Positions 1-40,772 of a stretch of DNA of 40,772 bases are shown in pieces. The DNA comes from an uncultured Anaerolineaceae bacterium. GTDB taxonomy: Bacteria; Chloroflexota; Limnocylindria; Limnocylindrales; CSP1-4. The number at the start of each line of letters is the position of its first letter. Positions within the stretch are counted from its first letter, which is position 1. The notes under the pieces were generated by a model, which saw only the letters and a list, made by a program, of their open reading frames with translations, made no database searches and had not been told where the DNA came from. The stretch is from positions 1 to 40,772 of the forward strand of contig CAZVPS010000001.1 of the NCBI GenBank assembly GCA_964629105.1. Direction: 5' to 3'. A program made the position numbers and the translations under genes.

Positions 1-167
1 GCCTTGCGGGCGAGCGCGGCCTTCCGCAGCGCGCTCGTGTACTGGTTCCAGTGGGGCTTGCACATCCGACCCAGACCGTCCTTCTGGCTGGGCTGGGCCG
101 GGAAGTCGCCGATCGGCGCCTCGTGCGCCTCGATCCCGAACTTCGCCGACCCGATGCACTTCCGCAT
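1..167 (-). CDS. hypothetical protein, N-terminal part only (runs off the left edge)
   Basis: ATG at 167-165 on the minus strand. Reads MRKCIGSAKFGIEAHEAPIGDFPAQPSQKDGLGRMCKPHWNQYTSALRKAALARK to the window edge. Composition is ordinary, not Arg/Pro-biased. The KDGL-x3-CK-x-HW-x2-Y pattern resembles the Cys/His N-termini of phage HNH/NUMOD-type proteins. Too short to appear in the ORF track. Confidence 0.4.
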   Translation of the reverse strand, partial: MRKCIGSAKFGIEAHEAPIGDFPAQPSQKDGLGRMCKPHWNQYTSALRKAALARK

Positions 168-277
168 GTCCGCCACGTCCGTCGTCCTTTCGCTCGCCGG
201 CGCCGATCTGGCGTTCGGCAGCCCATCCATCACGCTGCTGGCGCGACGATGCAAGGTCGAAGATCGGCGGCCGCCCG

Positions 278-1645
278 ATGACGGCGAAAACGCCCCCGAC
301 GGTGGCCTGGCGCAACCGGATCACGGGCACTGGCGAGGAGGCGCCCGATCAGCTGCTCGCCAACCCGGCGAACTGGCGGATCCATCCGAAGGCACAACAG
401 GACGCCCTCGCGGGTGCGCTCGACCAGGTCGGCTGGGTCCAGCAGGTCCTCGTGAACCGGCGCACGGGCTTCGTCGTCGACGGCCATGCCCGCGTGGCCC
501 TCGCTCTGCGCCGCGGCGAGCCGACCGTGCCGGTGCTGTACGTCGACCTCGACCCCGAGGAGGAGGCGCTCGTCCTCGCCACCCTCGACCCGATCAGCGC
601 GATGGCGGGGCGCGACGAGGACAAGCTGCGCGCCCTCCTGGCGGACATCAGCGTAGACGATGCCGGGCTCCTCGCCCTCCTTGGCGACCTCGCGGGCAAC
701 GACCCGAAGGCGGGCCTCACCGACCCGGACGAGGTTCCTGAGCCGCCCGTGGAGCCCTACGTCAAGCCGGGTGAGCTCTATCGCCTCGGCGACCACCGCC
801 TCCTGTGCGGTGACGCCACGAGCGCTGCGGACGTGGCCCGCCTCCTGGACGGAGCAGCGCCGACGCTCCTTGCGACGGACCCGCCCTACGGCGTCCAGCT
901 CGACCAGACCTGGCGGGACGGCGTCTACAACGGGCCGCGGAAGCGGGTCAATGGATGGGGCGTCGTCGCGGGCGCCGCGAAGCCGTACATGATGCGCGAG
1001 GCCCCCGATGGCCAACCCGACGGTGACGACGCCACACGGGCCGCCCGTGGCGCCCGCGGGCGCACCACGGGCCATCGCCACACCTCGATCAGCGGCGATG
1101 TCCGAGCGGACTGGTCCGAGGCCTTCGCCCTCGTGCCCTCCCTGCAAGTCGGCTACGTCTGGTACGCGAGCGCCCATACCCAGGAGGTGCTGGCGGGCCT
1201 CCTCGATATCGGCTTCGAGCTAGTAGCGCAGATCATCTGGGACAAGGGCCTCTTCTCGATCGGGCGCTCCTGGTACCACTGGGCGCACGAGCCCTGCTTC
1301 GTGGTCCGGCGGCCCGGCGTGCCCAACCTCTTCATCGGCGAGCACGACCAGGCCACGATCTGGCGCGCCCCGTCGCCCAAGCGGATCGGCTCGGGCTCCA
1401 AGGAGCACAAAGAGGACCACCCGACCCAGAAGCCGGTGGTCCTCTCCGAGATCCCGATCCGCAACCACCTGCGCCCGGGCGAGGCGGTCTACGAGCCCTT
1501 CAGCGGGTCAGGCACGACGCTCATGGCGGCCGAAACCCTGGGCCGTCGCTGCTACGCGATGGAGATCGACCCCAAGTACGTCCAGGTCGCGATCGAGCGC
1601 TGGCAGCGCTTCACCGGCCGGACGGCGGAGCGCGTCGATGGGTAG
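278..1645 (+). CDS. ParB-like nuclease domain fused to an N4/N6 DNA methyltransferase
   Basis: N-terminus is ParB/Srx-like (ANPANWRIHPKAQQDAL..VVDGHARV). It is followed by LLATDPPYGV (motif IV), HPTQKPV and EPFSGSGTT (motif I). Sits just upstream of the terminase genes, as in many phages. Confidence 0.9.
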   Translation: MTAKTPPTVAWRNRITGTGEEAPDQLLANPANWRIHPKAQQDALAGALDQVGWVQQVLVNRRTGFVVDGHARVALALRRGEPTVPVLYVDLDPEEEALVLATLDPISAMAGRDEDKLRALLADISVDDAGLLALLGDLAGNDPKAGLTDPDEVPEPPVEPYVKPGELYRLGDHRLLCGDATSAADVARLLDGAAPTLLATDPPYGVQLDQTWRDGVYNGPRKRVNGWGVVAGAAKPYMMREAPDGQPDGDDATRAARGARGRTTGHRHTSISGDVRADWSEAFALVPSLQVGYVWYASAHTQEVLAGLLDIGFELVAQIIWDKGLFSIGRSWYHWAHEPCFVVRRPGVPNLFIGEHDQATIWRAPSPKRIGSGSKEHKEDHPTQKPVVLSEIPIRNHLRPGEAVYEPFSGSGTTLMAAETLGRRCYAMEIDPKYVQVAIERWQRFTGRTAERVDG

Positions 1646-2129
1646 GCGCGGCCCGGCCCCGACCCCGACGAAGGTGAAGCAGCTCCGCGGCGAGACGCGC
1701 CCGAGCCGCCTCAACCTCCGCGAGCCGATGCCGTCGCCGGACGTCCCGAAGATGCCGACGGACATGGACGACTCGGCCAAGGTCGTGTGGCGCCGGGTCC
1801 TGCGCGACATGCGCCACACGGGCGTCATCCGGGCCGCCGACGCTGACGTCCTGCGCTGCTACTGCGAGGCCGTCAGTCGCTACGCCCAGGCGGCCCGCCT
1901 GTACGCGCAGTCCGGGCCGATCGTCCAGCGCGACGGGAACCTCGTAAAGAACCCGCTCCACCAGGTCGCCCGCGACAACGCCGACGAGGTCCGCCAGTTC
2001 GCCCGCGAGCTCGGCCTCTCGCCATCGGCTCGCGTCGGGCTGCGGATCGAGCCCGAGCACGCGCTCGACGCGCTCACCGCCGAGATCGGGCTGCCGCCGA
2101 GGCTGCGGGTGGTCGGCGATGTGGGCTGA
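1638..2129 (+). CDS. terS: terminase small subunit (P27 family-like)
   Basis: RGPAPTPTKVKQLRG N-terminus and NPL..ARD...FARELGLSPSAR, typical of P27-family TerS. Overlaps the previous stop by 8 nt and lies directly upstream of TerL. Confidence 0.85.
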   Translation: MGRRGPAPTPTKVKQLRGETRPSRLNLREPMPSPDVPKMPTDMDDSAKVVWRRVLRDMRHTGVIRAADADVLRCYCEAVSRYAQAARLYAQSGPIVQRDGNLVKNPLHQVARDNADEVRQFARELGLSPSARVGLRIEPEHALDALTAEIGLPPRLRVVGDVG

Positions 2130-2132
2130 GCC

Positions 2133-3656
2133 GTGGTCCCCGACGCCCTCTCTGGCGGCCCCCACTTCGCCGCGTACTGCGAGCGGTACATCCGCCACAC
2201 CAAGGGCCGCTGGGCCGGCCGGCCGCTCATCTACGAGGACTGGCAGCGCGAGTTCTGGTGGGAGGCCCTCGAGTTCGACCCCGCGACCGGACTCCGGATC
2301 TACAACGAGGTCGGACTCGGCATCCCGCGCAAGAACACGAAGTCGACGATGGCCAGCGCCGCCGGGCTCTACATGCTCGACGCCGACGGCGAGCCCGAGC
2401 CCGAGGTCTACGTCGCCGCGGCCGCCCGCAACCAGGCCGGGATCGTCCTCGGCCAGGCCCGGAGCATGGTCAGCCGGAGCCCGCTCCTGCTCGATCGGCT
2501 CGTCCCCCACCGCTACGCGATCGAGTGCCCCCGCAACGGCGGGATCATGCGGTCGCTGTCGTCCGACGCCGCACTCCAGCACGGCCTCAACCCTTCGGCC
2601 AACATCATCGACGAGCTCCACGCCCACCGATCCGCGGAGCTCTACACCGCGCTCACGACGGGGACCGGCGCCCGAGAGCAGCCCTTCACCCTCTGGATCA
2701 CGACCGCCGGGGTGGCCGGCGAGGGCATCCTCGCCGAGCTCTTCGACTCGATGTTCACGGGATCCGGCGAGCTCGAGCAGCGGGGCTCGCTCCTGGTCTA
2801 CCGCGATCGGACGAACGGGACGCTCATCTACTGGTACGGCGCCCCGCGCGACGCGGACATCGAGGACCCCGCGGTCTGGTACGCGGCGAACCCCGTCTCC
2901 TGGCTCCACGACGGCAAGTACCTGGGCGCCCAGTTCGCGCGCCTTCGGGCCCGCGGCGCGCTCCTGGAGTGGCGCCGCTACCACCTCAACCAGTTCGTCG
3001 GCTTCGAGGACACCTGGCTGCGCGATGGCGCGTGGCGTGGGACGGCCGGCGATCTCCCGCTCAACGTCGCCCTGCCAATCGGCGTGGGCATCGATCGGAG
3101 TCCCGACGGGGCGCTCGGCGCGGTCGCGATCGCGCAGCGCCAGGGAGACCGGGTCGTGGTGAGGGCGCAGGTGTTCGGCCCGGAGTCGGCGACTGGGATG
3201 GCCAGCGCCGAGGCGATGCGCGTCCGCCTGCGGGACCTGCGCGTCGAGTTTCCCCTGGCGCAGTCCCGCGACGAGAAGACCAAGCGGGCGCTTGCCGGGC
3301 CCGCCTACGCCTTCGACCGGCTCGCCTTCGGCGAGTCGGCCGAGATCCTCGAGGCGGACGGGCTCGCGATGGTCGACGTCCCGATGACGGCCGCGGTCAT
3401 GGGCCCGCCCTCGACCCTGACCTACGAGCTCATCACGACCGGCCGTCTGATCCACGACGACGACCCGATCCTCGCCGAGCACGTCGCCAACACGACCGCG
3501 GTCCTGACCGACCGGGGCATGAAGATCACCCGCTCCAAGCACGGCTCGACGCGCCCGAACGTGGCCGCGGTGGCGATGGTCCGGGCGGTCGCGATGGCGA
3601 GCCAAGAGGCGCCGGTGCCGTTCGTCCGCACGCCCCGGGCGCCGGTGGGGTTCTGA
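2133..3656 (+). CDS. terL: terminase large subunit
   Basis: GTG start. YIRHTKGRWAGRPL..WQREFW followed by an ATPase-like GIPRKNTKST segment, with a nuclease-type C-terminal half. Position lies between TerS and the portal gene. Confidence 0.9.
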   Translation: MVPDALSGGPHFAAYCERYIRHTKGRWAGRPLIYEDWQREFWWEALEFDPATGLRIYNEVGLGIPRKNTKSTMASAAGLYMLDADGEPEPEVYVAAAARNQAGIVLGQARSMVSRSPLLLDRLVPHRYAIECPRNGGIMRSLSSDAALQHGLNPSANIIDELHAHRSAELYTALTTGTGAREQPFTLWITTAGVAGEGILAELFDSMFTGSGELEQRGSLLVYRDRTNGTLIYWYGAPRDADIEDPAVWYAANPVSWLHDGKYLGAQFARLRARGALLEWRRYHLNQFVGFEDTWLRDGAWRGTAGDLPLNVALPIGVGIDRSPDGALGAVAIAQRQGDRVVVRAQVFGPESATGMASAEAMRVRLRDLRVEFPLAQSRDEKTKRALAGPAYAFDRLAFGESAEILEADGLAMVDVPMTAAVMGPPSTLTYELITTGRLIHDDDPILAEHVANTTAVLTDRGMKITRSKHGSTRPNVAAVAMVRAVAMASQEAPVPFVRTPRAPVGF

Positions 3657-3658
3657 CG

Positions 3659-5149
3659 ATGCTTGACACGACGCGAGTCCATGTTCCCGGCACCCTCGAC
3701 TGGTGGCTCGCTCGTCTGGGCAAGCGCCTCGACGACCGGCGCGTCCCGATGACGAGGTACGAGGACTACTACGCGGGGCAGCAGCCGCTCGCCTTCGCGT
3801 CGGCCAAGTTCCGCCAGGCGTTCGGCGACCGCTTCCCGGCCTTCAGCTCGAACTTCATGGCCCTCGTCGTCGACGCCCACCGCGAGCGGCTCCACGTCCA
3901 GGGCATCCGGATCGGCGACGCGCCCGAGGGCGATGCGGACGCCTGGCGCTGGTGGCAGGAGAACCGCCTCGACGCGGAGTCGCAGAAGGCGCACACGGAA
4001 TCGCTCGTCAAGGGCGTCGCCTACGCGCTCGTGTGGCCGGACGCGATCACCCACCTGCCCGAGGTGACGATCGAGTCGCCCCTCCAGGTCGTCGTCGAGA
4101 CCGAACCCGGCAAGAGCTGGCGGCGACGGGCAGCCCTCAAGCGCTGGCTCGACGACGACAGCCGCTACCGCGCCGAGCTGTACCTGCCGGATGGCATCTA
4201 CAAGTTCCGCTCGGTCCAGCGCTCGGAATGGTTCAGCGCACCGTCATGGGCCTCAGTGGCGATCTGGACCCGCGACGAGCCGGCCGGCGAGCCGTGGCCG
4301 GTGCCGAACCCGCTCAACGTCGTTCCGATCGTGCCGATCGTGAACCGGCCGCGCCTGACCGGCGACGGGCAGTCCGAGATCGCGATGGTCATGAGCAACC
4401 AGGACGCGATCAACAAGCTCCGCGCCGACGCCCTCATCGCATCCGAGTTCGCCTCGTTCCGCCAGCGCTGGATCATCGGCATGGACATCCCGATCGATCC
4501 CGAGACGGGGCAGCCGGTCGAGCCCTTCCGCTCGGCTGTGGATCGGCTGTGGATGGTTCCTCCGCCCGACCCCGACGACCCCAACCCGCCCAAGGTCGAG
4601 TTCGGCGAGTTCGAGCAGACCGACCTCGCGCCGATCTACGCCGGCATCGACACCGAGGTCCAACACCTGGGTGCGATCAGTCGCACGCCGTACCACTACC
4701 TGCTCCCGCAATCTGGCCAGCCGCCGTCGGGCGAGTCGCTCAAGTCGTCGGAGACCGGGCTCATGGCCAAGGTCGCCGACTCGATGCTTAACAAGGGCGA
4801 GTCGTGGGAAGAAGTGTTTCGCCTGAACTTCCTCATCCGGGGCGACCCGCGGGCGGCCGACACCGCCGCCGAGATCATCTGGAAGGACCCGGAGAGCCGG
4901 ACCGAGGCCGTCCACACCGACGCGCTCGTCAAGCAGAAGAGCCTCGGCATCCCCGACGAGATCCTCTGGGAGGGCCTCGGCTACTCGCCCCAGCAGATCG
5001 CCCGGATCAAGCGCCTCCGCGCCGAGTCGCCGCCGCCCGTCACCGATATCGGGGCGCCTGCCGCAGCGCCGTCGACCGATGCCACCTCCACTCCGATCCC
5101 CACCCCAAACCGAACGGCCGTCCCATCGGGGTCGGCAGGCCCCGTTTGA
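3659..5149 (+). CDS. portal protein (SPP1 gp6-like)
   Basis: ATG at 3659, 2 nt after the TerL stop. RYEDYYAGQQPLAFASAKFRQAFG is the hallmark N-terminus of actinophage portals. The track ORF 2258..5149 is only an in-frame upstream extension. Confidence 0.9.
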   Translation: MLDTTRVHVPGTLDWWLARLGKRLDDRRVPMTRYEDYYAGQQPLAFASAKFRQAFGDRFPAFSSNFMALVVDAHRERLHVQGIRIGDAPEGDADAWRWWQENRLDAESQKAHTESLVKGVAYALVWPDAITHLPEVTIESPLQVVVETEPGKSWRRRAALKRWLDDDSRYRAELYLPDGIYKFRSVQRSEWFSAPSWASVAIWTRDEPAGEPWPVPNPLNVVPIVPIVNRPRLTGDGQSEIAMVMSNQDAINKLRADALIASEFASFRQRWIIGMDIPIDPETGQPVEPFRSAVDRLWMVPPPDPDDPNPPKVEFGEFEQTDLAPIYAGIDTEVQHLGAISRTPYHYLLPQSGQPPSGESLKSSETGLMAKVADSMLNKGESWEEVFRLNFLIRGDPRAADTAAEIIWKDPESRTEAVHTDALVKQKSLGIPDEILWEGLGYSPQQIARIKRLRAESPPPVTDIGAPAAAPSTDATSTPIPTPNRTAVPSGSAGPV

Positions 5150-5174
5150 CACGGGGAGAAAGGCAGCTACCCTG

Positions 5175-5762
5175 ATGGCAGACGAGTCGACCACGGGCGC
5201 GACGCCCGGCACAGGTGCGACGCCTGTGCAGGCCGGTCCGGCAACGACGGCACCAGCCGAGCCCAAGCCCGCGACGGGCGAGGACGACCTCGGTGAGGCC
5301 GGCAAGAAGGTCCTCCGCGAACTTCGCTCCGCTGAGCGCGAGGCGCAGCGTCGAGCCGAAGCCGCCGAGAAGGAACTTGCCGATCTCCGGTCCGCAACGC
5401 AGACCGACCAGGAGAAGGCGCTTGCCCAGGCAAAGCGCGAGGCGGCCGCCGAAGAGCGCGCCAAGTTCGAGACGAAGCTCCGCCGTTCAGAGGTCCGCTC
5501 GGCCCTCCGTGCCGCGGGCCTCTCCAACGACGCCCTCGTCGAGCTCGCGCTTCGGTCCGACCTCTTCGCGACCCTCGCGGTCGACGACGAGGGCCGGGTG
5601 GCCGAACTCGATAAGGCTGTCGCGCAGCTCAAGAAGGACGCCCCGGAACTCTTCGCCGCGTCGGGCGCCGGGACCATCACCCGCGGCGTCCAGACGGCCC
5701 AACCGGCCGCGCCCAAGGACCTCGCCACGTCCGTCGCCGACTACTACGCACCGAAGCATTGA
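5175..5762 (+). CDS. capsid scaffolding protein
   Basis: ATG at 5175 after GGGGAGAAAGG. Ala/Glu/Lys-rich coiled-coil sequence (EKELADLRSATQTDQEKALAQAKREAAAEERAKFE). Lies between the portal and the major capsid gene. Confidence 0.7.
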   Translation: MADESTTGATPGTGATPVQAGPATTAPAEPKPATGEDDLGEAGKKVLRELRSAEREAQRRAEAAEKELADLRSATQTDQEKALAQAKREAAAEERAKFETKLRRSEVRSALRAAGLSNDALVELALRSDLFATLAVDDEGRVAELDKAVAQLKKDAPELFAASGAGTITRGVQTAQPAAPKDLATSVADYYAPKH

Positions 5763-5799
5763 CACGCCCTGACCTGGGCGAACGAAAGGAGCGACTCCC

Positions 5800-7059
5800 G
5801 TGCCTGTGACCCTCGCCCAGGCGAGCCTCAACGCCGCCAGCGACATCGACCGCAACATCATCGACGAGTTCCGCAAGTCGAGCTTCCTGCTCGACCGGCT
5901 CCAGTTCGACCAGTCGGTCAACCCCGCCGGTGGCGGCTCGACCCTGACCTACGGCTACACCCGCCAGATCACCCAGCGCTCGGCTGCCTTCCGCGCGATC
6001 AACACCGAGTACACCCCGGCCGAGGTGACCAAGCAGCAGTACACCGTCGATCTCCGGCCGCTCGGCGGATCGTTCCAGATCGACCGGGTGCTCGAGGGCA
6101 TCGGCGCGATCAGCGAGGTCGCGTTCCAGCTCGAGCAGCTCATCAAGGCGTCGCGCGCGTTCTTCGCCGACCAGGCCATCAACGGCGACTCGGCGGTGGA
6201 CGCCAACGGGTTCGATGGGTTGTCGAAGGCGCTCACCGGGTCGTCCACCGAGATCAACGCGACGGGCACCGACGACTGGACGGGCATCGACACGCAGGTC
6301 GAGGCGCTCCAGGCGATCCAGCGGATCAACACCTGGCTCGGGCTCATGGACGGAGCGCCCTCGGCGCTGCTGATGAACTCGACCGCCAAGTCGTGGTTCT
6401 CGCTCATCGCCGCCCTGTCGGGCCAGCTGCGCTCGACGCAGGACGCCTTCGGTCGACCGATCGAGACGTTCCGCGACATCGCCCTCGTCGACCTCGGCGA
6501 GAAGGCCGGGTCCGCCAACCCGGTCGTGGGCTCGTACGGCGCGCCCAACGAGGCGCAGGTCGTGACCCTGACGTCCGCCACGGGCGGGACCTTCACCCTC
6601 ACGTGGAACGGTCAGACGACCGCGGCGATCGCCTTCGACGCCCCGGCGGCGGCCGTCCAGGCGGCCCTCGAGGCGCTCTCCAACATCGCGGTCGGCGACG
6701 TGACCGTCAGCGGCAACGCGGGCGGGCCGTACACGGTCACGTTCAAGGGCCAGCAGCGCGGCGTGAACGTCGCGGCCATGACCGCGACCGACTCGACGAC
6801 GGGTTCCGGCCACAACGTCGCCGTCACGACCGGCTCGGCCGGCGGCGCAACAAGCGGCTACACCGACATCTACGCGGTCCGCTTCGGGCTCGACGGCTTC
6901 CATGCCGTGTCGGTCGTCGGCCAGCTCCTGCGCCAGTGGCTGCCCGACTTCACGACCGCGGGTGCCGTGAAGACCGGCGAAGTCGAGATGGGGCCGCTCG
7001 CACCGGTGCTCAAGTCGTCGCGGGCGGCCGGCGTGTACCGCAACGTCAAGGTCGCATAG
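5800..7059 (+). CDS. major capsid protein (HK97 fold) with an internal insertion of about 110 aa
   Basis: GTG at 5800 after AAAGGAG. N- and C-terminal parts look like an actinophage MCP (LTYGYTRQ.., TDIYAVRFGLDGFHAV). Position follows the scaffold gene. Confidence 0.85.
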   Translation: MPVTLAQASLNAASDIDRNIIDEFRKSSFLLDRLQFDQSVNPAGGGSTLTYGYTRQITQRSAAFRAINTEYTPAEVTKQQYTVDLRPLGGSFQIDRVLEGIGAISEVAFQLEQLIKASRAFFADQAINGDSAVDANGFDGLSKALTGSSTEINATGTDDWTGIDTQVEALQAIQRINTWLGLMDGAPSALLMNSTAKSWFSLIAALSGQLRSTQDAFGRPIETFRDIALVDLGEKAGSANPVVGSYGAPNEAQVVTLTSATGGTFTLTWNGQTTAAIAFDAPAAAVQAALEALSNIAVGDVTVSGNAGGPYTVTFKGQQRGVNVAAMTATDSTTGSGHNVAVTTGSAGGATSGYTDIYAVRFGLDGFHAVSVVGQLLRQWLPDFTTAGAVKTGEVEMGPLAPVLKSSRAAGVYRNVKVA

Positions 7060-7083
7060 GCGGCGCGGCGAGGAACGCGGGCG

Positions 7084-7653
7084 ATGTCGCTCGTGACGAT
7101 CGGCGAGGTTCGCGCGATCGTCGAGTCGCGTCTCGCGGACGATGACCTCCAAGCGCTCATCGACCGCGAGGAGGCGTGGCTCGCGAGCCGCATCGGCGCG
7201 CTCACAGGATTGCGCACGGTGACGTTCGCCCCGGGACTCGCCGACAGCCCGATCTTCCTCTCCCGGCGCACCAGCACCGTCGTCGTCTCCGATGCCGGCG
7301 TGACGCTCAAGCCGACCGACGTGCGCTTCACGCCCGAGTCGGGCGTCGTCCGCCGCGTCGGCGCCGCCTACCCCTGGCCCGATCCACTCACCTACCCATG
7401 GGTCGCTCCCTGGTCCGGTGAGGTGCGCGTGACATTCACGCCGACCGACGAGGCCGACGTGAAGCGCGCCGTGCTCGAACTCGTCCGCGGCACGCTCAGC
7501 GAGACCGGCTTCGATGCCGAGACGATGGGCGACTACGGCTACACGCGCGGCGATGCGGTCGCCCGCCTGAGCCGGCCCGCGCTCGTCCGGAGCGTGCTCC
7601 TGCGCCGACCGGCGTACGCGACGCGACTGCGCTCGTCCCTGGAGCCGACATGA
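7084..7653 (+). CDS. head-tail connector protein (gp6-like)
   Basis: First gene after the MCP. The N-terminus (VTIGEVRAIVESRLADDDLQALIDREEAWL) is typical of this family. Confidence 0.6.
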   Translation: MSLVTIGEVRAIVESRLADDDLQALIDREEAWLASRIGALTGLRTVTFAPGLADSPIFLSRRTSTVVVSDAGVTLKPTDVRFTPESGVVRRVGAAYPWPDPLTYPWVAPWSGEVRVTFTPTDEADVKRAVLELVRGTLSETGFDAETMGDYGYTRGDAVARLSRPALVRSVLLRRPAYATRLRSSLEPT

Positions 7654-7991
7654 GCTTCGACGGTCTCCTCATCCACACGCTCGCCGTCGAGCGGGCGACG
7701 CCCGGCGCGCCCAACGAGTACGGCCAGCCAATCCGCACATACGCCACGCTCGCCACGTTCCGCGGGAGGATCGAGCCCCGATCCGCACGCGAGATCGCGG
7801 CGACGAGCGAGGCCGGCGCCGTCGTGTCCGACCACGTCCTTCGGACGCGCCCACGGGATCTGCGCGAGAGCGACCGGATCAGGTTCGACCCGCCCGATGG
7901 CCGCCTCTTCGAGATCACCGCCATCCGCGATATGGCGGGCGCCGGGCACCACCTGACGGTCGACCTCAGGCTCATCGAGGCGGGCACCTGA
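7650..7991 (+). CDS. head-tail adaptor / head closure protein
   Basis: ATGA overlap with the previous gene. 113 aa; the pattern (YATLATFRGRIEP..DRIRF..GRLFEI) matches SPP1 gp16-like head closure proteins. Confidence 0.65.
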   Translation: MSFDGLLIHTLAVERATPGAPNEYGQPIRTYATLATFRGRIEPRSAREIAATSEAGAVVSDHVLRTRPRDLRESDRIRFDPPDGRLFEITAIRDMAGAGHHLTVDLRLIEAGT

Positions 7992-8395
7992 TGGCCCGCA
8001 AGAACAACCGGGTCGTGCTCAACCGTGCGGCGCTCGACGCGATCACGCTTGGCATGGCCGATGGTCTGCTCGCGCTCGCCGACGCGGTCATCGCCGCGAC
8101 GAAGGTGCCCGATGCACCGGTCCTCGGCGCGGGCCTCATTGAGGCCGGCGGGACGGTCGCCTACGTCACGGGCAAGAAGGTCGGCGGGGCGGCGGCGAAG
8201 CCCAAGGGGATGAAGGTCCGCACGATGGGCGTCGCGGTCGCCGGCGGCTTCCCCTTCCCCGCCCGCTTCCAGGAGCTCGGCACGGTCAACCAGCCCGCTC
8301 GCCCGTTTCTGACGCCAGCGCTGATGGCGACCGTGCCCGGTGCCGTGCCGCTCATCAAGGCACGGGTCGCCGATCGACTTCGAGGTGTTCGATGA
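7991..8395 (+). CDS. HK97 gp10-family tail-joining protein
   Basis: FPFPARFQELGTVNQPARPFLTPAL motif. Shares 1 nt with the previous stop. Confidence 0.7.
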   Translation: MARKNNRVVLNRAALDAITLGMADGLLALADAVIAATKVPDAPVLGAGLIEAGGTVAYVTGKKVGGAAAKPKGMKVRTMGVAVAGGFPFPARFQELGTVNQPARPFLTPALMATVPGAVPLIKARVADRLRGVR

Positions 8396-8808
8396 TCGAC
8401 CCGCTCGGCACACTCCTCACCGAGATCCGCGACAACCCCGCGGTGGCGGGCATGACGACCCGTGTCCGGGGCGGCGAGCCCGCTCCGGGCGACGCAGCCA
8501 CGCCGTTCCAGCGCTTCGTCGTCCTCGTCCGGTTGGGGTCGCAGCGGGACAAGCGCGCGCCAATGCAGGAAGTCCGGATCGCCGTGCGCTGCTATGGCTC
8601 GACCCACCAGGACGCCGCGGCGCTGTACGGCGCCGTGTCCGACGCCGTCCACAACATCGGGCCACGGATCGGGGCCTCCGGCGTGCTCATCCATCGCAGC
8701 TACGACGACATCGGCACCGGTGCCGACACGGACCCCGATACCGGCCAGCCCCACGAGGACGGGGTCATCTCTCTGTTCGCGGCGACGCAGATCGTCGCTG
8801 CCACCTGA
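8392..8808 (+). CDS. tail completion / terminator-like protein
   Basis: ATGA overlap with the previous gene. Size and position immediately upstream of the major tail gene. Assignment rests on synteny only. Confidence 0.5.
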   Translation: MIDPLGTLLTEIRDNPAVAGMTTRVRGGEPAPGDAATPFQRFVVLVRLGSQRDKRAPMQEVRIAVRCYGSTHQDAAALYGAVSDAVHNIGPRIGASGVLIHRSYDDIGTGADTDPDTGQPHEDGVISLFAATQIVAAT

Positions 8809-8826
8809 CACGAAAGGAGCATCGCC

Positions 8827-9627
8827 GTGGGACTCGTCATCGACCCCAAGCAGTACATCATCGGGGCCGCCGAGATCTACTACCGCGCCATCGGCGGCGT
8901 GGGGGCGTGGGCATCGGTTGGGGCGACCGTCGACGACGTCGTCTTCCGAGTGAACCAGACGACGTTCAACCCGTCCGAAAACTTCAACGGCGTCCTCGAG
9001 CCGATCCGCGAGATGGACTACCTGTCCAAGGCGGGCGCCGAGGCCGAGTTCTCGATGCCCGAGTTCGCGGGCGCCAAGCTCAAGCTCGCCGTGCTCGGCG
9101 CGACGTCGACCGTGCTCGCGACGACCGACACGCCGTCGGGTACGAGCACGACGCTGGCCGCCGACGCCGCGATCGGCGACACGGCTGTCAAGGTGACGGC
9201 GGTCGCGGGGTTCAGCGTCGGCGACTACATCCGGATCAACGTCGCGGGCGCCCTTGCCGAGTACCGCCGGATCGACGTCGTCGGGACGCTCGGCGCGGGT
9301 GGCACGGGCCTTGGGTTCCGCGACCCGCTGCTCAAGGCGCACGCGAGCGGCGTCGCGGTCGTCGAGGTCATCGGCGACGGCAAGACCGAGATCGTCGGCG
9401 CCACGGTCCGCCGCCAGCCGCTCAGTGCATACAACGATTGGGCCCTCGTCGCGCAGTCGCCCACCGACTACTACGAGCTGTACCTGTACAACGCGATCAG
9501 CAAGACGGACTCGGCCGAGCTGACGTTCGGTGACGAGTCGATGGCCGCGATCAAGGTCTCGCTCGCGACCCGACTCGACGGGGCGAACACCGCGCTGCCC
9601 TCCTGGCGCCTGCGGATCCCGGCTTGA
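8827..9627 (+). CDS. major tail protein (with a central inserted domain)
   Basis: GTG at 8827 after the same ACGAAAGGAGC ribosome-binding context used by the capsid gene. Lies directly upstream of the chaperone pair and the tape measure. Confidence 0.65.
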   Translation: MGLVIDPKQYIIGAAEIYYRAIGGVGAWASVGATVDDVVFRVNQTTFNPSENFNGVLEPIREMDYLSKAGAEAEFSMPEFAGAKLKLAVLGATSTVLATTDTPSGTSTTLAADAAIGDTAVKVTAVAGFSVGDYIRINVAGALAEYRRIDVVGTLGAGGTGLGFRDPLLKAHASGVAVVEVIGDGKTEIVGATVRRQPLSAYNDWALVAQSPTDYYELYLYNAISKTDSAELTFGDESMAAIKVSLATRLDGANTALPSWRLRIPA

Positions 9628-9631
9628 TCCG

Positions 9632-10099
9632 ATGCCATCGAACGAAGAGGAGGTCCTCGCGGGCCTCATCACCGTCACCGTCGGCGGCCTCGAGCGCTCG
9701 ATGCCGACCCTGTCCATCCGCGACGCGCGCGAGTGGCGCAAGCGTCTGGCCGCCGAGGTCGCGCCGATCGCGGCGTTGCAGATCGACGCCAACGACTGGG
9801 CCGGCATGCCCGCCAAGCTCCAGCTCGCCGAGGACACGATGCTCGAGCTCATCGTCGCCTACGACCGAACGAGCGCGCTCGGCGGCCGTGAATGGCTCGA
9901 GGAGCACGCCAAGCCGCGTGAGCTTGGGCCGATCTTCACCGCCTGCGTCGAGGCCGTCTTCCCTTTCGAGCGGCGGGCCGGGGTTCCCGCCGGTCCGCCG
10001 GTCGGTCCGTCAGCCGCGCCGAACTCTACGAATGGGCGCTCGCCCACTGGGGCCTCGACCCCGTCAGCCTCGAGCGCCGGCTCGACGGACGCCAGCTAG
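9632..10099 (+). CDS. tail assembly chaperone (G-like, zero-frame product)
   Basis: Position between the major tail and tape measure genes. The last ~45 aa are Pro/Ser-rich and look non-coding, consistent with most functional decoding shifting frame. Confidence 0.7.
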   Translation: MPSNEEEVLAGLITVTVGGLERSMPTLSIRDAREWRKRLAAEVAPIAALQIDANDWAGMPAKLQLAEDTMLELIVAYDRTSALGGREWLEEHAKPRELGPIFTACVEAVFPFERRAGVPAGPPVGPSAAPNSTNGRSPTGASTPSASSAGSTDAS

Positions 10100-10362
10100 A
10101 GATGCTCTGGGCGGCCGGTCAGCGGCGGACGGTGCGGGAAGGCCGCGAGCGGCTGGCCGAGCTCTACGTCGGCGTCCGTGACGGCTACGTCGCGGGCAAC
10201 GTCGCCCTCGGCAAGGCGAAGGCGAAGGGCGGCCGGAGCCATGTGCCCGCCTACGCGCGGCCGGAGGCCGAGGGTCGCGCGACGACGGCGAAACGCGGCC
10301 TTGAGCAGCTCCGGCGCGACTTCCCCGCCAACGTCGCGACCGGGCTGGAGTTCAGCGGCTGA
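9632..10362 (+). CDS. tail assembly chaperone -1 frameshift product (GT-like): join 9632..9967, 9967..10362
   Basis: The -1 frame is open from 9922. From about 10018 to 10362 it reads protein-like sequence (ELYEWALAHWGLDPVSLERRLDGRQLEMLWAAGQ...). A slippery site and hairpin are present (next feature). Confidence 0.55.
9961..10000 (+). promoter_or_regulatory. programmed -1 ribosomal frameshift signal
   Basis: C CCT TTC (9961-9967) is an X XXY YYZ heptamer in the chaperone frame. Three nt downstream is an 11-bp stem: 9971-9981 CGGCGGGCCGG pairs with 9990-10000 CCGGTCCGCCG (one G-U pair, 8-nt loop). Confidence 0.5.
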
Positions 10363-12530
10363 TGGCGAACATCGGCGATCTGTTTTTCCTCTTCCGGGGC
10401 GACGACAGCCAGCTCCAGGTGGACGCCGCCAAGTCCGGTGACACGGCCGGGACGGCCGCCGGGAAGCGCTTCAGCGTGTCGATGGGCACCGCGCTCAAGG
10501 CAGGGATCGGCGGTGCGATCGGCGGGGCACTGAGCGCGGGCCTCTCGATCGCCACCAAGGGCGGAGTGGAGCTCAACGCCGCGGTCACGCAGTTTGCGGC
10601 CGACACCGGCGCGACGACCGAGGAGGCCGCTGCGGCGCAATCGACGATCGGTGAGCTCTTCCGGACGAACCTCCAGAGCTTCGGCGAGATCGGCGGCACG
10701 CTCGCGGTGCTGCGGACCGACCTCGGGTTCACCCAGGATGCCGCGGACAAGGCGGCCCAGAGCTACCTCGACTTCGCACAGGTCGCGGGCGGCACCGGGG
10801 CGGAGGCGGCCGGACGGTTCGATGACCTCCTCGGAGCCCTCAACCTCGACGCCTCGAAGGCGCCCGGGATCATGGACCAGCTCGTCGCGTCGCACCAGCG
10901 CTATGGCGAGTCGATCAACGCGAACATCGATGCCCTGACCGCGATGGCGCCCGCGCTCAACGCGGCGAACCTCACCGTCGACGACGGGGTCGGCCTGCTC
11001 AACATGTTCGCCTCGGCCGGCGTCGACGCGGCCGCCGCTCCGGCGGCGCTCACGAAGGCACTCAAGTCGGTCAAGAGTCCCGCCGAGCTCCAGACACTCA
11101 TCGACCAGATCTCCGCGACCGAGGATCCCTTCAAGCGCGCCCAGCTCGCCTCGGACCTGTTCGGCGCGAAGGCGGGGCCGAAGCTGGCCCAAGCGCTCGC
11201 GCAGGGCAAGCTCGGCGACTTCCGGGTCAGCATGGACGAGGCCGCCGGCGCCACGACGCGGGCGGCCGACACGATCCAGTCGGGCTTCGGCAATCAGGCG
11301 CAGCTCGTCATCAAGAACTTCGGCGGCGCGCTCGCCGAGATCGGCACGAACTTCGGCCCGCTCATCCTCGGCTTCGGCAGCCTCGTGCCCGCGCTCACGC
11401 CGGTCATCACGGCTGGCGGCACGGCGATCGGCGGCCTGCTCGCGGCGGCGATCCCAGTCGGCATGGCGCTCCTGCCGGTCCTGCTCATCGGGGCGCTCGT
11501 CGCCGCAGTCGCGTTCCTCATCGCCAACCCCGAGATCGTGGGCAAGATCGGCGAGTTCGTCACGTCCATCCTCGGCGCGATCGGCGACTTCCTGGGCTCC
11601 CTTCCCGAGGTCTTCGCCAGCGCCTTCGGCGCCGCGCTCGACGCCGTCTCGGGCGTCATCGGCGCGATCGTGGCCCTCATCGCCGGGCTGCCAGGCCAGC
11701 TCGCGGCGATCTTCGTGGCGCTCCTCGAGCAGTGGGTCGGACTCGGGGCGGACGTGGCCGCGGCGGTCAGCGACCTCGCCGGGCAGATCGTCGACTTCGT
11801 ACTCGCGATCCCAGGGCGGATCGCCGGGCTCGTCGGCGCGCTCGCCGGAGCGTTCGCGACGGCGGGCGGGCGGATCATCGGCATCGTCACCGGGCTCGTT
11901 GGTCAGGTCGTGGGGTTCTACCTCTCGATCCCCGGGCGGATCGCGGGGCTCGTCGGGACGATCGCCGGTTTCTTCGTCTCGCTCGGCGGCCAGATCGTGG
12001 GGACGGTCGGCGACTTCGTCGGCTCGGTGGTCGACTTCTTCCTTTCGATCCCGGGCAAGGTCATTGGCATCGGCGCCGAGATCGTGGGCGGTCTCATCCG
12101 CGGCATGGCCTCGCTGCCGGGTCAGCTCCTCGATACCGTCGCCAATGCCTTCCGCGCCCTGCGGATCGATATCGGGCCGTTCCACATCAGCGCGTCGGGC
12201 GTGCAGATCGACCTGCCCCGGATCGAGTTGCCCTCGTTCGCGAGCGGCGTGCGCGACGTGCCGGCCGACATGCTCGCGATCCTCCACCGCGGCGAGATGG
12301 TCGTGCCGGCGGCCGAGGCCGCGGCCGTCCGCGGTGGCGCCGGGCTCGACGCGGTCGCCCAGCCCGCTGGTGCGCCATCGCCAGGGGCGAGCTTCTCGAT
12401 AGGCGATGTCGTCATCCAGGCGCAGTCCTTCGCGGGTTCCCAGGCGGAGGCGCGGGCGTTCGCGCGCTCGCTGTTCGACATGATTGAGGACGAGGCGCAC
12501 CGCCGCGGCCTCCGCCTGGCGGGCGCGTAG
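10362..12530 (+). CDS. tape measure protein
   Basis: 722 aa, Ala/Gly-rich with hydrophobic internal repeats. Shares 1 nt with the upstream stop (TGATG). Canonical position in the tail module. Confidence 0.9.
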   Translation: MANIGDLFFLFRGDDSQLQVDAAKSGDTAGTAAGKRFSVSMGTALKAGIGGAIGGALSAGLSIATKGGVELNAAVTQFAADTGATTEEAAAAQSTIGELFRTNLQSFGEIGGTLAVLRTDLGFTQDAADKAAQSYLDFAQVAGGTGAEAAGRFDDLLGALNLDASKAPGIMDQLVASHQRYGESINANIDALTAMAPALNAANLTVDDGVGLLNMFASAGVDAAAAPAALTKALKSVKSPAELQTLIDQISATEDPFKRAQLASDLFGAKAGPKLAQALAQGKLGDFRVSMDEAAGATTRAADTIQSGFGNQAQLVIKNFGGALAEIGTNFGPLILGFGSLVPALTPVITAGGTAIGGLLAAAIPVGMALLPVLLIGALVAAVAFLIANPEIVGKIGEFVTSILGAIGDFLGSLPEVFASAFGAALDAVSGVIGAIVALIAGLPGQLAAIFVALLEQWVGLGADVAAAVSDLAGQIVDFVLAIPGRIAGLVGALAGAFATAGGRIIGIVTGLVGQVVGFYLSIPGRIAGLVGTIAGFFVSLGGQIVGTVGDFVGSVVDFFLSIPGKVIGIGAEIVGGLIRGMASLPGQLLDTVANAFRALRIDIGPFHISASGVQIDLPRIELPSFASGVRDVPADMLAILHRGEMVVPAAEAAAVRGGAGLDAVAQPAGAPSPGASFSIGDVVIQAQSFAGSQAEARAFARSLFDMIEDEAHRRGLRLAGA
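11784..12143 (+). repeat. three tandem 120-nt (40-aa) in-frame repeats inside the tape measure gene
   Basis: Units begin at 11784, 11904 and 12024. They read QIVDFVLAIPGRIAGLVG.., QVVGFYLSIPGRIAGLVG.., SVVDFFLSIPGKVIGIGA.. Confidence 0.7.
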
Positions 12531-12911
12531 ATGATCACCCCGACGCTCAGCTACGCGGGCACGACGGTCGATCTCGGCTATCCCGAGCGTGACGGCAACC
12601 GGCGCGAGCTCGACGAACGGGCGATCGTGCGACGGACCCTCGATGGCACCCTGCGCACGACGATCCTCTCGCTCTCGTACCGCTACCAGCTCTCCTTCAG
12701 TGGCACCCTGCGCTCGACGTACGACGCCCTCGTCGCGCTGTGGCGCGCGGCCTGCGCGGCAGGCGCGTATCCAACCTTCACGTTCACCGACGTCTGGCCG
12801 CAGGCGAGCGGCGTCGCCGTCGGGCTCGATATCGGGCCGCTCGAGTGGGACATCCCGGGCGAGGACGCGGGCTCGTTCAAGCTCACGCTCACCGAGGTCG
12901 CGCCGCGATGA
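12531..12911 (+). CDS. putative distal tail protein (small)
   Basis: ATG immediately follows the tape measure stop. Call is based on synteny only. Confidence 0.45.
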   Translation: MITPTLSYAGTTVDLGYPERDGNRRELDERAIVRRTLDGTLRTTILSLSYRYQLSFSGTLRSTYDALVALWRAACAAGAYPTFTFTDVWPQASGVAVGLDIGPLEWDIPGEDAGSFKLTLTEVAPR

Positions 12912-14590
12912 GTGTCGACCCGGCCCTCGTCGCCGCCACGCTCGCGCCGCTCCACACGTTCGGCTACGAGCTGTGGGTCCAATGGGACGGGGTCACGTGG
13001 GTCGACGAGACGCCCTACGTCTTGAGCATGAGCGGCGTCGAGTCGGTCGATCCCGGCAGCCGCGCCCTCAATGCCGCGGAGGCGAACGTCGAGCTCGACA
13101 ACGCGTCCCGCCGCTACGACCCCGACAACGCGGCAGGACCGCTCTACTCGTACCTCACGCACCCTGGCCAGAAGGCGTACATCCGCCTCGGCTACAACGG
13201 GGTGCTCGCGAAGATCGGCACGTTCTGGATCGACTCACTCACCCCGACCGAGGCCAGCCGGAGCGTGTCGCTGCGCCTCCTCGATCGGCTCGAGACGCTC
13301 GCCCGGGCGAGGGTGAACTACGGCCCGGCCGGGAGTGTCCGGCTCGACAACGTCGCCCGCGGCCTGCTCACCGCGGCCGGGTTGACCGAGGGTGAGCACT
13401 TCGTCCTCGACGTCGCCGAGACGACCGCGGTCTGGGCGGTCGCGGTGGCCGCGAACCCGGTCGCCGAGCTCCAGGATCTCGCCCTCGCCGAGGGTGGCCG
13501 GATCTCCGTCGACGTCGACGGCGTGCTGCGCTTCCTCAACCGCTCGAACCACCGGGCGCTCCTGGCCGCCCCGCGCGCCTCGTTCGTCCGGAGCCTGGTC
13601 GCCTACGACCTGTCCTACGCCCGCCGCCAGCAGGGCCAGGTGAGCCGCGTCCTGCTCGCCTACGAGGACCGGGTGAGCGCCCTCGTCGACGAGGTCGTGT
13701 ACGACCAGAAGACGCCGATCGCCCTGCCCGCCGCAATGAGCTGGACGTACATCGAGTCGGTCCCCTACACGGTCATGAACGGCGACGTCCTCGAGACCTA
13801 CTACACCGCGGTCCCCCACACGGGCTGGGCGCCGGGCGTCGTGACGCTGCGCCTCCAGGGCATGGATCTGACCCGCTGGGAGCGCGAGATGCCGCTCCTG
13901 TTCACGACGATGAACACGATCGTCGCGAACGCGGCGGCCGATGGATCCGGGTCCGCGCTCGCGGTGACCACCGGAACGCCGCCCACGATGGGCGCCTTCA
14001 GCGCCAACGTCTACTACGTCCTGACGGTCGATGGCTCGACTGCGACGCTCGTCCTCTACAACCTCTCGGGCGCGCCAGCCTACATCACGACCCTCAAGGT
14101 GAACGGCAAGCCCGCCCGCCAGGCGAGCCCATGGGCGGTCGTCGCCGACGACGTCGACGCCCAGGCACTCTTTGGTGTCATCCCCCAGACGATCAGCAAC
14201 GCCTATCTCCCCAATGTCGACGTCGCGACGGTCCGCGCCCAGGACATCCTGTTCTTCCGCTCGGGCATCCGGACCCGGGTCGACATCCCGGCGCTCGACG
14301 GCGTGCCGTTCCTCCACCCGTTCGACGCCTTCGCGTTCGTCGACGACGCGACGAGCCCGCCGGTCACGACGTACCTCCAGGTCATCCGGAACGAGTGGCG
14401 GGCGTCTGACGCGGGCTACACCTGCGGCCTGTTCAGCGCGCCGGCCCTCCCGCCGACCGACCGCGTGCTCGCGGACGCTGTGCCTGCCCCGACGATGGCC
14501 GCCGATCTCGTCACCGCGACCGACGCCGGTCCCTGGACGTGGGGCGCCTCGGCGCATCCGCTCGTCTGGACGTGGAGCGAGTGGGGATGA
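12908..14590 (+). CDS. minor tail protein (tail tip/hub-like)
   Basis: ATG at 12908 in an ATGA overlap with the previous gene. 560 aa. Call is based on synteny. Confidence 0.6.
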   Translation: MSVDPALVAATLAPLHTFGYELWVQWDGVTWVDETPYVLSMSGVESVDPGSRALNAAEANVELDNASRRYDPDNAAGPLYSYLTHPGQKAYIRLGYNGVLAKIGTFWIDSLTPTEASRSVSLRLLDRLETLARARVNYGPAGSVRLDNVARGLLTAAGLTEGEHFVLDVAETTAVWAVAVAANPVAELQDLALAEGGRISVDVDGVLRFLNRSNHRALLAAPRASFVRSLVAYDLSYARRQQGQVSRVLLAYEDRVSALVDEVVYDQKTPIALPAAMSWTYIESVPYTVMNGDVLETYYTAVPHTGWAPGVVTLRLQGMDLTRWEREMPLLFTTMNTIVANAAADGSGSALAVTTGTPPTMGAFSANVYYVLTVDGSTATLVLYNLSGAPAYITTLKVNGKPARQASPWAVVADDVDAQALFGVIPQTISNAYLPNVDVATVRAQDILFFRSGIRTRVDIPALDGVPFLHPFDAFAFVDDATSPPVTTYLQVIRNEWRASDAGYTCGLFSAPALPPTDRVLADAVPAPTMAADLVTATDAGPWTWGASAHPLVWTWSEWG

Positions 14591-15510
14591 CACACCGACG
14601 CCTGGCCGACGCCCTTGGACCCATCCGCGGGAGCGTCACCGTCGAAGCCCGCGACCGCCACGGTCGGCTCGTCCACCGCACGCGGTTCGCCAACGCCTAC
14701 ACGAGCCTCGGCGCGACCGAGCACGCGAAGGCGCTCGCCGGCGAGGCCGCGAACGTCGCGTTGACGCACATCGGCCTCGGCGTCGGCGGCGTGACGATCA
14801 CGACCGCCGAGACGACCGCCGGCTGGACCGGCGCGACCCTCGACACGGGCTCCTTCCGCCAGGGCGTCGCATCCCTGTCCACGACGGCGGCTCCGTCCGG
14901 CAATGCCTATGCCTGGAACACGGTGCTCATCGGGGCCTATGGCGCGGTGGCCGGATCGTCGGTCGAATGCTGGATGCGTCTGAACTTCCGCGGGCGCTTC
15001 GACCTCGCCGCCTCTCACCTTCGGGTCTACACCGGAGGTGGAGCCAATAGCTGGGACGTGTCCCTCGCCGTGATCGAGGCCGCCAACGGCGCCTTCCAGG
15101 ACGCAACGTGGAAGCTCGTGCGGATCCCGATCGCCTCGTTCTCGGCGGGCGAGGGCGCTCCGACCTGGAGCGCGGTTACCGGCGCCGGCTGGTCGGTCTA
15201 CGCGAACGCGTCGGGAGCCGCGACGCTCAACGTCGACGACGTGCGGATCGTCCAGCCCACGATCGACGTGGGCCCCACCGCCTACAACGTCCCCAATGAG
15301 GTCAGCCGTAAGGCGCTCTCGACGCTCACCCGCTCAGGGATGGTCGTCTCGGCCGATGCCTTCTGGGGCATGGCCGAGGCGGTCGGCCAGTTCTACGTCG
15401 CGGGCCTGTACGCGGGCTCGACGCTCGTGGCAATCCTGCCCTTCACCTATTACAAGGCGGCCGGGTTGATGCTCCGGATCACCTGGGCCCTGACGACGGC
15501 CGGAGGGTAA
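14587..15510 (+). CDS. minor tail protein with a carbohydrate-binding-like module
   Basis: ATGA overlap with the previous gene. The central segment (WKLVRIPIASF..WSAVTGAGWSVYA..LNVDDVRIV) resembles a CBM / galactose-binding-like jelly roll. Confidence 0.5.
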   Translation: MTHRRLADALGPIRGSVTVEARDRHGRLVHRTRFANAYTSLGATEHAKALAGEAANVALTHIGLGVGGVTITTAETTAGWTGATLDTGSFRQGVASLSTTAAPSGNAYAWNTVLIGAYGAVAGSSVECWMRLNFRGRFDLAASHLRVYTGGGANSWDVSLAVIEAANGAFQDATWKLVRIPIASFSAGEGAPTWSAVTGAGWSVYANASGAATLNVDDVRIVQPTIDVGPTAYNVPNEVSRKALSTLTRSGMVVSADAFWGMAEAVGQFYVAGLYAGSTLVAILPFTYYKAAGLMLRITWALTTAGG

Positions 15511-15512
15511 CG

Positions 15513-16649
15513 ATGGCCAACAGCTCCCCGGTCGCGCCGGGCGACCAGGCGACCGCGACCCAGTACAACAACCTGCGCAGCGACGTCGTCGACCCGACCA
15601 GCGGCCACCGGCACGACGGTCTCGGGGCCGTCGCGGCCCTGCTCGCGCTCCTGGGCGACGGATCGGACGGCGACGTGACGATCAGCGGCAACACGACCCT
15701 CACGCGCGACATGTACTACAACACCCTCACCGTCAATGCGGGCGTCGTGCTCACGACCGACGGCTACCGCCTCTTCGTCCTGGGAACGTGCAACGTTCTC
15801 GGCACCATTCGCAACAACGGCAACACCGGATCGCTCGGTGCCAACGGCTTCGACGCGTACGCCGGCAGCGGCGTCTCGTGGGGCGGCAATACCGCCAATG
15901 CCCCCGGCGGCGCGGGCGCGACCGGCGGCACCGCTCGAACCCTTCCAGCGGGCGGTCCCGGCGGCGCGGGCGCGACAGGGGGCACGACCGCCTACGACAG
16001 CGGCACCAACTCACCCGGCAACAACTCGACCGGGCCGAGCCTGACCAATCAGGTGACGACGACGGCGAGTGCGGCCGGTGGGCCTGGCGGAGCGGGCGGC
16101 AACACGGGTGGGGCTGGCGGGACGAGCTCGGCTGGCGCAGCCGGGACGTTGGTCACGAAGGGCCAGTCGCGGTCACTGATCGCGCTTGGTTCCCTGATCC
16201 CGCTGGATTCGACCACCGCCTACACGGCTCCCGGCGGAGCCGGCGGGGCCGGTGGCGGAGCGAAGGCGAACCAGGCAGCCGGCGGTGGAGGTGGCGGCGG
16301 CGGGGCCGGCGGTGGCTGCATCTTCCTCATCTGCCGCACGCTCGCTGGGAACGGGACGATCGAGGCGAAGGGCGGCGCCGGCGGGGCTGGCGGGGCTGGC
16401 GGCAACGGTGGGGCACAGGCCAACCGGACCGGCGGTGGGGGCGGTGGAGGCGGTGCCGGTGGGACCGGCGGCGTGATCCTGCTCGCCTACCCCGTGAAGA
16501 CGTTCACCGGGACCCTCAGCGTTGCCGGCGGCGCCGGCGGAGCGGCAGGCGCGGCCGGGCTCAAGAGCGGCACCGGCTTTGATGGTGTCGCCGGCCAGCC
16601 CGGGAACACGGGCAACGCGGGACGCCTGATCCAGTGGAGCTTGCCATGA
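15513..16649 (+). CDS. glycine-rich minor tail / fibre protein
   Basis: Long GGAGG/GGxGG tracts interspersed with beta-helix-like turns (CIFLICRTLAGNGTIEAKGGAGG; GGVILLAYPVKTFTGTLSVAGG), as in actinophage glycine-rich tail proteins. Confidence 0.6.
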   Translation: MANSSPVAPGDQATATQYNNLRSDVVDPTSGHRHDGLGAVAALLALLGDGSDGDVTISGNTTLTRDMYYNTLTVNAGVVLTTDGYRLFVLGTCNVLGTIRNNGNTGSLGANGFDAYAGSGVSWGGNTANAPGGAGATGGTARTLPAGGPGGAGATGGTTAYDSGTNSPGNNSTGPSLTNQVTTTASAAGGPGGAGGNTGGAGGTSSAGAAGTLVTKGQSRSLIALGSLIPLDSTTAYTAPGGAGGAGGGAKANQAAGGGGGGGGAGGGCIFLICRTLAGNGTIEAKGGAGGAGGAGGNGGAQANRTGGGGGGGGAGGTGGVILLAYPVKTFTGTLSVAGGAGGAAGAAGLKSGTGFDGVAGQPGNTGNAGRLIQWSLP

Positions 16650-17191
16650 TCTCGCTCGTCTATGACCCGTCGCTCGTCCTCGATCCTGACGCCCTCGGAG
16701 GGTCTCTGGGGGCGGTCGCGCTCGTCGCTGGCGTCCCGCCGACGTTGGCCGATCGCATCACGCTGCCCGATGCGGGCTATGTCGTCGTACGCGAGACGTG
16801 GGCGGGGCTCGACGTGCTGCCGGGCCCGGTCACGCGCGACCAGATCGACGCGCTACCTGATCCCGGGCCGGATCCGCAGGCGGCCGCCGCGGTAGTTCAG
16901 GCTGCCGCCGGCCGTGTCCTGCACCTCCTCCAGACGACGCCGATTGATCCCGTCGCCCTCGACGCGAATCTCACGCTCTTGGCTGCGGCTCGAGCGATCC
17001 CTGACCCGCCGGCCGCAGACATAGCCGCCTTGGCAACGTTCCTCCCGCTACCCTCCCCGACCCTCGCCCAGACGGCGGCCGCCACGAAGGCGCTCATCCG
17101 CGTCCTTTCGAACTACGCAGAGGTCGTGCCAGCCCAGCGGGCCACGATCAACGTCCTTGCCGACACGATCCGCTTCATCCTCCAACGGTAG
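16646..17191 (+). CDS. hypothetical protein (last gene of the tail block)
   Basis: ATGA overlap with the fibre gene. Ala/Pro-rich; no recognisable motif. Confidence 0.4.
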   Translation: MISLVYDPSLVLDPDALGGSLGAVALVAGVPPTLADRITLPDAGYVVVRETWAGLDVLPGPVTRDQIDALPDPGPDPQAAAAVVQAAAGRVLHLLQTTPIDPVALDANLTLLAAARAIPDPPAADIAALATFLPLPSPTLAQTAAATKALIRVLSNYAEVVPAQRATINVLADTIRFILQR

Positions 17192-17732
17192 ACCGTCGGA
17201 GTGCCCGGCTGGCTCGCTCGAGGGGGGTCGACCCGATCCGCAACGGGACGTTCGTCCATTTCCGGTCCTGGATCGTCGCGGATACGTCGACCGTCGACGA
17301 TCCCCCAACCCGCTACGCCTGACATGGCAATGGGATTCGTGGCCAGGGTGGCCGCTCTGAGCAGGGACGGAGGTCCGGGTGACAGGCGGTTCAGCGGCGA
17401 CAGGACCGATCGGCGCGGAAACCGATTGTTGCCTGGCGGCTCCCGCGTGGGTACCATGCAGCGCAGCTGCGCGGAGGAGCCTCGTCGCCGGAGATCGCCT
17501 GAACCAATCGATTCGGAGGCGTTGATTCCCGGCGCCAAGGCCGCGCACGAGTGGGGATCGCCCGGTTGAAACCGGTATCCGCCCTGTCCAATCTGCGGCG
17601 CGATCCGATCCATCGATCCTGACAGCGGGGTTGCTCATGAGCGTCGCGATCGCTTTCGGCGATACGCACGCCTTCGTCTTTGGTGCACGAATACCAATAG
17701 GTCGGCCGTTCCTGCCTACGCACGAGGCCGAG

Positions 17733-18353
17733 ATGATTCCCGGGCTCATGGCCGCGGCCGTGAGGTCCGCGCGCCGAGACCGCCGGATCATCCTCGTGCC
17801 AGAGCTTCATGGGCCTTGCGGCGTCGTCGACCTTGGACTTGTGGAGACCACCGATGAGACCTTGTCGGCGCGTCTCAATCTAGGAGTGCCTCCTCTGCTC
17901 AACCAGCTAGACGCCGCCATCGTCGGATGCCTCGCCGCCCGAAGACCGATGACGTTGTCGGCGGTCGCTCAAGCCCTTGGGTGGCCAGAGCGTGACCTCT
18001 CCGGGCGTGCAACAGGCTTGCGAAGGCGTGGCGTCATCGCTCAGCTACGGTCTGGATGCTTGGTGCGGCCGGAGGGCTTGAAGCCGCTCGGACGGCTATC
18101 CGTGTTCGAAGCGAAGGTAGACGACTGGCAGCGGGGACTCGCACAGGCAGCGTCCTACGCCACCTGGTCGGACGACGCCACTCTGGCGCTCCAACGGCTT
18201 CCGCGCGACTCGTCTCGTGCACTTGCGATGGCGAGTGACCTCCGGCTCGGGCTTATCGCCAACGGGCACTGGGAGCGCAGGGCGGAATTCCAGCGACTGC
18301 CGCGTCAGACGCGAATGTGGGCCTCCGAGCACGTAGTCGCCGCACTCCTCTAG
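17733..18353 (+). CDS. PD-(D/E)xK nuclease-like protein with an inserted winged-helix segment
   Basis: ELHG..VVDLGLV ... SVFEAKVDDWQRGLAQAASY gives an E / D / ExK / Q..Y arrangement. The intervening LDAAIVGCLAARRPMTLSAVAQALGWPERDLSGRATGLRRRGVI looks like a wHTH. ATG 17733 has a GAGG 6 nt upstream. The track ORF starts at 17631 (alternative start). Confidence 0.5.
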   Translation: MIPGLMAAAVRSARRDRRIILVPELHGPCGVVDLGLVETTDETLSARLNLGVPPLLNQLDAAIVGCLAARRPMTLSAVAQALGWPERDLSGRATGLRRRGVIAQLRSGCLVRPEGLKPLGRLSVFEAKVDDWQRGLAQAASYATWSDDATLALQRLPRDSSRALAMASDLRLGLIANGHWERRAEFQRLPRQTRMWASEHVVAALL

Positions 18354-18359
18354 CTCTCG

Positions 18360-19233
18360 CTACCAGCCCTCTCCCGCCACATAGCCCTCCAGCCCGGCTT
18401 TGACCGCGCTCAGCCATCTTGCCGAGCCCGCTGAGAGCGGTCGAGCAAGGGTGTCCACCCGGACGAAATCAGCTAGCGCAGACGCATACCGGCCGAGCAG
18501 CCACGAGGCTCTCGCCCTGCGGTCGGGCAGTGCCTGGATTGCTGCCGCCTCGGATGCGAGGATGGCGAGGTGGCGTTCCCAAAGCGGATTTCCGTTGCCG
18601 GGGAGGACGCCGGGGACCAGCCGCGCCGATAGAGCCCGATCGTTCCGGAGGAGAAGCTCTGCCTCGGGTCGCTTCAGCACTCCATAGAGCCCCGCGTGCG
18701 TGATGCGGTGTGACGTCCTTCTTGTCGTCGTGCCGCTTTGAAACGCAACGGCCGAGAGTATCCGTTGTCGCAGATCCCATCCGGATCCGATCGCTGACGC
18801 ACCGGCCGCCATCGCGGGCAGACCGAACAGATCAGAGCACTGCACGACGACCTCGCATCGCCGTGACAGCGAGTCGACCGATCGACAGAGCCCGGTGATC
18901 TCGGCGGCCAGCGCCTGGGGCGGGTAGTCGAGATCTGGTCTCACGACGGAGATCAATACGCCGGCAGGTCGGAGCTGGGCGATCTGGCCAACGTAGTCGT
19001 CGAGAACACGCCCTTGCGACCAGAACGCTCCGGAGCCGATGATCGCCAGGCGGACCTCATTCCCCTGCGAGCGCGCCACCGAGGCCAGCTCGAGACTTCG
19101 GTCTGCGTCAAGCCCGATGGAACTCACCAAGGCGACAGCTGGAGCCACGGGAGGCAGCCCGAGATCGAGCTGAGCCCCTAGGGTTCGGAGCACGTGCCCA
19201 TTCAGGCGCGATGAGCTGCTGAGGTCGCTTCGC
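18360..19233 (-). pseudogene. gene X, C-terminal fragment (residues 88-377 of the reconstructed protein)
   Basis: The frame continues exactly from fragment 21970..22235 once the IS and one CTTCGC copy are removed. Residues encoded above 19233 in track ORF 18360..19514 are IS-derived. Confidence 0.8.
19228..19233. repeat. target-site duplication CTTCGC (right copy is at 21970-21975)
   Basis: Identical hexamers directly abut both IS termini. Confidence 0.85.
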
Positions 19234-19282
19234 TGCGTATTCCGCTGAATCCGATCACCCATTCCGGGGTTTTCGATCACCC
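19234..19282. repeat. IS21-family right terminal inverted repeat region
   Basis: TGCGTATTCCGCTGAATCCGATCACCCATTCCGG followed by GGTTTTCGATCACCC. Confidence 0.8.
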
Positions 19283-19335
19283 TCGATCGGAGGCCGCGGA
19301 GCGGCCGACGCGAGGGTTGGTTCACCCCCTGATGG

Positions 19336-20247
19336 TCACCTCCTCTCGGTGGTCTGCGGATAGTCTGGCACACCGCCCGTGGTGGGCGACGCTGGGGATC
19401 CGGGAGGGTCATCCATGCCTCCCCGGTGCTGGCGCGGCCGTCCTGGGCCGTCTGTGGTGGGCGGATCCGGCGTGATCGCCGGATCCGGGGCCGATACGAC
19501 CTCGGCTGGGTCATCAGCAGCCCTCGCCGCCCGGCGGCGCGAGTCGCCCTTGAGCTCCAGCCGATAGGCGTTGTGGACCAGGCGGTCGAGGATCGCGTCG
19601 GCGATGGTGGGCTCGCCGAGGGCCTCGTGCCAGTGGCCGACCGGCAGTTGGCTCGTCACGATGGTCGAGCGGAGGCCGTGGCGATCCTCGATCACCTCCA
19701 GCAGGTCGGCCGCCCGTGGAGCCGGCACCGGCTGGAGGCCGAGGTCATCGAGGACCAGGACATCGATCCGTGCCCAGCTCGCCATGAGCCGCGGCAGCCG
19801 GCCGTCAGCGCGTGCCAGCACCAGCTCGTCGAGCAGGCGCGGCACCCGCAGGTAGAGCGCGGTGTGACCCCGGCGGATGGCGGCGTGGGCGAGCGCGCAG
19901 GCGAGGAACGTCTTGCCCACCCCGGTCGGTCCGGTCACGAGCACGTTGCGATGGGCGGTCACCCAGTGGCCCTCGGCGAGGCCCAGGACGGTCGCCCGGT
20001 CGAGGCCCCGGGGGCCGCGCAGGTCGAGATCCTCGATGACCGCGTCGCTGCGGAGACGGGCGGCCTTGAGGTGGCGTGCCAGCCGGCGGTTGTCGCGGTC
20101 CTGCATCTCCCGGTCGACGAGCAGGCCGAGGCGCTCCTCGAACGAGAGGGCGGCGTAGTCGGGACGCTCCAGCTGGTCGAGGAGCGCGCGGGCCATGCCG
20201 GTCAGGGCGAGGGCGTGCAGCTTGTCGATCGTCGGTGTGATGAGCAT
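19336..20247 (-). CDS. istB: IS21-family helper ATPase IstB
   Basis: ATG at 20247. Walker A GPTGVGKT, Walker B VLVLDDLG, and the ILDRLVHNAYRLELKGDS tail. Carries an unusual Pro-rich C-terminal extension of about 55 aa that ends 102 bp inside the IS terminus. Confidence 0.9.
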   Translation of the reverse strand: MLITPTIDKLHALALTGMARALLDQLERPDYAALSFEERLGLLVDREMQDRDNRRLARHLKAARLRSDAVIEDLDLRGPRGLDRATVLGLAEGHWVTAHRNVLVTGPTGVGKTFLACALAHAAIRRGHTALYLRVPRLLDELVLARADGRLPRLMASWARIDVLVLDDLGLQPVPAPRAADLLEVIEDRHGLRSTIVTSQLPVGHWHEALGEPTIADAILDRLVHNAYRLELKGDSRRRAARAADDPAEVVSAPDPAITPDPPTTDGPGRPRQHRGGMDDPPGSPASPTTGGVPDYPQTTERR

Positions 20248-20263
20248 GCTGGAGATCTCCTCC

Positions 20264-21811
20264 TCACTCGTAGTAGCCGGCGCCACGCACGTTGGCGTGG
20301 TCGCCGATGGTGGTGACCGGCTCGGAGCCGGGCAGGGGCAGGCCGTCGAGCCCGCCTTTGAGGATCGACTCGACGCTGCGATACGACAGGGCACGGATGG
20401 CGAGCGCCCGGGCCGCCGCTGCCTCTGTGCGCTCGTCCCCATAGCGACGGCCGAGGCGCATGATCCCGAGACACGAGCGGAAGCCCTGCTCGGGGTGGGG
20501 CCGCGACGCCATGATCGCGCTCACCAGGGCGGCCGTGGCGGGTCCGGTCCCGCTGGCCCAGGCGACGATCCGCCCGGGCGTCCACTCCGCATGGCGGCGG
20601 TGCGCCTCGGGCATGTGCGCAGCGTCCGTGGTGAAGCGTCGCTGCTCGCCCGAGCGGCGGTGGCTCGCCACCCTCCTGCCGCGGTGGAGGACTTCCACGA
20701 TCGCAACCGTGACCCGGATGTCGCACCGCTCGCCGACGAGCCCGTAGGGCACGCTGTACCAGTGGCGGTCGACCTCGACGTGGTAGTCGATGTTGACCGT
20801 GGCGGTCTTCCAGGTGGCGAACTCGTAGGGCTGCGCGGGCAGGGGCCGCAGGGCCGGGCGGTCGAGCTCCGCGAACAGACTGAGCCGGGACCCGGGCAGC
20901 TTCTTGAACGGGCGCGCGTTGAGCCACACGAGCCGCTCGGCGATCGCCTCGTTCGCCTCCGCGATGGAGAAGAACGTGCGATGGCGCAGGGCGGCCAGGA
21001 TCCAGCGCTCGACGACCAGCACGCCGGATTCCGCCTTCGCCTTGTCCCGGGGCTTCCGGGGGCGAGCCGGGATGACGGCACACCCGTAATGGGCGGCCAT
21101 CTCGGCGTAGGTGGGGTTGACGTCCGGCTCGTAGCGGTGGGCCCGGGTGACGCCTGAGCGGAGGTTGTCCGGCACGATCAGTCGGGTGCAGCCGCCGAGG
21201 AAGGCGAACGTGTGGACGTGCGCGGCGATCCAGTGGGGCAGCTCCTGGCTGGGCAGCGACTCGGCATAGGTGTAGCTGCTGGCGCCGAGCACCGCCACGA
21301 ACAGCTGGGCCGGCGTGATCTCCCCGGTCAGCGGGTCGGTGATCGGGATGGTCTGCCCGGCGAAGTCGACGAACAGCTTCTCGCCGGCGCGGTGCTCCTG
21401 GCGCATGACCACGTCGAGATGACGCTGCCAGGCCCGGTAGTGGCGGCAGAACTGGGTGTACTGGTAGCCGTCGGGCCGGCGCTCCTTGTATTCCATGTGC
21501 AGCAACTGGAGGGTCATGCCCTTTCGTCGCAGTTCGCGATGGACCGTCGGCCAGTCGGGCATCGGTCGGCTCGCCGATGGCGGCGGCTCCGGCTTGGCGA
21601 ACAGGCGGGCCTCGAGCGCAGCGTCGTCCAGGTCGTCGGGCAGCGGCCAGCCAAAGCCCGCGGCTCGGGCCCGGGCGAGGTGGTCGGCGACGGTGGTGTA
21701 GGGCAGGCCCGTGGCCGCCCCGGTCGCGCGGCGGCTCAAGCCCTCGCCGAGGGCGAGGCGGAGGATCTCGCGGATCTTGCGCATGGCGGAACGGGGGCGT
21801 GACACCGGCAT
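20264..21811 (-). CDS. istA: IS21-family transposase IstA
   Basis: N-terminal HTH (MRKIREILRL). DDE core candidates (FVDFAG, IVPDNLRSGV, KAKAESGV). Confidence 0.9.
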   Translation of the reverse strand: MPVSRPRSAMRKIREILRLALGEGLSRRATGAATGLPYTTVADHLARARAAGFGWPLPDDLDDAALEARLFAKPEPPPSASRPMPDWPTVHRELRRKGMTLQLLHMEYKERRPDGYQYTQFCRHYRAWQRHLDVVMRQEHRAGEKLFVDFAGQTIPITDPLTGEITPAQLFVAVLGASSYTYAESLPSQELPHWIAAHVHTFAFLGGCTRLIVPDNLRSGVTRAHRYEPDVNPTYAEMAAHYGCAVIPARPRKPRDKAKAESGVLVVERWILAALRHRTFFSIAEANEAIAERLVWLNARPFKKLPGSRLSLFAELDRPALRPLPAQPYEFATWKTATVNIDYHVEVDRHWYSVPYGLVGERCDIRVTVAIVEVLHRGRRVASHRRSGEQRRFTTDAAHMPEAHRRHAEWTPGRIVAWASGTGPATAALVSAIMASRPHPEQGFRSCLGIMRLGRRYGDERTEAAAARALAIRALSYRSVESILKGGLDGLPLPGSEPVTTIGDHANVRGAGYYE

Positions 21812-21896
21812 CTGGCTCCTCGAACGGGTGGATCGTCCGAGGCACCATGCCGGGTCCAGCCTGCCCTCACGTCACCGCTCTGCGGCCTCCCTCAGC

Positions 21897-21969
21897 GGGT
21901 GATCGAAAACTCCGAAACGGCTGATCGGATTGGACCGAAACGGCTGATCGGTTTCAGCCGAAATCCGCA
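21897..21969. repeat. IS21-family left terminal inverted repeat region with a duplicated 17-mer
   Basis: CCGAAACGGCTGATCGG occurs twice (21912-21928 and 21935-21951; 23-nt period). This is the multiple terminal repeat architecture typical of IS21 ends. Confidence 0.8.
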
Positions 21970-21975
21970 CTTCGC
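21970..21975. repeat. target-site duplication CTTCGC (left copy is at 19228-19233)
   Basis: Identical hexamer abutting the IS terminus. Confidence 0.85.
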
Positions 21976-22235
21976 GGACCATCCCACAGGTCCCACGTGT
22001 CATACAACGCCCAGCGATTGGTCGAGGTCAGCAGGGCTCCGTGGGTGGTTGGATCGAACAGAACCTCGCCGCCGACGGCGGTGATTCTGGCGATCAGATC
22101 GCGGGCTCCAAGGCGTCGCGGCTGCGTAGCGGACGGAGTGTCAAACGGGGACAGCATGATCCCCGCTGCGTGTCCACGCTGAATCAGCGTCGTGGCCCAC
22201 AGCGGTTTCCCGGACCGGCCACTGTCCTGAAGCAT
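21970..22235 (-). pseudogene. gene X, N-terminal fragment (residues 1-89)
   Basis: ATG at 22235 with a GAGGAG 4 nt upstream and 8 nt after the kinase TGA. Reads MLQDSGRSGKPLW...WDLWDGPRS, then runs into the IS terminus and stops 16 nt inside it. Confidence 0.8.
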
Positions 22236-22243
22236 TACTCCTC

Positions 22244-23077
22244 TCACAGCGCGACCAGGGCATCGAGGGCCTCGCGGGCATCCAGGTATCGACGCGCAAG
22301 TTGTCGCTGGAGGCAGGTGTCGACGAACTCGACCTGCCCAGCGGATAGGTCAGGCCGTGGGATGCCCACGCTGCTCGCCTGCCCGTCTCGCAACCGCTGT
22401 GCGTAATCGGCGAAGGCGCCGGCATACGGGATCGGGCAAACCCCGGTCAAAGCCTCGTACATCAACACGCCAAGACCGAAGACGTCCGACGCGAACGTGG
22501 GTCGAGCCGCTGGCGAAACGTGTTCCGGCGACATGTACCCAGGGCTGCCGGGGTCCAGGGAACCGGTAATCGTGGTCTTCGCAAGCAGGCGTGCGATGCC
22601 CGGATCCATGACCTTGAAGGTGCCGTCGAGCAGGCAGCGGATGTTGCGTGGACTCAAGTCTCGATGGACGACATCTGCATCTAGGAAGGCCGTCAAGCCG
22701 GCAGCGACTTGCCGAGCCATCTCTGATACCGCTGACCACGCTTGAGGCGTACCCATCCGCGCCTCAAGGTCCTCGCCGTCCAGAAACTCCTCCATCCAGC
22801 AGACGGCCACCGGCGGAGATCCCAGTTCTACCAGACCACTCTCAAGCCGAACGACGTTAGGGTGGGAAATCGAGGCGAGCACGCCGACCTCACGCCTGGC
22901 ACGCTCCAGCACGATCGGGGCATACGGCGGAACGAGCTCGATCAGTTTGACGATTGTCGCTCCATGCGGTCCATCGGCGAGGGCGACCAGCTTCTGGCCA
23001 CCTCCCCCCGCGGGCCTCATGTTCGTTACCCCGAGCGCGGCGGAGGCCGCCGCGATCATTGCTGGATCCATTGCCAC
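22244..23077 (-). CDS. stand-alone Hanks-type (eukaryotic-like) protein kinase domain, 277 aa
   Basis: GGGGQKLV glycine loop, TIVK lysine, REVGVL glutamate, HRDLSPRN catalytic loop (22643-22666), DPG (22598-22606), YMSPEH. GTG start 7 nt after AAGAGGG and 21 nt after the res stop. Confidence 0.85.
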   Translation of the reverse strand: MAMDPAMIAAASAALGVTNMRPAGGGGQKLVALADGPHGATIVKLIELVPPYAPIVLERARREVGVLASISHPNVVRLESGLVELGSPPVAVCWMEEFLDGEDLEARMGTPQAWSAVSEMARQVAAGLTAFLDADVVHRDLSPRNIRCLLDGTFKVMDPGIARLLAKTTITGSLDPGSPGYMSPEHVSPAARPTFASDVFGLGVLMYEALTGVCPIPYAGAFADYAQRLRDGQASSVGIPRPDLSAGQVEFVDTCLQRQLARRYLDAREALDALVAL

Positions 23078-23098
23078 GAGATCGCCCTCTTGGAGGTA

Positions 23099-26077
23099 CT
23101 ACACCTCGTCGGCCGTGACGGCCACCGCGAACGGCACGCCCAACTCCTTGAAGTGCGCCTGCCCGCATCGGACCTTGTCGGCCTCGCTGGTACGGAGATT
23201 CAGGAAGTCTCGAGTCCCCTTGGTCTCACGGACCAGATAGAACGCATGCCCGTCGTCCTTGAGGATGGCCCAGTCCGGGTTGTACCTGCCCAGGGGCGTA
23301 TCGATCTGGAACCAGCCGGGCAGCTTCACGAAGAGCTTGATGTCGTCGCGTTCGTCAAGGCGCGTCGCAAACTCCCGCTCCACCTCGGAGTCGTAGACCA
23401 CGTACTCGTAGACCGAGTGGTTCACTTGGACGGCGGACAGGTAGTTGATCAGCTCCTCGTTCTTGAAGAGCAGCATCTCCCAAGCCGCGCTCGACCCCTC
23501 GCCATCAACACGCTCGTACTTGATGCCGTCGACGAGCAGTCGGCGTAGCTCGTGTTTGAGGATCGCCGACACCGCGTCCATGAACCGTTGGGGATTGTTG
23601 AAGAGCTCTCCGAGGCGACCTGACTCGCGGAGCACCCGCACCAGCGTTGAGCGGGTGAGTTCGGTTTCGTTCTGCAGGTACGCGAGCAGATCGGGCACGG
23701 CGCGGCTGCCGTAGTCGATCCGCTCCTCAGCGACACTCATGGCGGTGGTCGTCATCCCGGCCCGCTCGACACCGAGGCGGCCGGCGGCGACGCGGATGGT
23801 GGGCGCCTCGATGCGGTCCATCCGCTTCAGTGCGTCGACCGCGCGTCGCACAAGGTCATCTGTCGCGAACTCGACCCGGTAAGTCGTTCTGGGTTTGATG
23901 CGATCCCAGAGCACCCGGAACTCGGGCGTGAGCGTCACGTCCTTCTTAAGCCGGTTCGGCCCGTCATCTCGCGCACGGCGAATGTGGCGTTCGATCTGGT
24001 AGGAGGAGAGGAGATCAATCACAGCGGGCGCAAGGTCGCGCTGTGCCTCCGGCAGATCGATCTTGAACCCCGCCCTCCTTGGATTGAAGGCGGGGAGGAT
24101 TCGGCCCGCCGCGTCGACCATGGCCTGCGCGATGAGGGCCACCCGAATCGCCCCAGCTGCTTCGGACCCGATCGGCTGCTCGACATCGTCCACGACGCGC
24201 GTGAGCTTGGCCAGGGCGGTCAGCGGCACCTTGCCGAAGGTCACGCCGCAGTCGTCCTCGTACTCGGTCTGCAGGGCGCGGGCGAACTCCTCGTAGCTCT
24301 CGTTCGCCATGACGTAGAGCTTGTTGACCGAGTCATCGAAGACCCGCACGCCGTTCTGGTCCACCGGCAGGCGCAGCCCGCGCCCGATCTCCTGGCGCTT
24401 CTTGACCGCACTCCGAGTTTCGTTGAGGGTGCAGATCTGGAACACGTTTGGGTTGTCCCAGCCCTCCCGCAGCGCCGAGTGGCTGAAGATGAAACGGAGC
24501 GGTTCGTCGAGTGAGAGCAGCCGCTCCTTCTCCTTCATGATCAGGTTGTAGACGTCGTCGTCTGCCTGCGTGTCGCCCCGGGTGTCCTTGAGCACCCCCT
24601 TCTTGTCCGCTGCGAAGTAGCCATTGTGGAGCCGATCGATCGGCTCCTTGAGCCACTCCAGCTCGCTGAAGCGTTCCTCGGCCGCCAAGAGCGCCAGTTC
24701 AGCCTCGAACACTTCGGCGAACTTGCCCTTCACCGGCGCGCCTGACTCGTCGTAGTCGCGGTAGTTGGCGACGCGGTCCACGAAGAAGAGGCTCAGGACC
24801 TTGATGCCGCGGCCCCGAAGCTGCAGTTCCTTCTCCAGGTGCCGCTTGACCGTGTGCTTGATCTGGGTCCGCCAGACGTCGTCGCGCATGCCACCCGATT
24901 CCTGGCCGATGCGTAGGGTACGGCCGCTGGTGAAGCGGATGAACTCGCCCCCGGGCTCTGCGTTGATTTCGGCCACGGAGAAGCCTTGGGCGTAGTTGGC
25001 ACGTTCGCCGGAGAGCGCGAACAGGTCCGCGCCCTGCTTCACTCTGATCGTCCGTTCACGAGGGCCTTTCGGCGCCCGTACGTGGATTCGGAGCTTGGCC
25101 TTGATGCCATTTCGGTAGTCGATCTCCTCGACGCGTACGAAGGCGTCGTTGGCTGACCCCTCCGTCACGGCGCTCGCGACCACGATCTGCTTCACAAGCT
25201 TCAACTCGAAGGCGCGAATGGGGTCGAGCCGGTAGACCAGGTTGTACGGGTTGCGATGGGTGGCGGAGTATCGCAGCGTGCAAAGCGGATTGAGCGCCCT
25301 GATCGCTTCTTGCGCCCGGTCGGTCGAGTCCACGCTTTGCGGCTCATCGATGATGACGATGGGCCGGGCCGCCTGGACGAACTCGATCGGCTGGCGGCCG
25401 GAGAGCTTGTCGCTCTCCTTGTATATGACATTGCTCCGCTGCTCGGCCTCGGTGCCGATGAAGTTCTTCCGGAAGGCGTCGATGTTGATGATGAGGATCT
25501 GCAGGGTGGTACTGGAGGCGAACTGCCGCAGTCGGTTGATCCTCCGTGCGTCGTAGACGAAGTGTTCGAAGGGCAGGTTGTTGTAGAGGGCCCGGAAGTG
25601 CTCGCCGGTGATTTCGATGTTCTTGAGCACGCCCTCGCGGATTGCGACGCTCGGCACCACGACGATGAACTTCTGGAATCCGTACCGATGCGATAGCTCG
25701 AAGATGGTGCGGAGGTAGACGTAGGTCTTACCGGTGCCGGTCTCCATTTCGACCGAGAAGTGCGGACAGGTTCGCGACTGGTTGGCCGGGCCGTCGAAGA
25801 TTTCCCAGGCCTCCAGTGGTGCAGCGGGATCGGATGCCTCGATCTCGTTGCGCGCCTGGATGGCACGCGTATTCGAGATGAGCGTTTCCTCTGCTAGTAA
25901 GAGGCGATTTCCCGCACCGAGTTCAGTGTGGTCCTGCCCCGAGAACAGCCCGTCCGCCGTCCCAATATCGATGACGCTGTACTCGGGCGCGCCCTCCGGC
26001 TGGCCCTCAAAGAGCCCGGTGACGGCGGAGACCGCGTCGAGCTGGAATTGTTGGTTGGCGTCGAATTGCAGCTTCAC
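23099..26077 (-). CDS. res: type III restriction enzyme Res subunit (helicase-nuclease)
   Basis: METGTGKTYVY (motif I), VIIDEPQS (motif II), and C-terminal PD-ExK (YNPDWAIL...YLVRETKG). 992 aa; starts 10 nt after mod. Confidence 0.9.
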   Translation of the reverse strand: MKLQFDANQQFQLDAVSAVTGLFEGQPEGAPEYSVIDIGTADGLFSGQDHTELGAGNRLLLAEETLISNTRAIQARNEIEASDPAAPLEAWEIFDGPANQSRTCPHFSVEMETGTGKTYVYLRTIFELSHRYGFQKFIVVVPSVAIREGVLKNIEITGEHFRALYNNLPFEHFVYDARRINRLRQFASSTTLQILIINIDAFRKNFIGTEAEQRSNVIYKESDKLSGRQPIEFVQAARPIVIIDEPQSVDSTDRAQEAIRALNPLCTLRYSATHRNPYNLVYRLDPIRAFELKLVKQIVVASAVTEGSANDAFVRVEEIDYRNGIKAKLRIHVRAPKGPRERTIRVKQGADLFALSGERANYAQGFSVAEINAEPGGEFIRFTSGRTLRIGQESGGMRDDVWRTQIKHTVKRHLEKELQLRGRGIKVLSLFFVDRVANYRDYDESGAPVKGKFAEVFEAELALLAAEERFSELEWLKEPIDRLHNGYFAADKKGVLKDTRGDTQADDDVYNLIMKEKERLLSLDEPLRFIFSHSALREGWDNPNVFQICTLNETRSAVKKRQEIGRGLRLPVDQNGVRVFDDSVNKLYVMANESYEEFARALQTEYEDDCGVTFGKVPLTALAKLTRVVDDVEQPIGSEAAGAIRVALIAQAMVDAAGRILPAFNPRRAGFKIDLPEAQRDLAPAVIDLLSSYQIERHIRRARDDGPNRLKKDVTLTPEFRVLWDRIKPRTTYRVEFATDDLVRRAVDALKRMDRIEAPTIRVAAGRLGVERAGMTTTAMSVAEERIDYGSRAVPDLLAYLQNETELTRSTLVRVLRESGRLGELFNNPQRFMDAVSAILKHELRRLLVDGIKYERVDGEGSSAAWEMLLFKNEELINYLSAVQVNHSVYEYVVYDSEVEREFATRLDERDDIKLFVKLPGWFQIDTPLGRYNPDWAILKDDGHAFYLVRETKGTRDFLNLRTSEADKVRCGQAHFKELGVPFAVAVTADEV

Positions 26078-26087
26078 GGCGCGACCG

Positions 26088-27971
26088 TCACGCCGTTCTG
26101 AAGCTCGTCACGCCCTGTGTCTTGAAGATCTGCACAGCGTTTGCCTTGAGCTGGTCGTTGCCGGCAAAGCCCTCGTCCAGGCAGACCACGCGCTCGGGTC
26201 TCCGCTCCGCCATGGCACGGATCAGGTCCAGCGTCAGCGCACGCTCGAGGCAGATCAGGAGCGCGCCACCCGCCGCGCTGTGGACCGTGGTCCCTGCTAG
26301 CTCGAGCGTCTCAACCGGAGTGGTGAGTACGAAGCCGCTCTTCAGCAGGATCTCGTAGAGCAGGTCCTCCGGTGTACGCCCCTCGCGGAGGTGGTCGACG
26401 TGCAGTTCGAGTTGTTCCTCCAGGGCCGCGATTTCGTGCGCCACGCCGGCGTTCCAAGGATTGAAGTTGGACTCGGCAAGCTTGAAGACGCGGAAGCCGC
26501 GGTCTTGATTGTGGGCGCGGTCCAGGTCGAGCTTGCCTGCGTCCTTGTCGTTCAGTTCCTTGATGACCCGGCGGACGCGCTCCTTGGTGATGTCGGCGAT
26601 GGTCGGATAGTCCTCGCGGTCGGTGGGTTCCGGAAGCTGGACGAGGATAAACGTGCGTTTGCCGCCGTCTTGCGAATTCAGATCGAGAACGGCGTGCGCC
26701 GTGGTTCCTGAGCCCGCGAAGAAGTCCAGGACGACCCCCTCTTCATCACCGCCCATCCCAATGCACTTCGCCAGCAATCCGACCGGCTTCGGACTGTCGA
26801 AGACCTTCCCGCCGAACATGGCTCTCATGTCCCTTGAGGCCTTCTTGTTTCCCTCAATGTCCGTCCAGAGATTGGAGGGTTGCTTCTTGCGGCCCTCCAG
26901 GTAGAACTTCTGATACGGTCGCCAACTCAGGCGGCCGCCGTCCGGGATCTCTTTCCATTCGATCAGACCATCCCGTTCGAGCTCTTCGTACCTCCTTCGG
27001 CCGCAGATCCAGCGACTCTCATAGCCGCCCGGTCCAACGGGGAAGACTTCGACGCCGTCGGGGCCTTTGATCGGGTAGTACATGCTCGGTCGGTCCTCGC
27101 GGCGATCCTCCCCGCCCGTCCGTCTGAGTGATCGGGTTAGGTAGCGTCCCCGTTCGTCCTCTTGGTCATAGATCTTCGCGTCCTCCTCGGACAGCGACAG
27201 ACCCTGAAGGCCAGCTTCGGCGGACTTGGAGAAGATGACTACGTAGTCAACGATGTTGACGAGGATGTCGCTGCCGCCGCCAGTAGGAGTCCCAGTACTC
27301 CGGGTGACCATCCCTACGAAGTTCTCTTCGCCGAAGACTTCCTTGCCCAGCTCAATCAGGTGGCTCTGCTCGTGGTCGTCGATGGAGACGAAGATCATCC
27401 CCTCGTCGGCCAAGAGATTGCGAGCCAGGTAGAGCCGCGGGTACATCATGTTTAACCACTTCGAGTGGAAGCGGCCGTCTGTCTCGGTGTTGGTGCTGAA
27501 CTTCTTGCCATCTGCGTCCGCCTGCCCCGTGTATTCCAGGTAGGTCTGGAGACTCTCGGCGTAGTTGTCTGGGTAGATGAAGTCGTTGCCCGTGTTGTAG
27601 GGCGGGTCGATGTAGATCATCTTGACCTTGCCCAGGTACGACTTCTGGAGAAGCTTCAGTACCTCGAGGTTGTCCCCCTCGATGATGAGGTGCTCGGTGG
27701 CATCGAAGTTGACGCTCTCTTCCCGGATGGGACGGAGCGTCCCGAGGCTCGGCATTTGGATCGTCCTGAAGCAGTCGGCCTTGCCGGGCCAGCTCATGCC
27801 ATAGCGTTCCTTGCCGACGTCCACGGCGTCGCCGAGCGCAGCTTTCAGCCGGTCGAAGTCGAGCCTCCCGCCTTCGGTGCGGATCTCGGGGAATAGGCGC
27901 AACAGCTCCTGCACCTTGTCCTCGGCGAGGTCCAGCGAGTGCTGGTCGAGATGTTCGGGCTGGTCGGTCAC
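26088..27971 (-). CDS. mod: type III restriction-modification Mod methyltransferase
   Basis: IYIDPPYNTGNDFIY (motif IV) precedes LDFFAGSGTTAHAV (motif I), i.e. beta-class order. 627 aa. GGAG lies 6 nt before the GTG start. Confidence 0.9.
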   Translation of the reverse strand: MTDQPEHLDQHSLDLAEDKVQELLRLFPEIRTEGGRLDFDRLKAALGDAVDVGKERYGMSWPGKADCFRTIQMPSLGTLRPIREESVNFDATEHLIIEGDNLEVLKLLQKSYLGKVKMIYIDPPYNTGNDFIYPDNYAESLQTYLEYTGQADADGKKFSTNTETDGRFHSKWLNMMYPRLYLARNLLADEGMIFVSIDDHEQSHLIELGKEVFGEENFVGMVTRSTGTPTGGGSDILVNIVDYVVIFSKSAEAGLQGLSLSEEDAKIYDQEDERGRYLTRSLRRTGGEDRREDRPSMYYPIKGPDGVEVFPVGPGGYESRWICGRRRYEELERDGLIEWKEIPDGGRLSWRPYQKFYLEGRKKQPSNLWTDIEGNKKASRDMRAMFGGKVFDSPKPVGLLAKCIGMGGDEEGVVLDFFAGSGTTAHAVLDLNSQDGGKRTFILVQLPEPTDREDYPTIADITKERVRRVIKELNDKDAGKLDLDRAHNQDRGFRVFKLAESNFNPWNAGVAHEIAALEEQLELHVDHLREGRTPEDLLYEILLKSGFVLTTPVETLELAGTTVHSAAGGALLICLERALTLDLIRAMAERRPERVVCLDEGFAGNDQLKANAVQIFKTQGVTSFRTA

Positions 27972-28029
27972 GTCAACTCCGGGTTCGTCGCGTATCTGAT
28001 GATCCTCTCGCAGAGCATCGTCAAGGTAC

Positions 28030-29079
28030 TCACCTCACGGCACGCAGGCGCGGTCGATCGGCGAGATGGGCACGGAATTCGGCCTCCGGGATGCCGGTAA
28101 TGGCCACGAGATCCGAGATCGAGTAGTCGTGCTGCTGTCGGTGGACATCCACGATCGCGTGCACGACCGTCGGCTCCTCGATGGGCACCTCCACTGGCTC
28201 GGCGAGCCGGTAGCCCAGCCGACTCAGCTGCGCGAACAATCCCTTCGCCCGACCCGGTGAGATCACTCCGAGGTCGCGCGCGCGCATTACGAGGGCGGCC
28301 ATCGAGACCTTCCAATAGGCCTTGAGCTGAGCTGCCCGGACGAGGTCGAGTCGCAGAAGATCCGACTTGACCTCTCGCGCCGGCATCAGGAATTCAGCCG
28401 CGAACCGATCCGCCTCGTGCTCCATCTCGCTATTTGGGACGCGGTGCATGACCATGTGCCCGATTTCGTGCGCCAGCGAAAACCGCAGGCGATCCCCCGG
28501 CGCCTCGGCGTTCAGGAGAAAGACGGGCGGCATGTGGGGCGGCCAGTGGCTCACGGCATCGAGCTGGCGAGTGCCGAACGGCAGGCGATAGACGATGCCC
28601 CCGGCCGACTCGACGGCTGCGACGAGATCGACGACGGGTCCGAGCGGCAGCCGCCAGGTCGCCCGGACCAGCTGGGCAATCCGATCAGGTGATCCGTCGA
28701 ACTGGTCGATGTCCAGCACCGGGAACTCGTTCTCGGCGTCGAGGGTGATATCTCGCAGGAGCGGAGTGAGAGCGATGCGCAGGACGTTCGCGGTCGCCTG
28801 GACAACTCGAAGCCTGCCAACAGGCAGGGTGGCCTGCCTGCGGTGATAGAGACATGCCGACCCGAACCCGTAGACCTGCTCAGTCCTAAAGAAGAACTCG
28901 ACCGGCCAGTCCAGGGCAATGGCAATCCGCTCCAGCGTGTCTCGCGGCGCAAGGACGATGCCGTTCTCGAACTTCGAGATGTAGCCCTGCGTGAGTCCGG
29001 CGCGCAGTGCGAGTTCGGATTGGGTCAGGCCTCTGTACTCGCGGACCAGAGTCAGCATGGCCGGATTTGCACCAGCCAC
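28030..29079 (-). CDS. fused XRE-family HTH / ImmA-IrrE (COG2856) zinc metallopeptidase
   Basis: N-terminal LREYRGLTQSELALRAGLTQGYISKFENG (HTH_XRE). Central HEIGH zinc motif with a downstream EADRFAAEFLMP. Start is GTG 29079 or ATG 29058. Confidence 0.85.
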   Translation of the reverse strand: MAGANPAMLTLVREYRGLTQSELALRAGLTQGYISKFENGIVLAPRDTLERIAIALDWPVEFFFRTEQVYGFGSACLYHRRQATLPVGRLRVVQATANVLRIALTPLLRDITLDAENEFPVLDIDQFDGSPDRIAQLVRATWRLPLGPVVDLVAAVESAGGIVYRLPFGTRQLDAVSHWPPHMPPVFLLNAEAPGDRLRFSLAHEIGHMVMHRVPNSEMEHEADRFAAEFLMPAREVKSDLLRLDLVRAAQLKAYWKVSMAALVMRARDLGVISPGRAKGLFAQLSRLGYRLAEPVEVPIEEPTVVHAIVDVHRQQHDYSISDLVAITGIPEAEFRAHLADRPRLRAVR

Positions 29080-29720
29080 TACTTCGCCTCCTCGTCCTCC
29101 GAGGGCTTCGGCCTCGTCGAGCGAGGCGTCGCCGGCCTGGGCTGGTCACCTGCGGGCGGCAACGCGACCGGCATGCCAGCCGCAGGTGGCAAGTCGATCT
29201 GCCAGAGAACCTGGCCATGCCGTAGCAGCACGAGAACGAGCCGGTCGATGCCCGTTTCCAGCCTGTCGAGCAGGTATCCCGCGACGATCATCGGCACCGG
29301 TCGCCAAAGCGAGAGCTGCTGCATTTTCGTCTGCGCCTGATCGGCGAACAGCTGCTGCTGGCGCGTTGGAATCCCTCGGATCTGGAGGTTGTTGTCGAGC
29401 TTCTTGAACCGCAGCAGAGCCAGCGAGAAGTCCAAGATCAGGAGGCCGTGGACCCGCGCCTTGCCGACTTCGTTCATCGAGTCGAACAGGTCTTCAGCGC
29501 GCCTCGTTGCGTGGTCCCACACGATTCTGGCGCGGGCGCTCTTGCCAAGCGGGCGACCCTGCGGAGTGCTTCGGACAGCCTCCCAAGCGACCCAACCTGA
29601 CATCAGGCAGTCCGACAAGAGGGGGAAGTATGGGGCGAAGAGGGCCCTCGCCTCGGCCTCCGATATCAGCTCGTCGTCCACTGCGGCAGCGTACTCTGGC
29701 GATCGCAAATCGTCAAGCAA
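29079..29720 (-). CDS. hypothetical protein U2 (213 aa)
   Basis: TTG start 4 nt after GGGAA. Its stop overlaps the XRE-ImmA start by 1 nt. Composition is ordinary; no motif recognised. Confidence 0.5.
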   Translation of the reverse strand: MLDDLRSPEYAAAVDDELISEAEARALFAPYFPLLSDCLMSGWVAWEAVRSTPQGRPLGKSARARIVWDHATRRAEDLFDSMNEVGKARVHGLLILDFSLALLRFKKLDNNLQIRGIPTRQQQLFADQAQTKMQQLSLWRPVPMIVAGYLLDRLETGIDRLVLVLLRHGQVLWQIDLPPAAGMPVALPPAGDQPRPATPRSTRPKPSEDEEAK

Positions 29721-29732
29721 TTATTCCCGATA

Positions 29733-31235
29733 TTATGACTCGCCCGTACCAGCGTCGCGTTCTTGGTACCGCTTGCGACGGCGGAGTGTCTTGGCTACCC
29801 GTTCAGGCAGCCACGGTTCCGGGCTGGCGAGGTCCGTCTTGATCGCTCGGTCCGTCCTCGCGCGTTCGTCGATCTCCTGCTCGATGAGGTTGATCTCGTC
29901 CTCGATCGTGTGGTCATGCGTCTCTGCGCTGAGCCGCCGCCGACGCTCCCGCTGCGAGAAGCGATACCGCTCGCGGTCGGTGCAGAAGCTTGAACGGCGC
30001 GCGTCGAGGGTCAGGAACGGCTGCCCGCACTCCCGGCAGAGGGCGGCACCACGCTGTCCCTCGGTCACCCGGCGCAGACCTTCGAGCAGCTGGAGGTAGA
30101 CGGGCGCGAGGAGTGAGCTCCACCAGCGCCGCTCATGAACGACGAGCGGACCGGGGAAGCGGTCAGCGAGGTTCTCGCCCTCCCGCGTCAGGTCGCGCTC
30201 GAGCCCCGCTCGGCCGATCTCCACCTGATACTCCGCAGCCCGCCGGACGTACGGAGCCAGCAGGCGACGCTCTAGCTCCACCAAACCCCACCAGTCGGCG
30301 CTGAGTCGCCCGACTGGCGATCGGCCGGAGGGCGGGCCCAGCTCGATGTCGTAGCCCGCCCAGTCCTCCTGGTACCAGCTTGCGAGCGGGACCCACAGGA
30401 TCGGGATGCCTTCCGCGGTGATCCGCTGCCAAGCCGCGTGCGCGGTGGGCCACCACTGCTCGGTGAACTGCTTCCGCGTGACGCCCACGAGGTTGTACTC
30501 GCTGAGTGAGCCGCCTTTGACCACGTCATCGAACCGGGCATAGTGCTGCATCAGGGGCGTGATGTGCGACTCGAAGTTGCTGGACCCACCGAGCCACAGC
30601 GCCCCACCGGTCGGATCGAGCAGCGCGGGCTGCGCCCAGGCCGGGTCCCAGCCCTCGTGCGGCTGCCAGCCGCGCCGCGGGGGAACGGCTCGCTCGCGCT
30701 CGTCGCTCAACCGAGCCAGAGCCATGAGGTGCCAACGCACGTTCGCCTGCTGCTGGAGAACGTTGAGCGGGGCGTCGTGGAAGCTCGCGTCCTCGGGCGG
30801 CCAGTCGTGGGACTCGAAGTCGTCGCCCGGGAAGAAGTGAGCGAGGTCAAGCACCCCATGCGCCTGGTACCACGGCCGGGCAGCCTTGCGATTCGTCAGG
30901 TGGACCCGGGCGAACTCCTCAGCGAGCAATAGGTCGCTCGCGACTCGCTCAAAGGGGTCATACCCGGCGTCAGTGAGGTCGCCAACGATGTCTCCCTGGT
31001 TCCCGAAGTCGTTGCCGCGATACAGGATCTTCACCTCAACGGGCAACCGCAGGCGACCGTCACCGGCGAAGCGAGGACGGAGGCTCACTCCAGAGTATCT
31101 CCGCACGATGTCATCGACAGATTCGTTGTTGCCGTGGACACGTCGCGCCTCTAGAATGTCGGAAGCGTCACCAGCAATGTGCGTGGACGCGATGACACGG
31201 AGGATAGCGCAAGTGTCGACGCCAGGGAAGCCCAT
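29733..31235 (-). CDS. hypothetical protein U1 (about 450-500 aa), Trp-rich, with a C-terminal Cys cluster and a basic coiled-coil tail
   Basis: Long protein-like ORF. ALCRECGQPFLTLDARRSSFC followed by RERRRRL and IEDEINLIEQEIDERA. Start is uncertain: ATG 31235 overlaps the divergent HTH start, and GTG 31088 lies 9 nt after GGAGA. The part of track ORF 29733..31871 above 31235 is antisense to real genes. Confidence 0.55.
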   Translation of the reverse strand: MGFPGVDTCAILRVIASTHIAGDASDILEARRVHGNNESVDDIVRRYSGVSLRPRFAGDGRLRLPVEVKILYRGNDFGNQGDIVGDLTDAGYDPFERVASDLLLAEEFARVHLTNRKAARPWYQAHGVLDLAHFFPGDDFESHDWPPEDASFHDAPLNVLQQQANVRWHLMALARLSDERERAVPPRRGWQPHEGWDPAWAQPALLDPTGGALWLGGSSNFESHITPLMQHYARFDDVVKGGSLSEYNLVGVTRKQFTEQWWPTAHAAWQRITAEGIPILWVPLASWYQEDWAGYDIELGPPSGRSPVGRLSADWWGLVELERRLLAPYVRRAAEYQVEIGRAGLERDLTREGENLADRFPGPLVVHERRWWSSLLAPVYLQLLEGLRRVTEGQRGAALCRECGQPFLTLDARRSSFCTDRERYRFSQRERRRRLSAETHDHTIEDEINLIEQEIDERARTDRAIKTDLASPEPWLPERVAKTLRRRKRYQERDAGTGES

Positions 31236-31428
31236 GGATGTGGTGGACGATTCCCGTGGGCGCCTGCTCCGGATTGAGAACGTCGCGGAGCGCTTGTCGG
31301 TGAGCCGATCGATGGCCTGGAAGATCATCGACCTCGGCCTTTTGCGTTCGGTGCGCATCGGCCGAGCCGTGCGCGTCCGGCCGCAGGACCTCGAGGCGTA
31401 CCTCACCGATCCCGCCCGCGAGCGGTGA
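31234..31428 (+). CDS. excisionase-family / MerR-like HTH DNA-binding protein (64 aa)
   Basis: LLRIENVAERLSVSRSMAWKIIDLGLLRSVRIGRAVRVRPQDLEAYL matches the HTH_17 excisionase pattern. Its stop overlaps the start of the replication gene. Confidence 0.75.
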   Translation: MDVVDDSRGRLLRIENVAERLSVSRSMAWKIIDLGLLRSVRIGRAVRVRPQDLEAYLTDPARER

Positions 31429-33680
31429 TCGTGATCCGTGCCCTTCTGGAGGGAGCCTTGGCAATGGCAGCCGCTGGCTGGACAGTGGTTCCGCTGCACA
31501 CGCCGGTCGACGGAGCCTGCGACTGCCGTCGGCCGGGGTGCTCGTCGCCCGGCAAGCATCCCCGGACGAAGAACGGCCTCAGCGACGCGACCACGGACGC
31601 CGATCAGATCCGCACGTGGTGGGGCATGTCGCCCACCGCAAACATCGGCGCGGTCGTTCCGGACGGCCTCATCGTCGTCGACGTGGACGTCGCGGACCCC
31701 GTCACAGTCTTCCGGAGCGACGAGCTCCCGACGACCGCGATGGCGAAGACGGGGCGCGGCCACCATCTGATCTACCGCACCGCCATCCCGATCCGGCCGA
31801 AGGTCGGCGTCAGGGAGCACATCGACCTCCGGGGACCCGGCTCCTACATCGTCGTCCCGCCATCGCTCCACAGCAGCGGGGTGCGCTACGAGTGGGTCGT
31901 CTCACTCGAGGATGGGATCGCGGATGCGCCGGCCTGGATCGCCGAAGCCGAACGATCGCGACGGAACGCAGACGACCGACCAGGTGACTCGGACAGAATC
32001 CTCGAAGGCGAGCGGAACGTTCGGCTGACGTCCTTGGCCGGCGCGATGCGCCACCGCGGCATGACGGCGACTGAGATCGAGGTCGCACTGTTGGCGGTCA
32101 ATGCCGGTCGATGCCAGCCGCCCCTCCCGGACGGCGAGGTTCGGACGATCGCGGCCTCGATCGGGAGCAAGCCGCCCGGGGCGCGTCTGGGCCAAGCGAG
32201 GCGCCCGGCCGCATCGCGTCCGCTCCTCGAGACCGACGATGAGCCCGGCGGTCCGTGGGCAGATCCCAGCGAAGCGGCCGCCGACCGAGTAGATCATCTC
32301 AGCCGACAGTCGCTCGCGGCCCACCACTTCGCCAGGGGCAAAGGGGCCGAAGTGCGCTTCGACCATGGTCGACGGATCTGGCTGATCTGGCACGGTCACT
32401 GCTGGCGACCGGACCGGGACCAAGGGGTCCGTAGGCTGTGGCTGGACGTGCTCCGCGACCGATACGCAGAGGCGCTCAGCATCGCCGACAGCGAGATGCG
32501 CGGGCGGACAATCGCGGCGATCATGGCCGCTGGGGCAACAGACGACGCGATCGCAGCGGGCCTGCGGATCACAGCGTCGATGATGCCCGCGGCCACGAGC
32601 GGCGACGCCTGGGACCCGGACCCATGGATCCTTGGGTGCGAGAACGGGCTCGTCGACCTCCGGACCGGTGCCCTCAGGGTCGGGCGGCCCGCTGACATGG
32701 TGAGTCGGTCCACCGGGCTCGACTACGACCCTCGGGCGACCTGTCCCCGCTGGGACCGCTTCCTCCAGGAAGTCTTCGCTGCCGACCAGGAGCTCATCGA
32801 CTGGTTCGCGAAGCTCATCGGTGCATCCCTCGTCGGCACTTCTAAGGAGCTGCTCGCCGTCCACTACGGCTCGGGCAACAACGGGAAGTCCGTCGCCTTC
32901 CGGACGCTCGGCCGTGAGGTGGCGGGAGAGTACAGCGTCGAGATCGCCGTCGAGACGGTCATCAACGCCAACCGGACGGCCGGCGCCCCGACGTCCGATC
33001 TCATGCGTCTTCGGGGTGCACGCCTCGCCTTCACGAGCGAACCCGAGCAGGGCGCCAAGCTCAAGGGCGGGACGCTCAAGCGCCTCGCAACGATTGACCT
33101 GATGACCGGCCGCGAGCTTCACGGTCGCCAGGAGGAGTGGGAACCGAGCCACACCCTTCACCTCGCCACAAACCACCTGCCCGTCGCGGACGATGCCTCC
33201 GAGGGCTTCTGGCGTCGGATTGCGCTGATCCCGTGGGCCGTCCGGTTCGCCAAGCGCGGCGAGTCCAGCGATGCGCCGGCCGAAGACCCCGGCCTGGCGA
33301 GCATCCTCGCCGGGGAGGCGCCGGGGATTCTCGCCTGGGCTGTCCGCGGCGCCGTAGCCTATGCGACCGCCGGGACGCTGCATCCGTTCCCGGCGGCGGT
33401 CGCGCGCGAAACCGCTGCCTACCGCGCCGAGGAGGACCCACTCGGTGGGTTCCTGCGCGAGTGGGTTGTTCCCCAAGCTGACGCCGCAACGCCGGGGCCC
33501 AAGGTCTACGAGCAGTACGCAATCTGGGCCGGTCTCGTCGGAGCCAAGCCGATGACAGCACCGGTCTTCGGCCGGGCGTTCACCGAGCGCCATGATCGAC
33601 TCGGCTTCCCTGTTCGTCGGCGGGTCGTCCACGGCAGCCCCGTCTACGAGGGGCTGATCGCGCAGAGGCCCTCCGAATGA
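31425..33680 (+). CDS. bifunctional primase-polymerase / PriCT / D5_N-SF3 helicase replication protein
   Basis: Prim-Pol N-terminus (GWTVVPLH..GKHPR, VVDVDV, GRGHHLIY, SYIVVPPS). PriCT-like GERNVRLTSLAGAMRHRG. Walker A GSGNNGKS. Start is GTG 31425 or ATG 31464. Confidence 0.85.
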   Translation: MIVIRALLEGALAMAAAGWTVVPLHTPVDGACDCRRPGCSSPGKHPRTKNGLSDATTDADQIRTWWGMSPTANIGAVVPDGLIVVDVDVADPVTVFRSDELPTTAMAKTGRGHHLIYRTAIPIRPKVGVREHIDLRGPGSYIVVPPSLHSSGVRYEWVVSLEDGIADAPAWIAEAERSRRNADDRPGDSDRILEGERNVRLTSLAGAMRHRGMTATEIEVALLAVNAGRCQPPLPDGEVRTIAASIGSKPPGARLGQARRPAASRPLLETDDEPGGPWADPSEAAADRVDHLSRQSLAAHHFARGKGAEVRFDHGRRIWLIWHGHCWRPDRDQGVRRLWLDVLRDRYAEALSIADSEMRGRTIAAIMAAGATDDAIAAGLRITASMMPAATSGDAWDPDPWILGCENGLVDLRTGALRVGRPADMVSRSTGLDYDPRATCPRWDRFLQEVFAADQELIDWFAKLIGASLVGTSKELLAVHYGSGNNGKSVAFRTLGREVAGEYSVEIAVETVINANRTAGAPTSDLMRLRGARLAFTSEPEQGAKLKGGTLKRLATIDLMTGRELHGRQEEWEPSHTLHLATNHLPVADDASEGFWRRIALIPWAVRFAKRGESSDAPAEDPGLASILAGEAPGILAWAVRGAVAYATAGTLHPFPAAVARETAAYRAEEDPLGGFLREWVVPQADAATPGPKVYEQYAIWAGLVGAKPMTAPVFGRAFTERHDRLGFPVRRRVVHGSPVYEGLIAQRPSE

Positions 33681-34046
33681 GCCGGAGGGGTGGGCAGGGT
33701 GAGCAATTCGCCCCTTCCTCGGTCTTCTCCTCGCATGTATTCGGGAGAGACCGAGTAACAGCGTCGTTGCTCCCCCTGCTCACCCCCGAGGCCAAGCCGG
33801 CGCGCCCCATCGGAGCGGTGCGCTCCGCCCGGACGACAGGCTGCCCGAACTGCCATACGCCCAAGCAGCTGGCGCCGACATGAACGGTCCCGCATCGACC
33901 GGCCTACGGGACCGTGGCACCCGTGACCCCGTTCCTCGACCGATCAACGCCGTCATCCTCGCCCTCGTCGTCGCGCTTCGCGATGTTGAACAACGGCGCG
34001 GGCGAGGTAAGGTGCTGACCCACTTGACCAGCAAGAGGCCGGCAGC

Positions 34047-35595
<1,549 letters not shown>

Positions 35596-35625
35596 ACCGA
35601 GGTGCTCGTTGAGCAGAGCCGGTGG

Positions 35626-35631
35626 ATTGTA
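35626..35631 (-). promoter_or_regulatory. candidate -10 box (TACAAT) for tRNA-Pro
   Basis: TACAAT on the minus strand, 30 nt upstream of the mature tRNA 5' end. No convincing -35 box. Confidence 0.3.
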
Positions 35632-35932
35632 GCGCGGGTGACCCGAGGCTGCCTTCGGCCGTCGGCCGGGACCGCGGGGACTCGAGCTCGGCCCCCTCTC
35701 GCACCTGGGCGCGGCGGGGCCGATCGGTGCCGAGGCGCACCACTCCGTCGGGCTCCGTAGCCCGGAAGTACTACCCGCAGGCGAGTACCCGGTACCAACG
35801 GCCCATGTTCAAACACCCGCGGCGAGCCGTACGGTCCGGGCACGCGCCAAGAGCGGCGACCCTCGAGTGGCGCGAGAGGGCCGCCCACCTCCCCGTCACG
35901 ACAACGCGCCGACCGCGCCCGGGAGACCAGAC

Positions 35933-36028
35933 ATGCACGACCAGCTCAAGGCCCGCCTCTTCGGCCTCGCGGTGACGTTCGCCGCGCTGGCGGTCTTCAT
36001 CACGCCGCTCTGGACGAAGAAGTTCTAG
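35933..36028 (+). CDS. possible 31-aa single-pass membrane peptide
   Basis: ATG after GGGAGA. Reads MHDQLKARLFGLAVTFAALAVFITPLWTKKF, one hydrophobic helix. Very short, so weak support. Confidence 0.25.
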   Translation: MHDQLKARLFGLAVTFAALAVFITPLWTKKF

Positions 36029-36041
36029 CGTCGAACGCCGT

Positions 36042-36067
36042 GGGCCGCGGATCCCTCCCCGCGACCC
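36042..36067. terminator. candidate bidirectional stem-loop between convergent genes
   Basis: GGGCCGCGG (36042-36050) pairs with CCGCGACCC (36059-36067) at 8 of 9 bp, with an 8-nt loop. No U-tract. Confidence 0.3.
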
Positions 36068-36071
36068 GAAC

Positions 36072-39000
36072 CTAGGCGGCGCCGCCGCGCCGCCGGCCGA
36101 CGAAGCCCGGACCCCGCGGTCCGGGCTTCTTCGCGCTCTCCACCAGGTCCTCGACCAGCCGCAGGCGGAGGGCGACCGTGGCCGCTTCCACCCGACCGCC
36201 GACGCCGAGCTTGGCCAGGATGTTCCCCACGTGGACGCCGACGGTCTTCTCGCTGATGAAGAGCCGTTCGCCGATTTCGCGGTTCGTCCGGCCGGCGACA
36301 ATCTCGGCCAGGACCCCCTGCTCGCGCGGGCTCAGCCCGAACGACGCGGCCGTCTGGCGGTCCGATCCACGCGGCTCGGCACGAGCAGAATCGGCCCAGC
36401 GCGGCGCGGGCGCCGGTTCCGGGATCGCCGCCGGTTTCGCCGACGCCGCCTCGAGCGCCGCGATCGCGGCCGGGGGGAGGACGATCCGGGCGCGACCCGC
36501 CAGGTCCGCGATCGCGCGCAGGAGGGGCATGGCACCGAGCTCGACCGCCAGTCCCGCGGCCTCCAGGAGGGGATCACGGGCGTCGTCGCGGCCCTCGCGG
36601 CGCGCCCCCGCGACCGCGGCCGTCCCGAGGTGGGCCTCGACCTGGCAGAAGAGCGCGCGGGCCACCTCGTAGGGCCTTCGCAGGGCGCGCCATCGAGCGG
36701 CAACGTCGACCCACGTCGCGGGGCTGTCGTGGCCGCGGATCCGGGCCGCGGAGGCTGCGGCCGTGGAGAGGTCGGCGTCGACCTCGCGGCGGACCCACGT
36801 GTCCTCGGGGACGCCGGAGGCCTCGACCATCCGCGCCGCCCGGCGGAGGATCTCGTCGCTCCAGGCCCGGGTGACGGCGACGCTCGCCAGGTCCCGGCGC
36901 TCCTGCGCGGCTGCCACGCGGGCCTGGGCGACGGCAAGCGCGGCAGCCGCGAGACGGGCTGCGAGCGCCCATTCCTCGGACCGCCGGACGCGCGCCCATC
37001 CCTCGTCGATGGCCCGCGTCGCGTCGGCGACGTCCCCGCGCCACAGGGCGAACGACGCGGCGGCCTGGTAGACCGGCACGGCCAGCTCGACGTACGGGAC
37101 GGTCTCGATCTCCAGGAAGAGCCGGCCCAGGAGGTGAGCTGCCGCCTCGGCCGCGGCCGTCTCCGTCTCCACGATGGCCAGGCCCAGCGCCGCGATCACG
37201 AAGGGCACGCCCGACGGCGCCCAGTCGAGCGCCCGCTCGGCCAGCTCGCGGGCCTCCTGCCAGCGCCCCAGGCTGATGAGGGCGTCGGCCGCGTTGCCGC
37301 GCAGGACGTTCCCGTGGACAACCTCCAGGCCGGCGGCCTCGGCCGCCTCGATGCCGCGCAACGCGACATCGACCGCCTCCTCGCGCAGGCCGCGCAGGTC
37401 CAGCGCATTCGTGAGGTTCGCGCGGGCCCGAAAGGCGTCGCCGAGGCGCGCCAGGTCGACGGCGATCGCGAGCGCCTCCTCGAGGCGGGCGACCCCGCGC
37501 TCGGGCCGCCCGAGCCACCCGTCGATGACGCCTTGCGTGCAGAGCGCATGGCCGCGCCAGGCACGCGCCTCGGCACCCACGGCATCGGCCTCCGTGACCG
37601 CCTCGTCCGCCAGGCGCTCGCCCTCCGAGTACGACCCCTCCAGCATCCGGACCTGGGCGATCGTCGCGAGGACCCGCACGCGATCCACGCTCGGCGTTCG
37701 AGGCAGGAGCTCCAGCGCGCGCTCGTACCCGGCCAGCGCACCATCCCGGTCGCCGCCGGACCATCGGTAGGCTCCGAGGCGCTCGACGAGGGCAGCGCGC
37801 GCGGCCCGGTCGTGCGGGTCCGGGTGACGCGCGAGCGCCGACTCCATGAAGGCCACGGCCCGGCCAGCGTCGCCCGCCCCATCCGAGGCCTCCGCGGCCC
37901 GGCCGAGCAGGTCCAGCTCGTCGGCCTGGCCGATGACCCCGACGGCGGCCGGCGCACCGGAGAGCTCGATCGCGAGCTCGAGATGCACGAGGGCGTCCCC
38001 CGCGGCACCGATGCGCTCCGCCTGGGCGGCAGCCTCCATCTCCGCCCGCAGCTCCCGTCCCGCCTCGTGGGCGCGATGCCAGTGGCGGCCGGCCTCGGCA
38101 GGGTGCGCGGCGAGCGCGGATGCGACCGCCGCGTGCATCCGCCGCCGCGACCCGGGCAGGAGGTCGGCGTCGAGGGCCGCCGCCAGCAGCTCATGGCGGA
38201 TGCGGACCAGGCGGGTCGCGCCATCGGACGCGCCGGCCTCGCCCGGAACGGCCTCGACGAACCCGTGCTGGACGGCCTCCTGGACCCCGGTCGCGAGGTC
38301 CGCTTCGAGACCACCACCGGTACCGCGCCGGGTCACGACGGAACGCGGGGCGGGCCGCGCGGACCGCGGGGCGGGTCGCCCCACCTCGGCGTCGTAGGCG
38401 GCGGCGACCGCGGCCATCTGCGTCGGAAGAAGCGGTCCGTCGGCGACCGCGAGGATCCGCAGGACCCGGCGGCACTCCGGGCTGCGGCGGGCCGCCCTGG
38501 AGACGACCAGCTGCTCGAGCGGAACCGTCAGAGAGGCGCCCGTCAACTCGCGACGCGCCGCCAGGATCTCCTCGGCGACAAGCGGATTGCCGCCGCATCT
38601 GTCCGCGACGAGGAGCAGGACGGGGGCTGACGGGGCGTCGCGCTCGTGGACGGCGATCAGGTCGCGAAGGGCCGCCCGGTCGAGCGGCGCCAGCGGCACG
38701 CGCCGCGCGGGCCGTGGGCCGGCATCGATCGCATCGAGCGTCGCGCGGAGCGGATGGCCGCGGCCGAGCGCATCGGGCTGGTAGGAGCCCACGATGGCGA
38801 TCGGGTGCCCGCCGAGCGTGCGAGCCAGGAACGCGAGGAGCGACCGCGAGGCCGCGTCCAGGACGTGGATGTCCTCGGCGACGACGACCACGGGAGTGTC
38901 GGCGGCGATGCGGACGAGCAGGCCGCGCACTGCCTCGTTGACCCGCTCGGCGAGACGCTCCCGGCTCGTGGGGTCCCCGGGGACGCCCGGGAGCCGTGCC

Positions 39001-39371
39001 GCCACCCCGGGGAGGAGCGGCAGGAGCAGCTCCGCGCCCGGTCCGAGGAGGCGGGCCACGGCGGCCGGCTCCCGGTCCGCGAGGAACCGTTCCAGGGCGG
39101 CGCAGAAGGGCGAGTACGGAGCCCCACGCCATGCGGGGAGCCCGCCGGCCCACAGGACGGCGACGTCCGGCAACCCCGCATCACCCGCGGTGAGCCGCGC
39201 GACAGCTTCGGCGATGATGCGCGACGCCCCCATGCCCGACGAGCCCTCGACCAGGACTGTGCCCGCCCGGCCGGCGCCCGCGGTGGCGACCGCGTCGATG
39301 ACGGCCTCGAGCTCGCGCTCGCGCCCGACGAACCGCGCTGGTGCGCCGCCACCCGCCATCATGCCGGGCAT
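36072..39371 (-). CDS. LAL/MalT-like LuxR-family regulator (NTPase-like N-domain, TPR-like middle, C-terminal LuxR HTH)
   Basis: C-terminal SPREQGVLAEIVAGRTNREIGERLFISEKTVGVHVGNILAKLGV. N-terminal FVGRERELE..VLVEGSSGMGAS P-loop-like region. ATG 39371 chosen because the upstream part of the 1325-aa track ORF is antisense to the methyltransferase. Confidence 0.85.
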   Translation of the reverse strand: MPGMMAGGGAPARFVGRERELEAVIDAVATAGAGRAGTVLVEGSSGMGASRIIAEAVARLTAGDAGLPDVAVLWAGGLPAWRGAPYSPFCAALERFLADREPAAVARLLGPGAELLLPLLPGVAARLPGVPGDPTSRERLAERVNEAVRGLLVRIAADTPVVVVAEDIHVLDAASRSLLAFLARTLGGHPIAIVGSYQPDALGRGHPLRATLDAIDAGPRPARRVPLAPLDRAALRDLIAVHERDAPSAPVLLLVADRCGGNPLVAEEILAARRELTGASLTVPLEQLVVSRAARRSPECRRVLRILAVADGPLLPTQMAAVAAAYDAEVGRPAPRSARPAPRSVVTRRGTGGGLEADLATGVQEAVQHGFVEAVPGEAGASDGATRLVRIRHELLAAALDADLLPGSRRRMHAAVASALAAHPAEAGRHWHRAHEAGRELRAEMEAAAQAERIGAAGDALVHLELAIELSGAPAAVGVIGQADELDLLGRAAEASDGAGDAGRAVAFMESALARHPDPHDRAARAALVERLGAYRWSGGDRDGALAGYERALELLPRTPSVDRVRVLATIAQVRMLEGSYSEGERLADEAVTEADAVGAEARAWRGHALCTQGVIDGWLGRPERGVARLEEALAIAVDLARLGDAFRARANLTNALDLRGLREEAVDVALRGIEAAEAAGLEVVHGNVLRGNAADALISLGRWQEARELAERALDWAPSGVPFVIAALGLAIVETETAAAEAAAHLLGRLFLEIETVPYVELAVPVYQAAASFALWRGDVADATRAIDEGWARVRRSEEWALAARLAAAALAVAQARVAAAQERRDLASVAVTRAWSDEILRRAARMVEASGVPEDTWVRREVDADLSTAAASAARIRGHDSPATWVDVAARWRALRRPYEVARALFCQVEAHLGTAAVAGARREGRDDARDPLLEAAGLAVELGAMPLLRAIADLAGRARIVLPPAAIAALEAASAKPAAIPEPAPAPRWADSARAEPRGSDRQTAASFGLSPREQGVLAEIVAGRTNREIGERLFISEKTVGVHVGNILAKLGVGGRVEAATVALRLRLVEDLVESAKKPGPRGPGFVGRRRGGAA

Positions 39372-39428
39372 TCTACGGGGGGGCGCCCTGCGGCAACCGC
39401 GCGGGGCCCGTCGCGCATACTCCCGCCC

Positions 39429-40379
39429 ATGGCGCGCGACGTCCACCCGGCCAACCAGCTGAACGAGCTCACCGGCGAGGAGTGGCTCTACTTCACGAAG
39501 TCGCTCCTCGTGACCGCCTACCCCTCCGAGCTGGGGCACGCGGCGCGGAAGCGGCACGGCGCGAACAAGCCGCCGCGCCTGATGTCCCGCCTCATCGAGT
39601 TCTTCACGAAGACCGGCGAGCTCGTGCTGGACCCCTTCGCGGGCGTGGGCGGCACGCTCCTGGGGGCCGCGATCGCACGCGGCCCGCGCCGGGCCATCGG
39701 CCTCGAGATCAACCCGGCCTGGGTGGCCGTCTACGCGGAGGTCGCGGCAGCGCTGGCAGCGGAGCGGGACGGGGCGGGGCCGCTCCTCGCCAACCTCGGC
39801 AACGCCGACCCGGGCGGGCCGCGCGGGTTCGACCCTTCGGGCTGCGAGATGCACGTCGGGGACGCGCTGGCACTCCTGCCGACCATCGCCGCCGACAGCG
39901 TCGACTTCGTCGCCACGGACCCGCCGTACACCGTCCAGCTCCCGCTCACGATGGCCGGCGGCCGCCTGGCGGAGGCGCACGCCAATCGCCGCACGGACTA
40001 CGCGATGGTCTCCGACGACCCGGCCGACCTGGCGAACGCCCCGACCCACGACGCGTACCTCGACGCGATGGAGCGGGTCTTCGGGGAGCTGGTGCGGGTG
40101 CTGCGACCGGGCCGCTACGCCGCGGTCATCGTCCGCGACGCCTACGTCGACGGGGTCTACCAGTTCACGGGAGCCGACCTCGCGGCGCGCGCGTCACGGG
40201 CCGGCCTCGTGCCGAAGGGGGACCTCGTCTGGTACCAGGCGGGCACGCGGCTCCGCCCCTACGGCTACCCGCGGGCGTTCGTCCCCAACATCACCCACCA
40301 GCACGTCGTGATCCTGCGCCGCGAGCCCGAGGGGGGGCGCCGCTCCGGGCGTCAGCCGCGGCCGCGCGCCGCCAAGTAG
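39429..40379 (+). CDS. orphan N4/N6 DNA methyltransferase (motif I before motif IV)
   Basis: HGANKPPRL..LDPFAGVGGT (motif I) lies about 100 aa upstream of FVATDPPY (motif IV). No nuclease partner is nearby. Confidence 0.8.
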   Translation: MARDVHPANQLNELTGEEWLYFTKSLLVTAYPSELGHAARKRHGANKPPRLMSRLIEFFTKTGELVLDPFAGVGGTLLGAAIARGPRRAIGLEINPAWVAVYAEVAAALAAERDGAGPLLANLGNADPGGPRGFDPSGCEMHVGDALALLPTIAADSVDFVATDPPYTVQLPLTMAGGRLAEAHANRRTDYAMVSDDPADLANAPTHDAYLDAMERVFGELVRVLRPGRYAAVIVRDAYVDGVYQFTGADLAARASRAGLVPKGDLVWYQAGTRLRPYGYPRAFVPNITHQHVVILRREPEGGRRSGRQPRPRAAK

Positions 40380-40624
40380 GCCATCAGGACGTCGGGGTCG
40401 ATCTCGGCCTCCTGGGCGTCGGGTGCCGCGATGACGTCCCCGAGCGTCATCTTGTGGAGCCATCCGGTGCGCCCGTCCGGGGTCTCGACGCGCCGGTAGA
40501 GCCCGCTCTGCTCCACCACCGCCACCTGGTCACCCTCGTCGAGAGACCCCACGGTCCCCGCCGTCAGCTCGTCCGGCCGGTCCAGGAGGCGAACGATCCG
40601 GTAGCGGACCAGCCGGCGCTCCAT
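40352..40624 (-). CDS. SH3-like domain protein (start uncertain; frame stays open to the window end)
   Basis: GDQVAVVEQSGLYRRVETPDGRTGWLHKMTLG fits a bacterial SH3 pattern. ATG at 40624, but the frame is open through 40772. The 3' end overlaps the methyltransferase stop region. Confidence 0.45.
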   Translation of the reverse strand: MERRLVRYRIVRLLDRPDELTAGTVGSLDEGDQVAVVEQSGLYRRVETPDGRTGWLHKMTLGDVIAAPDAQEAEIDPDVLMAYLAARGRG

Positions 40625-40772
40625 GCTCGCCGCCGCGGCGGGGCCGGTGAAGGCGAGGCGGCTGGCGGGCCCGGCGTCGATGCCCCGCACCGGGTCCGAT
40701 CTGCGGGCGGCGAGGAGCGACGGCCGGCGCCAGCGCGGGAGGTCGACGTCGGTGCCGCCGGTCCCCGGGTCG

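Follow-up and report, generated by a model that had tools for sequence, protein, structure and literature searches.

The window analyzed here, a stretch of DNA of 40,772 nt, probably contains two separate modules which became neighbors by chance in the defense island of a prophage: a type III restriction-modification (R-M) system, and a three-gene cassette encoding a small Ser/Thr kinase and two proteins designated X and Y. We regard kinase-X-Y as a likely self-contained, autonomous and horizontally mobile cassette that was previously undescribed, and, by guilt by association, an anti-phage or anti-mobile-element defense system is what it most likely represents. The original prediction, in which kinase and X serve as an extension or as regulators of the type III R-M, is not supported, as the cassette is present in other lineages without the mod and res genes of the window; a conserved co-occurrence of kinase and X with type III mod and res was looked for across genomes and did not emerge. 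It had also restricted the unit to kinase and X, missing the conserved third gene, Y.

Conservation of the cassette

The kinase gene is located directly upstream of an X homolog in all 24 independent lineages examined, usually with a 4-nt overlap between stop and start codons, which bears out the functional link between kinase and X that had been proposed. Likewise, Y adjoins X in every lineage with enough sequence (23/23), usually in convergent orientation, and persists in L030 and L031, in which it is turned round. The lineages cover Actinomycetota and Chloroflexota, with Streptomyces, Rhodococcus, Nocardia, Amycolatopsis and Clavibacter among the hosts, and the triad is conserved in each one sampled, with the identity of X to that of the window ranging from 98% down to about 20-27%. 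Moreover, the identities of kinase, X and Y to their window counterparts co-vary (Spearman 0.70-0.80). The cassette resides in prophages (the window, L001 and L032), in AICE/ICE-like islands with integrase/TraG, FtsK or RepSA genes (L007, L008 and L011) and on one plasmid, a mobilizable Dietzia plasmid (L026); a search of IMG/VR returned a single match, and INPHARED phages none. In the window its GC3 is 0.72, below that of the R-M genes (0.82-0.85) and of the phage genes, and in several other loci the cassette ORFs also display a lower GC3 than the flanking genes. No description of the triad was found in the literature, of which the coverage was incomplete, so that this is absence of evidence only.

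Relation to the type III R-M system

Both genes of the R-M module are intact. Mod (26088-27971, minus strand) gives a full-length N6/N4 methyltransferase match, spanning residues 6-625 of 627 with PADLOC MTase_III (6e-193) and supported by Pfam N6_N4_Mtase (PF01555, 2.3e-31), and Res (23099-26077, minus strand) matches PADLOC REase_III over residues 1-979 of 992 (4.5e-297). According to Pfam, Res combines a ResIII domain (PF04851, SF2 helicase/ATPase) with a C-terminal PD-(D/E)xK endonuclease domain (RE_endonuc, PF19778, 3.2e-35); its score with NCBIfam PRK15483, 329 bits, is under the equivalog cut-off of 564. With res following mod after 10 nt, the two are full-length members of the classical type III family (EcoP15I-type) in the usual mod-to-res order, and we believe that they are probably an ordinary intact R-M, a neighbor of the cassette and not part of it. 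In contrast, kinase, X and Y lie outside the type III family and travel independently of it.

The ORF coordinates agree with the layout originally described, in which mod, res, kinase and X share one strand and are separated by 10, 21 and 8 nt (X being counted from ATG 22235), and the PADLOC and Pfam matches agree with the assignment of type III mod and res and of a Hanks-type kinase. The surroundings also correspond to the predicted prophage accessory island, since tape-measure and tail genes, a primase, a serine integrase and tRNA-Pro were found. An ORF at 31902-33632 (minus strand, 576 aa) was dismissed as spurious, since a primase/helicase (PHROG, 4e-106) is encoded on the strand opposite to it.

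Such a layout could mean that mod-res-kinase-X is one operon, in which kinase and X regulate Res and Mod by phosphorylation or add a cooperating abortive-infection layer. In fact, besides the common strand and the short gaps, no terminator-like site is found between the genes, and in this prophage lineage a helicase plus N6_N4 methylase R-M is always placed 21-28 nt upstream of the kinase, including cases in which a non-orthologous R-M has taken the place of the one in the window; in about 6 of about 20 informative lineages, a DNA methylase or R-M gene is found beside the cassette. Nevertheless, we consider this operon quite improbable. At a tblastn threshold of E<=1e-5, L001-L023 contained no match to the window Res and a single weak match to the window Mod, in L014. 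The window R-M recurs only in a near-identical prophage (L028/L029; Res 87% identical in amino acids in L028), and in the sister prophages (L001-3 and L032/33), where X is about 84% identical to that of the window, the same position is taken by a non-orthologous ResIII-helicase of 991 aa and then an 870-aa methylase. The kinase start is precisely the point from which L001 is homologous to the window at the nucleotide level. Most cassettes possess their own upstream intergenic region of 160-420 nt and no adjacent R-M, the R-M genes that do adjoin a cassette differ in type, strand and side, cassette and R-M are dissimilar in GC3, and it is Y, rather than Mod or Res, that accompanies kinase-X as a conserved partner.

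Because an R-M always precedes the kinase on the same strand in this prophage lineage, some functional interplay between the two modules is possible. The single transcription unit of the original prediction survives to the same extent: co-transcription of the cassette with mod-res is possible in this lineage, due to the gap of 21-28 nt and the fact that no native promoter region was carried along, as a local arrangement and not as a property of the cassette at large. Since the cassette arrived without a promoter region in front of it, the kinase-X genes of the window would probably depend on read-through from mod-res. A scan of positions 17000-29800 for sigma-70 promoters and intrinsic terminators yielded nothing above shuffled controls, such a scan being uninformative at 70% GC.

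The kinase

The first gene of the cassette (22244-23077, minus strand) encodes a stand-alone Hanks-type Ser/Thr kinase of 277 aa (Pkinase, 1.9e-24), and its counterparts immediately upstream of X in the other lineages are 273-306 aa long. In an alignment of 14 cassette kinases, K44, E63, H138-R-D140, N145 and D158 are conserved and the catalytic residues are invariant, in accordance with the previous identification of D140 as the catalytic Asp; on these residues, the window kinase is predicted to be catalytically competent. The kinase of L015 carries a nonsense codon. Upstream of the kinase gene, no conserved operator or palindrome was common to the 16 loci compared. A kinase-X fusion (P0088, 524 aa) was considered as Rosetta-stone evidence and discarded, being an intron-style gene model in a eukaryote assembly; in the contig behind it (L025) the kinase ends in a stop codon and X is in another frame.

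X and its interruption

X was rightly placed directly behind the TGA of the kinase, but the start first proposed, ATG 22235 with its 8-nt gap, is less likely than GTG 22247, which overlaps the kinase stop codon (GTGA) and extends the protein to 381 aa. GTG 22247 is the more probable start because most homologous loci show a 4-nt overlap and encode products beginning with M-x-G-[LIV], as is the case here. In the window, the gene is divided into a 5' fragment (21970-22247, minus strand) and a 3' fragment (18360-19233, minus strand) by an IS21-family element of 2,736 bp (19234-21969, minus strand), with istA at 20264-21811 and istB at about 19336-20247. The element displays the features of this family, namely a DDE transposase, IstA (Pfam rve and Mu-transpos_C_2), an AAA+ helper, IstB (IstB_IS21, 3.1e-67), imperfect inverted repeats of 57 nt at its ends, together with subterminal repeats, and a short target duplication. 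The latter is a direct 6-bp repeat, CTTCGC, with one copy in the 3' fragment (19228-19233) and the other in the 5' fragment (21970-21975).

Removal of the element and of one copy of the duplication restores an X ORF of 377 aa. This IS-free reconstruction, which formed part of the original prediction, is matched by a natural uninterrupted allele (P0185, L028/L029) with 98% identity, and by a natural empty site, as L028 aligns to the window from 24479 to 21970 and then from 19232 to 17427. It seems likely that the insertion in X has inactivated the cassette of the window.

The AF2 model of X (pLDDT 92.5, pTM 0.92) consists of a TIM barrel and a C-terminal helical bundle, and in structure comparisons with Foldseek it matched many TIM barrels with a probability of 0.99-1.00; because the best E-value is only 2.5e-4 and the TM values lie between 0.3 and 0.5, no specific family is assignable. 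The nearest folds are metabolic barrels, such as ribulose-phosphate epimerase, PriA/HisA, OYE and DAHP synthase. X had been described as an unannotated alpha/beta protein, which is in line with this confident model and with the lack of matches in Pfam, NCBIfam, PADLOC and PHROGs. Permissive Pfam scans of 72 X-family members revealed no recurrent match, a sequence profile search of the PDB gave only coiled-coil noise, and a structure search of BFVD returned nothing at E<=0.001. The family comprises 379 representatives at the 50% identity level; among 72 members sharing 16-59% identity, D221 and G231 occur without exception, and conservation is 90% or more at D61, R244 and H308. Judging from the model, X probably represents a new family of TIM-barrel enzymes.

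Y, a predicted nuclease-like protein with a winged helix

The third gene, Y (17631-18353, plus strand; 238/240 aa), is convergent with X, and the two stop codons are 6 nt apart. The AF2 model (pLDDT 84.9) displays the order alpha-beta-beta-[insert]-beta-alpha-beta, and residues E32, E58, D67, E160-A-K162 and Q172, which are invariant, as well as the near-invariant Y176, fall on a predicted helix (33-45), two strands (52-57 and 68-73) and, beyond the insert, a strand (155-162) and a helix (166-176). The insert was identified by both profile and fold as a winged helix of the Lrp/AsnC/MarR type: an hmmsearch of the PDB matched the winged helix-turn-helix of 7fby (0.0015), Pfam HTH_20 and HTH_AsnC were hit in 12 and 8 of the 23 members, respectively, all under the gathering thresholds, and Foldseek assigned it to MarR, ArsR and IclR domains with a probability of 0.99-1.00. 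Due to the invariant E...D...ExK...Q motif, and in view of the predicted topology, Y looks like a PD-(D/E)xK-like nuclease into which an Lrp/AsnC-type winged helix has been inserted. In Foldseek and PDB/Pfam profile searches with Y the winged helix alone was recognized, with no significant match to a known nuclease; a profile of Y devoid of the insert retrieved nothing meaningful from PDB sequences, and permissive Pfam scans of the 23 members returned HTH families only.

Putative function

The neighborhood of the cassette is what points to defense. Type III, type I, type II and type IIG-like R-M genes are found there, in addition to a Hma/DISARM-like SNF2 helicase with methylases, pPIWI-RE and RmrA. 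A defense role within a prophage or defense island, as originally suggested, is therefore plausible, the neighbors being often defense genes, whereas its formulation as an extension of the R-M does not hold.

The cassette might instead have no part in defense, and be either a module for the addiction to, or maintenance of, mobile elements, or a regulatory or metabolic unit of some niche, in which the kinase controls the TIM-barrel enzyme and Y acts as a winged-helix transcription factor. Its carriage on AICE-like islands, a plasmid and prophages would fit such a role, as would the metabolic barrels nearest to X and the fact that the only part of Y detectable in databases is a winged helix of the Lrp/AsnC/MarR type. 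We judge this unlikely, since defense genes recur in the vicinity and metabolic genes are not consistently nearby, the invariant acidic and Lys residues of Y favor catalysis over DNA binding alone, and the comparison of 16 loci revealed no operator shared upstream of the kinase. Furthermore, each gene can be lost singly while the others are retained (the IS in X, the nonsense codon in the L015 kinase), a pattern at odds with a strict toxin-antitoxin logic. Single-gene losses are common for costly defense genes.

For the preferred defense reading, a tentative and rather uncertain mechanism can be outlined, in which the kinase switches on X, a new TIM-barrel effector acting against nucleotides or nucleic acids, together with a winged-helix-guided PD-(D/E)xK nuclease; the whole might constitute an undescribed immune system of Actinomycetota and Chloroflexota, layered in some prophages behind an interchangeable R-M. 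The kinase would be the signaling or sensing component responding to infection, and could control X, with which it is probably translationally coupled, possibly via a conserved Thr/Arg-rich surface loop around R263/T265. A putative active site of X would be formed on the barrel by an Asp/Asp/Arg/His constellation (D61, D221, R244 and H308), and, as the nearest folds include phosphate-binding barrels, a nucleotide, sugar-phosphate or nucleic-acid substrate is suggested. Y would supply DNA binding and cleavage.

A different division of labor would make the cassette modification-restriction-like, with X as a DNA-modifying, transglycosylase-like barrel (as DpdA/TGT), Y as the cognate endonuclease against unmodified or foreign DNA, and the kinase as a regulator. 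Among the PDB matches of X, tRNA-guanine transglycosylases reach the highest query-normalized TM (0.41-0.49, E about 3e-3 to 5e-3), a viral queuine tRNA-ribosyltransferase also appears among the structural matches, and Y joins a winged helix to a nuclease-like motif. Many R-M pairs consist of convergent genes for an enzyme and a nuclease with separate promoters, a layout that X and Y resemble. Nevertheless, there is little probability in this proposal. The transglycosylase matches are weak and no better than those of dozens of unrelated TIM barrels, the Zn-site cysteines of the TGT type are not conserved in X, and up to 72 members of the family lack a TGT/DpdA match in Pfam, NCBIfam or PADLOC, although the PADLOC library holds DpdE models of the Dpd system. 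In addition, X is disrupted in the window and Y intact, with its putative catalytic residues all present, a state that should be lethal if X were a protective modifier.

Comparison with known systems and significance

The closest PADLOC model to the window kinase is PD-T4-6 (PDLC04042, 4.7e-34, residues 43-275 against a profile of 292 positions), followed by about 20 further PD-T4-6 models, and the two share a small stand-alone Hanks kinase domain. PD-T4-6 is a single-gene Ser/Thr-kinase defense system obtained from a functional selection in E. coli (PMC9519451), whereas the cassette kinase is accompanied by X in 24/24 lineages and by Y in 23/23. These models are also unspecific, as the housekeeping PASTA kinase is picked up by them in S. 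thermophilus genomes without exception (PMC11514479).

With Pgl/BREX type 2 the locus shares a kinase beside a DNA methyltransferase, as in the actinomycete defense locus. The similarity to PglW is limited to the kinase domain (PADLOC 1.3e-9; NCBIfam BREX_PglW 32.6 bits, the cut-off being 990), PglW has about 1,400 aa and the window kinase 277 aa, no PglX, PglY or PglZ matches occur among the proteins of the region, and the methylase of the window is a type III Mod, whose association with the kinase is not conserved. The statement that kinase and methyltransferase are paired only in Pgl/BREX type 2 proved too narrow, since NCBIfam also lists the MADS kinase MAD6. MADS likewise ties a Hanks kinase to DNA methylation, and the window kinase matches the mad6/MAD6 models (1.3e-27 and 4.9e-25); however, antiphage_MADS6 gives 88.1 bits against a curated cut-off of 460, the MAD6 profiles span 612-659 positions compared with the 277 aa of the kinase, and X and Y match neither the mad models nor any other PADLOC model.

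Stk2 of Staphylococcus is reportedly a kinase-based abortive or defense module, and its model matches the window kinase only marginally (3.8e-7). The TerY-P triad is said to be another three-gene, kinase-containing system, whose partners are a vWA protein and a PP2C phosphatase, in contrast to the TIM barrel and the nuclease-like winged-helix protein of the cassette. A precedent for a TIM-barrel enzyme inside a multi-gene defense system is provided by QatABCD, in which QatD is a TatD-like TIM-barrel nuclease (PMC13434339); QatD has the HxH metal site of TatD, which is absent from the conserved positions of the X family, and the partner genes differ.

The consequences for this genome are limited, the R-M being an ordinary one and the cassette disrupted by the IS. 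If the cassette is a defense system, it adds a three-component, kinase-signaled member to the few forms of bacterial immunity based on phosphorylation, and brings in two protein families that are new and missing from Pfam (2025), NCBIfam (June 2026), PADLOC-DB 2.0 and PHROGs, one of TIM-barrel enzymes and the other of nuclease-like proteins into which a winged helix is inserted. The phage resistance of the host genera matters for industry and plant pathology. As regards annotation, the locus read alone would wrongly join the cassette to the type III R-M, and PADLOC-type tools would call the kinase a lone 'PD-T4-6', overlooking its obligatory partners.

Gene organization of the prophage accessory block

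Most of a prophage lies within the window, whose GC content is about 70%. The forward strand carries tape-measure and tail genes up to approximately 17.2 kb, and further along the same strand lie a primase/helicase gene (31425-33680; PHROG 4e-106) and a serine integrase gene (34047-35540). The 3' end of the integrase gene overlaps a tRNA-Pro(CGG) gene (35519-35595, reverse strand), the likely attachment site, beyond which is host DNA of 76% GC. A 576-aa ORF opposite the primase/helicase gene is considered spurious, since the latter occupies the other strand. The tail genes and the primase are separated by an accessory block of lower GC, in which mod, res, a kinase gene and the start of X lie on the reverse strand. 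As described in the original prediction, mod (26088-27971; PADLOC MTase_III 6e-193, Pfam N6_N4_Mtase) and res (23099-26077; PADLOC REase_III 4.5e-297, Pfam ResIII and RE_endonuc) are full-length type III genes, the next gene encodes a 277-aa Hanks-type kinase (22244-23077; Pkinase 1.9e-24), and the gaps between mod, res, the kinase gene and X are exactly 10, 21 and 8 nt. Residues K44, E63, H138-R-D140, N145 and D158 are all present in the kinase, whose catalytic residues are conserved.

A conserved kinase-X-Y cassette

Homologues of X are rare in a word-indexed search (18 clusters of 280-388 aa, all lacking Pfam domains), and a profile search enlarged the family to 379 representatives (50% identity level). 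Their genomic context was compared in 24 independent lineages: the window with the near-identical prophage L028/29; the sister prophages L001-3 and L032/33; the loci L004-6 with L013, L007, L008-10, L011 and L012; the 11 genome loci L013-L023, from Chloroflexota MAGs, Rhodococcus, Amycolatopsis (two), Streptomyces (two), Clavibacter, Nocardia, and Pseudonocardiales and Actinomycetota MAGs; the Dietzia plasmid pDK313-58 (L026); one IMG/VR contig (L027); L025; and a distant branch of three members (L024, L030, L031). A kinase of 273-306 aa is encoded directly upstream of X in 24 of 24 lineages, and the two genes are translationally coupled, the stop codon of the kinase gene overlapping the start of X by 4 nt in most loci. 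The unit of kinase and X originally proposed was incomplete, as a third gene, Y, accompanies them in each of the 23 lineages whose downstream sequence is long enough. In the window Y (17631-18353, forward strand) is convergent with X, their stop codons being 6 nt apart; in the most distant branch it is co-directional and still present (HMM E ~1e-19). The retention of Y despite this change in orientation, together with the co-variation of kinase, X and Y in their identities to the window copies (Spearman 0.70-0.80), supports a functional linkage of the three genes. An apparent kinase-X fusion, P0088 (L025; GCA_024181965.1, BQXS01008985.1), on an apparently bacterial contig within a eukaryote assembly, was rejected as an intron-style gene model, the two genes being separate and in different frames.

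Relation of the cassette to the restriction-modification genes

The kinase and X had been read as part of an extended type III R-M operon, a view which the comparison across genomes does not sustain. The type III R-M of the window recurs only in the near-identical prophage L028/29, where Res is 87% and the triad proteins are 95-98% identical; in L001-L023 the window Res gave no tblastn match at E<=1e-5 and Mod gave one weak match. The sister prophages share the tail-gene/Y/X/kinase layout of the window, with X about 84% identical, and carry at the R-M position, 28 nt from the kinase gene, genes for a non-orthologous 991-aa ResIII helicase and then an 870-aa N6_N4 methylase (L032, 10734-16349; L001, 3-206). 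Their gene order is opposite to that of the window R-M, with which they share 25-31% identity over short stretches only, and this exchange points to a cassette-exchange hot spot in the prophage family. The nucleotide homology between L001 and the window begins exactly at the kinase start codon; GC3 is 0.72 in the cassette, against 0.82-0.85 in mod and res and 0.93 in the phage structural genes; and elsewhere the kinase gene has its own upstream intergenic region of 160-420 nt. Based on the lack of R-M conservation, the homology boundary, the GC3 values and these upstream regions, the R-M and the triad are separate modules, and the triad is very probably autonomous and no R-M accessory. In this prophage lineage the triad lacks its native upstream region and follows, at 21-28 nt, whichever R-M fills the slot; a co-transcription of both, local to the lineage, is plausible. 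The layout and genes of the original prediction are confirmed and its interpretation is supported in part, without the extension of the R-M: the object of interest is a widespread, unannotated kinase-X-Y cassette rather than a type III R-M with a kinase.

Disruption and reconstruction of X

The window copy of the cassette is disrupted by an IS21-family element of 2,736 bp (19234-21969), which divides X into two segments (18360-19233 and 21970-22247, reverse strand). Its IstA displays rve and Mu-transposase C-terminal domains and PF01695 is recognised in its IstB (3e-67). Imperfect inverted repeats (~57 nt, 82% complementary) form its termini and include tandem subterminal repeats of ~22-23 nt (19239-19282 and 21912-21957), of a kind that we take to be typical of IS21; a 6-bp target duplication, CTTCGC, is found at 19228-19233 and 21970-21975. 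Both this element and the type III R-M of the window are ordinary. Upon deletion of the element and one copy of the duplication, the expected IS-free X of 377 aa was obtained. A natural uninterrupted allele (P0185, on L028/L029) is also 377 aa long and 98% identical to the reconstruction, and the alignment of L028 to the window runs from 24479 to 21970 and then directly from 19232 to 17427, which is the empty site. Other intact cassettes are those of Dietzia pDK313-58 (WP_253003858/57/56) and Streptomyces sp. NPDC005962. X homologues open with M-x-G-[LIV] ahead of a conserved LQDSGR, and in the window a GTG at 22247 overlaps the kinase TGA, from which the product would start MRGVMLQDSG. Since most loci show the 4-nt overlap and such starts, X is more probably 381 aa long, starting at this GTG.

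Predicted features of X and Y

The AlphaFold2 model of X, based on an 18-sequence alignment (pLDDT 92.5, pTM 0.92), displays a beta/alpha barrel (residues ~25-290) followed by a three-helix bundle (302-375), in accordance with the alternating beta/alpha segments noticed earlier in its sequence. Foldseek retrieved generic TIM barrels only (best E-value 2.5e-4; TM-scores 0.3-0.5), with the folds of ribulose-phosphate epimerase, PriA/HisA, OYE, DAHP synthase, GH20/GH18 and tRNA-guanine transglycosylase, and nothing was found in BFVD at E<=0.001. Neither X nor up to 72 relatives matched a Pfam, NCBIfam (June 2026), PADLOC or PHROG model, and PGAP labels the Dietzia copy 'hypothetical protein'. Among 72 members (16-59% identity) conservation is complete for D221 and G231, and at least 90% for G25, D61, P118, G238, W239, R244 and H308. 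Active sites of TIM barrels usually sit at or just after strand ends, and by the predicted strand positions D61 (in FDPxTH), D221 and GSGWD appear to be at or just past such ends; we infer that X is an enzyme. A lower-confidence, Thr/Ser/Arg-rich loop (residues 251-270, FQSGTTTRRTSHRITH) includes R263 and T265, kept in at least 90% of 18 close homologues, and the extreme C-terminus (375-377) reads E-G, which is invariant, and then W or L; both elements are encoded in the 18360-19233 segment. Speculatively, this loop and the C-terminal E-G are candidate regulatory/phospho-acceptor and partner-binding elements.

Y has the invariant residues E32, E58, D67, E160-A-K162 and Q172, with conservation of at least 90% at Y176. 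In the AlphaFold2 model (pLDDT 84.9) these residues fall on a helix (33-45), two strands (52-57 and 68-73), a ~60-residue insert, a strand (155-162) and a helix (166-176), an order of elements which is that of canonical PD-(D/E)xK proteins; many members display a literal 'PD' and 'EAK', and a RecB-like QxxxY is found. An Lrp/AsnC/MarR-type winged helix forms the insert (PDB hmmsearch 0.0015; Foldseek probability 0.99-1.00) and is matched by Pfam HTH_20 in 12 of 23 members. Profile and fold searches recognised no nuclease in the split core, even with the insert deleted. Judged by its conserved residues and predicted topology, Y is a putative PD-(D/E)xK-type nuclease.

A candidate defence system

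The triad is carried by prophages (the window, L001, L032), by islands with integrase/TraG, HTH_17/FtsK-SpoIIIE or RepSA genes (L007, L008, L011), which are of kinds typical for actinomycete integrative elements, and by a mobilizable plasmid (L026). Among its immediate neighbors are a type II methylase, an SNF2/PLD helicase (DrmD/BrxH/HmaA-like) and an HmaB-like methylase in a Chloroflexia MAG (L014, 10619-17036), a pPIWI-RE system in Amycolatopsis (L020, 10641-16561; PprPIWI 1.5e-205, PprDinG 1e-245), a type I methylase (L023), a type IIG-like protein (L008), a TnsB-like transposase (L015), an N-6 methylase fragment (L026), NERD and UvrD proteins (L011, L012) and, in the window, the type III R-M and an RmrA-like HTH-M78 gene. 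In several genome loci the cassette ORFs have a GC3 below that of many flanking genes. Single genes have also been knocked out: X by the IS in the window, and the kinase of Rhodococcus sp. 1R11 (L015, 7150-7995) by an in-frame stop inside the conserved ERARRE motif, with X and Y intact, which would be an independent second case of the loss of one gene, if it is not a sequencing error. Together, this pattern is typical of defence cargo, and on balance the triad is probably a defence system.

The best PADLOC family for the kinase is PD-T4-6 (4.7e-34), a label that is weak evidence, since the same models also pick up the PASTA kinase, a housekeeping protein, in all S. thermophilus genomes (PMC11514479). 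Matches to mad6, PglW and Stk2 are confined to the domain level, with scores far under the curated cut-offs (MAD6 88 against 460; PglW 33 against 990). The triad thus resembles PD-T4-6, Stk2, MADS, Pgl and TerY-P through the kinase domain only, and belongs to none of them: it is not single-gene, its scores are too low and their partner genes are absent. QatD is a precedent for a TIM-barrel enzyme in a defence system, but X lacks its HxH site and detectable homology to it. The triad is described neither in the Pfam, NCBIfam, PADLOC and PHROG libraries nor in the papers retrieved by full-text literature search. We regard it as a candidate defence system that contains a kinase and two partner families without annotation.

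In the three-gene unit the catalytic residues of the kinase and the putative active sites of X and Y are conserved, and Y has a DNA-binding domain. We tentatively hypothesize a division of labor in which the kinase would sense or relay infection and control X, possibly through the conserved Arg/Thr-rich loop with R263 and T265 as acceptor, X would act on a nucleotide, sugar-phosphate or nucleic acid, and Y would bind and cut DNA. The cells of the window genome live with a destroyed X and an intact Y; X is therefore unlikely to be an antidote to Y, and a modification-restriction scheme is weakened.

Other genes of the accessory block

An ORF of up to 712 aa (29733-31871, reverse strand), with coding-like GC3 (0.79-0.82) and no match in Pfam, PADLOC, PHROGs or NCBIfam, is a further gene of the accessory island; its start is tentative, because the 5' end runs into the primase ORF. 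The RmrA-like HTH and M78-peptidase gene (28030-29079, reverse strand) matches PADLOC RmrA at 2.6e-60 and the NCBIfam spr1629-family antitoxin at 3e-30, the latter under its cut-off. Upstream of it, with a 1-nt overlap indicating translational coupling, is an ORF of 213 aa (29079-29720, reverse strand) that matched nothing in any profile library scanned, and these two genes, immediately upstream of mod, may constitute a RosmerTA-like toxin-antitoxin defence pair.
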